From: a bacterium
Lineage (GTDB): Bacteria > Patescibacteriota > Minisyncoccia > Moranbacterales > UBA1568
Assembly (NCBI GenBank): GCA_021821305.1
Contig: JAKACP010000001.1
Location: 68,934 to 132,933, forward strand
Direction of reading: 5' to 3'
DNA length: 64,000 bases
The translations under genes were made by a program, and so were the position numbers. How positions within the stretch are numbered: the first letter of the stretch is position 1; every line of letters begins with the position of its first letter. The notes under the pieces were generated by a model. The model saw only the letters and a program-made list of their open reading frames with translations, did no database searches and was not told the DNA's origin. Positions 1 to 64,000 of the stretch are shown here, one piece after another.

Positions 1-1323
1 GACGAGAAGAACCCGATGCTCACCCGCGTCTCCGGCATCGCCTTCGCGACGAAAGCGGAACTCGAAGCGCACCTCACGATGCTCGAAGAGGCGAAAAAGC
101 GCGACCACAAGAAGCTCGGCCGCGAGCTCGATCTCTTCGTGTTCTCCGATCTCGTCGGCGCGGGTCTGCCGCTGTGGACACCCAAAGGGACGCTCATCCG
201 GAACCTCCTCGATACCTACGTCTGGGAGCTCCGCAAGCGTCACGGATACGAGCAGGTCGATATCCCTCACATCACCAAGAAGGAACTGTACGAGACTTCG
301 GGGCACTGGGAAAAGTTCAAGGACGAGCTCTTCACGATCACCACGCGCGAGGGACACTTCTTCGCGATGAAGCCCATGAACTGTCCCCACCACACGCAGC
401 TCTACGCGCGCAGGCAGTGGAGCTACCGCGAACTCCCCCAGCGCTACGCCAATACCACGAAAGTCTACCGCGACGAGCAATCCGGCGAGCTCAACGGTCT
501 CTCACGGACGCGCGCGTTCACCCAGGACGACGCGCACGTATTCTGCCGCAAGGAAGAGATCGAGACGGAGGTGCTCGCGGTATGGGACATCATCGACACG
601 TTCTACGGATCGTTCGGATTCTCCGACCTCGTCGTCCGCTTTTCCCGCCACGATCCGGAACACTTCGAGAAATACCTCGGTACCGAGGAGCTCTGGAACG
701 ACGCGGAGCGACAGATCGCGAACATCCTCGCGAAACGCGGCGGCGAATACATCGACGGCCTCGGTGAGGCGGCGATGTACGGTCCGAAAATAGACTTCAT
801 GGCCAAAGACGCGATCGGGCGGGAATGGCAGGTCGCGACCATACAGCTCGACTTCAATATGCCCGAGCGGTTCGATCTCTCCTGCATCAACGAGAAGGGC
901 GAGAAGGAACGGGTGGCGATGATCCACTGCGCTGTCATGGGATCCATCGAGCGGTTCATGAGCGTGCTCATCGAACACTTCGCCGGCAGTTTCCCGCTCT
1001 GGCTCGCTCCGGTTCAGACGCGCGTCCTGCCGATCGGAGAAAGCGAACACGGATACGCCGAGGAAACGATCGCACAGCTCGCCTCGGCCGGCATCCGCTG
1101 CGATCTCGACGACTCGAACGAGAGCCTCGGCAAGAAGATCCGCAACGCCAAGCTCGAGAAGATCCCCTACCTCCTCGTCATCGGCAAGAACGAGGCTGCG
1201 AACAAGACAGCCACGCTCGAGAGCCGCGATCAGGGCAAGATCGGCGAGATGAAGATCGACGAAGTGATCGGACGCCTTACGGAAGAGAACGATTCGAAAG
1301 CGATCACCCGGAAAACGGCTTGA
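1..1323 (+). CDS. thrS: threonyl-tRNA synthetase, C-terminal ~440 aa (5' end lies outside the window)
   Basis: The translation has class II aaRS core motifs (MKPMNCPHHTQLY, FTQDDAHVF) and the anticodon-binding C-terminal domain. The frame stays open back to position 1. Confidence 0.9.
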   Translation, partial: DEKNPMLTRVSGIAFATKAELEAHLTMLEEAKKRDHKKLGRELDLFVFSDLVGAGLPLWTPKGTLIRNLLDTYVWELRKRHGYEQVDIPHITKKELYETSGHWEKFKDELFTITTREGHFFAMKPMNCPHHTQLYARRQWSYRELPQRYANTTKVYRDEQSGELNGLSRTRAFTQDDAHVFCRKEEIETEVLAVWDIIDTFYGSFGFSDLVVRFSRHDPEHFEKYLGTEELWNDAERQIANILAKRGGEYIDGLGEAAMYGPKIDFMAKDAIGREWQVATIQLDFNMPERFDLSCINEKGEKERVAMIHCAVMGSIERFMSVLIEHFAGSFPLWLAPVQTRVLPIGESEHGYAEETIAQLASAGIRCDLDDSNESLGKKIRNAKLEKIPYLLVIGKNEAANKTATLESRDQGKIGEMKIDEVIGRLTEENDSKAITRKTA

Positions 1324-1356
1324 CGGCGAAAATCGTTTTGGTAGAATAGGAAATAA

Positions 1357-1395
1357 TAAAAGCGCAAACACCAATCGTTGCGCTTTTATTGTTTT
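1357..1395. terminator. rho-independent terminator (hairpin plus T-run) after thrS
   Basis: aaaagcgcaaacaccaatcgttgcgctttt forms a GC stem and is followed by attgtttt. It sits between convergent genes. Confidence 0.5.
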
Positions 1396-1411
1396 CCGAC
1401 GACATCCTCCC

Positions 1412-1759
1412 TCACCTCTTCGAGAGCCGGTCGGCCGCGTCCCGCGCCATCCGGAGGAGAACGTTCCGATCGTCGCCGTCGTCGACACGGTTCTCCCGTT
1501 CATGGCCGCAGACGACGCACCGGTGCAGGATACGCTCCTCACCGTTTTTCATGCGAGAGGAGACGGGCTCCATGAGACCCCCGCACGAGGCGGCGCGATC
1601 CCCGGGGAATACGTCCACGTGACGGCTAAAGAGGCATGCCGGACAGTGATTCGTATACCCGTCACCCGTAACCGCGACACCGCAGCGGGCGCAAATGAAA
1701 TCCTCTTTTTTTCTCCGGAACTTCCGTTCGTTCATAAGCCGTTTGACGCGAGGGAGCAT
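1412..1759 (-). CDS. small Cys-rich protein resembling the RNHCP domain
   Basis: The internal Met start MLPRVKRL... gives ~115 aa with CxxC...NHCPAC...CVVCGH motifs. The longer track ORF (to 2278) overlaps the better-supported plus-strand gene. Confidence 0.4.
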   Translation of the reverse strand: MLPRVKRLMNERKFRRKKEDFICARCGVAVTGDGYTNHCPACLFSRHVDVFPGDRAASCGGLMEPVSSRMKNGEERILHRCVVCGHERENRVDDGDDRNVLLRMARDAADRLSKR

Positions 1760-1807
1760 TCCCCAGTATGATACGCTGATGTTCATTACAAAGAAAGGAG
1801 TGGCACC

Positions 1808-2263
1808 ATGGATAATCCGATCGTTCTCCTCGCCGTACTCAACGTCATCCCGAGCACCCTGCCTGAGATTTTGTCCGACATAGCCTCCCTCAGACAAGGA
1901 AGGGGGTATTCCCCGTTCGGCGGGTCGTGCGCGATCAGCCGGTTCGTCAGGGAGTCCGGCGATGGTCCGGGTCCGCTTGAGCCGTTCCATACGCGGGAAA
2001 CCTGTGAAAAGGGTCTCATGGAACTGGCTCGGCTCGGACTCGTCAAAAAAGACGACGCCGGATACCGATTGACGTACGAGGGCATCGCGATGACCGCGGC
2101 GGTCATCAGGCGCGTGAAGAAGAAATACGGGCCCCAGGCACCCCCGCTTCCGTCCGCCGTACGCAAGGATCGGCCGGATCCGCCCGTCGAGCTCTCTCCA
2201 ATCTCCCGGCAGAAGCTCTTGGAGGAACTCGTCAAACGATACGCCGACGAGCAAAAACACTGA
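1808..2263 (+). CDS. hypothetical protein (151 aa), possible winged-helix fold
   Basis: A Shine-Dalgarno site aaaggag lies 8 nt upstream of the ATG. A clean terminator hairpin follows. No family is recognised. Confidence 0.5.
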   Translation: MDNPIVLLAVLNVIPSTLPEILSDIASLRQGRGYSPFGGSCAISRFVRESGDGPGPLEPFHTRETCEKGLMELARLGLVKKDDAGYRLTYEGIAMTAAVIRRVKKKYGPQAPPLPSAVRKDRPDPPVELSPISRQKLLEELVKRYADEQKH

Positions 2264-2265
2264 AC

Positions 2266-2297
2266 GGAGACATGTCAACCGACTGTCTCCGTTTTTT
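2266..2297 (+). terminator. rho-independent terminator
   Basis: ggagacatgtcaaccgactgtctcc is followed by gttttttc. Confidence 0.55.
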
Positions 2298-2313
2298 CAT
2301 GTCCGGAAGAGCC

Positions 2314-2832
2314 TTACTTGATCCCCATGAGCTCGGTCTCGAACACGAGCGTCGCATCCGGAGGGATGAGCGCGCCGGCGCCGCGCGAACCATAGCCCAT
2401 CTCCGAAGGGATGGTGAGCCGGCGCTTCTCGCCGACCTTCATGCCGAGCAGTCCCTCGTCCCAGCCGCGGATGACCTCTCCCGCGCCCACGGTGAAGGAA
2501 AACGGCTCGCCGCGATCGATACTCGAATCGAACTTGGTACCGTCGGTGAGCGTCCCGGTGTAGTGTACCGAGATCATATCGCCCTTCTTCGTCACCCGAT
2601 CCCCGGAACCTTCCCGGAGCGTCTCTATCTTGAGATCCATACTCGTTTCGTTATCCTTTTTATCGGCTACCACCGGTTGTTTCTGGGTCGACTGCTCGCG
2701 GACCTTCTCCTCGTCTATCGTCACCGCGATCTCCTTCGTGCGTGAGGGCGCCTTGTCTTCCTGCGGCCGGGAGGAATAATACATGACGCCGACGAATGCC
2801 ATGACGCCGACGATCGCGAATATCTTGTTCAT
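2314..2832 (-). CDS. FKBP-type peptidyl-prolyl cis-trans isomerase with N-terminal membrane anchor
   Basis: FKBP domain motifs are present ([61 protein letters not shown]). The start is chosen at the internal MNKIFAIVG. The upstream extension of the track ORF overlaps a tRNA. Confidence 0.8.
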
Positions 2833-2854
2833 AGGTGTTTCCGTATCGTGTTCG

Positions 2855-2930
2855 TGGAGCGGGTGATGGGAATCGAACCCACCTCTCGACCTTGGAAGGG
2901 TCGCATAATAAGCCACTATACTACACCCGC
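2855..2930 (-). tRNA. tRNA-Gly (anticodon TCC), CCA encoded
   Basis: The reverse complement reads GCGGGTGTAGTATAGTGG...GGTTCGATTCCCATCACCCGCTCCA. A cloverleaf is present with anticodon loop CTTCCAA. Confidence 0.8.
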
Positions 2931-2958
2931 ATCGTCTGCAGACGGTTCCGCCCGAGCG

Positions 2959-3735
2959 CTATTTCCCGGCTATCGGGCCCGTCAGTCCCGTGAAAGGATC
3001 GATCTTGATATCCTCGGGCAGGACTCCGAGCCCGAGAAGCATCTCTTTCATCGCGTCCGCGAAACCGGGAGCGCCTATGACATAATAATGGCAATCCGTC
3101 GCATCTGGCAAGTATTTCCGGATCATGTCCCCGGTGATGTGCCCACGCTCTTCCCGCGGCTCCGTCGCCGGATCCGTCACATCGGACAACGTCCAGATAT
3201 ACCGGAAATCCGCGATATCGGCGGCGAGAAGCTCCTTGTGGAACGCGGCGTCCACGATATGACGATTCGAGTAGAAGAGGGCGTACGGGCGCGTGTCCCC
3301 GCGGAACGCGGCGTCGCGGAGCATGGCCCTCGCCGGCGCGATCCCGACGCCGCCGGCGAGCAACACGACCGGTTTTCCGTCATTCTCCGGAATCGTGCAG
3401 TGCCCGACGGCCGGCGAACAGGAGACCGTATCGCCCGGCTTGAGGTCCCACATCGTCTTCTTGAATCCGGTTATCCCCTCGCGCATGACGAACGCGATCT
3501 CGTCCTCATGCGGGGCCGACGCGATGGAAAACGATCGGACGCCTGCCCGGACGTCCGGCTCGACCAGCCGAGTCGGGTCCATCCGCATCACGACGTACTG
3601 CCCTGCCTGGAACGTGAACCCGTCCGGCTTTTCGAACGAGAACATCCTGGTCTTATCGGCGACTTCCTTGAACTCCTTGAGCGTGAGCGTGATCATTTCC
3701 ATACCGTCCTCGTTTTCACGGTTACGTATTTTCAC
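2959..3735 (-). CDS. ferredoxin-NADP(+) reductase-like FAD/NAD(P)-binding oxidoreductase
   Basis: It has an FNR-like N-terminal FAD-binding barrel (RSFSIAS) and an NAD-binding segment (VLLAGGVGIAP). An alternative start at 3702 is possible. Confidence 0.7.
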   Translation of the reverse strand: MKIRNRENEDGMEMITLTLKEFKEVADKTRMFSFEKPDGFTFQAGQYVVMRMDPTRLVEPDVRAGVRSFSIASAPHEDEIAFVMREGITGFKKTMWDLKPGDTVSCSPAVGHCTIPENDGKPVVLLAGGVGIAPARAMLRDAAFRGDTRPYALFYSNRHIVDAAFHKELLAADIADFRYIWTLSDVTDPATEPREERGHITGDMIRKYLPDATDCHYYVIGAPGFADAMKEMLLGLGVLPEDIKIDPFTGLTGPIAGK

Positions 3736-3751
3736 ATATAAGGCCTTCTTG

Positions 3752-3822
3752 TCGGGGTGCAGGGAGTCGAACCCTGACTAAATGGTCCCAAACCACTCGT
3801 ACTACCGCTATACTACACCCCG
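3752..3822 (-). tRNA. tRNA-Pro (anticodon TGG)
   Basis: The reverse complement reads CGGGGTGTAGTATAGCGGTAGTACGAGTGGTTTGGGACCATTTAGTCAGGGTTCGACTCCCTGCACCCCGA. It has a 7-bp acceptor stem, a TΨC arm GGTTCGACTCC and anticodon loop TTTGGGA. No CCA is encoded. Confidence 0.75.
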
Positions 3823-3863
3823 ATTCAACTCGGAATCCCCGCCTGCGGCAGGCAGGGAACCGA

Positions 3864-3911
3864 GACTAAATGGTCCCAAACCACTCGTACTACCACTATA
3901 CTATGCCCCGA
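3864..3911 (-). pseudogene. truncated duplicate of the tRNA-Pro(TGG) 5' portion (acceptor 5' strand, D arm, anticodon arm)
   Basis: A 31-nt exact repeat gactaaatggtcccaaaccactcgtactacc is flanked by tRNA-like sequence. The T arm and 3' acceptor strand are missing. It is not foldable as a tRNA. Confidence 0.5.
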
Positions 3912-4066
3912 AAGGACCCATCCATCATACCCGCAAAGGGCAGAAAAGGCAACGGAAAGCAAAATCCCGTCCGCACGAGGCGAAACGGGATTCAGCCCTA
4001 TCTTTTGTTTCTTCGAAAGCGTTCTCTCCGGACGGAATATCCGGAGGATTCCGCTTCGCTTCGCGA

Positions 4067-4357
4067 TTATTTCACCGCTTCCTTGAGACTCTTCCCGGCA
4101 GTGAATTTCGGTACCGTCATCGCGGGAATCGTGATCTTGGCCTTGGTCTGCGGGTTGATGCCTTCGCGGGCCGCGCGGTCCGAGACACGGAACGTACCGA
4201 AACCGGTAAGCGTCACCTTGTTCCCTTTGCGGAGCTCATCCGTCACGACATCCACCATGGCCTCGATGGTCGCCTCGACATCTTTCTTCGAAAGATCCGT
4301 CTTGGCGCACACCGCGTGCACGAGCGCGTCTTTGTTCACATTCGTCATACTTTCCAC
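4067..4357 (-). CDS. hup: DNA-binding protein HU
   Basis: The 96-aa product has the HU/IHF signature (GFGTFRVSDRAAREGINPQTKAKITIPA). Confidence 0.85.
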   Translation of the reverse strand: MESMTNVNKDALVHAVCAKTDLSKKDVEATIEAMVDVVTDELRKGNKVTLTGFGTFRVSDRAAREGINPQTKAKITIPAMTVPKFTAGKSLKEAVK

Positions 4358-4471
4358 CTGCCTTTCTAGTTTTCTGCTCCGGCCATCCGGAGTGTCTATG
4401 AATTTTCCTCCGATACCATTCTAACTTTTCGCTGAAAAAAAGCAAATCCCAAACATTGTCAACACTCGACC

Positions 4472-6004
4472 CTACCGGGCGAACTCGATCGACCGGGTCT
4501 CGCGCATCACGACCACGCGGATCTCGCCGGGGTACTTGAGCTCCTCTTGGATCCGGCCCGCGATGTCCTTGGCGAGCTTCATCGCGCCGAGATCATCCGT
4601 CTTCTCGGGATTCACGAACACCCGCACCTCGCGGCCCGCCTGGATGGCATAGGACTTCTCCACTTCGGAAAACGAGTTGATGAGCGATTCGAGCTCCTCG
4701 AGCCGTCTGATGTATTTTTCCGCGGTCTCCTTCCGGGCACCCGGACGGGCCGCCGAAATCGCGTCGGCCGCGGTCACGATATAGGATTCGAGCGACGAAT
4801 GCGGATACTCGTCATGATGGCACTTCATGGCGTCGATCACTTCCTGCTGCACGCCGAATTTCTCGAGGATCCGGATGCCGATGTTCACGTGCGTCCCCTC
4901 GATCTCATGGTCCACCGCCTTGCCGATATCATGGAGCAATCCGGCCTTCTTCGCGACCGCGACGTTGCCGCCCAGTTCCGCGGCCAAAGCGCCGGCGATA
5001 TAGGAGACCTCGAGCGTATGGATGAGCACGTTCTGCTTGTAGCTGTAGCGGAACCGCAGCCGTCCGAGGATATAGAGCAGCTTGGGATGGAGCCCGGCCA
5101 CGCCGGCCTCGTATGCCGCCGCCTCGCCGGCTTCCTTGATCCTCTGATCGACTTCCTTGCGTCCTTCTTCCACGGCTTCCTCGATGCGGGCCGGATGGAT
5201 GCGTCCGTCGGCTATCAGCTTCTCGAGAGCTATCTTGGCCACTTCGCGTCGGACCGGGTCGAAACCGGAGATCACGACGGATTCCGGGGTATCGTCGACG
5301 ATGAGTTCGACACCGGTCTCCTTCTCGAGCGCGCGGATGTTCCGCCCTTCCTTGCCGATGATCTTCCCCTTGATGTCATCCGAAGGGATCGGCACCGTCG
5401 TCGTCGTGAACTCGGAGACATGCGAGCGGGAGTATTTCTGGATGATGGTCGCCATGATGTTGAGCGACCGCTCCTCGAGCGCCTCCGTCCCCTCCTTCTC
5501 GAGCTTGGTGATGCGCTGGACCAGGGCATCCTTGCTGTCCTCCTCCACGAGGCGGAACAGCTCCTCGCGGGCCTGCTCCGTCGAGAGGTTGGCTATGCGC
5601 TGGAGCTTTTCCTGCTCTTCTCCGCGAAGCTTTTCCACATCCTCCTGGATCGCCCGTATCTCGTCGGCTTTCTTGAGGAGCGTCTTCTTCTCCTGTTCGG
5701 TCTCGCTCAGGCGATGCTCGAGCTCGTCCTCACGCTTCTCGAGACGGCGTTCCTGGCGGCGGAACTCCTCCTCCCGGACCTGCGCCTCCTTTTTCGCTTC
5801 TTCCAAAAGCTCGACCGAACGGTTTTTCGCCTCGAGCACGATATCCGCGGATTTCTTTTCCGCGTCCTCGACGATCTTGGCCACCTGCCCCTCGGCGGTG
5901 GAAAGCTCACGTTTCGCCATCGTCTGGCGGGCCAGGTAGCCCAAAACCGCACCGACGCCGAGGGCGAGGGTGCCGATAAGCAGCAAAGTCACGCTGATAA
6001 CCAT
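4472..6004 (-). CDS. rny: ribonuclease Y
   Basis: It has an N-terminal TM helix, a coiled coil, a KH domain (GKIIGKEGRNIRALE) and an HD domain (LLHDIGKAVDHE). Confidence 0.9.
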   Translation of the reverse strand: MVISVTLLLIGTLALGVGAVLGYLARQTMAKRELSTAEGQVAKIVEDAEKKSADIVLEAKNRSVELLEEAKKEAQVREEEFRRQERRLEKREDELEHRLSETEQEKKTLLKKADEIRAIQEDVEKLRGEEQEKLQRIANLSTEQAREELFRLVEEDSKDALVQRITKLEKEGTEALEERSLNIMATIIQKYSRSHVSEFTTTTVPIPSDDIKGKIIGKEGRNIRALEKETGVELIVDDTPESVVISGFDPVRREVAKIALEKLIADGRIHPARIEEAVEEGRKEVDQRIKEAGEAAAYEAGVAGLHPKLLYILGRLRFRYSYKQNVLIHTLEVSYIAGALAAELGGNVAVAKKAGLLHDIGKAVDHEIEGTHVNIGIRILEKFGVQQEVIDAMKCHHDEYPHSSLESYIVTAADAISAARPGARKETAEKYIRRLEELESLINSFSEVEKSYAIQAGREVRVFVNPEKTDDLGAMKLAKDIAGRIQEELKYPGEIRVVVMRETRSIEFAR

Positions 6005-6249
6005 AACCGTGTATCCCTGTGCCCGAGATACCGCGGAGGGTCGTCGGAGAGGCTTACTTCGAAGCCTTCTTCATCCGATGAACATGAGAAAGAATACCGG
6101 AAACGGATCCGGCGGAAATATGAATGTCTCTGTGCGAATAGGAATGGGTTCCCTTCATAATTTTCAATCTTCTCGTCCCCGCTATCTCAAGAAAAGGGGT
6201 GAAACAATATTTACGAATGTGGAGCCATCATAGCCCAACGGGACCGCTT

Positions 6250-6279
6250 TGTCAAAGAGATTGGCGAGGTGCTATACTG
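6250..6279 (+). promoter_or_regulatory. sigma-70-like promoter (TTGTCA-18-TATACT)
   Basis: The sequence ttgtcaaagagattggcgaggtgctatact lies immediately upstream of repeat copy A and gpmI. Confidence 0.35.
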
Positions 6280-6283
6280 ACTA

Positions 6284-6468
6284 AGTAACTGTTCAACATC
6301 TCACCGCCCTGAATACAAGAAAAAGCATGCTTGTCTCATAAAATGTCCGGATTTCGGCTGCAAACCCCTCAAAGCTCGTCGGATTATCACGATAGCCCTC
6401 CTCACTTCTCAGGGTTTTCGCTCGAAATCCGAACATTTTCTTGAGACATGAGATATTGAACAGTTACT
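6284..6468 (-). repeat. copy A of a ~186-nt TIR-flanked intergenic element (candidate structured ncRNA or MITE)
   Basis: The 20-nt termini agtaactgttcaacatctca and tgagatattgaacagttact are inverted repeats (19/20). The interior aligns with the copies at 51599-51790 and 63398-63583. Confidence 0.5.
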
Positions 6469-6495
6469 AAAGAAATCACCATAAACAGAAACATC

Positions 6496-8070
6496 GTGTA
6501 CCGACCGTTCGTGCTGGTCGTCTTGGACGGATGGGGCTTGAGCTCCTTCACCCAAGGGAATCCTTTGCGCCAGGCGAAGCTCCCGACCATCGAAAAACTC
6601 AACCGATTCTACCCCCTGGCGACGCTTCAGGCCTCCGGAATTTCCGTAGGTCTTCCTTGGAATACCGCCGGAAACAGCGAGGTCGGCCACATGACCATGG
6701 GCGCGGGACGCGTCATCTACCAGAACCTCCCGCGCATCGCGCTTTCCATACAGGACGGGAGTTTCTATAAGAATCCCACGCTGCTCGCCGCCATCGACAA
6801 CGTGAAACGGACCGGGGGGAAACTCCATCTGATGGGGCTCGTCGGTGCCGGCGCGGTGCACTCGAGCAAGGATCACCTCTCGGCATTGCTGCGCATGACC
6901 AAGAACGAGGGGCTCGAGCAGGTGTTCATCCACGCCTTCACCGACGGTCGCGACTCCCCTCCGATGGCGGGAATACAGCATATCCGCGACCTCGAACGCG
7001 AGATGTCGATGATCGGCATCGGCCGGGTCGCCTCGGTCATCGGTCGCAACTGGGCCATGGACCGCAACAACAACTGGGACCGCATCGAGAAGGCCTATCG
7101 GATGCTCACCGAAGGGAAAGGCGAGCCGATGACCGATGTTCCGCTCTATCTCGAGCAATCCTACCTCAAGAACGTCACGGACGAATACGTCGAGGCCGGC
7201 GTCACCGTGGATGAGAACGGGCAACCGATCGCGCGCATCGAGGAGAAGGACTCGGTGATATATTTCAATTTCCGCGAAGACCGGGCCCGTGAGCTCACCA
7301 AGGCGTTCACGCTTCCCGGCTTCGACAAGTTCGATCGGCCGAAATTTCTCGACATCCATTTCGTCACCCTGACCGAATACGAGCGGGATCTCCCCGTGAC
7401 CGGCATCGCGTTCCCTCCGGAAAAGGTCGAGAACAGTCTCGGCGAGACGCTCTCCAACGCCGGAAAAAAGCAGCTGCGCATCGCCGAGACCGAAAAATAT
7501 GCCCACGTCACCTACTTCTTCAACGGAGGCAAGGAGCGGGCTTTCGCCGGCGAAGATCGGCTCCTCGTGCCGTCTCCGACCGTTTCCAAATTCGACGAGG
7601 TTCCGGAGATGAGCTCCGGAGAGTTGACCGACACGGTCATAAAGGCCATCGGTGAGGGGAAATATGATTTCATCCTCGTCAATTACGCGAACCCGGACAT
7701 GGTCGCCCATACCGGAAACGAGGAAGCGACGGTCGAAGCCGTCGAGGCGACCGACCGGTGCCTGGCGCTCCTCATCCCCGCGGTACTGCAGGCCGGAGGC
7801 GCGATGATGGTCACTTCGGATCACGGAAACGCCGAGGAACTCAAGAAGGCTTCCACCGGAGAGACCGACACCGAGCACTCGACCAACCCCATACCGCTCT
7901 GGTACCTCACCCCGGACAACCATCGGGAAAAGGACGCCGGCACGATGATGCGCGAACAAAACGAGGTACGCGGACTCCTTTCGGACGTCGCTCCGACCAT
8001 ACTCGATATACTGCAGATTCCCCAGCCGGCCGAGATGAACGGCTCGAGTATCGCGTCCTTGCTCGAGTGA
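6496..8070 (+). CDS. gpmI: 2,3-bisphosphoglycerate-independent phosphoglycerate mutase
   Basis: The 524-aa product carries iPGM motifs (LVVLDGWG, SEVGHMTMGAGR, TSDHGNAEE). Confidence 0.9.
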   Translation: MYRPFVLVVLDGWGLSSFTQGNPLRQAKLPTIEKLNRFYPLATLQASGISVGLPWNTAGNSEVGHMTMGAGRVIYQNLPRIALSIQDGSFYKNPTLLAAIDNVKRTGGKLHLMGLVGAGAVHSSKDHLSALLRMTKNEGLEQVFIHAFTDGRDSPPMAGIQHIRDLEREMSMIGIGRVASVIGRNWAMDRNNNWDRIEKAYRMLTEGKGEPMTDVPLYLEQSYLKNVTDEYVEAGVTVDENGQPIARIEEKDSVIYFNFREDRARELTKAFTLPGFDKFDRPKFLDIHFVTLTEYERDLPVTGIAFPPEKVENSLGETLSNAGKKQLRIAETEKYAHVTYFFNGGKERAFAGEDRLLVPSPTVSKFDEVPEMSSGELTDTVIKAIGEGKYDFILVNYANPDMVAHTGNEEATVEAVEATDRCLALLIPAVLQAGGAMMVTSDHGNAEELKKASTGETDTEHSTNPIPLWYLTPDNHREKDAGTMMREQNEVRGLLSDVAPTILDILQIPQPAEMNGSSIASLLE

Positions 8071-8091
8071 TACTTAGCGGGAAACTCGACA

Positions 8092-8129
8092 AAACGCCCC
8101 CTCACGCGACGTGACGGGGCGTTTTTTTA
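8092..8129. terminator. bidirectional rho-independent terminator between the convergent gpmI and clpP
   Basis: aaaacgccccctcacgcgacgtgacggggcgttttttt. Confidence 0.6.
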
Positions 8130-8147
8130 TTCCGATCGCCGATCGAC

Positions 8148-8732
8148 CTACGAGATGACCTTGTCGACGATGCCGTACGACTTGGCTTCGTCCGCCGTCA
8201 TGAAGTAGTCGCGCTCGGTATCCTTCTCGATGCGGGCGAGTTTCTGGCCGGTATGCTTCGCGAGGATACGGTTAAGCCGATCCCGGGTCTTGAGGATATG
8301 CCGGGCATGGATCTCGACTTCGGTCGCCTGCCCCTGCGCGCCGCCCAACACCTGGTGGATCATCACCTCGCTGTTCGGGAGCACCATGCGCTTGCCCTTG
8401 GCGCCGGCCGCGAGGAGGACCGCTCCCGCGGATGCCGCGAGTCCGACGCAGATCGTCGAGACCGTCGGCTTCACGTACTGCATCGTATCGTAGATCGCGA
8501 GCGCCGCCGTCACCGATCCGCCGGGCGAATTGATATACATGCGGATATCCTCCTTCGGGTTCTGCGACTCGAGGAAGAGGAGCTGTGCGATGATCGTGTT
8601 GGCGACGTCGTCGTCGATGGGCGACCCGAGAAAGATGATGCGGTCCTTGAGGAGACGGGAGTAGATATCGTATGCGCGTTCCCCCATGCTTGTCTTCTCG
8701 ACGACCATCGGCACGAGATAGTTGTTTTTCAT
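8148..8732 (-). CDS. clpP: ATP-dependent Clp protease proteolytic subunit
   Basis: The 194-aa product has the catalytic Ser motif (VGLAASAGA), His (MIHQ) and an overall ClpP fold. Confidence 0.9.
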
Positions 8733-8734
8733 AG

Positions 8735-8755
8735 TGTACTGTTATGGATAACAGG
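8735..8755. promoter_or_regulatory. perfect palindrome CTGTTATGGATAACAG (CTGT-N8-ACAG), operator-like, just upstream of the clpP start
   Basis: tactgttatggataacaggta is a 16-bp perfect inverted repeat with LexA-box-like CTGT...ACAG geometry. Confidence 0.3.
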
Positions 8756-8939
8756 TATCGGCCAATCTGTAAATCGATCGTATCCTGTTTTCCGGGAACC
8801 GCATATTGCTCGAGCAAGCCCCTCTTTTCTCCGAAAATTCTCTCGGGATGCCGTCGAATGAGGAGAATGTTCGGAAAGAAAAGAGAGGGCGGCGAGGATG
8901 CGGTCGGAGACGGGATACGGTCGATTCAACAAGGCAGGG

Positions 8940-10229
8940 TCAGAGCTTTTCCAAAAGTTCGAAGAGCTTCTCGTTGCGGAGACGTGACTTCGCCGCGTCA
9001 TAGAGCGCCGGCAGATCGATATCTTTCTCGGCCTGCTTGATGCTCTTGAAGTACGCGAGCGCCTTGTTCATCTCCTCCTCGACGTCGGCCTGTTCGGCTT
9101 CGACTTCGCGATCCTTGGCGACCGCCTCGAGTGCCAGACCTGACAGGATCCGCTTCTCCGCCTGCGGGCGCCAGTCCTTAGCGAGCTCCTCCTCGGTCTT
9201 GCCCAACCGGGCGAGATAGTCGCCGAGCTCCATGCCCATCATGGACGCCTGATGCCCGAATTCGGAAATCATGCGCCGAAGTTCGCTCTCCACGAGCACT
9301 TCCGGGAGTTCCGCTTCAGCCCCCTCCGTGATCGCCTCGAGTATCGCTACGCGGCGTCTCTCCTTGGCTTCGTGCTCGCGTTCCGTCCTCATGCCCTCCG
9401 CGATGCTCTCACGAAGCGCCGCGAGGTTCTCGAAGGAACCGACCGATGCCGCGAACGCGTCATCGATGGCGGGTATCTGCCGCTCCTGGACGAGGAGCAC
9501 CTTCACCCAGAATGTCGCCGGCTTCCCTGCGAGGGATTTCACATGGTACTGATCCGGAAACGTGAGGTCGACGGACTTCTCCTCTCCGGCCGAGAGTCCG
9601 ACTATAGCCTCCTCGAAACCGGGGATGAACGCGCCTTTTCCAAGCACGATCGGGTGTTTCTTGCCCGTTCCGCCCTCGATCGGCACCCCGCCCATGGTCA
9701 CCTCGAAATCGACTTCGGTCATGTCGCCGTCGCGCGCCTCGCGGAGCACCGTCACGAACTTGGCCCGCGACTCCGCGATCCTCGCGACTTCCGCGTCGAT
9801 ATCGGCTTCCGCGACCTCTATCTTCTCTTCCTCTTGTTTCTTGTTGACCTCGCGCACCTTCTTCTCCCACGGTTTCAGGGTGATTTCCGGCATCACGGCC
9901 GTATCGACGACGAACGAAAGCGCCTCGTTTTCCTTCACGTTCTCGAGGCGGACCTCCGGTCGTCCGATCGCATCGACACCGGCTTGCGCGAGCGCGGCCG
10001 GATACAGGTGGTCGATGGCGTGTTCGGCGCCCTCGACGAGGATCGTCGCCTTGCCGAGACGCTTCTCGAGCATCGCCCGAGGCGCCTTGCCCGGGCGGAA
10101 TCCCTCGACCTTCACATCCTTGGCGAGGTGCTCCGCCGCGTGGTCGATTTCGGCTTTCCACTCGTCCCACGGGATCGACACGGATATCTCCGCGCGCGAC
10201 TTCGGCATTTTTTTCACTGAAACATCCAT
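8940..10229 (-). CDS. tig: trigger factor
   Basis: The 429-aa product has the N-terminal ribosome-binding domain and a central FKBP-like PPIase (GFRPGKAP, GGVPIEGG). Confidence 0.9.
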   Translation of the reverse strand: MDVSVKKMPKSRAEISVSIPWDEWKAEIDHAAEHLAKDVKVEGFRPGKAPRAMLEKRLGKATILVEGAEHAIDHLYPAALAQAGVDAIGRPEVRLENVKENEALSFVVDTAVMPEITLKPWEKKVREVNKKQEEEKIEVAEADIDAEVARIAESRAKFVTVLREARDGDMTEVDFEVTMGGVPIEGGTGKKHPIVLGKGAFIPGFEEAIVGLSAGEEKSVDLTFPDQYHVKSLAGKPATFWVKVLLVQERQIPAIDDAFAASVGSFENLAALRESIAEGMRTEREHEAKERRRVAILEAITEGAEAELPEVLVESELRRMISEFGHQASMMGMELGDYLARLGKTEEELAKDWRPQAEKRILSGLALEAVAKDREVEAEQADVEEEMNKALAYFKSIKQAEKDIDLPALYDAAKSRLRNEKLFELLEKL

Positions 10230-10289
10230 ATGATCGATAAAAACTAAGGATTCAAAACGGAAACGTCCGGCGCACCTTCACGCGCGGCG

Positions 10290-10820
10290 TCACTTCTTGT
10301 ACCGCTTCTCGTAGAGCTTGAGCCCCTTCTTCACCGCCGCGATCGCCTCCTTTTTTCCGCGGAAGCCCTTCACGGAAACCTTCTTCCCCTCGATCGACTT
10401 GTAGGTCTCGAAGAAGTGCTGGATTTCCTTGAGCGTGTGCGGGTTCACGTCGGAGAGGTTCTTCACCCCGTCCCAGCGCGGATCGCTTTCCGGGACGGCG
10501 ATGATCTTGTCGTCGCTCTCTCCGCAATCAATCATCCCCATCACCGCGATAGGCCTCGCCTCGACGAGGATGCCGGGCGCGAGTGGATAGGTCGTGAGGA
10601 GCACGACATCGAGCGCGTCACCGTCGCCCCAGAGGGACTGCGGCACGAACCCGTAGTCGAACGGATAGTCCTGTGCGCTCTTCATCGCCCGGTCGAGCTT
10701 GATGAGGCCGGTCTCCTTGTCGATCTCGTACTTGTTCTTGGTCCCCTTCGGGCACTCGACGATCACGTTGATGATATCGGGGGCGTTCTCGCCGGAAGAT
10801 ATTTCATGCCAGAGGTTCAT
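10290..10820 (-). CDS. ppa: inorganic pyrophosphatase (family I)
   Basis: The start is at the internal MNLWHEI. The product has the DYPFDYGF and DGDALDV motifs. The upstream ORF extension overlaps the nusA 3' end. Confidence 0.85.
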   Translation of the reverse strand: MNLWHEISSGENAPDIINVIVECPKGTKNKYEIDKETGLIKLDRAMKSAQDYPFDYGFVPQSLWGDGDALDVVLLTTYPLAPGILVEARPIAVMGMIDCGESDDKIIAVPESDPRWDGVKNLSDVNPHTLKEIQHFFETYKSIEGKKVSVKGFRGKKEAIAAVKKGLKLYEKRYKK

Positions 10821-10866
10821 ATCGTTGAAATGATACGGATGAAAATTATTCGGTTTCGGACCGGAA

Positions 10867-12183
10867 TCACTTTCCGGATTCCTCTTCGGTCGTTTCGGTT
10901 TCCACGGCGGCTTCGGCCGGGGCCTCCTCGGCCGGAGCGACGGATTCCTCCGCCACGGCTTCCGATTCCTCCTTGACGGCACCGACACCCGCCTCGCTCG
11001 CCGACATGACGTCGATGCGGAGCCCCGAGAGCTTGGCCGCGAGCCGGACATTCTGCCCGCGCTTGCCGATGGCGAGCGAGAGCTGATCATCCGGAACGAC
11101 GACCTTGGCGCGGCGGCCCTCCTCGGTCTCCATGATTTCCACGGACACCACCTTGGCCGGGCTCATCGCTGCCGTGACGAACTTTTCGATGTCGTCATTC
11201 CACTCGATGATATCGATCTTCTCGCCGCCGAGCTCATCGATGATGGCCTGGACGCGGGTCCCCTTCTGACCGACGCACGATCCGATCGGGTCGATGCCTT
11301 CCTGGTTCGCCGATACGGCGATCTTGGTACGCGACCCCGCTTCCCGGGCGATCGCCTTGATCTCGACGGTGCCCGCGAAGATTTCCGGGACTTCGAGCGA
11401 GAAGAGATGTTTCACCATTTCGGGATGCGAACGCGAGAGTACGATGCCGGGTCCCTTCGGATCGGATTCGACACGGACGAGATAGACCTTGATATGCTGA
11501 CCCATGCGGTAGGATTCGCCTTCGACCTGCTCCGACGGGAACAGGATACCGGTCGACTTGCCGAGATCGACGAACACGTTGCGCCCTTCGATCCGCTGGA
11601 CGGTGCCGTTGACGACCTCGCCTTCGCGATCCTTGTACGCGTCGTACATCGACTGGCGTTCGGCCTCGCGGAGCCGCTGGATGACGACCTGCTTGGCGGT
11701 CTGCGCCGCCACGCGGCCGAAATCCTCGTGCGGCGGAAGTTCGATCTCGATCGTGTCGCCGACCTTGGCGCCCTTCTTGAAGGCCTTGGCTTCGTCGACG
11801 GTCAGATCGCGCTCCGGGTTGTATCGCGGGAGACGATCCTCATCGATCTCCTCCGGCTCTTCCGCCACCGGCCCCTTGCCTTCGGCTTCGGTCGCTTCCT
11901 CCTCCGTCTCCTCCACGAACTCGCGCGTCGTCTCATCGACGACTTCCTTCACGAGGAAATACTGCGCGGTCTTGGCGACCTCGTCGAACTTCACCTTGAT
12001 GACCTGGCTCTTCTTGCCATAGTCGCGCTTGTAGGCCGCCGAAAGCGCCGCCTCGACGACTTCGATCACCTTGTCCTTGGGGAGACCCTTCTCCTCGACG
12101 ATCTGCATGACCGCGCTTCCGAACTCCCCGAGCCGCCCGGACAGGCTCTCGTCGGGCTGGTCCACCACTTTCTTCTTTGCCAT
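10867..12183 (-). CDS. nusA: transcription termination/antitermination factor NusA
   Basis: The product has S1 and tandem KH domains (GSRTKIAVSANQEGIDPIGSCVGQKGTRVQ, LAIGKRGQNVRLAAKLSG) and an acidic C-terminus. Confidence 0.9.
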   Translation of the reverse strand: MAKKKVVDQPDESLSGRLGEFGSAVMQIVEEKGLPKDKVIEVVEAALSAAYKRDYGKKSQVIKVKFDEVAKTAQYFLVKEVVDETTREFVEETEEEATEAEGKGPVAEEPEEIDEDRLPRYNPERDLTVDEAKAFKKGAKVGDTIEIELPPHEDFGRVAAQTAKQVVIQRLREAERQSMYDAYKDREGEVVNGTVQRIEGRNVFVDLGKSTGILFPSEQVEGESYRMGQHIKVYLVRVESDPKGPGIVLSRSHPEMVKHLFSLEVPEIFAGTVEIKAIAREAGSRTKIAVSANQEGIDPIGSCVGQKGTRVQAIIDELGGEKIDIIEWNDDIEKFVTAAMSPAKVVSVEIMETEEGRRAKVVVPDDQLSLAIGKRGQNVRLAAKLSGLRIDVMSASEAGVGAVKEESEAVAEESVAPAEEAPAEAAVETETTEEESGK

Positions 12184-12426
12184 ATGATATGACTTAATAA
12201 TCGCTTAGAATTACTCTTTCTCCCGATTCCAACAAAAAAGGCCCGCTATCAAGCGAACCAATCGTCACTATCGGAACTGTGCTTTGCAGTATAGCGGAAA
12301 TACGACGTGCTGTCAAACTGATCAAGGCGCCGGAAGCCCCGCTTCTTTTTCATGCATTTTCCGTCTCTCATACAAGCCGAAAAACAGAATATCGGCTTAT
12401 ATGAAACATTTAATGAACTCGCTCCA

Positions 12427-12455
12427 TTGACTTTTCACAAAAAATATGCTATACT
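12427..12455 (+). promoter_or_regulatory. near-consensus sigma-70 promoter (TTGACT-17-TATACT)
   Basis: ttgactttcacaaaaaatatgctatact lies ~75 nt upstream of the ATG at 12532. The leader has an 8-10 bp stem (cgttatgg...ccataacg) and the SD site aaaggaga. Confidence 0.6.
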
Positions 12456-12531
12456 GGCACGTTATGGATTACGGAGCCCGCAAGGTAACCCACCATAACG
12501 GGCACATTCACAATTTCAAAGGAGAACGGAA

Positions 12532-13347
12532 ATGATCGATATGGGCAACGCATTCGCATTCAAGGAAATCTGGAATGCCATACGCGGAATTATCCCCCAC
12601 GGAGCGAAGGAAACCCCGCTCGAGCAACAGATGCCGGGCGGACTTCTCCCGAGCTACGACGACGAGGCCATCTCGGCGGCACTCGATGCCACGCTCGCCA
12701 AGGAAAAGGGCCAGGAGTATCTGGACCGGATCATGGCTGTCCGTGAAAAACTCCAACCGCACCAGCGGGAACGTTGGCGGAAGGTGTACGGCACGATCAA
12801 GCTGACCGAACGGCACGAGAACGCGCTCTCTTCGAAGAAACAGACGAAAGTCGAAGCCTCCGCAAAGGGGCCGGCTCGCGAAGACAGCACCGAGGAATAT
12901 CAGCGGCGACAGCGGGACTACGAGTACACGCTCGAAGATCCCCGATTGGAGCACCTGATCCTCGTATCGGAAATGGCGCGGGACCATGGCGTGGATGCGG
13001 CGGTCACCTATCTCATCACCTCCGACTTCGCTCTCGAAAAATCTCTCGCAGAAAAATTCGATGTGCTGAAGAAGGCGGGCGGTGAGAAACTGACGCGGGG
13101 AGCATATTCCCTGTTTCTCGGGGACGAATACGAAAGAATCTGCGAGCAGAACCCGGGGAAACCCGTGGACGAGCTCGAAAAGATCTTCAAAAGCGCGCTC
13201 GTCGCCAAGACCGCCCGCGAAGAGCAGGCTCTGAAAAAGGCGCGAAAGGATCGCATCCTCCACGCCCGACCAGTGATGCTCGGCATCACCATCGCCCTCA
13301 CGGCGGTGATGATCGCCACCATCGGGTTCATACAATTTTTCAAGTGA
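12532..13347 (+). CDS. hypothetical tail-anchored protein (charged soluble N-terminal region, single C-terminal TM helix)
   Basis: It has a strong promoter and SD site. The 271-aa product ends in VMLGITIALTAVMIATIGFIQFF. No family is recognised. Confidence 0.55.
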   Translation: MIDMGNAFAFKEIWNAIRGIIPHGAKETPLEQQMPGGLLPSYDDEAISAALDATLAKEKGQEYLDRIMAVREKLQPHQRERWRKVYGTIKLTERHENALSSKKQTKVEASAKGPAREDSTEEYQRRQRDYEYTLEDPRLEHLILVSEMARDHGVDAAVTYLITSDFALEKSLAEKFDVLKKAGGEKLTRGAYSLFLGDEYERICEQNPGKPVDELEKIFKSALVAKTAREEQALKKARKDRILHARPVMLGITIALTAVMIATIGFIQFFK

Positions 13348-13360
13348 AAAGGAGTAGAGA

Positions 13361-14530
13361 ATGAGCTTCACGCACGCAAGCGCCATCCAGGGAAAACAGA
13401 TCCTGGAATGGGCGAACAAGTGGCACCAGACCGTCGTCCTCTGGACGATTGTCGGCGCCGTGTTCGCTCTCGCCCTCGGGGTCCTGGCCAACATGGCGGG
13501 ATTTCCGGGATTCAACTTCATCCTCGCGGCGATCACGCTGCTTGCCGGGATATTCTTCCTGACCAAGCCGGCGATCGTCCTCTCCGTAGCCGGTATCGGC
13601 TCGCTCACGAGCGGCCTGCCGGACATCAAGTTCGGAGAAATCCTGCGGAACGGGGTCGGATCGCTTCCGAACTTCGAACTGGAGAAAATTTTCGGGGCCG
13701 GATGGGACGCGATCAAGGCGACGGCTCACAAAGTCGCGAACGTACTCTTCCTCCTGGCGGTGATCTTCGTGGTTCTGGGGACGTTCCCGATAAGCGACGC
13801 GACGCTGGTCCTGCCGGCATTCGTCGTCCTGACCGGGGTCGGACTCTGGTCGGCACTCTTCGCCAAAGGCTATGTGTGGTACCGGAATATCACTATCGGT
13901 ATCCTGCTCATCGCCGGCGGCATCACCTTCTTCAAGCTGTACGACCCCGAAAGCAAGGTCGAACGGATCGAGGAAGCCCGGGCAGCACACCAAGAGGCGC
14001 TCATCGACGAGGCGTTGACACCCGTACTCCGGAAAGCGGAGAACGGCATCAAGCTGACCAAAGAAGAGGTGCGTATCCTCGATGCGGCGAAGAATCTGGA
14101 GGAAAGCCGATCGATCATTACGAAGGTCAAAGCGTTCGCTCTCGGACGGGTGATAGAGTATCGGGTGCCGAGCAACATCGCGCCCGAGAACCTGAAACCG
14201 ATCTGCGGAGTTCCTTCGGGAGAATACCGGTTGGAAGTGTCCGACGGTTCCCGTCTCGGAATCGGTCAACGCGATCAACCGGGAACTTCGACCGTAGCCC
14301 TCACCGGGCGAGCCGACCGGATCGCGAGAAGTGACCAGCTTCGCCGACAGGACTACCGTCCGTACGGATTCATGCTCAACGGATCCGGACATGAGGAGAC
14401 GGTCGCGGTCGCGAGGGACGGATGCCTGTTGCCATCATTCAATCTGACGTTCGAACAGGAGGACTTGTTCCGTGACAGACTCTGGTTGGCAAAACATTCG
14501 ACCATCCGTTTCGTTCTCAAGGGCATCTGA
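13361..14530 (+). CDS. hypothetical polytopic membrane protein (~6 TM) with a C-terminal soluble domain
   Basis: The SD site aaaggag precedes the ATG. It is co-oriented with the previous gene at 13 nt spacing. A terminator follows. Confidence 0.55.
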   Translation: MSFTHASAIQGKQILEWANKWHQTVVLWTIVGAVFALALGVLANMAGFPGFNFILAAITLLAGIFFLTKPAIVLSVAGIGSLTSGLPDIKFGEILRNGVGSLPNFELEKIFGAGWDAIKATAHKVANVLFLLAVIFVVLGTFPISDATLVLPAFVVLTGVGLWSALFAKGYVWYRNITIGILLIAGGITFFKLYDPESKVERIEEARAAHQEALIDEALTPVLRKAENGIKLTKEEVRILDAAKNLEESRSIITKVKAFALGRVIEYRVPSNIAPENLKPICGVPSGEYRLEVSDGSRLGIGQRDQPGTSTVALTGRADRIARSDQLRRQDYRPYGFMLNGSGHEETVAVARDGCLLPSFNLTFEQEDLFRDRLWLAKHSTIRFVLKGI

Positions 14531-14537
14531 ACCGACG

Positions 14538-14580
14538 ATAAAGGCGGTCCGATTAATTCGGAACCGCCTTTCTTTTTTTC
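14538..14580 (+). terminator. rho-independent terminator
   Basis: aaaggcggtccgattaattcggaaccgccttt is followed by ctttttttc. Confidence 0.55.
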
Positions 14581-14592
14581 CGATAACGCGAT

Positions 14593-15336
14593 CTAGAAAA
14601 GGTTCGCGACCTGCGTGACGAGCACGAGCGACCCGAGCGCGACCGCGATGCCGACGATCGCCCATTTGACGATCGCCTTGGCCGAATCCGCGCGCTTCTC
14701 GTCGCCGCCGGACGTGAGGTACATCATCCCGCCCCAGACGAGCATGACGATGGCGAGCACACCGACGAGCGAGAGGAGGAAGTTGAGGACGTTCTGTATG
14801 ATCTCTAAAAGGGTCGGCGCGGCTGTGACATTGGCATTCGGCGGCGTCCAGCCGAGAATGGTCGAGATTTCCTTGAGAAACGACGGCGCGGCGATGCCGA
14901 TCGCGAGTCCGATCATCGACGCGGTGATGGCCGCTTTGGCGGTCTTGATCCGACCCTCGTCGCCGGCGGAGACGATATAGAGTACCGCACCGATCACGAT
15001 GAAGACGAGCGAGAGCGTGACGATGATACCCTGGAGCGCGTCGAGCAGTTTGCCGAGCATGTCCTGCACCGTGTTATAGCCGAGCGGGTTGGAGATGGTG
15101 ATAGAGCCGGCAGCGGCGGCTACGGCACCTTGGCAACAGGATTCTCCTGCTCCGCAACTGACCATAAGGGGAGGGGGGATAATAGCGCCCGCACAAGAAA
15201 GCTGGCACGTTCCGGTGCCCGCGGCATTGCTGCACGACGCACCGACTACGGCATCCACATCCGCCACATCGATCGAAAACAGCATCCCTGAGAAAAGGAG
15301 AGCGAGAACGGCGACCGGCATCGATATTTGTTTCAT
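14593..15336 (-). CDS. secreted protein with two tandem copies of a pilin-like two-helix domain (TrbC/VirB2-like T4SS pilin candidate, fused duplication)
   Basis: It has a signal peptide (MKQISMPVAVLALLFSG) and a Cys-rich linker. Two repeats of the hydrophobic-SAGDE/SGGDE-xxxAK-hydrophobic motif are shared with the four neighbouring paralogs. The start is at an internal Met. The track ORF has a spurious N-terminal extension. Confidence 0.5.
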   Translation of the reverse strand: MKQISMPVAVLALLFSGMLFSIDVADVDAVVGASCSNAAGTGTCQLSCAGAIIPPPLMVSCGAGESCCQGAVAAAAGSITISNPLGYNTVQDMLGKLLDALQGIIVTLSLVFIVIGAVLYIVSAGDEGRIKTAKAAITASMIGLAIGIAAPSFLKEISTILGWTPPNANVTAAPTLLEIIQNVLNFLLSLVGVLAIVMLVWGGMMYLTSGGDEKRADSAKAIVKWAIVGIAVALGSLVLVTQVANLF

Positions 15337-15349
15337 AGGGTTCGAGAAA

Positions 15350-15745
15350 TTATAACGTGCTGGTATCGCCCGAGACGAGCGCGCCGATGGTCCGAATGAT
15401 GACGAGGCCCGAGAGCGCGACCGCAAGTCCGATCGCCGCGTATTTCGCCATGTTCTTGGCGGATTCGGCCTGCTTCTCGTCGCCGGCCGAGAGTATGTAC
15501 TGAAAGCCCGCGATGACGAAGGCGAGTGTCGCGGCGGCGGCCATGATGTAGAGGAGCCAGTTGAGCACGTTCTGCACCACCGCCATGACCGATTCATCGG
15601 AGAGCCCGGTCGCGGCGGCGGTCGGGACACAGACGCCGTTGATGACCGTCAGGTCGGCGGTGGGACAGCTCGTCACCGCCTGTGTGACGGAAGCCGACAC
15701 GGACATCCCGAGAAAAAGGATCACCGCGAACATCGTTTGTTTCAT
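15350..15745 (-). CDS. small secreted pilin-like protein (paralog family, SAGDE motif)
   Basis: A signal peptide is followed by NVLNWLLYIMAAAATLAFVIAGFQYILSAGDEKQAESAKNMAKYAAIGLAVALSGLVII. The start is at the internal MKQTMF. Confidence 0.5.
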   Translation of the reverse strand: MKQTMFAVILFLGMSVSASVTQAVTSCPTADLTVINGVCVPTAAATGLSDESVMAVVQNVLNWLLYIMAAAATLAFVIAGFQYILSAGDEKQAESAKNMAKYAAIGLAVALSGLVIIRTIGALVSGDTSTL

Positions 15746-15791
15746 AATGGACCATGAATAATTCGCCTCCAGTATACCGTTTCCGGAACGA

Positions 15792-15821
15792 AAAAACAAC
15801 CCCGTTTCGGGGGTTGTTTTT
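15792..15821. terminator. bidirectional hairpin terminator inside the pilin-like gene array
   Basis: aaaaacaaccccgtttcgggggttgttttt. Confidence 0.45.
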
Positions 15822-15856
15822 CGAAAATCCTTTCGAAAGGATCCGACTGCCTGAGA

Positions 15857-16237
15857 CTAGAGTTCCGTGGTGCTGCCGACTCCGACGAGGTTCGACACCG
15901 TACGAACGATGACGAGTCCGAGGAGGGCGACCACGAGGCCGATGATGGAATACGTGATAAGACCCTTCGCCTTCTCCGTCTTTCCTTCGTCGCCGGCCGC
16001 GGTGATATAGAGGATACCCGCGATGACGAACCCGAGAACGGCCAAGGCCGCGAGGAGATACAGGAGCCAGTTCATTATGAGCGTGATCATGTCCCGGATG
16101 GAAATCTCGGAAAGACCGGTCGCTCCGACGGAGGTATTGTCCGGATTCTCATCATACCCCGGGGTGAACTGCGCGCTCACGGCTATCGGAGCGAGCACCA
16201 GCATCGCCGCCATGACATACATGAACATTTTTTTCAT
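15857..16237 (-). CDS. small secreted pilin-like protein (paralog family, AAGDE motif)
   Basis: It has the signal peptide MKKMFMYVMAAMLVLAPIAVSA and the motif LIMNWLLYLLAALAVLGFVIAGILYITAAGDEGKTEKAKGLITYSIIGLVVALLGLVIV. Confidence 0.5.
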   Translation of the reverse strand: MKKMFMYVMAAMLVLAPIAVSAQFTPGYDENPDNTSVGATGLSEISIRDMITLIMNWLLYLLAALAVLGFVIAGILYITAAGDEGKTEKAKGLITYSIIGLVVALLGLVIVRTVSNLVGVGSTTEL

Positions 16238-16288
16238 ATTTGCTCACCTCCTTTCCTTTTATGTTTATCAGTTTCCACAAAAGAAACT

Positions 16289-16567
16289 CTAAAAGAAACT
16301 TCCGATCTGCCGGACGATGACGAGCGCACCGAGCGCCACCGCCACTCCGACACCGGCATACATCGCCGCCCGCTTGGCCTGTGCCGCGCGCTCCGTGTCG
16401 CCGGCCGACAGGAGGTACATCGCACCCGCGACCGCTAGCGCCAGTATAGCAAGAATTCCGAACGCGGACAACAAAAAGTCAAGAATATTGCCGAGCACTT
16501 CCGACACCGGCGGCGCGTCATCGATGACGCCGACCGCATGGGCTATCCGTATGAATGATATGTCCAT
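16289..16567 (-). CDS. small pilin-like protein (paralog family), no obvious signal peptide
   Basis: ILDFLLSAFGILAILALAVAGAMYLLSAGDTERAAQAKRAAMYAGVGVAVALGALVIV. Confidence 0.45.
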   Translation of the reverse strand: MDISFIRIAHAVGVIDDAPPVSEVLGNILDFLLSAFGILAILALAVAGAMYLLSAGDTERAAQAKRAAMYAGVGVAVALGALVIVRQIGSFF

Positions 16568-16579
16568 AAACGCGTGTCG

Positions 16580-17032
16580 CTAGAGTGCCGCGCCGCAATC
16601 GAACGAGAATCCTCCGGTCACGGAAAAGGTCGCGCTGATGCCGAGATCGCTCTCTGCGTCGAAGACGACGAACATGACGGTATTGACGATGATCCAGGCT
16701 GCGAGGATGATGACGAGTCCGGCAAGGGATGCGAAGACGCCCTTTTTGGCGGTTTCCATCATCCCCGGATTCCCGGCCGAGACGATGTACAGGATGCCCA
16801 TCGCCACGATGATGGCGAGCGCGGCGAAGACCATGATGTCACGGATGTAGGTCGTCAATACGGAAACACCGGACACCAGGTGACAGATCGAGCACTGCTC
16901 GGTTTCATTGTAGGTCGTACCCGGATCATCGGTATTCGCACCGCACGGCACGAGCCCCGCATCGGCCGGAGACGGCACCGCGAGAAATACCATGGCCGCG
17001 AACATGACCCCGAAGAAATATCTCATAGACAT
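16580..17032 (-). CDS. small secreted pilin-like protein (paralog family, SAGNPG variant)
   Basis: It has a signal peptide and a Cys-containing segment, then IMVFAALAIIVAMGILYIVSAGNPGMMETAKKGVFASLAGLVIILAAWIIV. Confidence 0.5.
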   Translation of the reverse strand: MSMRYFFGVMFAAMVFLAVPSPADAGLVPCGANTDDPGTTYNETEQCSICHLVSGVSVLTTYIRDIMVFAALAIIVAMGILYIVSAGNPGMMETAKKGVFASLAGLVIILAAWIIVNTVMFVVFDAESDLGISATFSVTGGFSFDCGAAL

Positions 17033-17042
17033 GATAGACCGG

Positions 17043-18440
17043 TTATTTCCTTTCGATGATCGCCCTCACCTGGGCGTCGGCGGATTGGAGAGCCCCCCTG
17101 ACGGTATTTTCTCCGCGATCGACCGATTCGATCGACTCGGCGAGCACGCCTTCCGCGCGTTCGATTTCACCGATCCTCCAACTCTTGGCGAGCAGATTGC
17201 CCGAAGCGAACGGCGCCAACCACGGGTCACGCTTCTGCTCCTCGATGAGGTCGCGGCGTGCGGCCGGCTTCTTGGTCTTGTCGAGATACAGCTTGGTCGG
17301 ATCGTCCTTGATCGGAAGCGTGACCGAGGTATCGCTCAAGGGATTGCGGAGCGTGACCGACTTCGCCGGATGCGGGAATGCGAAGTAGTGGAGGAACTGC
17401 CATGACTCATGGACACGGAGATCGTTGTATTTCCCCGCCGGGAACGGCGCCGGCTGGCCTTCCGCTATCACCGGCGCAGCCTTGTTCTTGGCGACGACGA
17501 AACTCCAGTAGTTGGCATAGTTGGACGGCTGGGAACCGGAAAATTGCGGGAGCGCCGCGACGGCGAAGTTGAGCTTGGCGTTCTTGCGGCGTATGGTGTC
17601 GATGTGCCAGGAGTAGTTGACCATCATCGCCAGGCTCCCTTCGTAGAAAGCGTCGATGGAATAATGCTGGCGGGAATTCCACGAATAGGACTCGGAACCG
17701 ATCTTCGAGAACTGGGAATAGAAGTCGAGCGCGCCGTTCATCGGATCACCCGCGATCTGGAACGTGTCGGCGGATCCCTTGGACTCGACACCGGCCCCTC
17801 GCTGGAGCGCGAGCGCGAGCAGGATATCGGGAGAGCGGTTGATATTCTTGGCGGTACCGAACGCCGCACCCGACTGCACGATGTTGCCGTAGGCATCGAT
17901 GGAACTCAGTGCCTTGGCATCGACGAGGAATTCATCCCAGGTCGAAGGCGGGTTGGCGATGCCGACCGCATTGAAGAGATCCTTGTTATAGTAAAGCGCG
18001 AGCGAATCGACCGAGAGCGGTGCGCCGTATGCCTTGCCCTCGACGATGAAGTCACGCGCGACCACATCGGCGAACGCGTCTCGATATTCCTTCTCCGAAA
18101 ACTGGTACGCGGGGGCGGGGGCGATGAGCGTCTCGAATTTCGGAAGCCACGAGTTGCGGATAAGGAATATGTCCGGCCCTTTCCCCTCGGCAAACGCCCG
18201 GACGATATCCTCCTGATAGGTCGCCTCCGACATCTTCCGGTAGGTGATGTTGTTGATATGGTCCTTGTTGAGCTCGCGGAATGCCGTAAGTGATTCCTGA
18301 TAGGCACCGGAATCATCGAACAGCCCCCAGATCTCGAGGTCGACCTTATACGGGGTGGGCGCGGCCTCCTTGCCGCAACCGGAGAGCGATATCGCGCCGA
18401 ACAGCACGGGAACCACCAGAAGCATCCGCAGGTATCGCAT
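17043..18440 (-). CDS. ABC-transporter-type extracellular solute-binding lipoprotein (family 1, sugar-type), orphan
   Basis: It has a lipobox (LSGC). The 465-aa product has an SBP_bac_1-like fold. No permease or ATPase genes are adjacent. Confidence 0.75.
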   Translation of the reverse strand: MRYLRMLLVVPVLFGAISLSGCGKEAAPTPYKVDLEIWGLFDDSGAYQESLTAFRELNKDHINNITYRKMSEATYQEDIVRAFAEGKGPDIFLIRNSWLPKFETLIAPAPAYQFSEKEYRDAFADVVARDFIVEGKAYGAPLSVDSLALYYNKDLFNAVGIANPPSTWDEFLVDAKALSSIDAYGNIVQSGAAFGTAKNINRSPDILLALALQRGAGVESKGSADTFQIAGDPMNGALDFYSQFSKIGSESYSWNSRQHYSIDAFYEGSLAMMVNYSWHIDTIRRKNAKLNFAVAALPQFSGSQPSNYANYWSFVVAKNKAAPVIAEGQPAPFPAGKYNDLRVHESWQFLHYFAFPHPAKSVTLRNPLSDTSVTLPIKDDPTKLYLDKTKKPAARRDLIEEQKRDPWLAPFASGNLLAKSWRIGEIERAEGVLAESIESVDRGENTVRGALQSADAQVRAIIERK

Positions 18441-18442
18441 AG

Positions 18443-18982
18443 CTATTTCGTTACGAGAAACGCGTAGTGAAAACCTCCGACGGGAATCTCCTGTCCGACC
18501 GTGAGTCCGGCTTCGGCGATGAGTTTCTTGAGGTCTTCCGGAGCGATGCGCGATCCGGCGTCAGGACCGACGCTCGCCGCGTCGGGGCTCCACTCCATGA
18601 CGAGCGCGTGCCCGCCCGGACGGAGGATGCGGGCCATCTCACGGAGAATGACCGACTTCTTCTCGTTCTGAAAAAGGATGTCCTTGGAAATCACCCAGTC
18701 GACGCTCGCGGGCGGCAGTCCCGAACCGTTCTCATTTTCGAGGTTCGCCCGACGAGTCGAGATGTTCTTGAGGCCCTGCGTCTTCATCTGGCTCTCGACC
18801 GCCTCGAGGGCCGAAGGAAGCACGTCGAGCGCGATCACATTCCCTTCATCGCCGACCGCCTTCGCGAATTCGACGGAAAAATACCCCGCTCCACAGCCGA
18901 AATCCGCGACGGTCCCTTGGGGCGCGATCGGAAGCGAACGCACGACCGCTTTCGGGTCAACGAACGTGGCAGGCATCATCAT
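18443..18982 (-). CDS. class I SAM-dependent methyltransferase
   Basis: The SAM-binding motif is DFGCGAGYFS with acidic loop ALDV. The start is at the internal MMMPATF because the longer ORF runs over tRNA-Ser. Confidence 0.7.
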   Translation of the reverse strand: MMMPATFVDPKAVVRSLPIAPQGTVADFGCGAGYFSVEFAKAVGDEGNVIALDVLPSALEAVESQMKTQGLKNISTRRANLENENGSGLPPASVDWVISKDILFQNEKKSVILREMARILRPGGHALVMEWSPDAASVGPDAGSRIAPEDLKKLIAEAGLTVGQEIPVGGFHYAFLVTK

Positions 18983-19053
18983 AAGCTTTTTTTGTTTGCG
19001 TAAAATACACGGATATTGTACAACAAATGAGGAGAATTGAGAAATACACGCAG

Positions 19054-19140
19054 GGAAGCGTGGCCGAGTGGTTGAAGGCACCGCTCTCGAAAAGCGGCAT
19101 ACCCGAAAGGGTATCGGAGGTTCGAATCCTCCCGCTTCCG
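19054..19140 (+). tRNA. tRNA-Ser (anticodon CGA), long variable arm
   Basis: GGAAGCGTGGCCGAGTGGTTGAAGGCACCGCTCTCGAAAAGCGG...GGTTCGAATCCTCCCGCTTCCG. The anticodon loop is CTCGAAA. Confidence 0.8.
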
Positions 19141-19269
19141 CAGTGAATCCGCCAGCTGGCGGATGGCTTCCGTGAGGATAAGAAGGGCGGAGCGATGTTT
19201 CGCGAGCGCGCCCTTTTCTTTACACCGCCGCGATCCCATGTTAGGCTTGCTTCAGTTAAAAAGCGGCCC

Positions 19270-19803
19270 ATGAGCGATATCCTTTCCGGACAATTTTTCC
19301 CGATTCTCGCACTCGTGTCCGCCGCGCTCGCGGTGGCGCTCTTGGCCGTCTCGCTGTGGCTCCTGCTCCAGTTTCGACAGATCAAGAGGGACCTTTCGAC
19401 CCTGTTTTCCGGGAAAAAAGCGACCGATCTCGAGGAAATCCTCCTCGCGCAGAAAGCCTCCATCGCCGAACTCGACCGCGAAGTCCAGGAGCTCTACGAT
19501 GTCGCCGAACGCCTCTATCGGCTCGGCCAGGAGAGTATCCACAAGACGGAAATCCTGCGATTCAACCCGTTCAAGGAAGTGGGCGGCAACCAAAGCTTCA
19601 CGGTCGCTCTCCTCAACGGCAAGAACACGGGCTTCGTCCTCTCGTCGCTCCATACCCGCGAAGGGACCAGGATATACTCCAAGCCGGTCGTAAACGGGGC
19701 CGAGGTCAAGGAATATCCGCTTACGGCCGAGGAAAAGCAGACGGTCGCGACCGCGGCCAGAAAATACTCCGAGATCTTCACCGAAAAGAAACCTACAGTC
19801 TAA
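19270..19803 (+). CDS. hypothetical membrane-anchored protein, DUF4446-like
   Basis: The start is at the internal MSDILSG. The product has one N-terminal TM helix. The FNPFKEVGGNQSF...GKNTGFVLSSLHTREGTRIY region resembles DUF4446 (family recalled from memory, low certainty). Confidence 0.55.
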   Translation: MSDILSGQFFPILALVSAALAVALLAVSLWLLLQFRQIKRDLSTLFSGKKATDLEEILLAQKASIAELDREVQELYDVAERLYRLGQESIHKTEILRFNPFKEVGGNQSFTVALLNGKNTGFVLSSLHTREGTRIYSKPVVNGAEVKEYPLTAEEKQTVATAARKYSEIFTEKKPTV

Positions 19804-19830
19804 GATAATCCCCATCGAAATCATATCGTC

Positions 19831-21600
19831 ATGAACGAGGAAACCGTCGAAAAAACCGTCGCTATCCCGGATATCATCACCGTCAAGGCGTTTTCCGAAC
19901 TGCTCGGACTCCCCGTCTCGCAGGTCATAACCGAGCTCATGAAGAACGGTATCCTCGCGACGATCAACGAGGAGATCGATTTCGAGACGGCGAGCATCAT
20001 CGCGGCCGACCTCGGTTTCGAGGCGACACTCGCCGAAGAGAAAGGGTCGGGAGAAAAGGCGCTCGACCTCGAGGAGCTCCTTGCGCTCTGCGAAGAGGAG
20101 AAGAAATCCGACAAGCGCCTCGAGACGCGGCCGCCGATCGTCACCATCCTCGGCCATGTCGACCACGGCAAGACGACGCTTCTCGACACGATCCGCAAGA
20201 CGAGCGTCGCCACCGGGGAAGCCGGCGGCATCACCCAGCACCTCGGTTCCTACCAGGTGAAGCGGCGCGGCAAATACATCACGTTCATCGACACTCCGGG
20301 ACATGAGGCGTTCGCGGCGATGCGCAAGCGCGGCGTCTCCATCGCCGATATCGCCATCCTCGTCGTCGCCGCCGACGACGGTGTCCGCCCGCAGACCAAG
20401 GAAGTCATCACCTACCTCAAGGAGCGCGGACTCCCCGTCATCGTCGCCATCAACAAGATCGACAAGCCGGACGCGAACCCGGCGCGCGTGAAGCAGGAAC
20501 TCGCCGAACAGGACATTCTCATCGAGGAATGGGGCGGAAAAGTGCTCTCGAACGAGATCAGCGCCAAACAGAATATCGGCATCGACAAGCTCCTCGAAAG
20601 CATCCTTCTCATAAACGAGGTCGAGGAATATTCCGCCGATCCCAAGCGTGACGGGCTTGCCGTCGTGCTCGAGTCGAACCTCGACCCGCAGAAAGGACCG
20701 GTCGCGACCGCCCTCGTCCGGACCGGCACGCTCAAGGTCGGACAGGACATCGTCGCCGGATCCGCATTCGGGCGCATACGACGCATGGAAGATTACACCG
20801 GCCGTAGCATCGAGAGCGCCGGGCCCTCGACGCCGGTCATCATCTACGGATTCCACGACAACCCGCAGGTCAACGACGTCGTCCAGGTCGCGAGCGGCAA
20901 AGCCTCGGCGCGCACACGTTCGCGCCAGGCGATCGTCTCCGTCAAATCATCCGGAAAATCGGCCGGCGAGGAAGAGGAGGGCGCCCAGAAGAAACTCCGC
21001 TACGTCATCAAGTCCGATGTCCAGGGATCGCTCGAAGCGATCGAGCAGATCCTCGCATCCATACAGTCCGACGAAGCGGCATTCGAGGAGATCGCCTCCG
21101 GCGTCGGCCACATCACGGAATCGGACGTGAAGCTCGCCGAAAGCGCCGGCGCGGTCGTATTCGGATTCAACGTGGAACCGACTGCCGTCGCCCGACGCAT
21201 CGCGGAGAAGAGCGGCGTTCCCATCGAGACGTTCAACATCATCTACAAACTCGTCGATCGGGCGAAGGAGCGGCTCGCCGACCTCCTCCCGCCGGAAATC
21301 ATCCGCACCGACTACGGCCGTCTCTCCGTCCTCGCCGTGTTCAAGACCGGCAAACGCGACCAGATCCTCGGCGGCCGGGTCTCCGAAGGCAAGATGGTCA
21401 AGGGAGCGCTCCTCGAGATCAAGCGCGGCGACGAGATCGTCGGCCAAGGAAAGATGGGCAACCTTCAGCAGAACAAGGAAAACGCCGAGGAGGTCGGCCA
21501 AGGAAACGAATGCGGCCTCGTCTTCGAGGGCAGCGAACGGGTGGCCGTCGGCGACACGCTCATCGCATACAAGGAAGAATCCAAGAGGCGAAGCCTCTAG
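19831..21600 (+). CDS. infB: translation initiation factor IF-2 (short form)
   Basis: GTPase motifs are present ([21 protein letters not shown]), with the beta-barrel domains downstream. Confidence 0.9.
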
Positions 21601-21729
21601 CGGAAAACACAGGAACCCAAAGCACAAAATTCCAAACAAAGCCCAGCATACAAAACCGAAGCAGAAAACGTTTGTGTTTTTGGAAGTTCGTGTTCCGTTT
21701 GGATTGTTGTGTTCTGTGATTTGTGTTTT

Positions 21730-23208
21730 ATGGATTACAAAATCCCAACTCCTGTCATCGAAACGCTGAAAACGCTCACCGAGGCGGGTTTCGAGGCGTA
21801 CATCGTCGGCGGGTGCGTGCGCGATCTCATCTTGGGGCGGGAACCCAAGGACTGGGATATCACGACCGACGCGACTCCTGACAAGACTCTCTCGCTCTTC
21901 CCCGACAGCTTCTACGAAAACGAATTCGGCACGGTCGGCGTCAAGGTCGTCCCCTTCCTCACGGGAGGCAAGGAAGGCCGCGAGCACGACATCGTCGAGG
22001 TGACCACGTATCGTACCGAGTCCGGCTATACCGACAGCCGCCGACCCGACGCGGTGACCTTCGTATCGACGCTTCACGAAGATCTCGCGCGCCGGGACTT
22101 CACGATGAACGCGATCGCGATGAGGCCGGTCGGCGACGGCTCTGACGTGGAAACAACCGATCCCTTCGACGGAGCGGGATCCATCAGGGACAAGGTCATC
22201 CGGACGGTCGGTTCCCCCGATGAGCGCTTCGGCGAGGACGCGCTCCGCATGATGCGCGCCGTACGGTTCTTCGCCGAACTGGGGACCGGCTGGCAGATCG
22301 AAAACGACACCCTCGAGGCGATACGCAAACACGCCGACTCCCTCGCGCGCGTCTCCCACGAGCGTATCCGCGACGAATTCTCCCGCATCATACTGTCCGA
22401 TCATCCGATGGAAGGAGTCGAATTGCTCCGGACGACCGGCCTGCTTCGACATATCATCCCCGAGCTCGAGGAGGGCTTCGGCGTCACCCAGAATCTCCAT
22501 CACATCTACACCGTCTGGGAGCACAACCTGCGGGCGCTTTCCACGTGCCCCTCGAAAAAGCTTGAGGTACGGCTCGCCGCGCTCCTCCACGATGTCGCCA
22601 AACCGCGGACCAAGCGCGGAGAGGGTTATCGCGCCACCTTCTACAATCACGACCACGTAGGCGCCAGGATGACGCGGACCATCCTCACCCGACTCCGCTA
22701 TCCGAAAAGCGTCGTGGAAAAGGCGTCGCTCCTCGTCGATCAGCACCTCTTCTACTACAATGTCGGCGAGGTTACCGAAGCGTCGGTCCGCCGGCTCATA
22801 CGGCGCGTCGGACTCGAAAACATGGACGACTTGATGGACGTCCGGATCGGTGATAGACTGGGATCCGGCGTCCCCAAAGCCAAACCCTACAAGCTCCGGC
22901 ACCTCGAATACATGATCGACAAGGTCTCAAAGGACCCGGTATCGGTCGGGATGCTTGCCATCAAGGGCACCGATCTCATCGAGGCGCTCGGCCTCGAGCC
23001 GGGACCGATCATAGGTGCCATTCTCGATGTGCTCTTGGCCGAAGTCATCGAGGATCCGTCGCGAAACGTCCGCGAGGCGCTCCTCGAACGGGCGGCGGCG
23101 CTCGCGAACGAGGAGATCGGCGCGCTCCGCGAGCTGGCGAAGGAAAAGATCGAGGAGAAACGGGAGGCCGACGACGCGAAAATCAGGAAGGCTCATTGGG
23201 TGGAATAG
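21730..23208 (+). CDS. cca: CCA-adding tRNA nucleotidyltransferase with HD domain
   Basis: It has the PolyA_pol head motif (GGCVRDLILGREPKDWD) and an HD motif (LLHDVAKP). The start is at MDYKIPT. The track ORF starts 7 codons earlier. Confidence 0.85.
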   Translation: MDYKIPTPVIETLKTLTEAGFEAYIVGGCVRDLILGREPKDWDITTDATPDKTLSLFPDSFYENEFGTVGVKVVPFLTGGKEGREHDIVEVTTYRTESGYTDSRRPDAVTFVSTLHEDLARRDFTMNAIAMRPVGDGSDVETTDPFDGAGSIRDKVIRTVGSPDERFGEDALRMMRAVRFFAELGTGWQIENDTLEAIRKHADSLARVSHERIRDEFSRIILSDHPMEGVELLRTTGLLRHIIPELEEGFGVTQNLHHIYTVWEHNLRALSTCPSKKLEVRLAALLHDVAKPRTKRGEGYRATFYNHDHVGARMTRTILTRLRYPKSVVEKASLLVDQHLFYYNVGEVTEASVRRLIRRVGLENMDDLMDVRIGDRLGSGVPKAKPYKLRHLEYMIDKVSKDPVSVGMLAIKGTDLIEALGLEPGPIIGAILDVLLAEVIEDPSRNVREALLERAAALANEEIGALRELAKEKIEEKREADDAKIRKAHWVE

Positions 23209-23233
23209 CGGAAAGAAGCCGGAAGTGAGATTT

Positions 23234-23307
23234 CGGAGTGTGGTATAGTGGTATTACGCACGCTTCGGGTGCGTGTAACCCGGGTTCGATTCCCGGCACT
23301 CCGACCA
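23234..23307 (+). tRNA. tRNA-Pro (anticodon CGG), CCA encoded
   Basis: CGGAGTGTGGTATAGTGGTATTACGCACGCTTCGGGTGCGTGTAACCCGGGTTCGATTCCCGGCACTCCGACCA. Confidence 0.75.
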
Positions 23308-23358
23308 TTCGATTCGGTCCTCGACAAGCTCAGACCTCACTCATGGTCTACGACCGAT

Positions 23359-23682
23359 ATGTTTTCGGAAGATACGGATATAAGAGAAATCGAATGTCCT
23401 GAGCCTGTCGAAGGGACCTTTTTCGTCTACCTGTTGCTTTGCAGAAACAAAAGTCTTTACTGCGGATCAACTGCAGATATGATCAACCGGCTTAAGGAAC
23501 ATAATTCCGGGGAAGCGGCTTTGTGGACGAAAACGCACGGGCCGGTTCGGCTAATATATTGTGAGGCCCATGATACCCTGCTTTCCGCGCGTCGACGCGA
23601 GAAACAAATCAAGGGTTGGGCCGTACGTAAAAAACTGAATCTCGTAAACGGAGTCTGGAAAAAACAAGTCGTATGCGGCTGA
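23359..23682 (+). CDS. GIY-YIG nuclease family protein (YhbQ-like, ~107 aa)
   Basis: The product has FFVYLLLCRNKSLYCGSTADMINRLKEHNSG. The start is at the internal MFSEDT, downstream of the tRNA. Confidence 0.65.
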   Translation: MFSEDTDIREIECPEPVEGTFFVYLLLCRNKSLYCGSTADMINRLKEHNSGEAALWTKTHGPVRLIYCEAHDTLLSARRREKQIKGWAVRKKLNLVNGVWKKQVVCG

Positions 23683-23984
23683 TCATCAAAAACATCTCCG
23701 AGAATCCGGTCACGTTGCTTCGGCGCGCCGGTTACGTCTTTCAACGGAAGGAGGGCGAGGAGACGAGTTTCATCAGGGCGCTCGGAACCAGCGGATTCCC
23801 CCGGTTCCATGCCTATGCGAAAATGAACGGATCGGACCTCCTCGTCAATGTTCACCTCGATCAGAAACGGGAAACCTACGGGGAATCGACCCGGCACCAC
23901 GGTGAGTACGGGAACGAGGGGCCGCTCAAGGAAGAGTCCTCGCGTCTGGCCCCGCTCATAGGGGGAGAGATCGCAGGCATATAG
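23673..23984 (+). CDS. hypothetical small protein (103 aa)
   Basis: The ATG overlaps the stop of the preceding gene (ATGCGGCTGA). No family is recognised. An antisense ORF of similar size exists on the opposite strand. Confidence 0.25.
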   Translation: MRLIIKNISENPVTLLRRAGYVFQRKEGEETSFIRALGTSGFPRFHAYAKMNGSDLLVNVHLDQKRETYGESTRHHGEYGNEGPLKEESSRLAPLIGGEIAGI

Positions 23985-24014
23985 GAAATCCAGGAAATAT
24001 CACGTACATACCTC

Positions 24015-24101
24015 GCCGCGGTGGTGGAATTGGCAGACACGCCAGCTTTAGGCGCTGGTGGGAGCGATCCCATGAAGGTTCAAGTCCTTTCCGCGGCACC
24101 A
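24015..24101 (+). tRNA. tRNA-Leu (anticodon TAG), long variable arm, CCA encoded
   Basis: GCCGCGGTGGTGGAATTGGCAGACACGCCAGCTTTAGGCGCTGG...GGTTCAAGTCCTTTCCGCGGCACCA. Confidence 0.8.
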
Positions 24102-24107
24102 AAGAGA

Positions 24108-24146
24108 ACAATGACCGCCCCCTTTCGGACGGTCATTTCTTTCCTC
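24108..24146. terminator. hairpin terminator between the convergent tRNA-Leu and the surface-protein gene
   Basis: aacaatgaccgccccctttcggacggtcatttctttcc. Confidence 0.4.
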
Positions 24147-24161
24147 TACTTGAGGATGATT

Positions 24162-26954
24162 CTAACTCAGTCGATCTCCACGGCGTCCGGGTCTGGCCGG
24201 AGCCGCTTCCGGAGCGAGCGAGAAGACGAACCCGACCGTGAAGAGGAGGAGCGCCATGGTCGCGATCAGTTTGAACGAGAACAGGACCGACGCCGGGAGA
24301 TAGCTCGACACCGCAGCGAAGAACTTCTTCGGTCCAGATGCCATGATCGTGTCCGGCTCCATCACCTCGGCCTGCACCGACTTCGTGACGACCCTTTCAG
24401 CCGACGCCAGGGCCTCGACGCCCCAGATATCCCGGAGCGCGAATCGCTTCTCTTCCGGTTGGATTATCGATCCGGAGAATTGGATATTGTAGAGATCGCC
24501 GACGGTTTTGGCGACAGCCGGGGCATAGTCGATCTCGAACGGCACGGACTCGGTCACCGGCTCGCCGTCGACGCTCCATGACCGGGAAGAAAGTCCGCCG
24601 ACGAAAGACGGAATGAACTTCGCCTTCAGCTTGATGTTGCCGGTAACATACTTCTCGAAGGTATTCTCGCTGTAATCCGCGAACGTGGTCCCGTCGAGAG
24701 CGGTGTAGTCCCCGAGGTATTTCGGCCAGACTATCGTCGCGTCGGCGGATTCTATCGATACTTCCGGATCAACGACCTGGAACGTCCGCGACAGGGTCAC
24801 CGATTTCCCCGTAGCCGTATTCGTCGCGTTCACCTGGAGGGTATAGGTTTCCCCGGCACCCCCGGTGGCCGCGAAGAAGACACGATTCCCGGCGGCGCAT
24901 GCCCCGTCCCCTGATACGGCGTCCGTACAGGAAAGCGGTATGCCATTGAGCGTCCAGGAGAAGTCCGAAAGCCCGGTCGGGTCTATCTCGACGCCGACGA
25001 TCTCATCGTTCACGACGCGGCACGCCACTTTGTTGAGGTTTTCCATCGCCTCGCTTGCCGTCGAGGGATTCGGGTAGAACAGATTGCAGATCGGCGCCGC
25101 GGCCGACACGCGATACTTTCCCGTCACGGCATTAAGCGATGCCGAGGTCGAATAGGCCACGATCTTCTTGGTCGTGTTCGAGACACGGACGATGACGTCG
25201 CTTTTTCCGGTCCGTTCGACTCCGGAAGAGAAGTTTTCCTTGACGGTCGATCCGATCCGCAGATACAGGGGATCGGTTCCCAAAAGTCCGAGCGGCGTCA
25301 GGAAGGCGGTATCCATATTGAGCGCGACGAGAATCGAATCGAGGCCGTTCCCTGCGGACGTCTCCAACATCCCTCCCGTCACCAGATCCGCGGTGATATC
25401 CGTGAATCCGGTCACTGGATTATCGCTCACCTCCACCTGCCACGTATAGAGAAGCTCCGAAATCGGCCGTGAGGAATTGGTCACCGAAGCCGTCGCGGCT
25501 ATGACATCGCCCGTCTTTTCGGCGGTCTGATCGTTCGTCGGGTTATCCGGAGTGGCTGACACGGCTATGTCGAGTTTCTGCGATTTCCCCTGTCCGCCCT
25601 GCAGCGGATCGACGAGGTTTTTCGGAAGACAGGCATTGATATCGTCCTCGCTCATCGTGGTGGTCGGGATGCTCACGGAATAGCCGCGTATCGTCGTGCT
25701 ATAGCTCCCCTTGTTGATGACCGGACAGTCATTCTTCGAAAAGGCCCACATGATGGCATAGGATGAATCGTCGTGCTTGGTCGACATGATGGATGTCCCT
25801 TCGACCACGACACCGATCTGGTCCCCCGCCTGATAATTCCATTCGAATGTCTCCTGGCCGAGACCGACGACGTTGGCCTCATCCTTATTGCCGTTGTCGG
25901 CAGTGTCCGCATCATTCGGGTTGGTGCCCCAGAAGAATTCGTCACTAGCCCCGAACGTTCCGGCCGAATCACCGAACTGCAATCCGGAAGCGGATGTCCG
26001 AGGAAAGAGATGGACACACTTCTGGGACGTGCTCCCTCCGGTACAGCTGCTGAGCGAAGAGGTCAAGCTGTTGTACTGTGACTCGGTGAAGGTCGTGTTC
26101 GCGATGGAGAGATCGACGCACCGGGTCTGCATGGGCGAAGGGCACGAGGCCGTGGAACCGGAACAGCTCGGCGTCCCTGCTACATAGTATTCCGACGTGT
26201 TGCTGAACGTGTCATCGCTCGTCGGGTTGTTCGGATCTGACGTGATCGTACCGGGATTTATGGTGTCGGTGCCGTACACGCATGCGGCCGTATACCCGGC
26301 GGCGCAGGAGAACGACTGGGACGAAGAGGAGGATATGAGCTCGTAGAGGGTCCCGTTGTTCGAGTCGATCATGTAGCACCAGTCGTTCGTCGTATTCACC
26401 TGGTTGTTTCCTCCGTATTCGGCCCGGTATCCGTCCGAGTCCGTGTCGCTCCCGTAGTTGAAGCCGGCCTTGTCTGCGCCGTCGGTAGCGATTATCCGCG
26501 CGGCGGCGACCTTCCAGTCATTCACGGTGATACCGCCGGATCCATCGGCGTTGCAATAGGCGGGAGCGCCGCCAGCGCTCCCGAGATCGCATCCCTTGCG
26601 CTTGAGATACCAGGTGTAGTACAGCTGATCGCTCGGGTTCGAGAAAAGAATCGGGAACGCCCGGGCGATGATCTTCTCACCTTCCTTCGGATCGGTTGGG
26701 CTGAAGAAAATGTTCACTTCCGGAGGGGTTTTCTTGTTTCCGGAAACGTTGAACGCCTCGCTTATTTCCTGCACCGATCCCTGATTCACGTGATAACGCT
26801 GTTCGAGCTCCTTCGCGACCTGTGTCGCGGACGGGATCTTCGGCTTGCCTCCGAAAAGAGCGAGTGCCGGAACCGGGACCATCATCTGTACGATGACCGT
26901 GAGCGAGAGCGCGGATGAGGCGAATTTTTTCCATCTCATGTTCGTCGATTTCAT
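24162..26954 (-). CDS. large (~930 aa) secreted Cys-rich surface protein with a C-terminal TM anchor; last gene of the T4SS-like operon
   Basis: It has the signal peptide MKSTNMRWKKFASSALSLTVIVQMMVPVPALA, many Cys pairs and Ser/Thr/Gly/Asn-rich repeats. The C-terminal hydrophobic helix is followed by RPGRRGDRLS. Confidence 0.65.
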   Translation of the reverse strand: MKSTNMRWKKFASSALSLTVIVQMMVPVPALALFGGKPKIPSATQVAKELEQRYHVNQGSVQEISEAFNVSGNKKTPPEVNIFFSPTDPKEGEKIIARAFPILFSNPSDQLYYTWYLKRKGCDLGSAGGAPAYCNADGSGGITVNDWKVAAARIIATDGADKAGFNYGSDTDSDGYRAEYGGNNQVNTTNDWCYMIDSNNGTLYELISSSSSQSFSCAAGYTAACVYGTDTINPGTITSDPNNPTSDDTFSNTSEYYVAGTPSCSGSTASCPSPMQTRCVDLSIANTTFTESQYNSLTSSLSSCTGGSTSQKCVHLFPRTSASGLQFGDSAGTFGASDEFFWGTNPNDADTADNGNKDEANVVGLGQETFEWNYQAGDQIGVVVEGTSIMSTKHDDSSYAIMWAFSKNDCPVINKGSYSTTIRGYSVSIPTTTMSEDDINACLPKNLVDPLQGGQGKSQKLDIAVSATPDNPTNDQTAEKTGDVIAATASVTNSSRPISELLYTWQVEVSDNPVTGFTDITADLVTGGMLETSAGNGLDSILVALNMDTAFLTPLGLLGTDPLYLRIGSTVKENFSSGVERTGKSDVIVRVSNTTKKIVAYSTSASLNAVTGKYRVSAAAPICNLFYPNPSTASEAMENLNKVACRVVNDEIVGVEIDPTGLSDFSWTLNGIPLSCTDAVSGDGACAAGNRVFFAATGGAGETYTLQVNATNTATGKSVTLSRTFQVVDPEVSIESADATIVWPKYLGDYTALDGTTFADYSENTFEKYVTGNIKLKAKFIPSFVGGLSSRSWSVDGEPVTESVPFEIDYAPAVAKTVGDLYNIQFSGSIIQPEEKRFALRDIWGVEALASAERVVTKSVQAEVMEPDTIMASGPKKFFAAVSSYLPASVLFSFKLIATMALLLFTVGFVFSLAPEAAPARPGRRGDRLS

Positions 26955-26964
26955 AGGCTTAAGC

Positions 26965-27618
26965 TTATTTCGATATGAGAAAATACGCGTCGGCAAGGAA
27001 CAGGATGAGCCATCCGGATGCCCAGGAATAGTAGATGGAACGGGTGTACGAGGCGATGAATCCCGATGACAGGGCCGCGACCAGCAAGGGGGCGCTCTGC
27101 CAGAAAATTCCGTCGGTCACGAGGAGAAACGCCGAAAATATGGCGAATTGGAAAAATACAGCCGATAACCCGTATCGCCCGAGCCACAGAAGCTGTATGA
27201 ATCCGCGAAAGAACACCTCGTAGAGGAACGCGATCATGCCGACCGCGAACACCTCGTAGAGGAGAAATATCGGAAACGAGGACATCGCGAGCGAAGGGAG
27301 ATAGTATCCTTCGCCGACCGGATAATACCGGACCAGGAGATAGAGGACGGAGAGGGCCGAAACCGCCGCGAGCGGGACGGACAGCCACCCGAACCGTCGC
27401 ACGCTCGGACCGAGACCGATCGCGGAAACGGATTCCTTGCGGATCATCCGGACGTAGAGCACGGGAAGGATGCCGAGAAACGCGACGCCGAGGACGATCG
27501 ACTGGGTCACGCCGTTCAATTTCGCGTCGACCGGAAACAGATAGTAGGCCGAGAGCGCGAGCAGTACCGCCAACCCGTCGGCGAGGAACCGTTTCTTCGA
27601 GAGCATCATCGTAGTCAT
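26965..27618 (-). CDS. CPBP-family (CAAX protease/Abi) intramembrane metalloprotease
   Basis: The polytopic 217-aa product has the EVFFRGF motif (EExxxR-type motif 1) and further TM helices. Confidence 0.65.
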   Translation of the reverse strand: MTTMMLSKKRFLADGLAVLLALSAYYLFPVDAKLNGVTQSIVLGVAFLGILPVLYVRMIRKESVSAIGLGPSVRRFGWLSVPLAAVSALSVLYLLVRYYPVGEGYYLPSLAMSSFPIFLLYEVFAVGMIAFLYEVFFRGFIQLLWLGRYGLSAVFFQFAIFSAFLLVTDGIFWQSAPLLVAALSSGFIASYTRSIYYSWASGWLILFLADAYFLISK

Positions 27619-27658
27619 AGGAATCGTTCGTTTTTCTTTTCCGTATTATACACCGAAA

Positions 27659-28024
27659 TCAGGTTTTCCGCCTACTCCTCGCGGCTTCGGCCTGGGACAT
27701 GAACCGGATGGCGATCGCGGCCAACGTCTGGAGCGGGAGGAGATTAAGGACGATGAAGAGTCCCTCGATCATGCCGGTAAGCCCGAGGAGGACCCAGCGC
27801 TTGAGGAGCCGTTTGAATATCTCGCTCGCGTTTTGGGACATGATCTGCGGGTCGAGCATGACGATCATCATCTGTATCGATGTCGACATGAAGGCGAGCA
27901 CCGTCGTCACGCCCGGGAAATACCCCGTCGCGAAGTCGAGGATGTCGTCGAGCGCCCCGAACATGATGAGGAGCATCGAGATGATGAGGGAGGGCTGCTC
28001 CGGTTTCGGGACGTTGGCCGGCAT
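27659..28024 (-). CDS. small hypothetical membrane protein (121 aa, ~3 TM)
   Basis: It is an operon member between the VirB4-like ATPase gene and the CPBP gene. Confidence 0.5.
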   Translation of the reverse strand: MPANVPKPEQPSLIISMLLIMFGALDDILDFATGYFPGVTTVLAFMSTSIQMMIVMLDPQIMSQNASEIFKRLLKRWVLLGLTGMIEGLFIVLNLLPLQTLAAIAIRFMSQAEAARSRRKT

Positions 28025-28040
28025 ATCGTTGGTTCTCCGG

Positions 28041-30665
28041 TTATTTCCCCTCGTCGAAGTCCTTCTTCGCGGCGTCGATCTCGGCCAGCTGTCGCGGGTC
28101 GGTGGTGATGATCTGATCCTCGCTATACGACGCGATGACCTTGATCGCGACGTGCTTGGTGCCCGCGAAGAAGATGCCTTCGCCGACGTTGGATTCGAGG
28201 AGAAGGAACTTCTCGTGATCGGTGAGGTAGAACGTCTCGGCGATGAGGTCGACCGAGGCCGGCGACTGCTTGAGGAGGAGCTGCATCGACGAGTTCGTCA
28301 CGATCGGTTTGCCGTAGCGCGATGACATGAAGTCGGCGATATCCTGCGTGATCGTCGTGAGCCCCGTGTAGTATTTGCGACAGCGCTTCGCGATACCGAA
28401 GAGGAACGCGGCGGCATCCTCGTTCTGCATCATGATCCACGCCTCGTCGACGACCACCATGCGTCTGCGCATATCGGAACGCATCTCGTTCCAGATATAC
28501 TGGAGCACGACATACATCGCGATCGGGCGGAGCTCGTTCTCGAGGTCGCGGATATTGAACACGATGAGCTGCTTGTCCATCGAGATATTGGTCTGGTTGT
28601 TGAGAAATCCCCCGAACACGCCCTCGGTGTAGCGCTCGAGCCTCGCCGCGAGCGATTCGGCGCCCTCGAGGTTCCTCAACACCTCATAGAGATCCGCCAT
28701 CGTGGGGAACGACGTCGCGGTGAGCGTGGAGTAGTTCGTGGTCTCGGTGATGTCGCGGATGGCGTAGGTCTCGCGGATGGCACGGTCGAGGATGGAGTCC
28801 TCCTCCGGCGTCACGGCGCCGAGCATGAGATGGAGCAGTCCGATGAGGTTCGCGATATGGCTCCGGAGGACGCCCTCGTCGTCAGCGTCTTCCTTGCCCA
28901 CCTTGGGGAGGTCGAACGGGTTGAGGTGCGCCTGGGAGTTGAGCGCGATGCTCATGAACGTCCCGCCGACCGTCTCGCAGAGGTGTTTGTATTCGTTTTC
29001 CGGGTCGATGATGATGACGTTCGTCCCGAACATCATCGAACGGAGCACCTCGAGCTTGATCGTATAGCTTTTTCCGGCACCGGACTTCGCGAAGACCACC
29101 ATGTTAGCGTTCTCCATCTTGAACCGATCGAAGAGGACGAGCGAGTTGTTGTGCCGGTTGATGCCGTAAAGCACGCCGTCGTTCGACGAGAGATCGGAGG
29201 AGACGAACGGGAAGGTCGTCGAAAGCGGGGAGGTGTTGAGGTTGTTGGCGATATCGAGCGTGTCCATCGCGAGCGGCCGGGTCGCGACGAACCCCTGGTC
29301 CATGCGGAGCACGGCCGGCTTGGTGAACACGAGCTGGGCCTCGAGGATCGCCTCTATGTTCTTGGACAGCTCGTTGAGCGCGCTGTCGTCCTTGGCATAG
29401 ATCGTCATGTAGAGGCCGAAGCGGAAGAACTTCTCGGTTCCCTGCTGGAGCTTATCGCGGAGCTCCTCGATGTTCTGGAGCGCGGATTCGAGCACGGGGT
29501 CGCGTATCTTCCCCTCCTCCGCCTCGATGTTGATCTGCGACTGCACCTGCGTCGCGGCGCGGCGCAGGTCCTTGACGATGTCGCGCGTGTCGATCGGGTG
29601 GATGAAGAACGCGATATCCATCGGCGCATCCATGTTGATGATCGGCGAGAACCAGTTGGTGCCGAGATACTTCGGATACGCCACGATGAAATGCGTCCGG
29701 GAGGCGACTTCGCCGATCTGGATGGTGTTCGGGGTGAGCCGTATCGCCGGCGGCGCGATGAGGTCGCGAAGCGTCGCGACCCCCTTCTCATAGACCGCTT
29801 CGGTTTCGGAGATCGCCGATCCCGAGAAACGCGACGACTGCGGAGCGGCACCCGGGATGCTCGCGGAAGGCGCGGACTGAAAGTCTGCCAGATCGGCCGC
29901 GAAGGGACGATACTGGGACACGGGTGCGGATTCGGGTTCGACGGCCCGCTCCGGAGCGGAGGAGGGCTGTCTGAAGGCCGAAGGATCGATCGGGGCGAAC
30001 GTCTGGACCGGTGCGGCATCCAGCTGTGGCTCGGGTGTCGGCGCAGGCATCGGCTCCGGAGCTGGCGGGGTCGGAGCGGAATCCGGGACCGGATCAGGAA
30101 ACGGCCTCACGGGTGCGGGAGCATATTCCGGAACCGGTGTCGGTTGCGGCTCGGGTGTGATTTCGGGGACAGACGGAGGCTGTGGTGCTGGTGTGGACGC
30201 GGGTTCCGGCTCGGGTATGGGCTGTGGCACCGGTGTCGGTGTGGGCGTGCGCATCGGCTCCGGTTGCGGCGCGAGTGTCGGCTGTACGACTGGTTCGGCC
30301 ACAGGACGCGCGGCGACCGGAGGCACGTACGGAGCCGCGGACGACGGATACGGCTGCGACGGTCCGACGCCGATCAGGCTCGCCGAATGCGACGCCGGAT
30401 CGGTGAACGACGCGGGGGTAGAGTCGGCAGGAGTGATCGGCGAGTACGCCGGCTTGGCCATCGACGGAGAGACGTTCTGATATGCCTGGATGGGAAGCTG
30501 TCCGTTCGGGGCGGAGGCGAACGGCGACGGCGTCGGGGTCGCCGGCTGCGCGTTGACGAGCGGAGCGGAGGCGGCGGAAGAGGAATTTTTCTTGCCGAAA
30601 CCGAGCCAGCCGAGGAGCGACTTCTTCTTGTTGAGATCTTCCTTGAAAATGATCCTGTCCGTCAT
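28041..30665 (-). CDS. VirB4/TrsE/PrgJ-family T4SS ATPase with a ~330-aa Pro/Ala/Ser-rich low-complexity N-terminal region
   Basis: Walker A is VVFAKSGAGKSYT and Walker B is RMVVVDEAWIMM (the DEAW box typical of VirB4). The C-terminal region is conserved (LLLKQSPASVD). Confidence 0.8.
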   Translation of the reverse strand: MTDRIIFKEDLNKKKSLLGWLGFGKKNSSSAASAPLVNAQPATPTPSPFASAPNGQLPIQAYQNVSPSMAKPAYSPITPADSTPASFTDPASHSASLIGVGPSQPYPSSAAPYVPPVAARPVAEPVVQPTLAPQPEPMRTPTPTPVPQPIPEPEPASTPAPQPPSVPEITPEPQPTPVPEYAPAPVRPFPDPVPDSAPTPPAPEPMPAPTPEPQLDAAPVQTFAPIDPSAFRQPSSAPERAVEPESAPVSQYRPFAADLADFQSAPSASIPGAAPQSSRFSGSAISETEAVYEKGVATLRDLIAPPAIRLTPNTIQIGEVASRTHFIVAYPKYLGTNWFSPIINMDAPMDIAFFIHPIDTRDIVKDLRRAATQVQSQINIEAEEGKIRDPVLESALQNIEELRDKLQQGTEKFFRFGLYMTIYAKDDSALNELSKNIEAILEAQLVFTKPAVLRMDQGFVATRPLAMDTLDIANNLNTSPLSTTFPFVSSDLSSNDGVLYGINRHNNSLVLFDRFKMENANMVVFAKSGAGKSYTIKLEVLRSMMFGTNVIIIDPENEYKHLCETVGGTFMSIALNSQAHLNPFDLPKVGKEDADDEGVLRSHIANLIGLLHLMLGAVTPEEDSILDRAIRETYAIRDITETTNYSTLTATSFPTMADLYEVLRNLEGAESLAARLERYTEGVFGGFLNNQTNISMDKQLIVFNIRDLENELRPIAMYVVLQYIWNEMRSDMRRRMVVVDEAWIMMQNEDAAAFLFGIAKRCRKYYTGLTTITQDIADFMSSRYGKPIVTNSSMQLLLKQSPASVDLIAETFYLTDHEKFLLLESNVGEGIFFAGTKHVAIKVIASYSEDQIITTDPRQLAEIDAAKKDFDEGK

Positions 30666-30670
30666 AGGGG

Positions 30671-31360
30671 TCAGCGGTTATGGATCTCCATCTCATCCAC
30701 GTTGCGGACCACGGTCGTCGTGAAGAGCGACGGATTATAGGTGTTGTAGAGGAGCTCGATGATCTCCTCGGTGTTGAGCATCGTCGTCCGCACGCCGGTT
30801 CCCGACAGCGCGGCCGAAACCTGCTGTGCGCGCTGGAACAGCTGGCTCTTGTACGTCTCGAACAGCTCTCCGCGTCCGGACATGTGCTGTTTGGGGTTCA
30901 TGATGGCGCCGATTTTCCCGAACAATCCGCCCGACTGGGTCTCCGACGGAGCGAACGGGACGACGATATAGAAAAACTTCGACATGATGTTGGACACTTC
31001 GGTCAGGTTCTTGACGAAGTTCCGGTATTCGGAAATCTGGAAGCGCAAAAGCTCGTTCTCCTGCTTCTTCTCCTCCTCCTGGAGTTTCTCGAGATACGGC
31101 TCGATTCGGAACCGGCGCGAGTGCACGATGATCTGCACGGGAAAATCGAGCGAGTTCAGGAAGTTCTGATACTGCGCGATGATCGCATCCTGTTCCTCGC
31201 TCGACTTGAGATCGAAGTTGACCGAGGACGCGAGGAGCACCGCACGGAGACCCGAACTCTTGAGCACGATCACGCCGTCGCGGACCTCTTCCACGTCGAC
31301 ATACTTCTGGGTGCTCGCGGCCCCCGACGACACCTTCTTGTTTTTGTTGAGAAATTCCAC
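30671..31360 (-). CDS. hypothetical T4SS-associated protein (229 aa); resembles the N-terminal non-ATPase domain of VirB4-like proteins
   Basis: GVIVLKSSGLRAVLLASSVNFDLKSSEEQDAIIAQYQNFLNSLDFPVQIIVHSRR. It lies 5 nt upstream of the VirB4-like ORF. Confidence 0.45.
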   Translation of the reverse strand: MEFLNKNKKVSSGAASTQKYVDVEEVRDGVIVLKSSGLRAVLLASSVNFDLKSSEEQDAIIAQYQNFLNSLDFPVQIIVHSRRFRIEPYLEKLQEEEKKQENELLRFQISEYRNFVKNLTEVSNIMSKFFYIVVPFAPSETQSGGLFGKIGAIMNPKQHMSGRGELFETYKSQLFQRAQQVSAALSGTGVRTTMLNTEEIIELLYNTYNPSLFTTTVVRNVDEMEIHNR

Positions 31361-31397
31361 GCCGGTAAGATAAAATATGAACCTCGGATCGCGTGCG

Positions 31398-31796
31398 TCA
31401 CTTCCGGTCGATCATCTCCGCGAGGAGGCGGATATCTTCCGCGCTGACCGCCTTGGAGTGCGGCTGTGCCTCCGGCGTCTCGTTTCTTTTGGCCGTCGGT
31501 TTCCGGAGCATGCCGCCGACCGGGCGGTCCCACATCATCACCTTGGGTCGGAAGAGGAACAGGAAGGCGTTTCCGAAGTACGTGATGAGCGGTTGCCCGT
31601 TCGGGCGGTAGAAGGCGAGGGCGACGAAGAGCAGTACGACCGGGACCGCGGCGATGATCATGACCGCCCCGTCGAGGGCGAAGAAGATCGCGAGGAGCAC
31701 GCCCGTCATGCCGATCATCCAGAGCAGCTGCTTGACCGTGAGCGGCCCAGCGATCTTGTCCTCGACATCGATGAATTGGGGAACATTGAACATCAT
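31398..31796 (-). CDS. PrgI/VirB3-like small 2-TM protein
   Basis: The 132-aa product has two adjacent TM helices (LLWMIGMTGVLLAIFFAL / VMIIAAVPVVLLFVALAFY). It sits upstream of VirB4, as in Gram-positive T4SS loci. Confidence 0.45.
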   Translation of the reverse strand: MMFNVPQFIDVEDKIAGPLTVKQLLWMIGMTGVLLAIFFALDGAVMIIAAVPVVLLFVALAFYRPNGQPLITYFGNAFLFLFRPKVMMWDRPVGGMLRKPTAKRNETPEAQPHSKAVSAEDIRLLAEMIDRK

Positions 31797-31799
31797 ACG

Positions 31800-33074
31800 C
31801 TATTCGTTCTTGAGATCGACGATCCGCCCCATATCCTCGTCGCCGCTTTTCCCATGCAGGCTCACCGGACGGATCTGAAACGGATTCATCTTCTGCGCGG
31901 GACTCGGTCCGGCCGGAGCGGCGTCCTTCGACTTGTCGAAAAACGATTCCCCGGACGGGATGGTTCCTCCCGACTGCTGCTTGATCGCGAATTTCTGGGA
32001 ACCTCCCTGTTCCGATTGGAGCGTGTGGTTCGATGAGAACGAGAACTGGTCATCCTGTCCCGCGGCGGGTTTCTTTTCCGGAGTGGGCTTGGTCTCGAGG
32101 CTCGTGAAGTGCATGCCCTTGCCGATGCGGAAACCGCTCTCCTGCGGGGCCGCCTGCGGCGCGGCCGGAGCCTGTGGCGCGACGGGCACGGGCGGCACCG
32201 CCCGCTTCGGAGCCTGCGGAGGGGTGAACGGCTTGGGGGCCGGAGCCGCGACCGGCGTCGACTTGAACGCTTCGAGAAGCGACTTCGGCTTCCCTTCGGC
32301 GGAGATCTTCTTTCCCGGGGTCGGGGCCTTTGGCGCGGCCTGGCCGTCCGTCACCGAAAACGACGGGAAGACGATCTCCATCTTCCGTACATCGATATCG
32401 ACGGGGACATTGTCCTCGATCGAGCGCAGCACGAGGTTGAGGCGCTCGCGCTCCTCGGATGAGAGGGATTTGCAGTTCGGAGAATTGAAGAGGAACTTCG
32501 CCCGCAGGACGGGATCGTGATACCCGACGCCGAGCTCGTCGCGATAGGAGCGGAGCCAGTTGACGAGGCTCGGGCGCACCGGCTCGGGCTGGCTCTTGAT
32601 GCGGATCTTTTCGCGGCTCAATTGCTGTTCCGCAAGTCGCGCGTACTTGCCGAGCGCCGCGAGGAGCGGGAGCTTTTCCGAGGAGACCGGAGCGGATTCT
32701 TCCGGAGCGGAAACCGTCTCCGGATCGGGCTGTACGGTGAGGACGTTTTTTTCGATGAATTCCGCGAGCTTCGCCTTGTCGGCTCCGGTAAACGAGGCGA
32801 TCTCTTCCGCGGCGGCCGCCACGGTCTTCTTGTTGAAAAAAAGTTCGCGAATGATACCGCTCATCCGGACGATATCCGCGCCTTTCACGGAAAAATCCCC
32901 CGCGAGCGAGCGGAGTCTGAGCGGAAGCGCCGAAGACATAAGCTTCTTCCGCGTTTCCGGCGGAAGCGCCTTGTACGTGCCCCATGCGGCGCGAAGCGAT
33001 GCTTCGGCGGACTCACCCTCGAAGGCGAGCATGGGGTAGTACCGCGCGTCGATTTCCTCTTGTGATACGGTCAT
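31800..33074 (-). CDS. hypothetical protein (424 aa) with a Pro/Ala-rich central region
   Basis: It is an operon member with no recognised family. Confidence 0.45.
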   Translation of the reverse strand: MTVSQEEIDARYYPMLAFEGESAEASLRAAWGTYKALPPETRKKLMSSALPLRLRSLAGDFSVKGADIVRMSGIIRELFFNKKTVAAAAEEIASFTGADKAKLAEFIEKNVLTVQPDPETVSAPEESAPVSSEKLPLLAALGKYARLAEQQLSREKIRIKSQPEPVRPSLVNWLRSYRDELGVGYHDPVLRAKFLFNSPNCKSLSSEERERLNLVLRSIEDNVPVDIDVRKMEIVFPSFSVTDGQAAPKAPTPGKKISAEGKPKSLLEAFKSTPVAAPAPKPFTPPQAPKRAVPPVPVAPQAPAAPQAAPQESGFRIGKGMHFTSLETKPTPEKKPAAGQDDQFSFSSNHTLQSEQGGSQKFAIKQQSGGTIPSGESFFDKSKDAAPAGPSPAQKMNPFQIRPVSLHGKSGDEDMGRIVDLKNE

Positions 33075-33077
33075 ATT

Positions 33078-35177
33078 TTACGTCGTTGGGTTTTGTTTTT
33101 CGGCATCGCGCGCCTGCTTCGCCGCCGCTATGTTCGTGTCGGTCATGATCTTTCTTTCGTTCCGCGGAGCGGATTGCGATTTCAGGAGCACGTTCGCCCA
33201 CTTCCCTTCATGCTGTGCGTTCGACGGCGATTTCACGAGCTCGTCCATCACGCTCTGCGCCCATTTCGGACTCGTCGTCGCGCGGTTCTCGGCATAGGTC
33301 ATGAAGTGCTTGTCATCGAATATCTCACCTTGCTTGACGATATCAGAGGCGCCCATCTTGCCCAACACTTCGGTGTAGGCACCCTGGTACGCGTCGGCTT
33401 CGCTCGTCCCCGGGGCGCGCTTGCTGACCTGGTAATCGACGATGACTTTGGTCTTCCCTTCCTTGCGGAGCTTCCCGTCGAGGGACTTCTTGAGAACAGC
33501 GTTTTCACCGGTAGCCTTGAACGCATCCGTGTCGAATGAGGACATCGCCGTTTCGTACTGCTTGGCGTCGAGCTTGAGCGCGTCGCCGCCCGCCTTCTCT
33601 ATGAGGGTCGATATCTCCTTGGTGTTGTCGCCGAGCGCCTGGAGCGCGTTGACGAAATCGTTCGCGCCCGTGAGCGCCTTCCTGTCGGCGAGCACCATGG
33701 CGGCGCCTCCGGCGGCTATCGGATCCTTGAAGCTTCCGTCGGCTTTCCTGTTTTCGGCACCTATCTGCTTGAGGAGTTCCGAATTGCTCACGTTCCCCTT
33801 CTTGAATTCATCCGCCTGTTCATACGTACGCTTCCTCGCGAGCTCCTTCTCGGCATTGATGTATCCCTTCCGACCACCCTTGAAGAACCCGGCATATTTC
33901 GCCTCGCGCGCTTCCTCCTTCGCGGTACCGACACCCGGAACGGCGACGCCCGCGAATTTTCCTGTCTGCGCGAAATTCTTCCATCCCGCCTGCGCGCCCT
34001 TGACGGCGGCCGGCCCCTGCCCGAACGTGCCCGCGCGGAATGCGCCTCTCGCCGATTTCCGCCCGGCCCACTTGGAGAATTTCTGAGCACTGGCCCCAAC
34101 CTCTCTGGCTCCGGCAATCCCAGAGTTTTGCGCTACGATTATAGACATCCAAATCATCACGATCGGCGCTATGACAGCGACCATCGCCGCGAGATAGGTC
34201 CCGCCCCCCGTAGCTGATGAGTTATTCGCGATAGTGGTCGGGTTTCCAATGCCTCCAGGCCCTGTAAATCCTTCCAAGAACTTCAATGAGACAAGCATCA
34301 TGAGCATCGCTGCCGGCCCGAAAAAAGCATACTTCAGGAGGTTGTCCCACCACTTGGTCGCATAGGAACGGAATCCGGGTATCACCATCCCCGCGAATCC
34401 GACGGAGGAGAAGATGATGAGTACGACGAGCATGAGGGAGCGGATGAGGAACAGGATCGCGAGTACGAGCAAGGAAACACCGAACAGGAACATGAAAATG
34501 ATTCCTACGAGAAGCTTGGTGGTGATCTGACTATCGCCCTTGATATCCGAGACTTTAAAATTCTCCTTCCCAAGAATGAGTTTTTCAAGATTTGACGTTC
34601 CCAAAAACCGCTTCGTGACATTCTCCGCCTTCGCATCCGCCGGATTACTGAATATGCTCTCCATGAAAAAATACATGGGAACGTTGGCGACATCGATGAC
34701 GAATCGGGCTATAGGGAAACTGAAGTTGACGAGAAGCGCCATGAGAAGCAATTTCCCGAGCGACTTCTTGTAGTTGAAAGAGTCGATCTGGAATATCGTC
34801 GCGAAAGCGATGAAGAGGAGAGTGAGTATGAAAAAAAGGTTGAAGAAGTCCCGCACCATCTGCCAGAGCAAATAGATGGCCGGCATCGTGAACATCGTGT
34901 TGAACGCAACCGGATCCACGGTAAGCCCCAAAAGCATCGCCGACCATGTCACTGGGTAGGAAACAAGTGTAAAAACAGCGTAAAGAATTATATTGATGAC
35001 GTAGAAAAAAGCATCACCAGCGGTATCAGTAACGAAACTGAAAAGCCCGGCGTTAGCTTGGTGTATATCGAAAAAGAATACGAAAAAGAATATCGATAGA
35101 AAAAAAGCCGAAGAAAATTTATTTATTTTCGTTTTTCTTGAAATCATAGCGCGAAGCTTTCGGTCGAAATATACCAT
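33078..35177 (-). CDS. large polytopic membrane protein, VirB6/PrgH/ConG-like T4SS channel component candidate
   Basis: The 699-aa product has many TM helices and a Gly/Ala-rich C-terminal region. Its stop overlaps the next gene. Confidence 0.5.
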   Translation of the reverse strand: MVYFDRKLRAMISRKTKINKFSSAFFLSIFFFVFFFDIHQANAGLFSFVTDTAGDAFFYVINIILYAVFTLVSYPVTWSAMLLGLTVDPVAFNTMFTMPAIYLLWQMVRDFFNLFFILTLLFIAFATIFQIDSFNYKKSLGKLLLMALLVNFSFPIARFVIDVANVPMYFFMESIFSNPADAKAENVTKRFLGTSNLEKLILGKENFKVSDIKGDSQITTKLLVGIIFMFLFGVSLLVLAILFLIRSLMLVVLIIFSSVGFAGMVIPGFRSYATKWWDNLLKYAFFGPAAMLMMLVSLKFLEGFTGPGGIGNPTTIANNSSATGGGTYLAAMVAVIAPIVMIWMSIIVAQNSGIAGAREVGASAQKFSKWAGRKSARGAFRAGTFGQGPAAVKGAQAGWKNFAQTGKFAGVAVPGVGTAKEEAREAKYAGFFKGGRKGYINAEKELARKRTYEQADEFKKGNVSNSELLKQIGAENRKADGSFKDPIAAGGAAMVLADRKALTGANDFVNALQALGDNTKEISTLIEKAGGDALKLDAKQYETAMSSFDTDAFKATGENAVLKKSLDGKLRKEGKTKVIVDYQVSKRAPGTSEADAYQGAYTEVLGKMGASDIVKQGEIFDDKHFMTYAENRATTSPKWAQSVMDELVKSPSNAQHEGKWANVLLKSQSAPRNERKIMTDTNIAAAKQARDAEKQNPTT

Positions 35178-35243
35178 AAATTAAGAAAAATAAAAAACCC
35201 CTTAAAAAATAAGAGGTTTAAGATATGGCCGAAAAATTAACGG

Positions 35244-35681
35244 CTATATATAGTTCACTTCATTTCCGGTTGAGGGATCCCAGTAAGCCACCCTCCCGTT
35301 CGAAGATTGAATGTCTATATCCATCAAATCGGTCGAATCAAGATGTGCGACGACTTCTCTTGCCACCGGTTTGATTTCGATGAATAAGAGAACCTCCCCA
35401 TCATCACCGGAAACACGAAGGGTGTCAGCAGTGATCTCTTGCTTGAGAAAAGCCTGACGAATCGACTCACGCTGTTGTTCCGCTGCGTTACGAGTGGCAA
35501 AGTGCATATAAACGAATCGGGCACCCGGCTTCAAGACAAGCTTGACTTTCCCAGAATCGAATATTGACGATTCAACTTCCCCGCTTTGAGAAGCGGTTTT
35601 CTCGTCACCCAGACATCCGGAAAGGGAAACGGCCAGGAACAATGCGGCAAAGGCCGCAAATACCGATTTGAATGCTTTCAT
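35244..35681 (-). CDS. hypothetical lipoprotein
   Basis: The internal start MKAFKSVFAAFAALFLAVSLSGC gives a signal peptide plus lipobox. Confidence 0.5.
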   Translation of the reverse strand: MKAFKSVFAAFAALFLAVSLSGCLGDEKTASQSGEVESSIFDSGKVKLVLKPGARFVYMHFATRNAAEQQRESIRQAFLKQEITADTLRVSGDDGEVLLFIEIKPVAREVVAHLDSTDLMDIDIQSSNGRVAYWDPSTGNEVNYI

Positions 35682-36016
35682 GACGGTCTCCTTTCGAGAG
35701 ATTTGAGATCCGAACGGATCAGGGGAACTACGGTTTTTAAAGAAACAAAGGCTTATATCCACTGAACTCCTCTTTTGTGGAGTATCTCTTTATAGCAAAT
35801 TTTACGGATTTTGTCAATACTCCGACAAGTCGGAAAAGCACCATACTCCCTTATACAAGCCTCCCTGCCGTTTTCTTCCTATCCCAAGAAATGGTCCTTT
35901 CCCACCCCGGGCATGCATCCTCGTATCGAGGATGCCAGAACTCGTCGATCGGATGATTGGAGACAAGCTCAATGGTCTGATATTTGAGACAAGAGAGAGA
36001 AAATCAAAGAGCCCCT

Positions 36017-36517
36017 TTAGAGATAGAAGATCTTTACAAGCTTTGGCAAATCACCCTTTGTTTTCTCACCTTTTTCTATACTTTCAAAAAGCTCTTGTGG
36101 AGTCATCCAAAAATACTCCGTATAATCGTCTGGATTGTAGTTTGGAGCTTGATCTGTTCGAATTTCATAAACATTCATGAACGCCGCTACTCCATCTTTT
36201 TCAGGTGTAAGGTGTCCCAGAAGTTTCCATGGGGTTTTATCTGCATCAATATTGAGTTCTTCACTCAACTCTCTTTTAAAGGATACTTCGTAACTTTCCC
36301 CACTCTCAACATGCCCGCCCATACTCATATCTAAGCATGAGGGAAAAATCCGCTTATGAGCACCCCGGCGAGGCAGCCAAAGCTTGCCCTCAGAGTTGAC
36401 GAGAAAGGCATTCACCACACGAAAATTCGACAAGCCCTCGGCATAGACTTCCGAGCGAAGCTTCCTGCCGATCACCTCGTCTTTTTCGTTTACTAAATCG
36501 AGATATTCATCATTCAT
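36017..36517 (-). CDS. NUDIX hydrolase
   Basis: The Nudix box is GGHVESGESYEVSFKRELSEELNI. Confidence 0.8.
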   Translation of the reverse strand: MNDEYLDLVNEKDEVIGRKLRSEVYAEGLSNFRVVNAFLVNSEGKLWLPRRGAHKRIFPSCLDMSMGGHVESGESYEVSFKRELSEELNIDADKTPWKLLGHLTPEKDGVAAFMNVYEIRTDQAPNYNPDDYTEYFWMTPQELFESIEKGEKTKGDLPKLVKIFYL

Positions 36518-36599
36518 ACGCCTAAGGCAAAGTATAAAAGAAAAAAAAGAAGCTGTCCATCATGCGATGAACAGCCTTATAGCTAGTAGCGACCTAGTA

Positions 36600-37124
36600 C
36601 TAGCTGCTCCTGAACTTCTCAGGAACGTCGTCCCAAGTAGCGAAGAGAGCGAGAACCTCATACTCAACTGGCCCCTTTGGACCATCGGATGATCCTGTGT
36701 CGCCAATGTGTAGACCCATGAGTGCTTGAGCCATCGGCGCGTTATAGGCGACGCGTTGCTGTGGGACATCCGTTTCGCCGTAGCCAACGATTTCCCAGAC
36801 AAACTCGTCTTCTTCGCCACTCACCTTGTAGTAACGATTCAGAAGCACGATAGATCCGAGCTGCACTCTTGTCGTATTACGCTTGTCGAAAGCAAACACC
36901 TGAGCACTTGCAATGAGGGCATTGAGACTAGCCACTTCTTGGGCCTTCCTCTTTTCATCCTGTTCCAACCTGTTGAAGTAGGGATTGTCATGCCATGTAT
37001 CGCCAGTAGCCGTATACGCCGTAGCTTTTTCCATCCGGAGTGCTTCCAGCTCTTCGTTCAACATATTCAGCCTCCCATTGAGAAGATCCAGCCCCGTCTT
37101 GCTTACATAAATGACGTTTGCCAT
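36600..37124 (-). CDS. GreA/GreB-family transcription elongation factor-like protein
   Basis: It has an N-terminal coiled-coil region and a C-terminal FKBP-like domain (PMAQALMGLHIGD...GPVEYEVLAL). Confidence 0.55.
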   Translation of the reverse strand: MANVIYVSKTGLDLLNGRLNMLNEELEALRMEKATAYTATGDTWHDNPYFNRLEQDEKRKAQEVASLNALIASAQVFAFDKRNTTRVQLGSIVLLNRYYKVSGEEDEFVWEIVGYGETDVPQQRVAYNAPMAQALMGLHIGDTGSSDGPKGPVEYEVLALFATWDDVPEKFRSS

Positions 37125-37134
37125 TGCATACTCC

Positions 37135-37872
37135 TTAAATACCCATTTGGTAACGAAGATTCTCGATTTTTTCCACGATTTTCTGACGAGTCATTGCCGG
37201 AGACGGGAGCGTAGCTTGTTCAGACCCCAAGCTCCTTTCCGAAAGCAAGTCATTAGTCACCCAGCCGACATTTTCGTGGGTAATCACCAAAGTGGCAACA
37301 AACTGATCATTGGGCGTATCCACACGGTGCAACACCTCCCCCTCGATTGAATAGATGCTGCCTTCGGTAACACGCTCAGTCCCTATGCTGACGAGCTTGG
37401 TCTTGCCTCGGCTTTCTACATCGTAGTGCTCCTTGCTGCCACGAGCGTAATACCGGTAGTGGAAGTACTCTTCTCCCTCTTCGTCTGGAGTAGCAAACCG
37501 GTAGCTGTGATTGTCGGCGTATCCTACCAAAACTGCCGATGAGAAATCCCAACGATGATTATGGACATTCTGTCGAGGCCTCTTGGCATTCGGGATGGCA
37601 AGTGGATGCCACAAATGCAAGCGCATCTTCATTTTCGTCTCAGAATCCTGGAAGAGGACGATCTTGTCGAATCCATTGTCATGGGCATACGAATCCGTGT
37701 GATGGTGAGCCGAGTGCAGCGTGCCGTAGATGAACTCGTCAAGCATCGCTGCCAGAACGCTTGGCTGGACAAGCCGCTGCAGCTCTTCCGTAACCGATAC
37801 TGCTTTCGCTTTGCGCTCAAGAAGAGCTAGGCGTAGGAATCTCTCCTCCCACTCGGGGTTATAGAGTGTCAT
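37135..37872 (-). CDS. hypothetical protein (245 aa), His-rich, possible cupin-like fold
   Basis: It has the HLWHP...NVHNHRWDF motifs. No confident family is recognised. Confidence 0.45.
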   Translation of the reverse strand: MTLYNPEWEERFLRLALLERKAKAVSVTEELQRLVQPSVLAAMLDEFIYGTLHSAHHHTDSYAHDNGFDKIVLFQDSETKMKMRLHLWHPLAIPNAKRPRQNVHNHRWDFSSAVLVGYADNHSYRFATPDEEGEEYFHYRYYARGSKEHYDVESRGKTKLVSIGTERVTEGSIYSIEGEVLHRVDTPNDQFVATLVITHENVGWVTNDLLSERSLGSEQATLPSPAMTRQKIVEKIENLRYQMGI

Positions 37873-38420
37873 GATTTATCTCCTCTTAGATTGAGACTAG
37901 CCAAGATGAGGTCTGTGGTTTCCTCGACCGTGGCATCACTCGTGTCTATCACACTGTGGCCGAAAGTCTTGAAAATCCTGTCGGCCTGTCGTTGCAATGG
38001 CAGGTTCAGCTCGAGATCGTTTACATTCTTTCGTGAACGAAGTCGCTTCTTTCTCACCTCTTCCCTTGCTGTCAATATGAATGTGTAATCAGGCATGACA
38101 AGCTGGGTTATCTCGAAGAGTGACTGGATTTGAGTATCCATGGCTCCATGAAATGCAAAGGTTGAATAGATGTAGCGGTCGCACACGACACCAGAGGTTT
38201 TGAGTATTTCTCCGATCTTCTTCGAGTCGTGCTGTGTTGCCGCGCGATAGAAGAAGTAACGCGCCAGTGGCTCGACATCAGTATCGACAATGGAACGGGC
38301 TGATGAGAATAGACCGCCGGGACTCTTGTAGTACTGGTAGCCTAGCCTTTCTGCCAAACGCTTTCCGACCTCTGTTTTTCCCACTGCATCTACCCCTTCT
38401 ATACAGATGAAGATAGTCAT
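37869..38420 (-). CDS. thymidylate (dTMP) kinase-like P-loop kinase
   Basis: The P-loop is ICIEGVDAVGKTE and the DRY motif is VCDRYIYSTFAFHG. Confidence 0.6.
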   Translation of the reverse strand: MTIFICIEGVDAVGKTEVGKRLAERLGYQYYKSPGGLFSSARSIVDTDVEPLARYFFYRAATQHDSKKIGEILKTSGVVCDRYIYSTFAFHGAMDTQIQSLFEITQLVMPDYTFILTAREEVRKKRLRSRKNVNDLELNLPLQRQADRIFKTFGHSVIDTSDATVEETTDLILASLNLRGDKS

Positions 38421-38810
38421 GCTCTACTCCTTGTAGGGTTGCGAGTTGTTAAGTTACTAAACAAATTACAATATCATAATCCCTATTACTTGCCAATACC
38501 CCGTAATGTTTCAATTACCTTTGCATCACCGTGATACGCTGACCTGTTTAATGCGAAGCTATGGCCTATACAACGAATTCGAAGGCGCCGAAGGTGCGAT
38601 GGGAAGCGGTGAAGATAGTTTCAGTTGGAGGTGTGGCACAAAATAGAAGGGTAAAGTAAATATCCTTTCACCAGCAATGGTGAAACGCGTTTCGAGCCTT
38701 TGTGTGAAAGAAAAGGTTTTCTGATTTGACCGTTTCTTTGACCCAAACACGAAAGTTACTAGCTCCTTCAAGAGCTTAATGCAAACTTTATATGTCATTA
38801 CAAAATACGC

Positions 38811-38850
38811 CAGACACATAAAAACCCAGTCGCCAATGAAGGCAACTGGG
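38811..38850 (-). terminator. rho-independent terminator downstream of the GNAT gene
   Basis: On the minus strand: CCCAGTTGCCTTCATTGGCGACTGGG followed by TTTTTATG. Confidence 0.4.
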
Positions 38851-38870
38851 TAACTGAGGGAGCGATACAG

Positions 38871-39395
38871 TCATGTTCGATAAATCCGATAGGCAACTAT
38901 GGTGTGATCTTCCCCTCTGGCGTTCTGGGAGATGAATTCTTCTTCCTCCGAGATTCCGCCAAGCTTTTCCGGAATACGACGACTGGGAACATTGTCCTTA
39001 TGAACCGGATAGTATAGGTACTCATACTCGATATGCTCGTCGGCCCATCGCTTAAGAGCCGCGACGATCTCGAATCCGAAACCGTTGTTCCATGCTGATT
39101 CCTTGAGCCATAGCCCCGGCTCGGGTCGCGTCCAGAGGTGATGCAACCCCGTGCATCCGATGAATTCCTCGGAGTTTTTTGACACCGCGACAAATTGAAG
39201 TTCTCCCCCTCGCCCCATACTGTCCAGCGAACCGGAAATGAACGCATCGGTATCAGCTATGTTTCCGGTCGGCTGTGGCCAAGTATACCGCGCCACCCGA
39301 TCTGTGAATGCCTGAAAAATTTCTTGCCGGTATTTCGCAGAAATCGGCACCAGAAGGAGCCGCTCTGTCTCGATTGTCACACTCCGTAAATCCAT
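38871..39395 (-). CDS. GNAT-family N-acetyltransferase (RimJ/RimL-like)
   Basis: The start is at the internal MDLRSV. The acetyl-CoA-binding region is ELQFVAVSKNSEEFIGCTGL...FGFEIVAAL. Confidence 0.65.
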   Translation of the reverse strand: MDLRSVTIETERLLLVPISAKYRQEIFQAFTDRVARYTWPQPTGNIADTDAFISGSLDSMGRGGELQFVAVSKNSEEFIGCTGLHHLWTRPEPGLWLKESAWNNGFGFEIVAALKRWADEHIEYEYLYYPVHKDNVPSRRIPEKLGGISEEEEFISQNARGEDHTIVAYRIYRT

Positions 39396-39517
39396 GATTT
39401 CGTCCCTTATAACATTTTGAATGAGCTTGTCACCGGGCATAATTCCTAATGACAGACCATCTTATACCATAAATTCCATCATGTAAATAAGATCGGTCAG
39501 TTCAGTTGTCAAAGGAA

Positions 39518-39542
39518 AATGAAAAGGCGGCGTTTCCGCCGC
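39518..39542 (-). terminator. hairpin terminator; one of two identical 25-nt copies flanking the metallophosphoesterase gene
   Basis: On the minus strand: gcggcggaaacgccgcc followed by ttttcatt. Confidence 0.45.
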
Positions 39543-39676
39543 GTCTCCCAACTTCACTTGAGCCCTGTTATCCGAAGCAAGAAAGGACCTGCTCTTTTTT
39601 CTGCTTCTTTTCAAATGATGACGCTCGCGAAAAAGGCAGGCCCGGCTTTCAAAAAAGCGAAGGTTCAACAGTTCTC

Positions 39677-40441
39677 TCAGTGGCTTTCCAAATGACGTAA
39701 TACAACGCTCCCGTCGGAAAAAAAGTCAAAAAGAGACATCTTCCCCTCGTTCACCTTGTAAGCGATATTGCACGCGGAAACCGTACCGCGTGCTTTTTTT
39801 ATCCCCCGCGGACCATGATGAGCATGCCCGCTCAGGGCCAAGTGTGGATTTACTTGTTCGATAGCATCGCCCAGTCTCGAGCTGCCAAGAATGACATAGA
39901 GTTCTTTCGGTTCTCCTTCTATCGTTTCTTCGAAGGCCGCCCAGTGTGTAAGGGTGATCTTAAAATCAGGAGCCGCATTCTCCATTTGGTATAAGGCTGT
40001 TTTCAGTTTTTCCACTTCGCGATCTTCTTCTTCCACGAAAGACTTTGTCGCGCGCTCTCCACGGCTCACGATTCTGTGCGGGGCGAAGCCACCGCCATAC
40101 CCTTTCGCTCCGCCAATACCGACTTTCTTCCCATTCAGTTCATATTCGGCATACTCGCCATCAAGCACCTTGATAGACGGGTTCCCCAAAAGCATCTCTT
40201 TTATCCCATCCACATCATCGGCATCATAATCATGATTACCAAAGACCACGATTATCGGAACTTGTACACCGGAGACAAGATCAAGAAAGTGTTCCACTTC
40301 TTTCTTTTTCCCGTCATTCATATCGCCACCGATGATAAGCAGATCCGCAGTATCGTTTACATGATCAAAAAAGTCCTTTTGGATAGGATATTTGTTGACA
40401 TGAATGTCGCTTACAGCCGCAATGGAAAATACCGGTTTCAT
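39677..40441 (-). CDS. calcineurin-like metallophosphoesterase
   Basis: MPE motifs are present (VSDIHV, GGDMND, GNHDY, SGHAHH). Confidence 0.75.
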   Translation of the reverse strand: MKPVFSIAAVSDIHVNKYPIQKDFFDHVNDTADLLIIGGDMNDGKKKEVEHFLDLVSGVQVPIIVVFGNHDYDADDVDGIKEMLLGNPSIKVLDGEYAEYELNGKKVGIGGAKGYGGGFAPHRIVSRGERATKSFVEEEDREVEKLKTALYQMENAAPDFKITLTHWAAFEETIEGEPKELYVILGSSRLGDAIEQVNPHLALSGHAHHGPRGIKKARGTVSACNIAYKVNEGKMSLFDFFSDGSVVLRHLESH

Positions 40442-40479
40442 GCTTTAAGACTACCACAATGTTCGGATATGATACTAGA

Positions 40480-40504
40480 TAATGAAAAGGCGGCGTTTCC
40501 GCCG
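40480..40504 (-). terminator. hairpin terminator; identical 25-nt copy of 39518-39542
   Basis: The sequence aatgaaaaggcggcgtttccgccgc is identical at both sites. Confidence 0.45.
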
Positions 40505-40590
40505 CTCTTTAGCACAGTCCGCCGTCATCAATTTTTCATTTCGGTTTCCGCTTCCGGTTAGAAATTAGGAATTAGAACTTAGACATTGGC

Positions 40591-41694
40591 CTAGTACACG
40601 TATCCCTTGATCGAGCGGCTCGAGACCGCGATCACGCGCTTGTTCACTTTGCCCCATCCCTTGTAGTTCATTTCCGAGACGGTGATAGTGCCGCCGGAGA
40701 CCTTTTCCACGAGCGCGACGTGGCCGTAGTAGGCGTTGTCGGTCGTGACGACGATCGCGCCGACCGCCGGGGTCTTACCGGTCTTGTAGCCCATGGCGCG
40801 GGCGTTGTAGAGCCAGGTGCCGGCATTGCCGCCCCATGGGACATAGCGCTTCTGCGCGATATACCAGGTACAGTAGCCGTATGGGAACCGGTGCCCGGTT
40901 CCCGCCTTGCCCTCGAGTTTCTTGCCGACGCCGGATACGTCCGTGATATTCCCCGATCCCGAGGAGGTGGCGTACTGGCGGAGACCGATACCGGTCGTCG
41001 GCTCCGGCTTGGGCATTTCCTTGTATCCGCCCGGGATGACGATCGATTCGCCGGACACGAGCTCGCCGTTCGCCGGAAGCCCGTTGAACGATATGATCGT
41101 GGCCCGGTCGGCCTTGTATTTGGAAGCGATGGCGTCGATGGTCTCGCCGCTCGCCACCTTGTGCGAGAGTCCGGCGACCGGCAGGATGAATATCTGATCT
41201 CCGGGTTTGATGGAGTCGACATTGTCGAGGTCGTTCGCCCAGAGGATGGTGTTGACGGTGATCTTGTGCTTGGCCGCGATGCCGGACACCGTGTCGCCGT
41301 CCTTGACCGTATAGACGCTCACGCCGCCTTCCTCTTCCGGATCCTTGGTGATCGAAGCGCCGGCTTCCGCGGAAAGAAGAGCTCCTTCCTGGAACGCTAC
41401 GAGCTCGGCTTGGTCGTCGGCCGCCTTGTCAGCGGGGTCGATGGTGGCGACAGCGGTCGCGAGCGGAGCGAGGGAAAGGTTGGTCGTCGCCGTCTGCTCG
41501 GACGCGAAAGACTTCCGAGGGAGCTCGGACGTGGCGGAAACGGTGTCACGGAAAGACCCGAACACCGGGCTCTCGGAGCCCTGTTCCTGGGTGACATTCG
41601 TGACTGATACGAGAAGGGCGCTCGAGACTACCAGGGAAAAAGCGCCATAATTGCGGAATGGTTCGACGAGACGTCCGCCGAAACCGCCCTTCAC
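40591..41694 (-). CDS. secreted peptidoglycan hydrolase with two LysM domains and a C-terminal CHAP domain
   Basis: The LysM repeats are YTVKDGDTVSGIAAKHKITVNTILWAN and HKVASGETIDAIASKYKADRATIISFN. The CHAP Cys motif is YGYCTWY, with His in YYGHVALV. Confidence 0.8.
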   Translation of the reverse strand: MKGGFGGRLVEPFRNYGAFSLVVSSALLVSVTNVTQEQGSESPVFGSFRDTVSATSELPRKSFASEQTATTNLSLAPLATAVATIDPADKAADDQAELVAFQEGALLSAEAGASITKDPEEEGGVSVYTVKDGDTVSGIAAKHKITVNTILWANDLDNVDSIKPGDQIFILPVAGLSHKVASGETIDAIASKYKADRATIISFNGLPANGELVSGESIVIPGGYKEMPKPEPTTGIGLRQYATSSGSGNITDVSGVGKKLEGKAGTGHRFPYGYCTWYIAQKRYVPWGGNAGTWLYNARAMGYKTGKTPAVGAIVVTTDNAYYGHVALVEKVSGGTITVSEMNYKGWGKVNKRVIAVSSRSIKGYVY

Positions 41695-42072
41695 TGCCTC
41701 AATAGCCTCGCGCTGGAAGCGGTGGACCGCCGTATCGATGAGAGCGAATCTCTCCGCGGCGATTTCCCGGACCCGGGCGATGGCTGTTTTGATGCGAGAA
41801 AGAATAATAGGGAAGATCCCTTTCCTGAGACGGGGGCTGTAGGCAAGGCGCTCCTTTAATGAAAAAGAAGCCGCTCAAACCATCGGCCTCCGACCTAATT
41901 TTTACGCTTGGAAAGTATAGCCCTTCTCCGGGCTCCTGTCAACAGTTTTCGCCTCATTTTCTCATTTTTTTGGCTCTATGAAAGCAAAAATTAATAAGAT
42001 ACCGACAGGCGATCCGCAGGCGAAAAAGGTACCGGGAAGGGGAAAATCCGGTTTGCCTGGTATAATGCCGTC

Positions 42073-43014
42073 ATGACCTCCATGACCCCCCTCCGATCCC
42101 TCATGAAACGGTTCTCGAGCCACCTCGAGATCGAGCTTGGCCGTGCGCCGAGGACGATATCGAACTATGAGCGGTCGCTCGGGAAGTTTTTCGACTGGAG
42201 CGGAGCGAAAACCCCCGAAGACATCACCTTCGACCGGATCCGGGAGTTCCGCATCTTCCTCAACCGGTCGGAAAACGGCCGCGGCGAGCCGCTCCGGAAA
42301 ACGACGCAGATCTATCATATCGTCGTCCTGCGCTCGTTCCTCAAGTTCCTGGCCAAGGAGGATATCGTCACCGTCCCCGCGGAAAAGATCGAGATCGGCA
42401 GGGTCCCGGACCGCCAGGTCGACTTCCTCGAGCTCGACGAGGTGATGCGCCTCATCGAGGCGGCCGACGGCGACAGCCTCCGCGCGCGGCGGGACCGCGC
42501 CATACTCGAGCTCCTCTTCTCGGCCGGCCTCCGCGTCTCCGAACTGACGAGTCTCGACCGCTCGTCGGTCAACCTCAACAAGGGCGAGTTCAGCGTCCGC
42601 GGCAAGGGCTCCAAGCTCCGGGTCGTCTTCCTCTCCGACGACGCGCGCCGTGCGCTCGAACGCTACCTCGACAAACGCACCGACATGGACCCGGCCATCT
42701 TCATCTCCCTCCCGAAGAAGGGGCTGGGCAAGGAACGCAAGAACGGAAGCCTCCGGCTCACGGAGCGGAGCGTCCAGCGCATCGTGAAACGCGCGGCGGT
42801 GAAGGCGGGCATCGTCAAGGACGTGCACCCGCACACGCTCCGGCACAGTTTCGCGACGGACCTCCTCCAGGGCGGCGCCGACATCCGCGCGGTACAGGCG
42901 ATGCTCGGCCACTCATCCATCACCACCACCCAGATCTACACCCACGTCACCAACGAACGCCTCCGCGAGATCCACGAGAAATTCCACGGGAAAAAGAAAA
43001 GGACGGGCACATGA
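42073..43014 (+). CDS. tyrosine site-specific recombinase, XerC/XerD family
   Basis: The catalytic RHRY motifs are present (LRVSEL, HTLRHSFATDLLQGGADIRAVQAMLGHSSITTTQIYTHV). Confidence 0.8.
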   Translation: MTSMTPLRSLMKRFSSHLEIELGRAPRTISNYERSLGKFFDWSGAKTPEDITFDRIREFRIFLNRSENGRGEPLRKTTQIYHIVVLRSFLKFLAKEDIVTVPAEKIEIGRVPDRQVDFLELDEVMRLIEAADGDSLRARRDRAILELLFSAGLRVSELTSLDRSSVNLNKGEFSVRGKGSKLRVVFLSDDARRALERYLDKRTDMDPAIFISLPKKGLGKERKNGSLRLTERSVQRIVKRAAVKAGIVKDVHPHTLRHSFATDLLQGGADIRAVQAMLGHSSITTTQIYTHVTNERLREIHEKFHGKKKRTGT

Positions 43015-43033
43015 GTGCACGCCCGAAAGAACC

Positions 43034-43903
43034 CTATATATCCGCCGCGTCGAAAAGCTGTCTCGAGTGGAACTGCATCACGCGAAGGGAATAGGCGAAA
43101 CGCTGGTATACCCGTTCACGACTTATCCCCATCGAGGTCGCGATATCGGCGAGATCCAACTCCTGATTCCGGCCGTTGAGACCGAACTTGCGCTCGACGA
43201 TTTCCAGATCGCGCGGGTTCTTGAGACATCCGAGCAATTTTTCCGCGGCCTGCACGGAATCCAACCTGTCCGATATGGAATCGGCATGATTTTCTTCCTG
43301 GTCATGGAGGACATCGTGGAGAGTCCGTTCATCCCCTTCTATCGCCGCATCGATCGAGAGCATCCGCGACGCCACCTTCCGTGCCAAGACGATTTTCGAT
43401 ACCGGAGTGCCGAGAATATCGGAAAGTTCCTCGTCCGTCGGCTCACGTCCGTTTTCCATGAAAAATTTCCGTTCCTCGCGGAAGATTTTCCTTGCCATAT
43501 CACCGATATGTTCGGGAACATGGACGACACGGTCCTTGCTCAGCGCCCGAAAGACGGCCTGTCGTATCCACCAGGTGGCATAGGTCGAGAATTTGAACCC
43601 GCGATCGGGGTCGAATTTCTCGACGGCCACGAAAAGACCGAGATTCCCCTCCTGTATGAGATCGGCCATCGGCATTCCCGTCCGACAATAATTCCTCGCG
43701 ATGGATATGACCAGGAAGAGGTTATGCTCGATGAGTTCCGTTCTTGCCTGCTCGTCGCCGGCTTGAATGCGCCGCCCGTACTCCCGTTCCTCTTCGAACG
43801 TGAGTATCCGGTGGCGTGCCTCGCTTATGTATGTCGAAACGATATTCCGTTCCTCGCGATTCTCATTGGTCAATTCGTCCAACAAATCGTCATCGGGTTC
43901 CAA
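43034..43903 (-). CDS. RNA polymerase sigma factor, sigma-70 family (short primary-like)
   Basis: Region 2 is [34 protein letters not shown] and region 4 is ISRERVYQ. Confidence 0.8.
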
Positions 43904-43970
43904 TTCAGACTCCTTTTGTGAAAGAAACTGATTTCAAATAAACACGTTTCCTCGCTTTTGTCAAGAAACC

Positions 43971-46235
43971 TCAGACTTTCCGAAGCGGCGCGACGCCGAT
44001 CATCATTTTCTTGACGCCGACTTTCTTGAACGCGATGGTCGCGATCGTGCCGGACAGCGAAATGATGATACCGCCGCCGAATTCCGGATGCGATACGTTG
44101 TCCCCGGGCCGGAGATCGGTCTCGGCCACGATGGGTTCGCCCGACGGCGTCGATTTCGGCGCTGACATCATGTGCGTCGGCGAGGACGATGTATGCCGGG
44201 AACCGCCTCGGGGGAAACCTCCCCGGCGCGGGCGCGAAGCATAGGAAAGGAGCGAGAGTTGATCCTCCTCGACGGTTTCCTCGACGAGGGTGGTCGGGAT
44301 CTCGGCGATGAACCGCGAGGACGGGTTGACGTTGGTGGAGCCGAAGAGCATGCGCTGTTCGGCGGAGAGGAGATAGAGTTTCTCCTTGGCGCGGGTCAGG
44401 CCGACGTACATGAGCCGGCGCTCCTCTTCGAGATCCTCCTCGGAAAACGCGCTCCGCGAATGCGGGAACACGCCCTCCTCGAGACCCGCGAGAAAGACTA
44501 TCGGGAATTCGAGTCCCTTGGCGCTGTGGAGCGTCATCAAGTGCACCGCGTCGGCCGTCCCGTCGATCGAGTCCGTGTCCGAGGAGAGCGCGACCTCCTC
44601 GAGGAAGGTGCGGAGTCCCTCCGCGAGCGGCAGTTCGTCGTATTTTTTCGCGACGCCGAAAAGTTCGCGGACGTTTTCTTCACGCTCCGCCCCCTCGCTC
44701 GTCCCGTCGCGAAGCGACAGGAGGTATCCGGATTCGGTCGCGAGCGTCTCGAGGAGGAACGAGAATCTGATGCTCGTCTTCTCCTTTTCCATCTCATGGC
44801 GGAGCGGCGCGAACAGTCCGGCGAATGTCTTCAGTATGAGGATCTTCTTTTCCGGGATGCCGCTTTCGGACGCCGTCATCGTCTCGGTCGCGGCGAGGAG
44901 ATCGAGGCCCGTCGCATCGGCATACGCGCGCCACTTGCCGAGCGTCACGTCGCCGATCGTCCGCCTCGGCTCGTTTATGATGCGGCCGAGCGCCATGGCG
45001 TCGCGGGGATTGAGGAGAAGGCGCGCGTACGATATCACGTCCTTCACCTCCTTGCGCTGGTAGAACTTGAGCCCGCCGACGATACGGTAGGGAATCGAGA
45101 AGCGAAGCAGAAGCTCTTCCATCGCCCGCGACTGCGCGTTGGTCCGGTAGAGCACCGCGAAGTCGCCGAAACGCCGTCCGGCCTCGTGCCGCTTGGCTAT
45201 CGTGGTCGCGACGAACGCGGCCTCCTCGCCCTCGTCCCGAAGCGTCTTTATGGTGATGAGCTCCCCTTCCTTCGATTCGGTCCAGAGTTTCTTCTCGCGC
45301 TGGCTCTTGTTCCGCGAGATGACGCCGCTCGCGGCATCGAGGATGATCTGTGTCGATCGATAGTTGCGCTCGAGCGTGATGACCGTCGCTTCCGGATAGT
45401 CGCGTTCGAACTCGAGGATGTTGCGGATATCCGCCTGGCGCCACCGGTAGATGGACTGGTAGTCGTCGCCGATGACGAAGATGTTGCGCCGTTTCCTGGC
45501 GAGCGCCTGTACCATGAGGTACTGGAGCGGGTTCGTGTCCTGGTACTCGTCGACCATGACGTATTGGAAGAGGTCCTGATACCGTTCGAGGGTTTCCGGC
45601 GACTCGCGGAAGAGTTTGACCACGAGGCGGAGGAGATCGTCGAAGTCGAGGCTCTCGGTCTTTTTCAGTTCCTCCTGATAGCGGCGGTAGACCCGGGCAA
45701 CCTGTTCCTCGTAGAAGCTCCCGGCCTGGATCATGAAATCCTCGTCGTCGAGGAACGATCCCTTGGCCTTGGATATCGCCTCGAGCACGGACCGTGGCTT
45801 GATCTGATCCGGATCCATCTCGAGTTCCTTCATCGCGGAACGCACGATGCTCACCTGATCGTCGGCGTCGAGGATGTTGAAGCTCGTGCTGTAGCCGAGT
45901 ATGCCGATATCGCGGCGCAGTATCCTCGCCGATATCGCATGGAACGTTCCGACCACGGGCATCCCGCGGAAGCGTGTCGGGGATTCGCTCTCCGACGCGG
46001 CCTCCGCGAGGAGGTTTCCGATACGGTCCTTCATCTCGCCGGCCGCCTTGTTCGTGAACGTGACCGCGAGGATGTTCTCGGGCGCGACGCCCTTTTCGGC
46101 CATGAGGTAGGCGATCCGGTGGGTCAGGGTCTTCGTTTTTCCCGATCCGGCACCCGCCAGGATCAGGACCGGCCCCTCCGTCTGGAGCACGGCGCGGCGC
46201 TGTTCGGGGTTGAGTCCGCGTTCCCAGAATTTCAT
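43971..46235 (-). CDS. pcrA: ATP-dependent DNA helicase PcrA/UvrD
   Basis: It has the SF1 helicase motifs (AGAGSGKT, VDEYQDTN, VGDDYQSIYRWR). Confidence 0.85.
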   Translation of the reverse strand: MKFWERGLNPEQRRAVLQTEGPVLILAGAGSGKTKTLTHRIAYLMAEKGVAPENILAVTFTNKAAGEMKDRIGNLLAEAASESESPTRFRGMPVVGTFHAISARILRRDIGILGYSTSFNILDADDQVSIVRSAMKELEMDPDQIKPRSVLEAISKAKGSFLDDEDFMIQAGSFYEEQVARVYRRYQEELKKTESLDFDDLLRLVVKLFRESPETLERYQDLFQYVMVDEYQDTNPLQYLMVQALARKRRNIFVIGDDYQSIYRWRQADIRNILEFERDYPEATVITLERNYRSTQIILDAASGVISRNKSQREKKLWTESKEGELITIKTLRDEGEEAAFVATTIAKRHEAGRRFGDFAVLYRTNAQSRAMEELLLRFSIPYRIVGGLKFYQRKEVKDVISYARLLLNPRDAMALGRIINEPRRTIGDVTLGKWRAYADATGLDLLAATETMTASESGIPEKKILILKTFAGLFAPLRHEMEKEKTSIRFSFLLETLATESGYLLSLRDGTSEGAEREENVRELFGVAKKYDELPLAEGLRTFLEEVALSSDTDSIDGTADAVHLMTLHSAKGLEFPIVFLAGLEEGVFPHSRSAFSEEDLEEERRLMYVGLTRAKEKLYLLSAEQRMLFGSTNVNPSSRFIAEIPTTLVEETVEEDQLSLLSYASRPRRGGFPRGGSRHTSSSPTHMMSAPKSTPSGEPIVAETDLRPGDNVSHPEFGGGIIISLSGTIATIAFKKVGVKKMMIGVAPLRKV

Positions 46236-46283
46236 ACGGAATATTCACTGATGACCGATACAGTGTAGCACGGCAGGACGACC

Positions 46284-46295
46284 GGAAAAAGAGTG
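46284..46295 (+). promoter_or_regulatory. extended -10 promoter element (TGTTATAAT)
   Basis: gtgttataatg lies ~35 nt upstream of the PAP2 gene ATG. Confidence 0.3.
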
Positions 46296-46328
46296 TTATA
46301 ATGAATACGATAACCCGTCACATATCAT

Positions 46329-46769
46329 ATGTTCGAACCGTACCTCGTCGTCATCATACCGGTCGTCGTCGGCATCGGGACGCAGGCCCTGAAATTCGTC
46401 ATTTTCACCGCGAGGAACGGATGGAAGCCGGAGTACATGTTCACGCACGGCCACATGCCGAGCGCGCACACCGCGTTCGCCGTATCGCTCGCGACGGCCG
46501 TCGGCTGGTACGAGGGATACCATTCCGGAGTGTTCGCCGTCGCGCTCGCGCTCGCTTTCATCCTCGTCGATGACGCGGCGCGCATCCGCATGTACCTCGG
46601 CGACCAGGGACGCTATCTCAACATGCTCATCGCCCAGATGAAGGGCGTCGTCGACGAGGAGCAGTTCCCCCGCCTCAAGGAACGCGTCGGCCACCGGGTG
46701 AGCGAAGTGGTGGTCGGAGCGATCGTCGGCTTTGCCGCGACCATGGCGCTCGTCTCCCTCTTCACGTAG
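46329..46769 (+). CDS. divergent PAP2-family (DUF212-like) membrane protein
   Basis: The 146-aa product has HGHMPSAHTA and hydrophobic helices. Confidence 0.6.
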   Translation: MFEPYLVVIIPVVVGIGTQALKFVIFTARNGWKPEYMFTHGHMPSAHTAFAVSLATAVGWYEGYHSGVFAVALALAFILVDDAARIRMYLGDQGRYLNMLIAQMKGVVDEEQFPRLKERVGHRVSEVVVGAIVGFAATMALVSLFT

Positions 46770-46794
46770 CCGAGCCCGGGATCAGCTTGAACGA

Positions 46795-46836
46795 AACCGA
46801 CGACCCTAGGGTCGTCGGTCTTTCTTTATTTTCAAA
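46795..46836. terminator. bidirectional terminator hairpin
   Basis: accgacgaccctagggtcgtcggt followed by ctttctttatttt. Confidence 0.45.
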
Positions 46837-48085
46837 CCATTTTTTCCAGCTCTTCCTCGATCACTCTCCGATCGTTCCAGGGGAGGCGTTCGTCGCCCAC
46901 CGCCATGGTTTCTTCGGCACCTTTGCCGGTGACGAGGAGGATATCGCCAGGAGCGAGTATCGAGAGCGCTTTGCGTATCGCTTCGCGGCGGTCGAGGATC
47001 CTGAAGTAATCGACGCCTTTCTCCTTTCCCTTGATCCCCTGCTCCACCTCGTCGAGGATCCGTTCCGGGTCCTCGTGATACGGATCCTCGTTCGTGAGAA
47101 TGACGATATCGGCGTTCGACGAGACGATTTCGCCCATGATCGGCCGCTTGCCCCGATCACGCTCCCCGCAGGCCCCGAACACCGAGACGATCTTGGCGCC
47201 TTCCGCGCGCATCGAGGATGCGAGCGAATAGAGCTTGTCGAGCGAATCCGGCGTCACGGCGTAATCGATGAATATGTGGGCCCCGAGACCGTTCTCCACG
47301 CTGTCCATGCGACCCGGAACGAGCTTGACCTTTTCGATGGCCAGGGCCGCGGTCTCGAGCGGTACGCCGATGGCCGAGGTCGCGGCGATCGCCGCGAGCG
47401 CGTTCTCTACGTTGAACGTCCCCGGGATGGCGACGCGGAAAGACACGCCGGAAACCGCGAAGGTCGATCCCGACAGCGAGACCTCGAGGTTTTCCGCGTA
47501 GATATCCGCCTTGGGGTCGATGACGCTGTAGGTACGTTTCTCGCGGGCCCCCTCGAGGAAAAATTCCGGCTCCCACATGTCGAGATTCACGATCGCCTTC
47601 TTGGCGCCGTCGAAGAGCCGACGCTTGGCCCGCCGATATTCCTCCATCGTCTTGTGATAGTCGAGGTGTTCGCGCGTCACGTTGGTGATGACGGCGACCT
47701 CGTAGCGGATGCCAGAGACCCGCCGCTGATCGAGAGCGTGCGAAGAGACCTCGAGCACGGCATGGGTGCACCCGGCGTCCGCCGCGCTGCGCAGGAACCC
47801 CTGCAGTCTGCGGCCGGAAAGGGTGGTGAATTTCGACGTATTGATCCGCTCCTCGCCTGCGACTCGGAAATTGATCGTCGAGGCGAGAGCGACTTTTTTC
47901 CCGTCCTCTTCGAGGATGCGCGCGATGAGGTTCGCGGTGGTCGTCTTGCCGTTCGTCCCCGTCACTCCGATGATGGTGAGTCCGTGCGAGGGACAGCCGA
48001 AGTACCACGATGCCGCCACCGCCTCGACGAGATGGAAAAAATTCTTCATTCCCTGGGGGAGCAGTTTCGATATGATATGGCGCAT
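46832..48085 (-). CDS. murE: Mur ligase, UDP-N-acetylmuramoyl-tripeptide synthetase (MurE-like)
   Basis: The P-loop is GVTGTNGKTTT. The product has the Mur ligase middle and C-terminal domains. Confidence 0.75.
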   Translation of the reverse strand: MRHIISKLLPQGMKNFFHLVEAVAASWYFGCPSHGLTIIGVTGTNGKTTTANLIARILEEDGKKVALASTINFRVAGEERINTSKFTTLSGRRLQGFLRSAADAGCTHAVLEVSSHALDQRRVSGIRYEVAVITNVTREHLDYHKTMEEYRRAKRRLFDGAKKAIVNLDMWEPEFFLEGAREKRTYSVIDPKADIYAENLEVSLSGSTFAVSGVSFRVAIPGTFNVENALAAIAATSAIGVPLETAALAIEKVKLVPGRMDSVENGLGAHIFIDYAVTPDSLDKLYSLASSMRAEGAKIVSVFGACGERDRGKRPIMGEIVSSNADIVILTNEDPYHEDPERILDEVEQGIKGKEKGVDYFRILDRREAIRKALSILAPGDILLVTGKGAEETMAVGDERLPWNDRRVIEEELEKMV

Positions 48086-48135
48086 GGCGTTGTTCCTTAT
48101 GGGGGCTGACGTGTTATGGGATCTTGAACAGCTAT

Positions 48136-49125
48136 TTATATCCTCATGAACTTCCGGAGGTAGACCATGTTCTCGCGGACGAGGCGGAGCATATCATAGC
48201 TCCGGTACGACCGACGATCGAGCACGATATCGTAGGCGCCGGGAAAACGTCTCGGCTCGGTGCCGGGAGCGAATCCCGTCTTGAACCGCGTGATGCCCTC
48301 CCAATCGCTTCCCGCCTGCGCACTTCCGTCGACCGTCTTCACTCCGCCGAAATCATACCACGTACAGCCGGCACCGCGCGCGTCCCGTATCGCCGCCCAT
48401 TGGAGAAGGAACGGCGCCATGTATTCGCGTTTCATCGAGGCCGACCCGCCGTGGAGATAGGTCGCCACGCCGCCGTGATGGACGACGAGATTGATGCCGA
48501 GAATATCGCTCCCGGAGAGCGCGACGAAAAGCTTTCCGGTCTTTCCGAGAAACGCGTCGAGCATCCTCCCGTAGTACGCGGCCGGGTGCGGGACGAGGCG
48601 CTTGCGCAGCGCTGTCTCGCGCACGAGCCCCACGAAGGCGTCACGGTATTCATCGTCGCTTGAGACGACCACCCGGACACCCTTCTTCTCCGCAAGGCGG
48701 ATATTGTAGCGCGTTTTCGATTTCATCCCGGCAAGGAGTTCCTCGTCCGGCTTCGAGATATCCATCACGAGCACCTCGCGCGGCTGTACGTCGTGCGGCG
48801 CATTGACCACCCTTTCCCCGCACGCCTGCCGTATCTCCTCAAGGGCCGCGTCGGTATCCGGTTCGATACGCACCCACTTGGCGCCTGCGGCTCGCGCACG
48901 CGCGACAAGGTCCCGGATCGTTTCCCGGTTCGTCGCGACGCGATCCAAGCCTGCTTCCATAATCGGCCCGCGGGGGACATAGAGGTACTTCCCGACGATC
49001 GGGAGCTCATGGACGATCCCGTTCGCGCAAAAATCGTCGCCGGAAAACCTGACGACGTTCTTGCCGGTCGACTCCTGAAATCGGAGCCAACTTTCAGATT
49101 GAAGGAGATCCGGTTCCTGGTGCAT
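48136..49125 (-). CDS. FemAB-family peptidoglycan branch-peptide aminoacyltransferase (FemX-like)
   Basis: The 329-aa product has a FemAB-like fold (conserved GGxATY... region). Confidence 0.65.
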   Translation of the reverse strand: MHQEPDLLQSESWLRFQESTGKNVVRFSGDDFCANGIVHELPIVGKYLYVPRGPIMEAGLDRVATNRETIRDLVARARAAGAKWVRIEPDTDAALEEIRQACGERVVNAPHDVQPREVLVMDISKPDEELLAGMKSKTRYNIRLAEKKGVRVVVSSDDEYRDAFVGLVRETALRKRLVPHPAAYYGRMLDAFLGKTGKLFVALSGSDILGINLVVHHGGVATYLHGGSASMKREYMAPFLLQWAAIRDARGAGCTWYDFGGVKTVDGSAQAGSDWEGITRFKTGFAPGTEPRRFPGAYDIVLDRRSYRSYDMLRLVRENMVYLRKFMRI

Positions 49126-49149
49126 GATTCCTGATATATGATCCGATGC

Positions 49150-49722
49150 TTACTTCTTCCCAAGGAGTTTCAGCGCGGCGCGGATGCGCTCGCCGATATC
49201 GCCCACCTCGGGGGATACCATCTTGAGCGCCTCGCGCCCTTCGGTCACGTTGTATCCGAGCGACAAGAGTGCCTGGAGCGCCTCGTGATCCGGCATCGAC
49301 TGGCCGGCGGATTTCCCCGAGGGCGCCGACACCTTGTTCTGGAGTTCGACGATGACGCGCTCGGCGGTCTTTTTCCCCACGCCGGACACCTGCGTCAGAA
49401 TGGACGGATCCTTGTTGATGATCGCCATCCGGATCGTGTCCGGGTCCGCGATCGAGAGGATGCCGAGCGCCGCCTTCGGTCCGATACCGGATATCGTGAT
49501 GAGCAGCTCGAACATGTCGAGCTCATCCTCGGAGAGGAATCCGTAGAGCGCGAGCTGGTCCTCGCGGACATGCGTATGGATATGGAACGCGACCTCCCCC
49601 TGGCCGGCGACCTTGCCGAGCGTATACGCGGAGACCGAGACCTTGTACCCAATGCCGTTCACGTCCACGATGACGTTGCCTCCCCGGATTCCGGCTATTT
49701 TTCCCGCTATCTGTGCGAACAT
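49150..49722 (-). CDS. ruvA: Holliday junction DNA helicase RuvA
   Basis: The OB fold is followed by tandem HhH motifs (ISGIGPKAA, VSGVGKKTAE). Confidence 0.85.
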   Translation of the reverse strand: MFAQIAGKIAGIRGGNVIVDVNGIGYKVSVSAYTLGKVAGQGEVAFHIHTHVREDQLALYGFLSEDELDMFELLITISGIGPKAALGILSIADPDTIRMAIINKDPSILTQVSGVGKKTAERVIVELQNKVSAPSGKSAGQSMPDHEALQALLSLGYNVTEGREALKMVSPEVGDIGERIRAALKLLGKK

Positions 49723-49889
49723 ATGAAAGAGTGAAGCGAAGCGGTGTCCCGCAAAAGTCCTCGTCCTGTCTGTCGATCATTGTACCATTTACCCCGTTTC
49801 CTTGCCAAAATTCCGAGGCTGTGGTAAAAAAGGGAAGTCTCAGCGCATATTTTCATGCTCATTTTTTATTCGACGCTTAAACCAGAACT

Positions 49890-50159
49890 ATGCCGATCAA
49901 GGAAAACGCGAAGAAGTATATGCGGGTGACCGCGAGGAAGACCGCCCAGAACAAGATCGTGAAGGGCGTGCTCAAGAGCGCCGTCAAGAAGACCCGTGAA
50001 GCGGTCGCCGGCGGCAAGATCGACGAGGCCCAGGAGATGCTCAAGAAGGCGCAGAAGGCCTTCGACAAGGCGGCTCAGAAGAACATCATCAAGAAGAACA
50101 CCGCCGCCCGCAAGAAGTCCCGCCTCAACACGCTCGTGAAGAACGCGTCAAAAGCCTAG
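49890..50159 (+). CDS. rpsT: 30S ribosomal protein S20
   Basis: The 89-aa basic Lys/Ala-rich product is typical of S20. Confidence 0.9.
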   Translation: MPIKENAKKYMRVTARKTAQNKIVKGVLKSAVKKTREAVAGGKIDEAQEMLKKAQKAFDKAAQKNIIKKNTAARKKSRLNTLVKNASKA

Positions 50160-50202
50160 GCTTTTGACGTCCCGCACTCGATGCGGGACCCCCTCACCAA
50201 AG

Positions 50203-50232
50203 AATAAACTCCCTGCCAGAGGGAGTTTTCTT
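50203..50232 (+). terminator. rho-independent terminator after rpsT
   Basis: aaactccctgccagagggagttt followed by tcttt. Confidence 0.5.
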
Positions 50233-50543
50233 TACGCTGCGTCTAACAAATCTTCCCATTCCGGATTAACGGTCTCAACAAGCGAATCCTTCCATTTTCG
50301 CCTCCATCTCTTAAGTTGCCCTTCCCGGCGAAGAGCCTCCTTCATGTCTGATGCTTTCTCAAAGTAAACCAACTTGTTCACTTTATATTTTCGTGTAAAA
50401 TCAGCTCCGTTTCCACTCCTGTGCTGTTTGAGTCTTCTTGCCAAATCCTTCGTACTTCCAACGTACATCACTTGATGATTCCAGTTCGTCAAAATATAGA
50501 CGTAATAATCGGAATCAGACATAAGGTAAAGATCCCGAATCAA
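50232..50543 (-). CDS. GIY-YIG nuclease family protein (YhbQ-like, 103 aa)
   Basis: YYVYILTNWNHQVMYVGSTKDLARRLKQHRSG. Confidence 0.7.
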   Translation of the reverse strand: MIRDLYLMSDSDYYVYILTNWNHQVMYVGSTKDLARRLKQHRSGNGADFTRKYKVNKLVYFEKASDMKEALRREGQLKRWRRKWKDSLVETVNPEWEDLLDAA

Positions 50544-50562
50544 GTTCGGGATGAGCTAAAGC

Positions 50563-51528
50563 TCAAAACTTCTTCACGAAGAGCGTGAGGGCGAGTTCGG
50601 GGTCGATCCGGCCGACCTTGAGATCTGAGTCGAGCGAGGCGAGAAGCGAGAATCCGTCGCGAAGACGCGCGAGCGAAAACCCGGACATCCGCGAGAGCAG
50701 TTTCCCGACGACGAAGGGGTGCATACCCGTCGCCTTGGCGATATCCGCCGACCGCATGACACCGCGATCGCACTCACCGCGGACCTTGAGGAGTTCGCGG
50801 AGCTGCCAGGCGAGGAGCCCGAACAGTTTCGGGACTCCGCCGGAATCCGCGCGCGATTCCTCGAGGAGCATCGTAGCCGCCTTGCCCCGGTCGCCCGACA
50901 CAAGCGCGTCGAGCGCCGCGAACACCTTCTCCCTCGGATTCCCGGAGACGAAGCGTTCCACATCCTCAATCGAGACCTCTCCGGATTCCCGATACGAGGC
51001 GAGTGTCCTCGCGTAACCGGAAAGCGTTCCGGAGTCGCCCGGAAAAAGCGCTACGAGCCGATCGGCCGCCGCACGGGAAAACGATATATCCGCCGAGACG
51101 GCACGAGCCTCCTGAGTGAGGAACGTCCGCGCTTCCTCGGCGGACAGGATCGGAAATTCCTCGGTGATATCGGCGTGTTTTTTCAGGAACGTCGCGAGCG
51201 GATCCTTGGCTTTCACCGCACTGTCGGAGACGAACAGGAATCGCGAGGAAGCGGCCGCACCCTTGAGCGCGTCGCATATCCGCTCCTTCTCGTCATCCGC
51301 CACGGAAAACGCGCTCCCGACATCGACGAAGCGCGGCGCGCCGAACAGATCGACCGCACCGGCATCGGCGAGGCGTTTCGCGACACGGAGCGGATCCTCG
51401 TCGGCATCGACCGAGACGGTCTCGCCTTCCGGGCATTCCTCGCGGAAGGCCCGTTTCAGCTCCGAACGGCGCCGCATGAGGCGGAATCGGTCCTTTCCTG
51501 ACAGGAAAATCATCATAGGATTCGTCAT
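50563..51528 (-). CDS. holA: DNA polymerase III delta subunit
   Basis: It has the ~320-aa HolA-like architecture. The start is at the internal MTNPMM. Confidence 0.65.
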   Translation of the reverse strand: MTNPMMIFLSGKDRFRLMRRRSELKRAFREECPEGETVSVDADEDPLRVAKRLADAGAVDLFGAPRFVDVGSAFSVADDEKERICDALKGAAASSRFLFVSDSAVKAKDPLATFLKKHADITEEFPILSAEEARTFLTQEARAVSADISFSRAAADRLVALFPGDSGTLSGYARTLASYRESGEVSIEDVERFVSGNPREKVFAALDALVSGDRGKAATMLLEESRADSGGVPKLFGLLAWQLRELLKVRGECDRGVMRSADIAKATGMHPFVVGKLLSRMSGFSLARLRDGFSLLASLDSDLKVGRIDPELALTLFVKKF

Positions 51529-51598
51529 TACTCCCCCAGTATACCAAAAGGACAGCATTCCTGCTGTCCTTCCGCCGTCACCCCGCTCCGAGAGGCGC

Positions 51599-51790
51599 TA
51601 GTAACTATCTCAAATCTCATGTCGAACTGAAATGCTGAAATTTCGAGCGAAAAAGCCGAAAAGCGCGGAGGGCTATCGGGATAACCCGACAAACTTTTCG
51701 GGTTTTGCAGCCGAAATTTCAGTGTTTCAGACGACAAGTGTGCGGGATTTTTGCTTGAAATACACGCGGTGAGATTTGAGATAGTTACTT
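51599..51790 (+). repeat. copy B of the ~186-nt TIR-flanked intergenic element
   Basis: It has perfect 20-nt terminal inverted repeats (agtaactatctcaaatctca and tgagatttgagatagttact). Its interior aligns with copies A and C. Confidence 0.5.
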
Positions 51791-52898
51791 AGGCCTGCTC
51801 CCACTTGTACCCCGTTCCCGGCTCGACGACATTGACCCATATCTGTCCCGGAACGAACTTCACTTCATTCCCGTTCTGATCGAGGAACAGGAGCTTGCTC
51901 GCTATGTTCGTCCGATCCTTCTTCCAGGTGCCGCGGGTCTGCTTGCCGTTCATGTAGTAGAACGCATCCCCGGAGTCCACCTGGTCGCCCCACGGATCGC
52001 CGAACTTGAGGTTGTTGTACTGGCCCTCTATCTGCTCGGACTCGACGAAGATCGTCACGACATTCTTCGGGGCGATGCGGACACCGTTATTGCGATCGGT
52101 ATCCTCGACGTTGCCCCACAGCCGCTTCCACGCGTTGGAATCCTTGTCATAGAAATATTCGACTTCTCCCGAACCCGGGTACCCGATACGCAGGTGCGCG
52201 CTCGACGGACGGTCCGCGAGCGGAGCCTCGTCCTGGTGCGGATACCCGGCGAACCGGTTCTCGAGACCATACCCGAGCGCCTCGGATCGCGCGAAGGCCG
52301 CCTCGACATTGACGCGGCTCGTGTCCTCCACTTTCATGCCGTTCGTCCGTTCGGCTCGGTAGCAGACATCGGATCCGGCCGAATTTCCGGCCGCTCCGGT
52401 GCAATCGATGTTGTCGAGTATCCCCTCCTTGATCTTGTCGAGGGCGAAATGCGACCCGCCCCAGTGGACATAGATCGCGTCGAGGCCCTTGGCAAGATGG
52501 AGGAAGTCATGCCGCGAGGAGCGGACCGCGCCGGCCTCTTTCGGGAGCGTGCACTGGTATACCGCCATGAGCCGGTTGATGGTCGCGGTGATGACCGGCA
52601 TCTCGAACACCATGTCCGCATCGGAGAATCCGGCGGCCGGGCGCGCGGAGAGGTCCGCCGGCTGCATCACGGCCACCGGACGGCGATTCCAGTTCTCGCA
52701 CGACACCCCGGAGAGCGCGCTCACCGGACCGGTGTTCACCGCCGCCTGCGGTCCGGACGAACCTGAAGACGGGTTTTCCATCTGTATCCGATTCACGTTG
52801 GCCTTGCGCATCGCGTCGCGGCCGTAGGTGAAATACACCGCGAGCCCGGCGATGGACATCGCGACGATGGCGATGATCAGTTTCTGTTTCACTGGCAT
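51789..52898 (-). CDS. DUF3048-like (YerB-like) membrane-anchored or secreted protein
   Basis: The 369-aa product has an N-terminal TM/signal anchor. The family assignment is recalled from memory, with moderate certainty. Confidence 0.55.
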   Translation of the reverse strand: MPVKQKLIIAIVAMSIAGLAVYFTYGRDAMRKANVNRIQMENPSSGSSGPQAAVNTGPVSALSGVSCENWNRRPVAVMQPADLSARPAAGFSDADMVFEMPVITATINRLMAVYQCTLPKEAGAVRSSRHDFLHLAKGLDAIYVHWGGSHFALDKIKEGILDNIDCTGAAGNSAGSDVCYRAERTNGMKVEDTSRVNVEAAFARSEALGYGLENRFAGYPHQDEAPLADRPSSAHLRIGYPGSGEVEYFYDKDSNAWKRLWGNVEDTDRNNGVRIAPKNVVTIFVESEQIEGQYNNLKFGDPWGDQVDSGDAFYYMNGKQTRGTWKKDRTNIASKLLFLDQNGNEVKFVPGQIWVNVVEPGTGYKWEQA

Positions 52899-53050
52899 AG
52901 GTTTTGGAAATATTCAAACATATTACAGGCGTAATTGTATCACAGGCTGGCCATGACAAGGAAGCGGCGCGCTCGCGACTTGACTTTCCCGACGAAGTGC
53001 GTCAGAACCGGTGTGGAGTTCTTTTCCATTTCCCGAAAGGAGGCAGCGCC

Positions 53051-53587
53051 ATGAACGACCATTCCTACGGACCATCGGCTGTCGTGAGCGATCCTGCGAG
53101 CGACCTCATCAACTCGATGCGGGATACGCTCGAAGAAGCGACCTGCCGCGCCAGAAGAGCGCTCGAACGATACGATATATACGAGACGATCGCCGTCATC
53201 CATCGTGACGGCAGGGAACGTTTCTCGACCAAGGAGTTCTGTCTCCATGCCCTCGATTCCGTCCATGAGCAGCTTGAGCTCCGTCTCGCCGTGGCGATGT
53301 ACGACGTCTTCGCGCCGTGCGTGGGTACGGATCATGAAAAATCACTTGAAAAAAGGTTCAAAGAAAGCCTGAGGAACAGTATCTTCATCCATGATGCGTC
53401 GAAAGGAGAAGAATGGCTCGGAGCGTCGGGGTCACCCACGCAAGCGCTCGAAAAGATCCGCTCGAAGGTACTGCCCCGGATGCTCAAGCTCGTGTCCGCG
53501 ATCGAGGCGGCCACGACGATCGAGCGCCGAAAAGAAACCAAGGAAAAACCGGCGCTCCTCAAACCGCCGATGCTGGCGCTCAGATGA
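53051..53587 (+). CDS. hypothetical protein (178 aa)
   Basis: The SD site aaaggagg lies 8 nt before ATG (MNDHSYG). A terminator follows. Confidence 0.45.
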   Translation: MNDHSYGPSAVVSDPASDLINSMRDTLEEATCRARRALERYDIYETIAVIHRDGRERFSTKEFCLHALDSVHEQLELRLAVAMYDVFAPCVGTDHEKSLEKRFKESLRNSIFIHDASKGEEWLGASGSPTQALEKIRSKVLPRMLKLVSAIEAATTIERRKETKEKPALLKPPMLALR

Positions 53588-53606
53588 GGGAAGCCGCAAA
53601 CACGTA

Positions 53607-53680
53607 AGCCGCCTGACCAATGTGTCAGCGCGGCCTTTTTCATACAAAAAACAAGGGCGCCCGGATATTTCCGTGCGCCC
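53607..53680. terminator. two back-to-back terminator hairpins serving convergent genes
   Basis: The first is ccgcctgaccaatgtgtcagcgcggcctttttc on the plus strand. The second, on the minus strand, is GGGCGCACGGAAATATCCGGGCGCCC followed by TTGTTTTTTG. Confidence 0.5.
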
Positions 53681-53681
53681 G

Positions 53682-53966
53682 TCAGGGCTGTTGCTCGATT
53701 TTCGGACCGACGAAGAACCGCTGTCCTTCATGGTCGACTTCGCCGTAGATACGGATCGAATATCCGCTTTTCCGGAGATTGTCCTGCGAAAAGATGGAAA
53801 GATCGGGATACCCGTCCACCGGGGCGGGCGTCTCCGTGATTCCATGCGAAAGAACTTCCTTCACCCTCTGTTCGAGGGCATCTGTCAGCTTCAAGGGAAG
53901 CATTTTTCTCTCCTGTTTCGGTATGTTTTCGGTCTCAAACATAGCACATTTCGAGTGAATTGTCAA
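53682..53966 (-). CDS. hypothetical small protein (94 aa)
   Basis: Its start overlaps the stop of the upstream kinase-like gene (ATGA). It has its own terminator. Confidence 0.35.
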   Translation of the reverse strand: MTIHSKCAMFETENIPKQERKMLPLKLTDALEQRVKEVLSHGITETPAPVDGYPDLSIFSQDNLRKSGYSIRIYGEVDHEGQRFFVGPKIEQQP

Positions 53967-54862
53967 TACTTCATGGCTGTTTCGAATTTCCGCTTCGCGT
54001 CCTTGATCGTCTCGAAGTCGCCGGCTTCGATGATATCGGAAACCTCCGAATCGAAATCGAAACGCCTCGCCTTCCCGAAGTCGATGACGCGAGGATCCAG
54101 GGTCTCCCAGTCGATCATGATATTCCGCGCATAGAGATCGAGGTGATAGATCTTCCGTTTGTGCATCTCGACGATGTACGCCTCGAGCTTGCGGAAAAAT
54201 TCCTTGACGTCGAAGTCGCGGCGTTTCAGTTCCATGAGCGCGTCCGGTTGTCGGAGTACGACATCCTCGATGCTCAATCCCCGTATCCGCTCCATGCCGA
54301 TCACGATGAGGTCCGCCTGATGCGCATGGAAATACGCGTGCGGTGTCCGGACGCCCTCCACCGAAAGATCATTGAGGTCGCCGAGAAAGTTCACTTCCCG
54401 ATGCACCGGATTCCCCTTCCGATACGCCCCTTCATCGTGCACGACCTTGTAGCATGCTTTGGGCCATGTCCCGCTCTCGAACACTTTGGCGACCGCGCCC
54501 TCGCCGAGAAAATTCTCCGGGTCCGCGAGTGAGTTCCGTATATCGGCGATCTCCCGGCTCACGCATTCGAGGATCTTCTCGTCCTCCTGCTCGTGGAGCT
54601 CGGCATGCACGAGGTCCGCGTCGATGATATCGACGGCCGAGGCCTCGACGATCCCGTTACGGCGCTTCACGAAATCGTTGATTTTCTCATACGCCGGTTC
54701 CGCATCGAGCTCGGCATCGTCGATCTCGTTTTCGAGCCGCTCCGCGAGCTCGGCCGGCAAACCGCGGAGAAGTGCCTCGGACTGCGACTCATACCACGTG
54801 TCGGACCTCTCCGGGCCTTCCGCCTTCGCGATACCCGGTTGTGGGAAATATTCTCCGATCAT
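53963..54862 (-). CDS. protein-kinase-like fold protein (Kdo/RIO/ePK-like) with an acidic N-terminal region
   Basis: The Gly-rich loop is GEGAVAKVF, the conserved Lys is in CYKVV, the catalytic loop is HLDLYARNIMID and the DFG motif is IDFGKA. Confidence 0.6.
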   Translation of the reverse strand: MIGEYFPQPGIAKAEGPERSDTWYESQSEALLRGLPAELAERLENEIDDAELDAEPAYEKINDFVKRRNGIVEASAVDIIDADLVHAELHEQEDEKILECVSREIADIRNSLADPENFLGEGAVAKVFESGTWPKACYKVVHDEGAYRKGNPVHREVNFLGDLNDLSVEGVRTPHAYFHAHQADLIVIGMERIRGLSIEDVVLRQPDALMELKRRDFDVKEFFRKLEAYIVEMHKRKIYHLDLYARNIMIDWETLDPRVIDFGKARRFDFDSEVSDIIEAGDFETIKDAKRKFETAMKY

Positions 54863-54877
54863 ATTCGCTTTCGTTCC

Positions 54878-57598
54878 CTATATCTCTCCCCAATTCTTGC
54901 CGACCGCGGTCTCTGCGACGAGCGGGACGCGGAGCGCATATGCCGCCGCCATTTCCTTTTTCACTTCGGCCGCGAATTCCTCGGCGATATCTTTCTTTAC
55001 TTCGAAGATGAGCTCGTCGTGCACCTGAAGCAGCATCTTTACCCGGAGCGCTTCGTCTGACGATGCGGACGGGCGAGCATCCTTATTGTACCGCGAAACG
55101 AGAGCGTGCGCACGGAGCATCGCGAGTTTCATGATGTCCGCGGCCAGGCCCTGTACCGGCATGTTGATCGCCATCCGCTCGCCGGCGCGCACGAGCGCCG
55201 GGTTGCCGCTCGCCATTTCCGGCACGTAGCGCCGCCGCCCGAGCTCGGTCTCCACATAGCCCTTCTCCTTGGCGGAGATCTTCATATCTTCCATATACTT
55301 CGCGACACCGGGGAATTTCTCGAAATACATCGCGATGAAATCGGCCGCCTTCTTCTGGTCGATACCGAGGTTCTGCGCGAGTCCGTACGCGCTCATGCCG
55401 TACATGAGTCCGAAGTTGAAGACCTTGGCCTCGCGGCGCTGGTCCGGCGTTACGTCTTCCGGCTTCACGTCGTAGACCGCCGACGCGGTCGCGCGGTGCA
55501 CGTCCTGTCCGCGCTCGAACGCCGAGACGAGGTTGGCATCGCCCGAGAGATGCGCCATCACCCGGAGCTCGATCTGCGAATAGTCCGCGCCGACGAGGGA
55601 GAACCCTTCTTCCGCCACGAACGCGCTCCGTATCGCCTCGCTCCACTTCTCCCGCGCGGGGATATTCTGCAGGTTCGGCTCGGTCGACGAAAGCCGACCG
55701 GTCGCGGCCACGGCCTGCTGGTAGGTCGTGTGGAGCCGGGATTCCCGGTCCACGAGCGCCGGGAAGGCATCGAGATAGGTCGTCTTCAGTTTGAACAGCT
55801 CGCGCGCTTCCTCGATGAGCCCGATGATCGGATACTCGCGGAGCTTCTCGAGTTCCGACGACGCGGTCGAGAGGCCCGTTTTCGTTTTTTTGATACCGGC
55901 CGTGGGGATATGGAGATCGCCGAAGAGGATCTCCGCGAGCTGTTTCGGGGAATTGATATTGAACTCCCGCCCGGCGAGGTCGTAGATCTTCTTTTCGATC
56001 GCCGAAAGTTCGGTACCGAGCTCGCCGGAGAGCTTCCTGAATTTTTCCGTATCGAGCCTGATGCCATACTCCTCCATTTCGGCGAGTATCGGGATGAGCG
56101 GCATTTCGACCTCCGTGAAGAGGCGTCCCATATTCCACTCGGAGTCCTGCTCGTCGCAGATCGTCTGGAGCCGTTCCGACAGCCTCACCGAGAGATCACG
56201 GAGGGAAAGCGCCTTGGTCTCGAGCGCCTCTTCGCCGAGTTCGGCGATGACGAGGTGGTCGAACTCGACCCGCGTTCCGGCCTGGAGGAGATACGCCGCA
56301 AGCATCGCGTCGGATGCGATTCCTCGGAGCACGATACCCTCTCTCTTCAGGACGTGCCAGGCCGCCTTCGCATCATAGAAAATCTTCCCGCGATTCTCGT
56401 CCTCGAAAAATCCCTTGAGCGGTTTCTTCGTCTCCTCGTTCCATTCGATGACAATGTTTTGTACGTTGTCACCCCGGACCCGATCCGGGGTCTGAACTCC
56501 CGCTTTCGCGGGAATGACAGGATTGAAAGCCACCTCCACCTTCGCGATTCCCGCACCGCCGAAGAGCGACGCCTCGCCCGAATGGATCCACACCGCCGCA
56601 TCCCCTCCGATTTCCCCCAGGAACTTCTCCATCTCGGATTTTTCTTTCAGTACTTTTGTTTTCTTGCTTCTTATTTCCTGTTTTTTTGCATTTGTTTCTT
56701 GTTTCTTGTTTCCCGTTTCTTGTTCATTGCCCACTGGCAGCCGTTTCAGGAGACTCCAGAATTCGAATTCCCTCAGGAGGGCCGCGACCTTCTCGCGGTC
56801 ATAGTCATGGGCCACGCAGGCCATCGCGTCGAATGATACCGGGGCATCCGTCCGGATCGTCCCGAGGTCCTTGGAAAAAAACGCGCTCTCTCGCTCCGCT
56901 TCGAGTTTTTTGCGTACCGACTCCTTGATATCCGGAAGTTTTTCATATATCGCCTCGAGTGTCCCGTGCGCCTTGAGGAGATCCGTCGCGGTCTTGGCGC
57001 CGATGCCGGATACGCCGGGAATATTGTCCGACGCATCGCCGGCGAGACCCTTGTAGTCGGGGATCGCCTCGGGGGGGAACCCGTACTTTTCGATCACCGC
57101 CTCGCGATCATAGAGCACGAGGTCCTTGAGTCCCTTGCGGATCGAGAACACCTTTACCAAAGGCGACACGAGCTGGAGCGCGTCGTTGTCTCCGGTCACG
57201 ATGATCGCCTCGATGCCCTCGGCTTCGGCCTGCTTCGCGATCGTGCCCACGCAGTCATCCGCTTCGAAACCCTCCCGCTCGTAGATCGGGATATTGAACG
57301 CGGTCACGAGCTCCTTGACCCGCGGGATCTGCGCGTAGAGATCGTCCGGCGCCTTGGTCCGGGTCGCCTTGTAGTCGGCGTACATCTCGTCGCGGAAGGT
57401 GGGCCCGGCGAGGTCGAACGACGCCGCGATATAGTCGGGCTTGAATTTCTCGAGCACGGAGAGGAGTGTCATAGCGAATCCGTACACCGCCCCGACCGGC
57501 TCGCCCGTCTTGGTCATGAGTGGCGGCAGAGCATGGTACGCCCGGTGGATGAGCGCATTCCCGTCGAGGAGAATCAGTTTTTTCGGTTTGACGTTCAT
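54878..57598 (-). CDS. polA: DNA polymerase I (5'-3' exonuclease plus polymerase domain)
   Basis: The N-terminal 5'-nuclease has LLDGNALIHRAYHA. The family A polymerase motifs DYSQIELR and KVFNFGLMYGMS are present. Confidence 0.9.
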   Translation of the reverse strand: MNVKPKKLILLDGNALIHRAYHALPPLMTKTGEPVGAVYGFAMTLLSVLEKFKPDYIAASFDLAGPTFRDEMYADYKATRTKAPDDLYAQIPRVKELVTAFNIPIYEREGFEADDCVGTIAKQAEAEGIEAIIVTGDNDALQLVSPLVKVFSIRKGLKDLVLYDREAVIEKYGFPPEAIPDYKGLAGDASDNIPGVSGIGAKTATDLLKAHGTLEAIYEKLPDIKESVRKKLEAERESAFFSKDLGTIRTDAPVSFDAMACVAHDYDREKVAALLREFEFWSLLKRLPVGNEQETGNKKQETNAKKQEIRSKKTKVLKEKSEMEKFLGEIGGDAAVWIHSGEASLFGGAGIAKVEVAFNPVIPAKAGVQTPDRVRGDNVQNIVIEWNEETKKPLKGFFEDENRGKIFYDAKAAWHVLKREGIVLRGIASDAMLAAYLLQAGTRVEFDHLVIAELGEEALETKALSLRDLSVRLSERLQTICDEQDSEWNMGRLFTEVEMPLIPILAEMEEYGIRLDTEKFRKLSGELGTELSAIEKKIYDLAGREFNINSPKQLAEILFGDLHIPTAGIKKTKTGLSTASSELEKLREYPIIGLIEEARELFKLKTTYLDAFPALVDRESRLHTTYQQAVAATGRLSSTEPNLQNIPAREKWSEAIRSAFVAEEGFSLVGADYSQIELRVMAHLSGDANLVSAFERGQDVHRATASAVYDVKPEDVTPDQRREAKVFNFGLMYGMSAYGLAQNLGIDQKKAADFIAMYFEKFPGVAKYMEDMKISAKEKGYVETELGRRRYVPEMASGNPALVRAGERMAINMPVQGLAADIMKLAMLRAHALVSRYNKDARPSASSDEALRVKMLLQVHDELIFEVKKDIAEEFAAEVKKEMAAAYALRVPLVAETAVGKNWGEI

Positions 57599-58086
57599 GG
57601 CGATATCCGGTGCTCAATGGATACCTCCCGTTCGGTATCGGAAACCCACCGAAGGGAGACCGTATCCGTGTCCGCAGGAAGGAGCGATTCGATCTTCTCC
57701 GGCCATTCGACGAGGACGATTCCCTGGGGGTCGGCGATCCACTCCTCGAAACCGAGTCTGGCGATCTCCTCGGGATCATCGATACGATATGCGTCCATGT
57801 GGTAAACACGTCGAATGTCGGTCGCGGAAGGCGCCGCGAGACCCGCCCGCTTCCCGCCATCGACGGGAAGTGTTTCGGGCAGGTCGTATTCCTTCATGAT
57901 GACGAAGGTCGGGCTGACGTAGGGACCCTCCGCGCCGAGCGCCTCGAGGAACCCCTGGACGAACGTCGTCTTGCCGGCGCCCAAGTCGCCTTTGAGCGCG
58001 ATGACGCTTCCCGGCCTGGCGGCGCGGGCGGTGTCGGCGCCGAGCGCGCGGGTTTCCCCGGTCGAATGTGTCGTGATACTGGGCAT
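57595..58086 (-). CDS. tsaE: tRNA threonylcarbamoyladenosine biosynthesis ATPase TsaE
   Basis: The P-loop is LKGDLGAGKTTF. The product is YjeE-like. Confidence 0.8.
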   Translation of the reverse strand: MPSITTHSTGETRALGADTARAARPGSVIALKGDLGAGKTTFVQGFLEALGAEGPYVSPTFVIMKEYDLPETLPVDGGKRAGLAAPSATDIRRVYHMDAYRIDDPEEIARLGFEEWIADPQGIVLVEWPEKIESLLPADTDTVSLRWVSDTEREVSIEHRISP

Positions 58087-58232
58087 AGGCGTTTCTCCCT
58101 TCCATTGTCGGCTCTTTTGCGCTTTTTGACAATGTTTGACATCGGCGCGCCGAGGTGCTACTTTGGGCTTTCATTTGCTGTTTCCCGTATTCTGGCCGGC
58201 ATCTGGAATCTGATATTTGGAATTCCCAGGCT

Positions 58233-59378
58233 ATGTCACTCACTCCCTCCGAGCAATTCTCCGAACTTGCGAGAAAAAGCGAAAATCCGATCATCCTCCT
58301 GCCGAGCTATCCCAGCAAGGAAACGCTCGCATCGGCCTTCGCGCTCGCCGGATTCCTTTCCAAGCTCGGAAAATCGGTCACCCTCGCCGGAGACGAGCTT
58401 TCCTCGCGCGTAGGCGACCTCCCGTTCCTCGAGCTGGAGGGGTCGATACTCGATTCCCTGTCCGGGACGCACGATTTCGTGCTCGCGTTCAATACCAAAT
58501 ACAACAAGATCCTTTCCATACGGAGCGAACAGGAAGGGGAGGAGTTCCGCATCTCGCTCACGCCCGAGAAGGGATCGATCGACCCTCGTGACTTCTCCTT
58601 CATCCCGGCGCAGTTCAAATACGACGTCGCCTTCGTCGTGGGCGCACCGGACAAGGAAAGCCTGGGAAAACTCTATGAGGATCATCCCGACATCTTCTAC
58701 GAGATCCCGATCGTGAATATCGACAACAAGCCGGAGAACGAGAACTTCGGACAACTGAACATGGTCGATCTGACCGCTTCGTGCGTCGGCGACATCCTGT
58801 TCGAGACGTTTTCCGCGATCGACGCGAAGGCGATCGACGAGAGGGTGGCCGAAGCGCTCCTCACCGCCATCATCGCCGCCACCGACAGCTTCCAGCGGAA
58901 AAACACCACCCCGAAGGCGCTCCAGACCGCGTCGAAGCTGATCGAACTCGGTGCGGACCGCGAGAAGATCGTACTTTCGCTCTACAAGACCCAGCCCCTG
59001 CACCTGCTCAAGCTCTGGGGGCGGCTCATGTCGAACCTGAAATGGGAGGAATCGCTCCGTCTCGCGTACGTGTCGGCGAGCATCGAGGATTTCGTGCAGA
59101 GCCGGTCGGACATCCGGGATATCCCGGCCGTGCTCGACAAGATCCGCGGCAACCTCTCTTCCGGCGCGTTCTTCGTCGTCCTCTCGCCGGAAACCGACGG
59201 CACCTCGCGCGCGATACTCAAGGCATCGAACAACGGGAAGGTCATATCCTTGGCGGAATCCATCGACGGGGCCCAGCTCCACGGCGACACCGTATCGTTT
59301 CCCCTGCTCGCCCCAGCGGGCGAGACTGCCGAACTCATGCTCATCGAGACGATACGCGGCGCGCTGGAGGGCAAGTGA
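58233..59378 (+). CDS. DHH-family phosphoesterase (NrnA-like)
   Basis: The DHH and DHHA1 architecture is present. The start is at the internal MSLTPSE. Confidence 0.65.
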   Translation: MSLTPSEQFSELARKSENPIILLPSYPSKETLASAFALAGFLSKLGKSVTLAGDELSSRVGDLPFLELEGSILDSLSGTHDFVLAFNTKYNKILSIRSEQEGEEFRISLTPEKGSIDPRDFSFIPAQFKYDVAFVVGAPDKESLGKLYEDHPDIFYEIPIVNIDNKPENENFGQLNMVDLTASCVGDILFETFSAIDAKAIDERVAEALLTAIIAATDSFQRKNTTPKALQTASKLIELGADREKIVLSLYKTQPLHLLKLWGRLMSNLKWEESLRLAYVSASIEDFVQSRSDIRDIPAVLDKIRGNLSSGAFFVVLSPETDGTSRAILKASNNGKVISLAESIDGAQLHGDTVSFPLLAPAGETAELMLIETIRGALEGK

Positions 59379-59456
59379 GTTTAACTGAAATCGTTTTTGC
59401 GGTACAATGGGGGCGATAGCCCCTATTTTTCTTCGTCAAAACAGAAACGAAATCTT

Positions 59457-62400
59457 ATGGTCAAAGTCATTCAACAATCATCCCGCGACTGGCTCGAGGA
59501 GAAGGCGGAGAAAACCAAGGCGGTGCTCGGACAGATGGAGTCGCAGTCGAAGGAAGAATTGGCCGCCAGGCTCGCGGCGAGTCTCGATCTCCCGTATATC
59601 GACCTCCAGATCTTCCCGCCCAACGCCGCCGATGTCGCGCTCGTTCCCGAAGAGGTCGCCCGGAAACATCGGCTGGCGATTTTCGAAAAGGTCGGCGACA
59701 GGATACGGGTGGCGTTCGCCGACCCGGAGGATACAGAAGCGGACGCCTTCATCGGCGCGTTCGCAGGGGAAAACCGCCTGAAGCCGGAAAAATACGTCGC
59801 CTCGAACCAATCGCTCGAGCGGGTGTGGCTCCTCTATAGGACCGCTCCGGTGCTCGAGAATCTCGATCTCTGGCGGGTATCGCTCGAAGGCGACGACCTC
59901 AAGAAATTCGAGGAGGATTTCGGTGAGCTCCTGAAATTGAAGGAAGCGTCCGATATCCCCGTGTCCCGGACGATCGAGATCATCATGGCCGGCGCGAACA
60001 AGCTCCGCGCGAGCGACATCCATATCGAGCCCGGAGACGGCACGGTCCGTCTCCGTTACCGTATCGACGGCATGCTCCAGGACATCGGCACGCTCTCGCA
60101 GGATGTCTACCGGCTGACGCTCTCGCGCATCAAGATGCTCGCGCACATGAAGATCAATATCCGCGACCGGGCGCAGGACGGCCATTTCGGCATCGAGCTC
60201 GACGGGGAAAAGGTCGACCTGCGCGTGAACATCATCCCGGGCAACCACGGGGAGAACATCAACATGCGTATCCTGAACGCTGGCAGTGTCCTCCTCGATA
60301 TCGAGTCACTCGGTATCCGCGGCGAGACCCGGGAAAAGATCCTGCGCGAGCTGCACAAACCGCACGGCATGATACTCAACACCGGTCCCACGGGATCCGG
60401 TAAGACGACCACGCTCTACAGTCTGCTCAACATCATCAACAAGTCGGACGTGAAGATCATCACCATCGAGGACCCGATCGAGTACCAGATACCCGGCATC
60501 GTCCAGACGGAAGTGTCCAAGGACAAGAGCTACACCTTCGGCTCCGCGCTCCGGGCGGTGGTCCGACAGGACCCGGACGTCGTCCTCGTCGGCGAGATCC
60601 GGGACGAGGAGACCGCCGATGTGGCCGTCAACGCCGCGATGACCGGACATCTCCTTCTCTCGACCATACACGCCAACACGGCCCCCGGTGCCATCCCTCG
60701 TCTCCTCGAAATGGGTATCCGCCCGTCGCTCATCGCCTCATCGATCAACATCGTGATCGGACAGCGGCTCGTCCGACGGCTCTGCGAGCACTGCAAGGAA
60801 TCCTACGTCCCCGCCGAGGAGACGGTCCGGAACCTCAAGCGGCTCCTCTCGATCATCTCGCCGAAAGCGGATATCGCCATGCCTGAAACGGTAGACCGGC
60901 TCTGGAGAGCCAAGGGCTGCGCACAATGCAATTTCAGCGGATACCACGGCCGCATCGGCATCTACGAGGTGTTCTCCATCACCAAACGCATCGAGAGCAT
61001 CATCCTCGACCTCGGAACGGAAAAGGACGTCGCCAAGGCCGCCATCGAGGACGGCATGGTCACCATGCTGCAAGACGGCATACTGAAGTCCGTCGAGGGC
61101 CTCACGACCATGGACGAAGTCTGGCGCGCCACCGGTCAGGAGGAATTCCTCGAGGAATTCTATCGGGACGTCACCCACTCGACGCTCTCGTCGACTTCCG
61201 CGGTCGATGCCGCGTTTTCCGGAAAAGCGGCGGAGGTGGCCGGGGACCCGGCCGCGTTTTCCGCCCTCATCGGATCCGTACCGCCGGAAAACATATTCGA
61301 GACGCTGCTTTCGGGAGCGGTCGCGATGAAGGCGACCGACATACAGCTCGAACCGAACGAGCGTTCGGTCTCGGTCCGGTTCCGCAAGAACGGCATCCTC
61401 GAATCGGTCGGTGAGATCAGAAGCGAGCATCTCCAACCGGCGATATCCGAGATCAAGCTCCTCGCCGGAATGGAATCGGGAAGCCGGCCCGGAGTGCAGG
61501 AAGGGCGCTTCTCGAGCACGATCGGAAACGCCGAAGGCGAGGCGCGCGAGATCGATGTCCGCGTCGCCATCGTGCTCGGCGGATACGGCGAGACCGTCAT
61601 GATCAAGATCATGGCGGAAGAAAAGGAGATCCGCCTCGAGAACCTCGGACTCCGCAAGGAACACCTCGAAAAGATACTCTCGTTCTGCAAGCGCTCATAC
61701 GGCATGTTCATCGCCTCCGGCCCTGACGGCTCCGGCAAGACGACGCTCCTCTACAATCTGCTCCGGTCGCTCCATTCGCCGGAGACCAAGATCGTGACCG
61801 TCGAGGATCCCATCGAGCGCCGCATGCCGGGGATCCTCCAGACGCAGGTGGACGAAGCCCGGGAGTATTCCTTTCCGGAGGCGATCACATCCCTCCTCCG
61901 ACAGGGACCGAACATCCTCCTCGCAAGCGAAATCCGCAATGCCGAGACGGCCCAATCCCTCGCCGAAGCGGCGCTGACCGGGCACCTGACCTTCTCGAGC
62001 ATGCAGGGCAACAGCGCCTCGCTTGCCGCGACGCGCCTCTCCGGATTCGGCATCCGCGGCGAAGATTTCGCCAATGCGGGCATGACGATCGCCGGCGTCC
62101 GGCTCGTCCGGAAACTCTGCGAATCCTGTAAGGAAAAAATCACGCCGGACGGAAAAGCCGAGGCACTCATCGGAAAGGTCCTTTCCGGCATATCCCCGGC
62201 ATCGGGCGTCAGGATCCCGAAGAAATATTCCATCTACGCAAGCAAAGGATGCGAGCAGTGCGGAGGATCCGGATTCTCGGGGCAGATCATGCTCTCGGAG
62301 ATACTCCCGGTGACGCCGGGTATCGCCGAAATACTCGCCACCTCCCCGATAGCCACGACGGTGGAGGGGAAGGCCAAGGAAGAAGGCATGCTCACGCTCA

Positions 62401-62474
62401 CCGAAGACGGCATACTCGCGGCCCTCGAGGGCGCCACGACGCTCTCCGAGGTGGAGCGGGTCACGGAAGAATAG
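59457..62474 (+). CDS. tandem-duplicated GspE/PilB-type secretion ATPase (two complete N-domain plus ATPase modules fused, ~1005 aa)
   Basis: Module 1 has Walker A GPTGSGKTTT, the Asp box, the His box TGHLLLSTIHAN and a tetracysteine. Module 2 has GPDGSGKTTL, a degenerate His box (TGHLTFSSMQGN) and a second CxxC...CxxC. The start is chosen at MVKVIQ. Confidence 0.8.
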   Translation: MVKVIQQSSRDWLEEKAEKTKAVLGQMESQSKEELAARLAASLDLPYIDLQIFPPNAADVALVPEEVARKHRLAIFEKVGDRIRVAFADPEDTEADAFIGAFAGENRLKPEKYVASNQSLERVWLLYRTAPVLENLDLWRVSLEGDDLKKFEEDFGELLKLKEASDIPVSRTIEIIMAGANKLRASDIHIEPGDGTVRLRYRIDGMLQDIGTLSQDVYRLTLSRIKMLAHMKINIRDRAQDGHFGIELDGEKVDLRVNIIPGNHGENINMRILNAGSVLLDIESLGIRGETREKILRELHKPHGMILNTGPTGSGKTTTLYSLLNIINKSDVKIITIEDPIEYQIPGIVQTEVSKDKSYTFGSALRAVVRQDPDVVLVGEIRDEETADVAVNAAMTGHLLLSTIHANTAPGAIPRLLEMGIRPSLIASSINIVIGQRLVRRLCEHCKESYVPAEETVRNLKRLLSIISPKADIAMPETVDRLWRAKGCAQCNFSGYHGRIGIYEVFSITKRIESIILDLGTEKDVAKAAIEDGMVTMLQDGILKSVEGLTTMDEVWRATGQEEFLEEFYRDVTHSTLSSTSAVDAAFSGKAAEVAGDPAAFSALIGSVPPENIFETLLSGAVAMKATDIQLEPNERSVSVRFRKNGILESVGEIRSEHLQPAISEIKLLAGMESGSRPGVQEGRFSSTIGNAEGEAREIDVRVAIVLGGYGETVMIKIMAEEKEIRLENLGLRKEHLEKILSFCKRSYGMFIASGPDGSGKTTLLYNLLRSLHSPETKIVTVEDPIERRMPGILQTQVDEAREYSFPEAITSLLRQGPNILLASEIRNAETAQSLAEAALTGHLTFSSMQGNSASLAATRLSGFGIRGEDFANAGMTIAGVRLVRKLCESCKEKITPDGKAEALIGKVLSGISPASGVRIPKKYSIYASKGCEQCGGSGFSGQIMLSEILPVTPGIAEILATSPIATTVEGKAKEEGMLTLTEDGILAALEGATTLSEVERVTEE

Positions 62475-62490
62475 ACGTCGTCCGAAAACG

Positions 62491-62517
62491 AAAACCCCGG
62501 GATGTCCCGGGGTTTTT
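62491..62517. terminator. bidirectional rho-independent terminator
   Basis: aaaaccccgggatgtcccggggttttt. Confidence 0.55.
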
Positions 62518-62912
62518 CATTCGTGGCAACGGATGCATCGGCATCCTTTCGGTTCTATGTATTCCCGGAAATATTCCTCGCCATAGTCGTAGGCGAGCTC
62601 CTCCCCCTCCGAGATCTTCCGCTTGGCGACGATGAATATACGTCCCTCGTCGTTCACGGCTTCGCAGTTGGGCTTGCAGGAATGGTTGATATACCGCGCC
62701 GTGTTCCAGCGAGGGCTCCCGTCGATATCCCATTCGTGATCGACGCGGAAGATATAGAGATTGTCGCGTCCGTGCGATCCGCGGACCCGTTCACCGACAT
62801 ATTCGATGACCGTCTCGCCGCGCGAGAAGTCCCGCGCCGCGTAGAGTCCGAGTCCGGCCCTCGATCGGCGGACCATGACGTCGTTCGTCCGTTCGGAGTT
62901 CTTTTTGGCCAT
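62517..62912 (-). CDS. SET-domain protein (putative protein-lysine methyltransferase) with post-SET Cys cluster
   Basis: The motifs are GLGLYAARDF, NHSCKPNC, ELAYDYG and the C-terminal CRCIRC. The start is at the internal MAKKNSE. Confidence 0.7.
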   Translation of the reverse strand: MAKKNSERTNDVMVRRSRAGLGLYAARDFSRGETVIEYVGERVRGSHGRDNLYIFRVDHEWDIDGSPRWNTARYINHSCKPNCEAVNDEGRIFIVAKRKISEGEELAYDYGEEYFREYIEPKGCRCIRCHE

Positions 62913-63311
62913 ATGGTTTTCATCCAACAATTTCCGATGATACGTGATTTTCGTGAGTCTGTCCACGTATCCCGCGCGGAAAGGCTCCGAAAAATGAAAA
63001 GGGACTCCCAAGGAGGGAGTCCCTTCGTCTCAAAGAACCGTTCAGCTGCAGGCAATCCGAAACATCGAGGACGTTTCGGGAAGGAGCAGTGTCGAGGTGA
63101 AGGAGAGCCGAAACCCCCCAACCCATATCTGGACGTCTCGCACTTACCGATACCCGCGGAAAACCGCGAGGAACGGAAAGTGCGAGGAAAAGCTCCCGGT
63201 CTTGAGGACAAAAGATAGTAATCCCCAATCTGCCTGCAGGTGAACGATTCCTTTTCCGATTCTCTAAAAAAACCGCGCGCTTTCTCACGCGACCCGACAT
63301 CTTAGCACGAC

Positions 63312-63340
63312 TTGGTATTTCTGTCAAGAAGTGGTAGAAT
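63312..63340 (+). promoter_or_regulatory. candidate sigma-70 promoter (TTGGTA-17-TAGAAT) upstream of repeat copy C and ruvB
   Basis: ttggtatttctgtcaagaagtggtagaat. Confidence 0.3.
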
Positions 63341-63397
63341 GACGAGGTACCGAAGCGGCCGAAAGCCCGCACGAAATCACCGGAAATGGCTTGAATA

Positions 63398-63583
63398 AGA
63401 GCCTGTTCAATATCTCATGTCGGATCAAAGTTTCAGAATTTCAAGCGAAAATCATGCATCGTGAGAAGGCCTATCGTGATACGCCGACGAGCGATAAATG
63501 ATTTGCAGCCGAAATTCTGAAAGTTTGGCCGACAAGCGAAGATTTTCTCTTTATTCAGGGCGGTGAGATATTGAACAAGCTCT
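63398..63583 (+). repeat. copy C of the ~186-nt TIR-flanked intergenic element
   Basis: The termini agagcctgttcaatatctca and tgagatattgaacaagctct are inverted repeats (19/20). The interior motifs tttc(a/g)agcgaaaa, ggcctatcgtgata, ccgacgagc and tttgcagccgaaat are shared with copies A and B. Confidence 0.5.
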
Positions 63584-63593
63584 AAAAGAATAT

Positions 63594-64000
63594 ATGATGA
63601 CCTCTCCGGAAAATGACGCCACCGAGGATATCGTGCTCGACACGACGCTCCGCCCGCAATCCTTCTCGGAATACGTGGGGCAGGAAAAGATCAAGCGGAA
63701 CCTCGGCATATTCATCGAGGCGGCGAAACGGCGCCAGGAAAGCGTCGACCACGTGCTCCTCTACGGTCCCGCGGGACTCGGCAAGACGACGCTCGCGCAC
63801 ATCATCGCCAAGGAGATGAACGTCAATATCCGGATCACGTCCGGCCCCGCCATCGAACGCGTCGGCGACCTCGGATCGATACTCACGAACCTCGAGCCGG
63901 GCGACGTGCTGTTCATCGACGAGATCCATCGGCTCAACAAGGTGATCGAGGAGGTGCTGTATCCGGCGATGGAGGACTACAAGCTCGATATCATCATCGG
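63594..64000 (+). CDS. ruvB: Holliday junction branch-migration helicase RuvB (3' end outside the window)
   Basis: It has the AAA+ Walker [15 protein letters not shown] and Walker [11 protein letters not shown]. The ORF is open to the end of the window. Confidence 0.85.

Follow-up and report, generated by a model that had tools for sequence, protein, structure and literature searches.

Intergenic repeats of about 185 nt in a Patescibacteria genome are copies of a miniature transposable element with a covarying interior

The genomes of Patescibacteria (the candidate phyla radiation, CPR) are tiny and believed to be poor in both mobile elements and regulatory RNAs. In the window analysed here, by which we mean the whole 64-kb stretch of DNA, three intergenic repeats of about 185 nt raise the question of whether they are genes for structured RNAs or copies of a miniature transposable element (MITE), both of which had been proposed in a first-pass annotation. 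The three repeats are copies of a MITE with TNA target-site duplications, and the MITE is still polymorphic between close relatives. The best explanation of the locus, in which we have considerable confidence, is an IS5-type MITE with a structured interior whose fold is selected in single-stranded form.

Three copies in the window and the marks of their insertion

The three alignable repeats are present nearly at the positions first given for them, and the limits then proposed are almost exact, except that they take in one base of each flanking duplication. Mean column identity across the full-length alignment of the three copies is 80%, and a covariance model built from them scores the copies at 202-206 bits (E ~1e-44). 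The interior motifs described as shared were found in all three copies by motif scan, a recount of the complementary bases in the 20-nt termini gave the same values (19/20, 20/20 and 19/20), and the alignment shows terminal sequences particular to each copy, with changes in one arm mirrored in the other. No fourth copy was found in the 64-kb window by motif scans, by the covariance model or by a scan for terminal inverted repeats (TIRs) and target-site duplications (TSDs). The three elements (183-188 nt) contain no ORF of at least 80 aa.

Copy A (6285-6467, minus strand, 183 nt; 205.6 bits with the covariance model) lies between the -10 box of the gpmI promoter and the gpmI start codon, with the RNase Y gene (rny, 4472-6004, minus strand) on one side and gpmI (6496-8070) on the other. 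The closest named relatives of this gpmI come from Candidatus Moranbacteria / Moraniibacteriota, which places the window in a Patescibacteria genome. Its limits were set by alignment to an empty site at locus L118 of a relative and by the TIR/TSD scan, and the same empty/filled comparison places the TAA duplications at 6282-6284 on the left and 6468-6470 on the right. The long inner hairpin that forms its core (6333-6447, minus strand) was located from RNAalifold columns 25-139, motif positions and covariation, and contains the invariant loop motifs ATTTCGAGCGAAAA (6416-6429) and TTTGCAGCCGAAAT (6351-6364). Copy B (51601-51788, plus strand, 188 nt; 203.6 bits) lies between the DUF3048 gene (51789-52898) and holA (50563-51558), both on the minus strand. 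It is flanked on the right by TTA (51789-51791), which, read as TAA on the minus strand, doubles as the stop codon of the DUF3048 gene, and on the left by CTA (51598-51600), a degenerate duplication with one mismatch to the right-hand TTA; the inner hairpin occupies 51621-51735 on the plus strand, with its loop motifs at 51640-51653 and 51704-51717. Copy C (63399-63582, plus strand, 184 nt), supported by the covariance model (202.2 bits) and the TIR/TSD scan, follows a host promoter-like site and precedes the start codon of ruvB at 63597. Its TAA duplications, assigned from the sequence and the TIR/TSD scan, are at 63396-63398 and 63583-63585, and its inner hairpin covers 63419-63533 on the plus strand, with loop motifs at 63438-63451 and 63502-63515.

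The genes downstream of copies A and C are gpmI and ruvB, as had been annotated, and the promoter-like sites reported upstream of these copies are true consensus matches on the plus strand, namely TTGTCA-18-TATACT at 6249-6278 and TTGGTA-17-TAGAAT at 63312-63340. Both sites are outside the element and belong to host genes; the empty site, too, has the promoter-like sequence in front of gpmI. No consistent promoter or terminator was found inside the element. The sole hybrid site, in which a TIR supplies TTGAAC and the flanking DNA TATGAT (63571-63598), overlaps the ruvB start codon and is probably fortuitous.

The insertion of copy A is documented by an empty/filled comparison between close relatives. 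At L118, where gpmI is 95% identical to that of the window, the rny-gpmI spacer is 304 nt long, compared with 491 nt in the window. The empty site reads TATACTGAC TAA AGAAAT (GAC TAA AGA), and the window reads TATACTGAC TAA, then the 183-nt element, then TAA AGAAAT. The rny-gpmI spacer is likewise empty at L120, whose gpmI is 83% identical to that of the window, so empty sites in relatives, which had been named as a check on the MITE reading, are at hand in two genomes. In addition, one copy is nested inside another at L114, where it is flanked by TTA/TTA, and excision of the inner copy together with one TTA regenerates the normal end of the outer copy.

The duplicated target is a 3-bp TNA, mostly TAA or TTA. 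In an alignment of 37 copies among the matches listed, the 3-bp flanks are identical in 20; TWA/TWA flanks are direct (TTA/TTA or TAA/TAA) in 19 cases and inverted in 1, and TCA/TCA and TGA/TGA pairs were also seen. In the metagenome set, 39 elements have direct flanks and 9 have inverted ones. In about 20 of 120 copies, among them copy B, the duplicated bases fall on the stop codon of an adjacent ORF, and between co-directional genes 25 copies are in sense and 27 in antisense orientation (among the matches listed). The TIRs are 18-23 nt long and start with G (GAGCC.../GTAAC...), and more than 100 copies beyond the window have TIRs as well. Short non-coding sequence, TIRs, a TSD seen by empty/filled comparison, dispersed copies and TIRs in common with a transposase-encoding element, which are the features of a MITE, are thus all present in this family.

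An IS5-family insertion sequence with the same termini

To find a partner for the MITE, the TIR pattern TWAGAGCCTGTTCANNATC was run against metagenome contigs. The scan gave pairs of MITE size and also 15 loci whose TIR pairs are 838-908 bp apart. Two of them (L128 and L199) have the structure TAA, GAGCCTGTTCA(CG/AG)ATCT ... AGAT..TGAACAGGCTC, TAA, and the MITE and the 838-908-bp insertion sequences have the same TIR (GAGCCTGTTCA..ATCTC) and the same TAA duplication. The insertion sequences at L128 and L199 contain two overlapping ORFs joined at an A8 slippery run. The first, orfA, matches DUF4096 (PF13340, E 3e-22), and the second, orfB, matches DDE_Tnp_1 (PF01609, E 5e-31) and also DDE_Tnp_1_2; against the NCBIfam model NF033580 (transpos_IS5_3) the transposase scores 151.8 bits, with a cut-off of 110. 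By these sequence criteria, the partner is an insertion sequence of the IS5 family. Its size, GAG ends, 3-bp duplication and frameshifted ORFs would fit the IS427 or IS1031 subgroup of ISfinder. The likeness to such insertion sequences lies in the partners (838-908 bp, GAG... ends, TAA/TTA duplication, orfA/orfB, A8), whereas the window elements encode nothing.

The partner transposase has extremely numerous relatives, most of them on contigs roughly 1 kb long. Some elements in the metagenome set are little more than a pair of TIRs, 51-64 nt in length (L147 holds a TIR-only element), and these mini elements carry duplications too, which shows that the TIRs are the shared mobile module. The MITE and the insertion sequence have sequence in common only over the terminal ~18-23 nt, and their interiors are unrelated. 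No IS5-type transposase was found by tblastn in the window or at the MITE loci L001-L120 (an 8-kb piece per genome), no locus with both the MITE and the insertion sequence was seen among the 8-kb pieces examined, and the genome loci yielded no autonomous copies in the form of orphan TIRs or of core motifs split 1-2 kb apart. An IS5-family transposase supplied in trans would bind the TIRs and cut and paste the MITE into intergenic TNA sites, which often coincide with a TAA stop codon or lie in the stretch from a promoter to the start codon; we infer this mobilisation in trans from the common TIRs only. Together, the duplications, the empty site, the nested insertion and the IS5-family partner with the same TIRs uphold the MITE alternative of the first-pass annotation.

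These features agree with what is known of related eukaryotic transposons. The PIF/Harbinger (PHIS) superfamily is reportedly related to bacterial IS5, typically with 3-bp TSDs, and the reported hallmarks of the PIF/Harbinger-ISL2EU-IS5 superfamily are TIRs with G or A as the first base and a 3-bp duplication of TNA/TWA (PMC4482050). Like IS5-derived bacterial MITEs and the Tourist MITEs of PIF/Harbinger, the elements described here are small and non-coding, start their TIRs with G, generate a 3-bp TNA/TWA duplication, reach a high copy number, prefer intergenic sites and have TIRs in common with an element encoding a DDE transposase. Unlike those MITEs, they are not deletion derivatives of an insertion sequence in their interior, only the 18-23-nt TIR being common to both, and the interior is conserved across phyla as a structure with invariant loops.

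Hosts, fold and strand asymmetry of the interior

Copies in other genomes, which the first-pass annotation had proposed to look for, are numerous. A scan of one genome per species with the interior motifs TTTCRAGCGAAA-N40-62-TTGCAGCCGAAA gave at least 117 loci, and the covariance model recognised at least 128 non-overlapping copies in the window and the loci listed, several per genome; metagenome-assembled genomes (MAGs) with several loci include Kerfeldbacteria MHKD01 and Moraniibacteriota ELA282, and JBAXFX01 is a further MAG that carries the MITE. The copies fall into two size classes, one of ~186-198 nt to which the window type belongs (the 190-nt class) and one of ~162-172 nt that is a nearly symmetric palindrome (the 166-nt class). 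Among the matches listed, most hosts are Patescibacteria (Moraniibacteriota, Kerfeld-, Saccharibacteria, Peregrini-, Doudna-, Vogel-, Uhrbacteria and others), and the other hosts are Bacteroidota, Hyphomicrobiales, Acidobacteriaceae, Cytophagales, Elusimicrobiales and Endomicrobiales. Several MAGs assigned to Bdellovibrionales or Gammaproteobacteria (labels as given) hold copies very near those of the window. Copies outside Patescibacteria have the same core with wholly different stems and TIRs, and the core motif is kept in GC-rich copies from Hyphomicrobiales and AT-rich copies from Bacteroidota. A copy is also carried by an isolate, Flavobacterium collinsii CECT 7796 (Bacteroidota), at positions 5637-5802 of locus L009.

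When 1474 ORFs from all loci were clustered to see whether a transposase, a reverse transcriptase or a comparable gene accompanies the copies, no partner emerged. The neighbours are ordinary housekeeping genes, the sole families that come up repeatedly being of this kind (EF-G, ABC/FtsX, UvrA, Mur ligase and SecDF), and neither RAYT/TnpA nor an integrase recurs among them. Rfam 15 returned only tRNAs for the window copies, both at the gathering threshold and at E<=10, so the known family that was to be looked for did not turn up, and only tRNAs were found at the gathering threshold for 17 loci from six other phyla. A BLAST search of plasmids with the copies from Hyphomicrobiales and Flavobacterium found no relevant match, and viral contigs scanned with the core pattern gave 0 matches. 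No published description of this MITE family was found in the literature on MITEs of Patescibacteria/CPR or on IS1031/IS5 MITEs, and the family appears to be previously undescribed.

Covariation, for which a check beyond the termini had been recommended, extends over the whole element. With the three window copies, RNAalifold gave double changes in 24 of 70 pairs; with 37 copies of the window's class, it gave 63 pairs, 52 of which have double compensatory changes. The structure predicted from the 37 copies comprises an outer helix made of the TIRs and ATCTCAT/GTGAGAT, a long inner hairpin broken by conserved loops, and a third arm that is short, variable and AU-rich and is closed by GC/GC. Of all cells, 94.5% are paired, compared with 76.9% in column shuffles, and 0 of 500 shuffles reach the observed value, although these counts treat phylogenetically related copies as independent and thus overstate the number of independent events. 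When the partners are slid by 1-3 columns, paired cells drop to 28-47%.

In the same alignment, the invariant positions are mostly unpaired or mismatched. On the 5' arm, GAGCGAAA faces UUGCAGCCGAAA on the 3' arm, so that AGC stands invariantly opposite AGC; invariant as well are a junction of sequence CAAGC and the GA-rich loops that surround the apical hairpin. The overall shape is rod-like, with a three-way junction in the 190-nt class of the window, and the 166-nt class contains two nested copies of the conserved loop module. Between the TIRs the cargo measures 120-150 nt. At locus L021 the inner hairpin is flipped, which indicates recombination between the arms at the DNA level, and at L057 the core hairpin stands without TIRs, 4 nt upstream of a tRNA gene. 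Several known motifs were considered and rejected. A hammerhead core (CUGACGAG...CCGAAA at L035) has C in place of its U in the window copies, lacks a stem II and gives no Rfam hammerhead match, and the k-turn, loop E, domain 5 of group II introns (AGC triad), domain IV of SRP RNA (GCAGCC) and retron msr/msd all fail to fit the pairing pattern and have no model support.

The two strands of the element are not equivalent. Among the non-canonical cells, G·U outnumbers A·C by 93 to 25 (~4:1), with 24 columns in which G·U exceeds A·C and 8 in which the reverse holds. Columns that switch between C-G and U-A do so by way of U·G (10, 8, 10 and 6 cells) and hardly ever by way of C·A (0, 2, 1 and 0). 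With this excess of G·U, one strand folds better in 108 of 110 copies. In 35 of 37 copies of the 190-nt class, the strand with the motifs folds more stably than its complement (-78 vs -67 kcal/mol), and in the 166-nt class, whose orientation was assigned by the loop motif alone, it does so in 73 of 73 (-73 vs -57 kcal/mol), with G·U pairs numbering 320 vs 92. The asymmetry in stability is equal in copies inserted in sense and in antisense to host genes (-13.5 vs -14.8 kcal/mol, p = 0.70), and it is therefore a property of the propagating lineage rather than the outcome of selection after insertion; host-level selection on transcribed copies was accordingly rejected as its cause. The first-pass proposal that the termini pair in a single strand stands in part: matching TIRs would be needed by the transposase anyway, but the strand-specific, G·U-mediated covariation runs through the whole element. 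The interior is thus likely to be under selection in a single-stranded form, either RNA or ssDNA, and this selection would act on the fold at the level of the propagating element.

Readings of the structured interior and its consequences

The single-stranded form would most likely be RNA produced by read-through transcription, since the copies lie inside transcription units, with ssDNA as the alternative; the excess of G·U does not separate the two, as DNA, too, tolerates G·T better than any other mismatch. One tentative reading, to which we give some weight while leaning against it, is that the MITE is the vehicle for a functional structured RNA cargo of ~120-150 nt with invariant GA-rich internal loops. 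Such a cargo would have been spread by a widespread IS5-type transposase through Patescibacteria and at least four other phyla, and the RNA, or the matching DNA strand, would act for the element or for the host. It could bind a conserved protein, control the transposase, or set the stability or processing of the mRNAs that receive it.

A rather unlikely, still serious rival holds that the fold of the IS5-type MITE matters as ssDNA, the hairpin being extruded from one strand, for example on the lagging-strand template or during transposition, where it could bring the two TIRs together or bind a protein through the conserved loops. In its favour, the strand asymmetry belongs to the element independently of host transcription, no internal promoter was found, the flipped inner hairpin at L021 speaks for recombination between the arms at the DNA level, and G·T is thermodynamically the best tolerated DNA mismatch. 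However, the TIR-only mini elements with duplications mean that the hairpin is not needed for recognition, orientation relative to genes is random and so probably is orientation relative to replication, and we know of no IS5-family DDE transposase that uses strand-specific ssDNA intermediates.

It is improbable that the palindromic interior of the MITE is functionless and that its covariation reflects founder effects in subfamilies together with homogenisation of the arms. MITEs are often long imperfect palindromes, the descent of the copies from one another makes shuffle controls overstate significance, and the arm inversion at L021 indicates that the arms do recombine. Against this, mismatched motifs that are invariant and specific to their arm (AGC opposite AGC) persist across phyla even where the stems have been replaced entirely, exchanges of C-G for U-A pass through U·G and hardly ever through C·A, and length is tightly constrained to ~166 or ~190 nt; moreover, homogenisation of the arms would erase the conserved asymmetric loops, not keep them.

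The other proposal of the first-pass annotation, free-standing genes for structured RNAs (6S-like or other regulatory RNAs) with the termini as a closing stem and the repeats as paralogous genes, is very improbable, and the empty site refutes it as the primary identity of the repeats. It would account for the very strong covariation along the whole length, the excess of G·U over A·C with one better-folding strand, the purine-rich internal loops that are invariant across phyla, and the core hairpin without TIRs near a tRNA gene at L057. It is contradicted by the precise empty site with a 3-bp duplication, the nested insertion at L114, the TIR and TSD in common with an IS5-family insertion sequence, the occurrence in either orientation relative to neighbouring genes and insertion sites that fall on stop codons or within 5' leaders. 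A conserved promoter or terminator was not found, and no Rfam family, 6S included, matched at E<=10. The elements resemble 6S RNA in length (~185 nt) and in having a long closing helix, but they differ from it in being multi-copy with target duplications, absent from orthologous sites and without a promoter of their own.

Least credible of all is a hairpin moved by an HUH/Y1 enzyme (REP/REPIN or IS200/IS605-derived) or an integron attC-like site, a reading that the strand-specific asymmetry of the fold recalls, as REP sequences, IS200/IS605 ends and attC bottom strands are strand-specific imperfect hairpins with conserved unpaired bases, but such systems make no target-site duplication whereas this MITE duplicates TNA, its termini equal those of a DDE insertion sequence of the IS5 family, no RAYT/TnpA or integrase recurs near the copies, and the ends of the element do not match the attC R''/R' boxes.

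For the IS5-type MITE with a selected fold, the nearest functional analogues may be ERIC and the Correia elements of Neisseria, structured, co-transcribed MITE-like repeats. These are imperfect palindromes of 100-190 nt that are intergenic, dispersed in both orientations and co-transcribed with neighbouring genes, and their fold differs by orientation as G·U becomes A·C. The Correia duplication is TA and the one here is TNA, and no sequence relation to ERIC or Correia was established; the present family also differs from both in its multi-phylum hosts, centred on Patescibacteria, and in its partner transposase of the IS5_3 type.

At ~3 copies per 64 kb in the window, the MITE family is abundant. 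Because it inserts at TAA stops and between promoters and start codons of housekeeping genes such as gpmI, ruvB and holA, it is a likely source of expression differences between strains, and it is also a likely cause of assembly breaks in metagenome-assembled genomes. Masking or annotating the family would stop its repeated rediscovery as a novel ncRNA. The evolutionary pattern of a functional RNA, with G·U-mediated change, invariant loops and strand specificity, is uncommon inside a DNA transposon of the DDE type, and it is open to testing since the cultured host F. collinsii CECT 7796 carries a copy. Should the cargo be a functional RNA, the MITE would be a bacterial analogue of mobile repeats derived from RNA genes and would add a new class of RNA to organisms in which hardly any regulatory RNAs are known.

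In the window itself, copy B would add a stable hairpin to the DUF3048-holA intercistronic RNA, and the 5' leaders of gpmI and ruvB would each acquire a long, stable hairpin, from copy A and copy C respectively. With random orientation, many copies would be transcribed on the worse-folding strand, and both situations occur here: copy A faces the worse-folding way in the gpmI leader, and copy C faces the better-folding way in that of ruvB.

Variation in the interior of the MITE

In the MITE copy at genome locus L021 (3641-3829), an inner hairpin of ~98 nt is flipped relative to the outer part of the element. Near-identical siblings of this copy from the same metagenome-assembled genome (MAG), located at L058, L040 and L102, carry the hairpin unflipped, and this comparison of sequences indicates that the two palindrome arms recombined with each other at L021. 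Other copies, at L035 (3087-3405) and L061 (6027-6320) as well as at L002 (350-547) and L029 (4222-4407), owe their greater length to 32-37-nt hairpins rich in GC (CCCGCCCG...CGGGCGGG). The GC-rich hairpin occupies an identical insertion point in two unrelated lineages, within the invariant TTTGC^AGCCGAAAT motif, and represents either a stem that the element can carry or lack, or a tiny hairpin that is a second mobile unit in its own right.

Terminal repeats and cargo found apart

Two minimal elements on metagenome contigs, of 51 nt (L147, 1824-1874, flanks TAA/TAA) and 64 nt (L145, 782-845, flanks TAA/TTA), consist of two IS5-type terminal inverted repeats (TIRs) and almost nothing else. The same TIRs also enclose other interiors, in elements of 43-458 nt. 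Moreover, the conserved core hairpin that forms the cargo of the MITE was found in an Endomicrobiales MAG (L057, 81-182) without IS5-type TIRs, with a tRNA gene lying 4 nt downstream on the same strand, which hints that the cargo is able to exist outside the MITE.

Insertion sites and hosts

In ~20 of 120 copies at loci L001-L117, the target triplet duplicated by the MITE doubles as the stop codon (TAA) of a neighbouring gene. In the window this applies to copy B (51601-51788, plus strand), where the triplet at 51789-51791 coincides with the stop codon of the adjacent DUF3048 gene. Stop codons seem to be frequent landing sites of the MITE in these compact genomes. The copies most similar to those of the Moranbacteria window come from MAGs labelled Bdellovibrionales or Gammaproteobacteria (L044, L063, L078, L086 and other 'binchicken' TPA MAGs), reflecting either a very recent crossing between phyla by the MITE or unreliable taxonomy of these MAGs.

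Other features of the window

At the end of copy C (63399-63582, plus strand), an outward TTGAAC in the right TIR and a flanking TATGAT, separated by a 16-nt spacer, form a promoter-like site (63571-63598) that overlaps the ruvB start codon (63597) and is probably fortuitous. Elsewhere in the window, ARAGORN called a full tRNA-Pro(tgg) gene (3751-3822, minus strand) and did not call a partial repeat of it at 3857-3911. This repeat, revealed by a repeat search, spans 55 nt with 91% identity to the 3' part of the gene (3769-3823) and is separated from the intact gene by 35 nt. Duplicated tRNA ends of this type often flag an att site at which an element has integrated.

Follow-up and report, generated by a model that had tools for sequence, protein, structure and literature searches.

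A cluster of small two-helix proteins near a virB4 operon in a Moranbacteria-like ultra-small bacterium (nearest named homologues in Candidatus Moranbacteria/Moraniibacteriota) raises two questions: are these proteins pilins of a type IV secretion system (T4SS), and are their divergent copies variants of one subunit or different parts of one assembly? An initial annotation of the 64-kb stretch of DNA analysed here (the window) had proposed TrbC/VirB2-type pilins undergoing diversifying paralogy.

Five adjoining genes encode six T4SS pilin domains

Positions 14593-17032 of the window contain six two-helix pilin domains spread over five adjoining minus-strand genes, P1-P5, with intergenic gaps of 12-114 nt:

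16580-17032, minus: P1, 150 aa; predicted signal peptide, Cys-containing N-terminal segment, loop SAGNPG, 25-aa C-terminal tail
16289-16567, minus: P2, 92 aa, minimal pilin without a signal peptide; conserved N-terminal A-x-A-G-V-I-x-D-A-P-P
15857-16237, minus: P3, 126 aa, short pilin; predicted signal peptide; strongest Shine-Dalgarno of the array (AAAGGAAAGGAGGTGA)
15350-15745, minus: P4, 131 aa from the ATG of 'MKQTMF'; predicted signal peptide, N-terminal segment with two Cys
14593-15336, minus: P5, 247 aa, tandem two-domain pilin; predicted signal peptide, 6-Cys beta module, domains a and b
15133-15234, minus: 6-Cys beta module of P5 (residues 35-68), between the signal peptide and domain 1
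14857-15102, minus: pilin domain a of P5 (about residues 79-160), PF18895
14596-14856, minus: pilin domain b of P5 (residues 161-247), PF18895

Alignment of the proteins confirmed a common pattern, N-W/F-LL followed by a hydrophobic helix, Y-[IL]-x-[SA]-[AG]-G-[DN]-x5-6-AK and a second hydrophobic helix, with invariant Y, G, A, K and G residues in the domain alignment. The SAGDE motif named in the initial annotation holds as a common loop pattern but not as a strict motif, with the variants SAGNPG in P1, AAGDE in P3 and SGGDE in P5b. Identity between paralogues ranged from 16 to 53%, the highest value being that of P4 and P3, and an HMM built from the six domains detected no seventh copy in the 64-kb window. 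Each core of ~70 aa has two hydrophobic segments and a short polar loop, as judged by hydropathy and by the AlphaFold hairpins of P3 (H47-79/H84-122) and P5. Consistent with the four signal peptides claimed initially, P1, P3, P4 and P5 have N-terminal K/R residues, a hydrophobic segment and A-x-A-like sites (heuristic reading by eye, with Kyte-Doolittle hydropathy), and the AlphaFold models have N-terminal helices separate from the hairpins, compatible with predicted signal peptides. The stop-to-stop ORF of P2 is only 96 aa, leaving no space for a signal peptide. Note that a 149-aa form of P4 starting at TTG is merely the longest ORF.

All five proteins scored above the gathering score of the Pfam family T4SS_pilin (PF18895; 26.6 bits), with 32.2 bits for P1, 40.3 for P2, 45.1 for P3, 45.4 for P4 and 75.5, in two stretches, for P5. 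Judged by the corresponding E-values (1e-7 to 3.5e-21), the resemblance is far beyond chance. P2 also exceeded the gathering score of TrbC/VirB2 (PF04956; 30.2 against 27.9 bits), whereas the other four proteins had no match to that family at E<=0.1. Matches to unrelated families, including Cyt_bd_oxida_II, Sdh_cyt and TctB, were weak and below threshold, and a PHROG search of the array proteins returned no matches. We then compared alignments of single paralogue types with a profile of seven annotated VirB2/TrbC genes from MPF-T plasmids. The P2-type alignment matched this profile in 79 columns that begin at the A-x-A site and run through helix 2 (hhalign 89.7%, E 1.8e-6), and the P3-type alignment matched over 35 columns (62.7%, E 7.2e-5). 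PDB sequence-profile searches with the array proteins found no pilin, and Foldseek searches of the PDB with both AlphaFold models returned generic helical hairpins or bundles (best E 0.28 and 0.93), with ATP-synthase subunit c hairpins among the matches of the P3 model and no conjugative pilin among the top matches. For NCBIfam NF045849 (Mbov_0395; cut-off 40), P5 reached 41.2 only as the sum of its two domains and the single-domain proteins scored 17.8-26 bits; by these scores, the array proteins are relatives rather than members of that family.

Genomic links of the array to a chromosomal T4SS and to two conserved neighbouring genes

The window contains a T4SS operon on the same strand:

24162-35177, minus: chromosomal T4SS operon of eight genes, in the following order
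33078-35177, minus: polytopic 699-aa protein (op699), candidate VirB6 analogue
31800-33074, minus: op424, second gene of the operon
31398-31796, minus: PrgI/VirB3-like protein (op132); PrgI PF12666, 46 bits
30671-31360, minus: TrsD-like protein (op229); TrsD match below cut-off
28041-30665, minus: VirB4; P-loop_TraG 103 bits, NCBIfam CD1110-family VirB4 351.6 against a cut-off of 325
27659-28024, 26965-27618 and 24162-26996, minus: three membrane or secreted proteins at the end of the operon

The VirB4 N-domain match was below cut-off, and neither a relaxase nor a coupling protein was detected in the 64-kb window. In the window the array and virB4 are apart: P1 is 7.1 kb from the closest operon gene (24162), in line with the distance reported initially, and 11 kb from virB4 itself. 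In relatives, the pilin array is immediately followed by homologues of PrgI, TrsD and VirB4 in 10 of 89 loci and immediately preceded by homologues of the VirB6-like protein and op424 in 7 of 82. Based on the Pfam scores, the match between the P2-type and VirB2 profiles and this contiguity in relatives, the reading of P1-P5 as TrbC/VirB2-type T4SS pilins that belong with the nearby VirB4 system is supported.

Two further genes precede P1 on the minus strand:

18443-18976, minus: class I SAM-dependent methyltransferase, 177 aa from the ATG of its orthologues (Pfam Methyltransf_31/25/11); first gene of the co-directional cluster
17043-18440, minus: SBP_bac_1 lipoprotein (Pfam, 82 bits); predicted membrane-tethered solute-binding fold, lipobox LSGC, N-terminus MRYLRMLLVVPVLFGAISLSGC

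The gaps from methyltransferase to solute-binding protein (SBP) and from SBP to P1 are 2 and 10 nt. The SBP had been described as an orphan, which is apt in that no permease or ATPase genes adjoin it but not in that it is a recurrent neighbour of the arrays. Of 82 loci, 64 have a co-directional SBP ahead of the pilin array, and 59 of these 64 also have a methyltransferase ahead of the SBP. The loci with an SBP include Andersenbacteria L089 and L087, where the flanking genes differ (GyrA). Methyltransferase orthologues are 177-189 aa long, and the methyltransferase of the window is 32-37% identical to its counterparts in L087 and L089. From gene order, we regard methyltransferase and SBP as conserved neighbours of pilin arrays, and the pair are probably co-transcribed accessory factors. 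Together with a protein in the T4SS operon that weakly matches CPBP-type intramembrane proteases, the methyltransferase is a candidate for pilin maturation or accessory functions.

Three elements in the noncoding sequence may shape transcription of the array:

15791-15844, minus: two tandem terminator-like hairpins after P3, found by scan (ATCCTTTCGAAAGGAT plus TTTT; AACAACCCC-loop-GGGGTTGTT plus TTTT)
15771-15776, minus: TATACT, conserved and -10-like, between the P3 hairpins and P4
14541-14580, no strand assigned: bidirectional terminator-like hairpin, found by eye (GGCGGTTCCG-AATTAA-CGGACCGCC, flanked by an A-run and a T-run)

The second hairpin after P3 has an invariant stem and T-tract and a variable loop in the window and three further loci (L085, L086 and L001), and we infer a terminator role for the pair. 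The hairpin at 14541-14580 sits between the convergent stops of P5 and an unknown 389-aa gene.

The paralogues are old, ordered and under purifying selection

The gene order P1-P2-P3-P4-fused P5(a,b) is repeated across about 80 Moranbacteria-like loci, and for every paralogue type orthologues occupy the matching position in about 80 other loci. Each type has its own architecture. P1-type genes are the first in their arrays, and elsewhere have extra regions, with C-terminal tails of median 97 aa (maximum 728 aa) and N-terminal regions of up to 512 aa. P2-type proteins consistently have no N-terminal extension or leader (median 13 aa), and 23 of 43 P2 orthologues matched TrbC (PF04956) at E<1e-3. 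P4-type genes directly precede the fused two-domain gene in 46 loci. Whole-gene dN/dS between orthologues was 0.04-0.26, compared with 0.01-0.32 for neighbouring genes, and the pilin orthologues are thus under purifying selection. The closest orthologues of P3 share 98% and 94% identity with it (dN/dS 0.044), and P3 is a candidate major subunit. Substitutions and length variation were concentrated in the signal, N-terminal and linker regions, and the N-terminal ecto-modules of P5 and P1 orthologues were highly variable between species. Nothing among the paralogues indicated recent duplication or gene conversion. Given the conserved order, positional orthology and low dN/dS, the proposed diversifying paralogy is not supported; the copies are old, ordered, conserved specialists rather than fast-diversifying variants. 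This suggests that the paralogues act as fixed, differentiated parts of one assembly.

The two-domain pilin is a conserved family

Both Pfam and our own six-domain HMM (E 1.8e-31 and 1.8e-33) found two full domains in P5, in agreement with the initial description. The Cys-rich linker said to join them was misplaced, however: the linker (about residues 155-175, KEISTILGWTPPNANVTAAPT) is Cys-free, and the six Cys lie at residues 35-68, N-terminal to both domains. The AlphaFold model (pLDDT 79.8) has four long helices forming two hairpins (H90-122/H127-160 and H176-208/H213-246), with three short strands in the Cys module. Two domains were present in all 120 of the 120 best P5 homologues, and domain 1 was of a-type and domain 2 of b-type in 84 of 84 cases. 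By homology, the two-domain gene is a conserved family and not a local fusion event, contrary to the suggestion that the fusion is a sign of diversification. A wider set of "poly-pilins" has 2, 3, 4, 5, 6, 7, 8 or 17 domains per chain, and PKD adhesin-type domains are fused to or adjacent to pilin domains in L090 and L088. How subunits can lie side by side is constrained by such covalent double and multiple pilins.

A proposed assembly and its alternatives

We consider it likely that P1-P5 are VirB2-like (PF18895) subunits of a chromosomal T4SS of Gram-positive type, CD1110/MPF-FATA-like by its VirB4, PrgI and TrsD proteins, and that they build a heteromeric filament or conduit; the filament itself we infer. 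P1, P3, P4 and P5 would be inserted into the membrane by a Sec-dependent route and P2 without a leader. Each domain would form a membrane hairpin with both termini outside and the Y-x-x-[SA]-[AG]-G-D-E...A-K loop in the cytoplasm. Since both termini would point outwards, a short linker outside the membrane could connect two or more hairpins, which would then fill neighbouring lattice positions. The VirB4 machine would pull pilins from the membrane and stack them to build a single heteromeric structure, either a filament or a conduit across the wall, in which the paralogues would have fixed, separate roles: P3, with P2 and P4, may form the body, and P1 and the covalent double pilin P5 may be initiator, tip or adhesin-bearing subunits whose extra ecto-modules, the 6-Cys module among them, differ between lineages. 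As the window yielded neither a relaxase nor a coupling protein, contact or exchange with a host, as part of an epibiotic way of life, is the most likely function, rather than conjugation. Chains of up to 17 hairpins count against this proposal, as they would be awkward to extract from the membrane subunit by subunit. So do the structure and profile searches of the PDB, which brought up no conjugative pilin among their top matches and no pilin, respectively, as well as the usual absence of pili from Gram-positive-type T4SSs and the separation of array and virB4 in the window.

Those same poly-pilins, with 2-8 or 17 hairpins in one chain, favour the strongest rival, in which true VirB2 homologues stay in the membrane as an embedded or short wall-spanning hetero-oligomeric ring or channel whose stoichiometry is fixed by fused chains, by analogy with the multi-hairpin proteolipids in the rotor rings of V/A-type ATPases. 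Consistent with such a ring, ATP-synthase subunit c hairpins are among the nearest generic fold matches, also in the ECOD matches given in the supplement of Wang et al. 2023 (PMC10633639). Moreover, pili are absent from monoderm T4SSs (PMC12102498), and no filament has been observed. By contrast, domain numbers of 2, 3, 4, 5, 6, 7, 8 and 17 give no fixed ring stoichiometry, and large variable ecto-modules and PKD fusions suggest that something is displayed at a distance from the cell surface. The polymerisation of VirB2-family proteins in the systems studied also counts against a ring, and we regard this rival as rather unlikely.

We give still less weight to the possibility, raised for Patescibacteria in PMC12102498, that the paralogues are interchangeable major pilins for antigenic or host-range variation. 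Several divergent tandem copies (16-53% identity), species-variable N-terminal ecto-modules on P5 and P1 orthologues and, as far as the citations in PMC12102498 indicate, the precedent of Anaplasma and Bartonella VirB2 paralogues would fit this idea. Conversely, positional orthologues of each type in about 80 loci, the whole-gene dN/dS of 0.04-0.26, the systematic architecture differences (P2 leaderless, P1 tailed, P5 always a then b), the lack of any sign of recent duplication or gene conversion and the individual essentiality of six Southlakia genes (PMC10633639) argue against redundant variants. Least probable by far is that these are small membrane proteins unrelated to secretion, holin-like or for bacteriocin immunity, with the pilin label an artefact of hydrophobic hairpins. 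Spurious profile matches are typical of two-helix hydrophobic proteins, and our fold searches were non-specific; however, 5 of 5 proteins exceeded a curated Pfam threshold, the conserved loop motif is not hydrophobic, the VirB2 profile-profile match spans the whole domain, there were no PHROG matches, and physical linkage to VirB4, PrgI, TrsD and a VirB6-like gene recurs. The Pfam scores, VirB2 profile match and T4SS linkage effectively refute a holin-like or bacteriocin-immunity identity.

Returning to VirB2-like subunits of one heteromeric assembly, we tentatively suggest that in Paceibacteria-type Patescibacteria (Moranbacteria, Andersenbacteria and relatives) the pilins might be part of a larger, undescribed module, in which the methyltransferase and SBP would serve pilin maturation or cargo capture and poly-pilins would template or cap the heteromeric structure. 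In that case, the possible lattices of a Gram-positive-type T4SS pilus would be restricted in their geometry by the concatemers, and through the SBP the system would be tied to the uptake of host-derived solutes. The methyltransferase-SBP pair and the CPBP-like protease are concrete candidates for T4SS accessory functions.

Comparison with known systems

V-/A-type ATPase c/K proteolipids are helical hairpins that occur singly or concatenated, from two to many, and provide a precedent for concatenation in oligomers. The likeness is one of analogy only: no sequence relationship is shown, and the context, loop motif and extracellular modules differ. TrbC/VirB2 pilins of MPF-T systems, such as A. 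tumefaciens VirB2, share with the array proteins a 70-80-aa core of two hydrophobic helices after an A-x-A leader, but their inter-helix loop is short and basic (FGRASLG), whereas that of the array is longer and acidic-basic (AGDE...AK). In contrast to diderm MPF-T systems, the host here is monoderm, has a CD1110-type VirB4 and shows no VirB5/7/9/10, and four of the five proteins fall below the PF04956 threshold. T4SSs of Rickettsiales and Bartonella also have several divergent virB2 copies side by side; to the extent that PMC12102498 cites this work, those copies belong to diderm pathogens and are read as variants for antigenic change or host interaction, whereas the types here are conserved one-to-one under purifying selection. 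Closer in setting are the Mbov_0395 proteins of Mycoplasma ICEs, small two-helix proteins beside the Mbov_0397 VirB4 in a T4SS that is, as here, of wall-less/monoderm MPF-FATA type. The Mbov_0395 model was matched by 5 of 5 window proteins and the Mbov_0397 model by the TrsD-like protein and VirB4; the Mycoplasma proteins are encoded by single genes rather than an array.

Gram-positive-type (monoderm) T4SSs are normally without pili (PMC12102498, PMC12857230), and pilin arrays set the Patescibacteria T4SS apart from them (PMC12857230). In the only species tested, epibiotic growth requires that T4SS, whose role has been called completely unknown (PMC11665869). Southlakia epibionticum cannot grow as an epibiont without its VirB2-like pilin array, SEML1_0014-0019 (Wang et al. 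2023; PMC10633639), and each of the six genes is individually essential (PMC10633639). Quiñonero-Coronel et al. 2025 described 441 pilin arrays of 2-11 genes each in 383 assemblies (PMC12102498), defined as at least two pilin genes in tandem or with one non-pilin gene between them. The window array fits this definition, with tandem PF18895/PF04956 genes of low identity and a CD1110-type VirB4. In the comparison suggested initially, the published Patescibacteria arrays (PMC10633639, PMC12102498) have the same PF18895 family, with or without PF04956, in a similar identity range (mean 25%, maximum 54%, against 16-53% here), and are likewise tied to a chromosomal, relaxase-poor, Gram-positive-type T4SS. 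Pilin arrays of Patescibacteria are thus already published, and the locus adds no new kind of system.

By contrast with the published arrays, that of the window lies outside the T4SS operon, at a distance of 7 kb. It ends in the fused P5 and has the methyltransferase-SBP pair at its head, whereas all six genes of the Southlakia array encode single-domain proteins and no such pair accompanies them. The main text of PMC12102498 does not mention solute binding, its sole methyltransferase is KsgA and its fusions are only VirB3-VirB4. The literature searched contained no experimental filament of any PF18895 protein, and no fused pilin, methyltransferase-SBP pair, cross-species orthology of paralogue types or conserved terminator after P3. 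Relative to the papers searched, the conserved fused pilin and poly-pilins, the methyltransferase-SBP head and the putative terminator after P3 seem to be new features of a known type of array.

Five tandem genes encode T4SS_pilin family proteins

Positions 14593-17032 of the window contain five head-to-tail minus-strand ORFs (P1-P5) with intergenic gaps of 12, 51, 114 and 13 nt, headed by genes for a solute-binding protein (SBP) and a methyltransferase.

Genes of the pilin array and its upstream pair
18443-18976, minus strand: class-I SAM methyltransferase, 177 aa, upstream of the SBP gene
17043-18440, minus strand: SBP_bac_1 lipoprotein with lipobox LSGC, directly upstream of P1
16580-17032, minus strand: P1, 150 aa
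16289-16567, minus strand: P2, 92 aa
15857-16237, minus strand: P3, 126 aa
15350-15745, minus strand: P4, 131 aa counted from ATG
14593-15336, minus strand: P5, 247 aa
15133-15234, minus strand: six-Cys module of P5 (residues 35-68), C-x8-C-x3-C-x12-C-x5-CC, with three short predicted strands

All five products scored above the T4SS_pilin (PF18895) gathering score of 26.6 bits, with 32.2, 40.3, 45.1, 45.4 and 75.5 bits for P1 to P5, respectively; the match to P5 fell in two separate stretches, and P2 also exceeded the TrbC/VirB2 (PF04956) cut-off (30.2 versus 27.9 bits). An HMM built from the six pilin domains recovered those six from a six-frame translation of the window at E values of 1e-31 to 1e-34, and found no further pilin-domain copies there. 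The domains are 16-53% identical, and no more than five residues (Y, G, A, K and G, around the inter-helix loop) are invariant among them. As read by eye and hydropathy, P1, P3, P4 and P5 start with a putative leader, in which K/R and then hydrophobic residues precede an A-x-A-like site; P2 can have no leader because its stop-to-stop ORF spans only 96 codons. The Pfam scores, the six-domain HMM and the shared loop residues support the description of the genes in the initial annotation, a five-gene array of putative T4SS pilins, in all respects except one: the Cys-rich linker said to join the two P5 domains. The six Cys residues lie before domain 1, and the linker has none.

The array may comprise more than one transcription unit

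The gaps flanking the SBP gene are only 10 and 2 nt, such that the methyltransferase, SBP and P1-P5 genes (seven genes) could be co-transcribed. The P3-P4 gap contains two terminator-like hairpins, the second being AACAACCCC-loop-GGGGTTGTT-TTTT; across four genomes its stem is invariant and its loop variable, and a conserved TATACT follows. We infer that P4-P5 can be transcribed apart from the upstream genes. Of the paralogues, P3 is preceded by the best ribosome-binding site and shows the highest conservation, and we likewise infer that it is the abundant subunit. At the other end of the array, the convergent ends of P5 and a gene for an unannotated membrane protein are parted by a hairpin bordered by runs of A and T. 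Two unannotated plus-strand genes (12532-14530; dN/dS 0.19-0.32) converge on the array. One of their products, of 271 aa, has a TM segment at its C-terminus; the other, of 389 aa, is polytopic and ends in a soluble domain. In some Moranbacteria (loci L001, L005, L009, L057, L082, L085 and L086) the two genes are found in synteny with the array.

The paralogues are old and individually conserved

The closest named homologues of the window proteins are from Candidatus Moranbacteria/Moraniibacteriota. P5 homologues form at least 357 clusters, and 129 species-level genomes have a relative. We mapped 80 genome loci, together with the 45 loci of at least 6 kb among 84 further loci (80 from metagenomes plus L087-L090, which encode multi-domain pilins). 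Arrays have 1-8 genes, with a mode of 5. The order at P5-anchored loci is P1-type, P2-type, P3-type, P4-type and fused gene, and in 84/84 cases in this set domain 1 of the fused pilin is of the P5 a-type and domain 2 of the b-type. Certain other lineages have the fused gene at the head of the array. In one of the two closest relatives (L086; Logan SRR31838816, positions 2189-2272), whose P5 is 83% identical to that of the window, only 82 nt separate SBP and P2 and no P1 was called, indicating that P1 can be lost within the clade.

We calculated dN/dS for orthologue pairs between the window and the closest relatives, L085 and L086 (proteins 84-98% identical), because the paralogues, at 16-53% identity, are saturated at synonymous sites. 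Values were 0.075 for P1, 0.20-0.23 for P2, 0.04-0.21 for P3, 0.17-0.26 for P4 and 0.16 for P5, with 0.01-0.32 for neighbouring genes. Differences were clustered in three places: the signal peptides, the linker and the stretch that follows the Cys module. We conclude that the paralogues are old and individually conserved, with between-species diversification only in the ecto-modules. With orthologue dN/dS values of 0.04-0.26, this contradicts the diversifying paralogy proposed in the initial annotation. The six pilin genes of Southlakia are individually essential (Wang et al., PMC10633639), and together these properties fit a heteromeric assembly of differentiated subunits.

Ecto-modules vary between species

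The best 120 of the at least 357 P5 homologue clusters all have the same two C-terminal domains and a variable N-terminus, and we therefore rejected a recent local fusion or a frameshift artefact as the origin of P5. A C-x5-9-C-x3-C-x8-14-C-x5-CC module is present in the N-terminal region of 44 of these 120; in the remainder the module is absent or there are multiples, with up to 20 Cys. The P5 Cys module is swapped between species for none, one or several Cys modules. Its Cys spacing resembles that of beta-defensins, and comparison with the PDB gave weak beta-defensin matches that were not significant (E 0.76 and 1.7). The N-terminal regions of fused-type pilins range from 30 to 744 aa. Long tails are common in P1-type proteins (median 97 aa, up to 728), and an N-terminal extension is never present in P2-type proteins.

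P5 is a two-unit member of a poly-pilin theme

The six-domain profile matched 72,277 representative clusters at E<=1e-3, and the top matches include single polypeptides with 3, 4, 5, 6, 7, 8 and 17 pilin domains (P0330-P0345, P0423), the 17-domain protein being 1775 aa long. The sequences are continuous, with the loop motif in every repeat, and we therefore judged a read-through artefact unlikely. Adjacent repeats are often near-identical, indicating internal duplication. Named sources are Candidatus Andersenbacteria and Peregrinibacteria.

Poly-pilin loci
L089 (Andersenbacteria): GyrA, methyltransferase, SBP, three pilins, 6-domain pilin, three pilins
L087: scheme as in L089, with a 7-domain pilin
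L088 (Peregrinibacteria): 7-domain pilin adjoining a PKD protein; VirD4-like gene ~4 kb off
L090: 8-domain pilin, pilin-PKD fusion, PKD protein

These poly-pilin loci are likewise pilin arrays, and P5 is thus the two-unit case of a widespread poly-pilin theme.

The METHYLTRANSFERASE-SBP pair heads many arrays

In 64 of 82 loci the array is preceded by a co-directional SBP gene, immediately so in 45, and 59 of these 64 loci have a methyltransferase gene upstream of the SBP gene. In Moranbacteria this methyltransferase-SBP pair could reflect plain synteny, because IF-2 and NusA are also conserved neighbours. However, the pair again heads the arrays of L087 and L089 though the flanking genes differ (33-36% identity to the window for the SBPs, 32-37% for the methyltransferases); the arrays of Southlakia, L088 and L090 lack it. 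A functional link between the pair and the pilin array is plausible.

The array probably belongs to the T4SS

Features of the T4SS operon and its surroundings
24162-35177, minus strand: T4SS operon (VirB4, PrgI/VirB3-like, TrsD-like, 699-aa polytopic, several membrane/secreted proteins)
24162-26996, minus strand: last operon gene, 944-aa secreted Cys/Ser/Thr-rich protein with a C-terminal membrane anchor
26965-27618, minus strand: 217-aa polytopic protein inside the operon, E-x-x-F-R-G motif
34000-40500: ~6.5 kb at G+C 0.47-0.48 versus about 0.59, adjoining the operon
40591-41694, minus strand: LysM-LysM-CHAP cell-wall hydrolase, just past the low-GC stretch
59397-62474, plus strand: 1025-aa protein with two T2SSE (PilB-type secretion ATPase) stretches and an MshEN domain

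The window VirB4 scored above the cut-off of the CD1110-family (Gram-positive type) model of NCBIfam (351.6 versus 325), and the PrgI/VirB3-like protein scored 46 bits. PrgI, TrsD-like and VirB4 homologues directly follow the fused pilin in 10 of the 89 loci with enough downstream sequence, and homologues of the first two operon genes (encoding 699 and 424 aa) directly precede the array in 7 of the 82 with enough upstream sequence. Of all the evidence assigning the array to the T4SS, despite the 7 kb between them in the window, this recurrent and varied physical linkage is the strongest. By position, the 699-aa protein is our guess for VirB6; searches of Pfam, NCBIfam, PHROGs and PDB sequences gave no confirmation. 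A scan of window ORFs, mostly those longer than ~300 aa, revealed no relaxase or coupling protein; the ORFs have housekeeping functions (RNase Y, UvrD, PolA, a Mur ligase, sigma-70). PHROGs contained no match for P3, for the operon proteins of 699, 424, 944, 217 and 121 aa or for the 389- and 271-aa neighbours.

The 217-aa protein weakly matches the CPBP glutamic-type intramembrane protease model NF040589 (23.8 bits, far under the cut-off of 130) and is a candidate pilin-processing enzyme. The 944-aa protein, also without a match in Pfam or NCBIfam, is a possible surface adhesin. The LysM-LysM-CHAP hydrolase could be the VirB1-type wall-opening enzyme that is missing from the operon itself. 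The low-GC stretch may be an acquired island; its minus-strand genes encode a NUDIX hydrolase, a GreA-like factor, a thymidylate-kinase-like protein, a GNAT acetyltransferase and a metallophosphoesterase, and it also covers the 5' (transmembrane) end of the 699-aa gene. The 1025-aa protein looks, from its domains, like a tandem-duplicated type IV pilus/T2SS ATPase.

Comparison with known pilins and pilin arrays

AlphaFold2 models of P5 and P3, built on alignments of 80-87 sequences, were moderately confident. In the P5 model (pLDDT 79.8), a signal helix is followed by the Cys-rich module, with its three short strands, and then by four long helices forming two hairpins; the P3 model (pLDDT 76.4) has a signal helix and a single hairpin. 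Foldseek comparison of both models with the PDB gave no significant match, only generic helical proteins, and HMM profile searches of PDB sequences with alignments A1, A2 (P3-type) and A3 (P2-type) found no pilins. Matches of A3 to 'Pizza' designed propellers were an artefact, being sums of seven ~4-bit repeats of a short AG-x-Y-x-T-x-G motif. ECOD assignments of the Southlakia pilins are equally generic (Wang et al. supplement, PMC10633639). Fold comparison is uninformative, counting neither for nor against pilin identity.

We consider it probable that the array encodes differentiated VirB2-like subunits of one T4SS filament or conduit, with P3 the likely body and P1/P5 specialised, ecto-module-bearing subunits. 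In this T4SS-dependent structure P3 would supply the body, and P1 and P5, a covalent double pilin, would bear the ecto-modules. The main rival, in which the same proteins form a non-filamentous assembly of the membrane or wall, we regard as improbable.

Patescibacterial pilin arrays have been published, and the window array thus belongs to a known kind. A search of 3,035 genomes with PF18895 and PF04956 found 441 arrays of 2-11 genes, with a mean identity of 25% and a maximum of 54% (Quiñonero-Coronel et al., 2025; PMC12102498). The main text of that study does not contain 'solute-binding', its sole 'methyltransferase' is the rRNA enzyme KsgA, and its uses of 'fused' or 'fusion' concern VirB3-VirB4. 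We came across neither multi-domain VirB2-like pilins nor the methyltransferase-SBP pair in the part of the literature covered.

According to a 2025 review, these systems are the only monoderm T4SSs with the potential to elaborate pili. A tblastn search with P2 had no match in 72,556 plasmids; there is therefore no close plasmid-borne relative. P2-type proteins have a nearly invariant A-x-A-G-V-I-x-D-A-P-P after an ~11-residue leader, and hhalign aligned this A-x-A with the leader-cleavage site P-A-x-A|Q of genuine VirB2, which hints at a vestigial or unconventional processing site. Against a VirB2/TrbC profile from seven annotated virB2/trbC genes of MPF-T plasmids, the P2-type alignment matched over 79 columns spanning the A-x-A leader site to the end of helix 2 (probability 89.7%, E 1.8e-6), and the P3-type alignment matched over helix 1 (probability 62.7%). 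The main difference lies in the inter-helix loop, which is short and basic in VirB2, whereas that of the window-type pilins is longer and carries AGDE...AK.

Follow-up and report, generated by a model that had tools for sequence, protein, structure and literature searches.

A probable Patescibacteria-clade type IV secretion system, with lineage-specific accessory genes, in a high-GC Moranbacteria-like genome

The 64,000-nucleotide (64 kb) stretch of DNA analysed here, referred to below as the window, very probably carries a chromosomal type IV secretion system (T4SS) of the Patescibacteria clade, one derived from the MPF-FATA conjugation machinery of monoderms and residing in a high-GC, Moranbacteria-like genome of ~0.83 Mb. 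The locus is a genuine further example of the published relaxase-less T4SS, plus a few lineage-specific accessory genes. It brings no new principle, being rather a clean and complete instance of the system in a Moranbacteria lineage of high GC. However, among T4SSs only the patescibacterial one is known to be essential to the growth of its owner (PMC10633639, PMC11665869, PMC12857230), and the locus offers candidates for missing parts of the machine, phylum-wide ones in its 424-aa and 121-aa proteins and lineage-specific ones in a pseudo-CPBP protein and its 930-aa neighbour. The closest named relatives of the cluster proteins are from Candidatus Moranbacteria/Patescibacteria, in keeping with the CPR host proposed in an earlier note on this DNA.

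The cluster is a run of co-directional minus-strand ORFs extending from 35177 to 24162. Eleven genes had been attributed to it; eight are found, of 699, 424, 132, 229, 874, 121, 217 and ~930 aa in order, and the sizes given previously for four of them (699, 424, 229 and ~930 aa) are right. So is the depiction of a packed run with gaps of 0–40 nt, the measured ones being 3, 3, 37, 5, 16, 40 and 10 nt. All the ORFs are intact, and all bear the codon signature of the host (GC3 0.69–0.88).

The 874-aa product (28041..30665, minus strand) is a VirB4-family ATPase in which a ~285-aa Pro/Ala/Ser-rich N-terminal extension precedes a conserved core of ~590 aa. It matches NF045971 (conju_CD1110) at 8.8e-105, scoring 351.6 bits where the cut-off is 325, and in Pfam it matches PF19044 (1.5e-29) and AAA_10; the GAGKS Walker A (residues 529–533) and DEAW (740–743) motifs noticed earlier are both present. 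Many Moranbacteria proteins of ~620 aa share 76–80% identity with the core, and such identity across many MAGs points to strong purifying selection. Where is the N-terminal part of this VirB4? The adjacent gene (30671..31360, minus strand) specifies, as a separate polypeptide of 229 aa, a TrsD or ‘TraC-like’ protein corresponding to the VirB4 N-terminal subdomain. It matches the TrsD model NF041427 at 3.9e-7, under the curated cut-off of 200 bits, as well as the TraC-like PF26593, and because in three VirB4 models it matches N-terminal segments only, VirB4 is split, just as the description of a ‘detached’ N-terminal domain had anticipated. The coverage of the 752-position CD1110 model is complementary, TrsD taking positions 4–119 and the ATPase positions 182–734, which is a simple demonstration of a genuinely split VirB4 in these systems. 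The fold matches of the 229-aa protein are consistent with a VirB4 N-domain-like fold but are below normal significance, and a profile–profile comparison of TrsD with VirB4 within the Moranbacteria lineage is not significant.

PrgI, a PrgI/VirB3-like small membrane protein of 132 aa (31398..31796, minus strand), had also been called correctly. It matches PF12666 at E 7.5e-12, its 46.1 bits being well over the gathering score (27), and TcpE at 1.9e-5, so that VirB4 and PrgI both have matches above cut-off. Sequence matches of this kind support classing the system as Gram-positive (MPF-FATA)-type. The first gene of the run (33078..35177, minus strand) is less straightforward. Its longest ORF is 699 aa, while public gene calls have it start at Met11 (35147) to give 689 aa (33078–35147), and by hydropathy the product has ~7 TM helices in residues 1–350 followed by a hydrophilic C-terminal region of 350 aa. 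The window copy has no match in Pfam or NCBIfam and no PDB sequence match. Among 25 family members TrbL/VirB6 (PF04610) matches four (best E 6.9e-4) and TrbL_4 matches one (5.1e-5), all sub-threshold. Thus the size and polytopic character of the proposed ‘VirB6/PrgH-like’ protein stand, but its identity as an extended VirB6-like channel protein is weakly supported, by sub-threshold matches in five of 25 relatives and none in the copy itself. Between it and prgI lies the gene for a soluble 424-aa protein (P424; 31800..33074, minus strand) with no TM segment and a Pro-rich C-terminal half; there is no Pfam match among 32 family members and no NCBIfam match, and conservation in the family is poor, with a mean column identity of 16%.

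Two further parts are displaced from the cluster. A peptidoglycan hydrolase with two LysM domains and a CHAP domain (40591..41694, minus strand; LysM 2.2e-20, CHAP 6.2e-19, PcsB-type CHAP domain 1e-20) is a functional analogue of the VirB1/PrgK type. In 10 relatives its gene precedes that for the VirB6-like protein, on the same strand, by 98–1286 nt, as against ~5.4 kb here, and between hydrolase gene and cluster is a ~5.6 kb low-GC island, a foreign block inside the locus. On the other side, five VirB2-like T4SS pilin genes occupy 14593..17032 on the minus strand (16580–17032, 16289–16567, 15857–16237, 15350–15745 and 14593–~15336, the last with two pilin domains). Their PF18895 (T4SS_pilin) scores, all above the gathering score of 26.6 bits, are 80.6 (two stretches), 44.9, 45.1, 40.3 and 32.2, and the 92-aa pilin has a TrbC/VirB2 match at 5.5e-7. 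In relatives the pilin genes come directly after the 930-aa gene or virB4, as against ~7 kb from the cluster here. Co-regulation of the cluster with the hydrolase gene or the pilin array, at these distances, is not evident. Hydrolase and pilins were both absent from the earlier note; in relatives they belong to the same system.

How general is the arrangement? In a sample of 80 Patescibacteria loci the order VirB6-like, P424, PrgI, TrsD, VirB4 recurs, with TrsD in 77 (always adjoining virB4), PrgI in 70, the VirB6-like protein in 58 and P424 in 52. Wherever the full order is kept the VirB6-like gene comes first and P424 stands between it and prgI, and the order holds across classes of Patescibacteria. 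The Moranbacteria-type order is CHAP, core, the 121-aa protein, the CPBP-like protein, the 930-aa protein and pilins. The proposal that the architecture was undescribed does not survive, as chromosomal Patescibacteria T4SSs have been published (PMC10633639; PMC12102498; PMC12857230), the last of these being a review; the pair formed by the CPBP-like and 930-aa genes is a possible exception. The T4SS of Southlakia epibionticum, which is without recognisable coupling protein or relaxase, is essential for epibiotic growth (Wang 2023; PMC10633639), and a phylum survey describes TrsD, PrgI, VirB6, VirB1 and arrays of VirB2, with no relaxase, distant VirD4-like (T4CP) genes being common in the genomes (Quiñonero-Coronel 2025; PMC12102498).

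Is the locus, then, a conjugative element or what is left of one? Among the GC3-supported ORFs of the window, none has a Pfam domain of a relaxase, a VirD4/TcpA-type coupling protein or VirB11, which bears out the earlier statement to that effect, though the rest of the genome might encode a coupling protein or a relaxase. An ATPase of the T2SSE superfamily, which also contains VirB11, is at 59397–62474; it is a double ATPase of 1025 aa, has an MshEN domain and is thus PilB/GspE-type, and it was rejected as a VirB11. No VirB8-like component was found. A functional conjugative MPF-FATA T4SS or ICE was likewise rejected, in view of the lack of relaxase, coupling protein and element boundaries in the window and of the host-like GC3. 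That the locus is instead a decayed or cryptic ICE, a Gram-positive-type remnant stripped of relaxase and coupling protein and under no selection for a cellular role, is very improbable indeed. Its VirB4 is of a family of ICE and conjugative ATPases (NF045971 CD1110, NF045975), a foreign low-GC block is within the locus, and the window’s only recombinase gene, for a tyrosine recombinase (42073–43014), is beside the hydrolase gene. However, the GC3 of this recombinase, which from its domains we read as Xer-like, is as host-like (0.89) as that of the cluster genes, and no flanking direct repeats bracket the cluster. Housekeeping genes, among them those for IF-2, the CCA-adding enzyme, PcrA, RuvA, PolA and NusA, are on both flanks of a cluster whose ORFs are intact; retention of gene order across classes and of the ATPase core is incompatible with decay; and the homologous Southlakia system is essential (PMC10633639). 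The preference of the earlier note for a chromosomal T4SS-like machine over a classical conjugative element is accordingly upheld, with housekeeping flanks and with neither relaxase nor coupling domain in 64 kb.

Downstream of virB4 the cluster becomes more idiosyncratic. The small polytopic membrane protein of 121 aa (27659..28024, minus strand; 3–4 TM by hydropathy) has conserved motifs ‘KD-LD’ and ‘E...P-NFLP’, no significant Pfam match among 28 members, and a homologue directly 3′ of virB4 in 34 of the 80 loci, non-Moranbacteria lineages included. It and the 424-aa protein, both phylum-wide, are possibly undescribed. Next is a 217-aa membrane protein with 5–6 TM (26965..27618, minus strand) that is related to CPBP (Rce1-like) proteins. 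The window copy has no Pfam match at E<=1, and the relationship is seen via its relatives, 12 of 20 family members matching PF02517 (best 4.5e-9). Proteases of the CPBP type have the catalytic motifs EExxxR, FxxxH and HxxxN/D. What remains of them? The first Glu is missing in all 20 members (the second Glu and the Arg are each present in 17), the motif-2 His is replaced by Gln in 18, motif 3 has no His but has Asp in 18, and the window protein is devoid of His altogether. With neither the first glutamate nor the catalytic histidines kept across the family, the protein is, to judge from its residues, probably non-proteolytic. Hence the last word of the former designation ‘CPBP intramembrane protease’ is probably mistaken as to activity.

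The 930-aa protein (24162..26954, minus strand, public calls starting at 26954) is predicted to be secreted and C-terminally anchored at the surface. It is identical to a public protein of 930 aa (P0241) and has 349 homologues, all the named ones from Moranbacteria; neither it nor they have a Pfam domain. The size and anchor that had been claimed for it are right, and ‘Cys-rich’ translates into 16 Cys in 930 aa, of which 13 are invariant and one nearly so among 41 homologues. After an N-terminal signal/TM, the predicted architecture (AF2 model, pLDDT 77.5) comprises a head rich in disulfides, which bears DxDxDG-like acidic motifs, and about four Ig-like beta-sandwich domains, and at the C-terminus a conserved juxtamembrane motif leads into a TM helix and then a basic tail. 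Foldseek finds tandem Ig-like adhesion domains, including those of the Ca-stabilised adhesin 4p99 and the Ig-like domains of PrgB (8beg_B), the latter a generic fold likeness only (E 8e-7, TM-score ~0.1). A PrgB-type adhesin was not detected by sequence, and identification of the 930-aa protein as such a T4SS adhesin was rejected: it has no homologous adhesin or polymer-adhesin domains, and its anchor is the TM helix tail with no LPXTG motif.

The CPBP-like and 930-aa genes are adjacent, with gaps of -70 to 48 nt, in all 16 CPBP-carrying loci with enough sequence, and these are from one lineage among 58 loci with enough sequence. What ties the pair to the T4SS is that the genes have stayed neighbours within a single order, and common ancestry could account for this. 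In the text and available supplements of the published accounts of the system (PMC10633639; PMC12102498; PMC12857230) the pair was not found, and this Moranbacteria-restricted pair is possibly undescribed. Could the two, perhaps with the 121-aa protein, be an independent module for sorting and anchoring surface proteins that just neighbours the T4SS, the CPBP-like enzyme processing a C-terminal TM/basic-tail signal in the manner of MrtS? Strict adjacency, restriction to one lineage and the form of the 930-aa C-terminus are in its favour, as is the sole NCBIfam match of the window’s CPBP-like protein, to NF040589, MrtS, the Synerg-CTERM sorting protease (4.4e-5). But that match scores 23.8 bits against a cut-off of 130, the missing residues make proteolytic sorting unlikely, and the pair is embedded among the T4SS genes, where it invariably follows virB4 or the 121-aa gene immediately and in the same orientation and is often itself followed at once by the pilin genes. 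An independent sorting module is thus distinctly unlikely.

With the locus read as a patescibacterial T4SS, how might it work? TrsD and PrgI would hold an ATPase hexamer at a membrane platform formed by the VirB6-like protein, the LysM-CHAP hydrolase would open the wall, and the pilins would form a short pilus or tube reaching the epibiont’s host cell. Macromolecules would be moved between epibiont and host, as effector export or as import of nucleic acid or nutrients, and such transfer is favoured over DNA conjugation because neither relaxase nor coupling protein accompanies the cluster. In Moranbacteria the non-catalytic CPBP-like protein may partner with the anchor that is conserved at the C-terminus of the 930-aa protein, which, because of its tandem Ig-like domains with adhesin matches, its N-terminal signal/TM, its C-terminal anchor and its CPBP-like neighbour, is a candidate for the system’s adhesin or a surface-proximal component. 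A more elaborate idea, which we regard as rather doubtful, is of an undescribed accessory module in which the dead CPBP is a dedicated membrane receptor or chaperone for the C-terminal anchor of the 930-aa protein, this being a Ca-binding adhesin or surface component that the patescibacterial T4SS has seemed to lack, and the two, with the 424-aa and 121-aa proteins, replace the VirB8, adhesin or coupling functions not found so far in such systems. That the machine imports DNA or RNA, like Helicobacter pylori ComB or archaeal Ced, and so supplies nucleotides to an organism unable to make them, rather than exporting effectors, is somewhat unlikely; it is a sub-hypothesis concerning direction of transport and substrate and not a different identity. 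The lack of relaxase and coupling protein speaks against an export-type conjugation system, nucleotide acquisition through the T4SS has been proposed (PMC11665869), as has feeding on host RNA with T4SS-like tubes (bioRxiv 10.64898/2026.06.21.733656), and comF/recG/radA lie together with the T4SS in class ABY1 (PMC12102498). Set against this, the window has no competence genes, and the resemblance of its VirB4 to CedB, the Ced DNA-import ATPase, is weak (2.4e-15, far below cut-off), much weaker than the matches to the conjugative VirB4 families.

Of the systems known, the closest to the locus is the Patescibacteria-clade T4SS, exemplified by Southlakia epibionticum SEML1_0006-0019. Shared with it are an MPF-FATA-like VirB4 with adjacent TrsD, PrgI/VirB3, a CHAP/LysM-type hydrolase, a divergent PF18895 pilin array, and a chromosomal setting that is free of a relaxase and has no coupling protein close by; a VirB6-like protein is a putative further common part. 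Distinctive here are the Pro-rich VirB4 extension of ~285 aa, the displaced hydrolase and pilins, a cluster that within the window is not beside dnaA/dnaN, and the Moranbacteria-restricted pair of CPBP-like and Ig-like proteins. The monoderm MPF-FATA systems (trs of pGO1/pSK41 with TrsD, Clostridioides difficile CTn2 with CD1110, and prg of pCF10) have in common with it a VirB4 of the same CD1110 family, TrsD, PrgI, a CHAP hydrolase and no outer-membrane core components. Unlike them, the present locus has, within the window, no relaxase, T4CP or element boundaries, and it is chromosomal and vertically conserved across the phylum; it also has VirB2-like pilins, which Gram-positive systems are without (PMC12857230). 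H. pylori ComB, archaeal Ced (CedB) and Bordetella Ptl resemble it in operating from a locus that has neither a relaxase nor a coupling protein dedicated to them, but differ in component set and VirB4 subfamily. For the accessory pair, the nearest parallel is MrtS (Synerg-CTERM), where a polytopic CPBP-like protein is likewise beside a partner whose C-terminus has a TM anchor and a basic tail. In contrast to CPBP sorting proteases, however, the EExxxR, FxxxH and HxxxN residues are largely missing here and scores are well below cut-offs, and the C-terminal region of the 930-aa protein exceeds a typical sorting signal in length and, by a wide margin, in conservation. A non-catalytic CPBP partner does have a precedent, in SpdC/LyrA of Staphylococcus aureus.

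How many genes make up the minus-strand run at 24162-35177? The title of the earlier note said eleven, which is wrong, as the interval has eight minus-strand ORFs and public gene calls on independent assemblies have the same eight genes; the eight products listed there, and their sizes, are right. From the upstream end, all on the minus strand, they are a VirB6-like protein of 699 aa (33078-35177), the soluble 424-aa protein P424 (31800-33074), PrgI/VirB3 of 132 aa (31398-31796), the 229-aa TrsD (30671-31360), the 874-aa VirB4 ATPase (28041-30665), the 121-aa small membrane protein M121 (27659-28024), a CPBP-like membrane protein of 217 aa (26965-27618) and a last protein of 944 aa as the longest ORF (24162-26996), or 930 aa with the start at 26954 used in public gene calls. 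The successive gaps are 3, 3, 37, 5, 16, 40 and 10 nt, and by codon position the GC of all eight is distributed as in genuine genes of this ~59% GC genome, with GC3 of 0.69-0.88. Public gene calls begin the first gene at Met11, giving 689 aa, and because of this the 699-aa product is without an exact database counterpart.

The 132-aa protein is PrgI/VirB3 (PF12666, 46.1 bits vs a gathering score of 27), and the 874-aa protein is a VirB4 ATPase, with Pfam matches to P-loop_TraG (1.5e-29) and AAA_10, and 351.6 bits against NCBIfam NF045971, ‘VirB4-like conjugal transfer ATPase, CD1110 family’, whose curated cut-off is 325. The GAGKS and DEAW motifs read earlier from the sequence are both present, and the possibility that the ATPase would instead group with FtsK/HerA is not borne out, HerA being matched at only E = 0.02. 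Residues 1 to ~285 form a Pro/Ala/Ser/Thr-rich low-complexity N-terminal extension which is common only to the closest, high-GC, relatives, most homologues being ~620 aa and without it. Core identity is 76-80% across many MAGs, with invariant columns in the hundreds. P424 also has a Pro-rich tail.

TrsD had no match in the Pfam set searched; a newer Pfam family, PF26593 ‘TraC-like’, is annotated on its homologues, and no publication on PF26593 turned up in the literature. Of the full-length NCBIfam VirB4 models it matches N-terminal parts only, namely positions 87-233 of 894 in NF045975 (E = 1.1e-8), 4-119 of 752 in NF045971 (E = 2.5e-6) and 18-136 in TIGR00929 (E = 0.0026), and it matches the TrsD/TraD family NF041427 at 3.9e-7. 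The 874-aa ATPase covers 293-893, 182-734 and 256-724 of the same three VirB4 models, respectively, so that the two proteins are pieces of one VirB4 which complement each other. With BLASTP the 229-aa protein had no match to the VirB4 of the window, and hhalign gave no significant similarity between its family profile and that of patescibacterial VirB4 (probability 0.2%), which is as predicted if VirB4 here lost exactly that subdomain, i.e., a clean split. Against PDB sequences the TrsD family profile had zero matches.

The 699-aa protein has ~7 TM helices and then a hydrophilic stretch of 350 aa, an ‘extended VirB6’ topology, and 5/25 of its relatives have weak TrbL/VirB6-family matches, so that VirB6 identity is reasonable, if weakly supported. 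PDB matches of the family profile were coiled-coil only and were dismissed as spurious. P424 and M121 belong to no recognisable family, Pfam scans of both sets of homologues giving nothing meaningful and P424 having no NCBIfam match.

Two components had been overlooked. One is an array of five VirB2-like pilin genes at 14593-17032 (PF18895, every one above threshold), the last with two pilin domains, and the other a LysM-LysM-CHAP peptidoglycan hydrolase gene at 40591-41694; in relatives both the pilin genes and the CHAP gene directly adjoin the cluster. In the window ~7 kb separates the array from the end of the 930-aa gene at 24162, a stretch carrying genes for a solute-binding protein, a methyltransferase, DUF4446, IF-2 and CCA-adding enzyme and three tRNA genes (Ser 19054, Pro 23234, Leu 24015). 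Because pilins come directly after the cluster in relatives, a rearrangement has taken place in this lineage. A 389-aa membrane protein (13361-14530, plus strand) adjoins the array; it had no family match and, with jackhmmer finding no counterpart in 80 loci, was rejected as a system component.

Between the CHAP gene and the VirB6-like gene is a block, ~34900-40550, of ~42-50% GC vs ~59-61%, with GC3 of its genes 0.42-0.59 and of neighbours 0.75-0.88. It contains genes for a putative lipoprotein (35244-35762), NUDIX, a GreA-like protein, a 245-aa protein without assignment, dTMP kinase, an 86-aa ORF, GNAT and metallophosphoesterase. As the CHAP and VirB6-like genes are only 98-1286 nt apart in relatives, the block looks like a horizontally acquired insertion within the T4SS gene set, and its junction was found again in an independent ENA assembly. 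In the VirB6-like gene the opening ~100 codons (34878-35177) have an island-like GC3 of 0.47 and the remainder a host-like 0.67-0.84, and so the island boundary may lie inside that gene, implying a replaced 5′ end. A terminator-like hairpin, 35219-35195, is directly upstream of the VirB6-like start. Another terminator-like hairpin of 28 nt, GCGGCGGAAACGCCGC, followed by a T-run, is present in two copies of 96% identity, 39515-39542 and 40478-40505, which bracket the metallophosphoesterase gene; one of the copies serves as terminator of the CHAP gene.

In 80 Patescibacteria loci around VirB4 relatives, whose ORFs were searched iteratively with the window proteins, homologues of TrsD were found in 77, PrgI in 70, the VirB6-like protein in 58, P424 in 52, pilins in 40 and M121 in 34. 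The recurrent order is VirB6-like, P424, PrgI, TrsD, VirB4 and then usually M121 and/or pilins, and by record labels it spans Moranii-, Pacei-, Saccharimonadia, Doudna-, Azam-, Kaiser-, Magasanik- and Buchananbacteria. Its Moranbacteria-type extended form is CHAP, core, M121, CPBP-like, 930-aa protein, pilins. Record titles of several of these loci (L001, L004, L006, L008, L009, L016, L020, L022 and others) read ‘uncultured Bdellovibrionales’, ‘Micavibrio’ or ‘Gammaproteobacteria’; these MAG labels are probably wrong, as the T4SS loci are clearly Moranbacteria/Patescibacteria-like. Of the 58 loci that extend 5 kb or more downstream of VirB4, 16 have the CPBP-like and 930-aa genes together, adjacent in every one (gaps -70 to 48 nt); the CPBP-like gene alone occurs in none, and two have just a 930-aa-like gene.

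The 217-aa partner had been called a CPBP intramembrane protease. A CPBP fold is suggested by PF02517 matches in 12/20 family members (best 4.5e-9), the window copy itself giving no match to PF02517 and matching the CPBP sorting protease MrtS at 4.4e-5, far below cut-off. Activity is another matter, as the first Glu of EExxxR is missing in 20/20 members, Gln replaces the motif-2 His in 18/20, the motif-3 His is missing in the family and the window protein has zero histidines; with catalytic residues missing family-wide, it is probably a CPBP-fold protein and not a protease. The 930-aa protein has an N-terminal signal/TM segment, 13 invariant cysteines, acidic motifs (DxDxDG-like; ‘TNPNDPDTAxNGNKDEANV’) and a strikingly conserved C-terminus, GPKKFxAAxSxYxPxSxLFxF[KR], a TM helix and then PE plus a basic tail. 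Predicted structures were made from homologue sequences, and the AF2 model (pLDDT 77.5) is mostly of beta-sandwich domains whose fold matches are tandem Ig-like adhesion modules, including the Ig-like domains of PrgB, the pCF10 T4SS adhesin, and a Ca-stabilised RTX adhesin; the likeness is generic, at the level of fold, and is no evidence of homology. We infer an adhesin-like surface protein with an anchor that the adjoining pseudo-CPBP protein recognises.

Could this be an ordinary ICE? Every other GC3-supported ORF of the 64-kb window was scanned for domains, and, as the earlier note had it, none has a relaxase, VirD4/TcpA or VirB11 domain. The flanks are housekeeping (class II aminoacyl-tRNA synthetase, RNase Y, iPGM, ClpP, trigger factor, PPase, NusA, IF-2, CCA-adding enzyme, sigma-70, PcrA, Mur ligase, FemAB, RuvA, HolA, PolA, TsaE). 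The ICE reading was rejected on base composition, synteny and context. The analysis shows the component set, a split VirB4, a chromosomal and vertically conserved cluster, and no conjugation-specific genes within 64 kb. A VirB11 identity was rejected for the one T2SSE-superfamily protein, the 1025-aa double ATPase at 59397-62474 (plus strand), as its MshEN domain and two T2SSE stretches make it look like a type IV pilus/T2SS-type protein, a fused double PilB/PilT-type ATPase, presumably serving type IV pili. A small GIY-YIG nuclease gene of low GC3 (0.46), 50232-50543 (minus strand), has holA on one side and genes of the RuvA region on the other, and may encode a mobile endonuclease of the homing type. 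Attribution to a CPR host, despite the high GC, is right, since VirB4, TrsD and the 930-aa protein all have their best named homologues in Candidatus Moranbacteria/Moraniibacteriota and the nearest loci are also comparatively GC-rich (54-58%).

By analogy with the T4SS architecture established from the R388 structure, and from the papers cited here, TrsD and PrgI would anchor a VirB4 hexamer on the VirB6-like platform, the CHAP hydrolase would open the wall, VirB2-like pilins would build a tube to the host, with contact mediated or stabilised by the 930-aa protein, and the cargo would be effectors or macromolecules of the host, not DNA bound to a relaxase. The roles proposed for such systems, whose function has been rated ‘completely unknown’, are delivery of effectors and uptake of nucleic acids (PMC11665869), and a 2026 preprint ties T4SS-like tubes to host RNA feeding (bioRxiv 10.64898/2026.06.21.733656). 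In Southlakia epibionticum the SEML1_0006-0019 cluster, with pilins and with coupling/relaxase proteins not recognisable, is essential for epibiotic growth (Wang et al. 2023, PMC10633639). In the phylum survey of Quiñonero-Coronel et al. 2025 (PMC12102498) patescibacterial VirB4 is a monophyletic clade related to MPF-FATA, and TrsD, remotely homologous to the N-terminus of VirB4, is its commonest partner, adjoining virB4 in 1,664 cases; PrgI/VirB3, VirB6, CHAP/LysM VirB1 analogues associated with virB4, especially in Paceibacteria, and VirB2-like pilin arrays of 2-11 are also there, VirB8 is rare, PrgB-type adhesin is not found and relaxases are nearly absent. The accessible portions of its text and supplements contain no mention of CPBP, CAAX, Rce1 or PF02517. 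A 2025 review counts patescibacterial T4SSs among the newcomers of the T4SS superfamily (PMC12857230). The earlier interpretation was thus essentially right, its view of the architecture as undescribed being overtaken by the published system (PMC10633639, PMC12102498): the locus is genuine, the system already described, and the lineage-specific accessory genes are what is added here.
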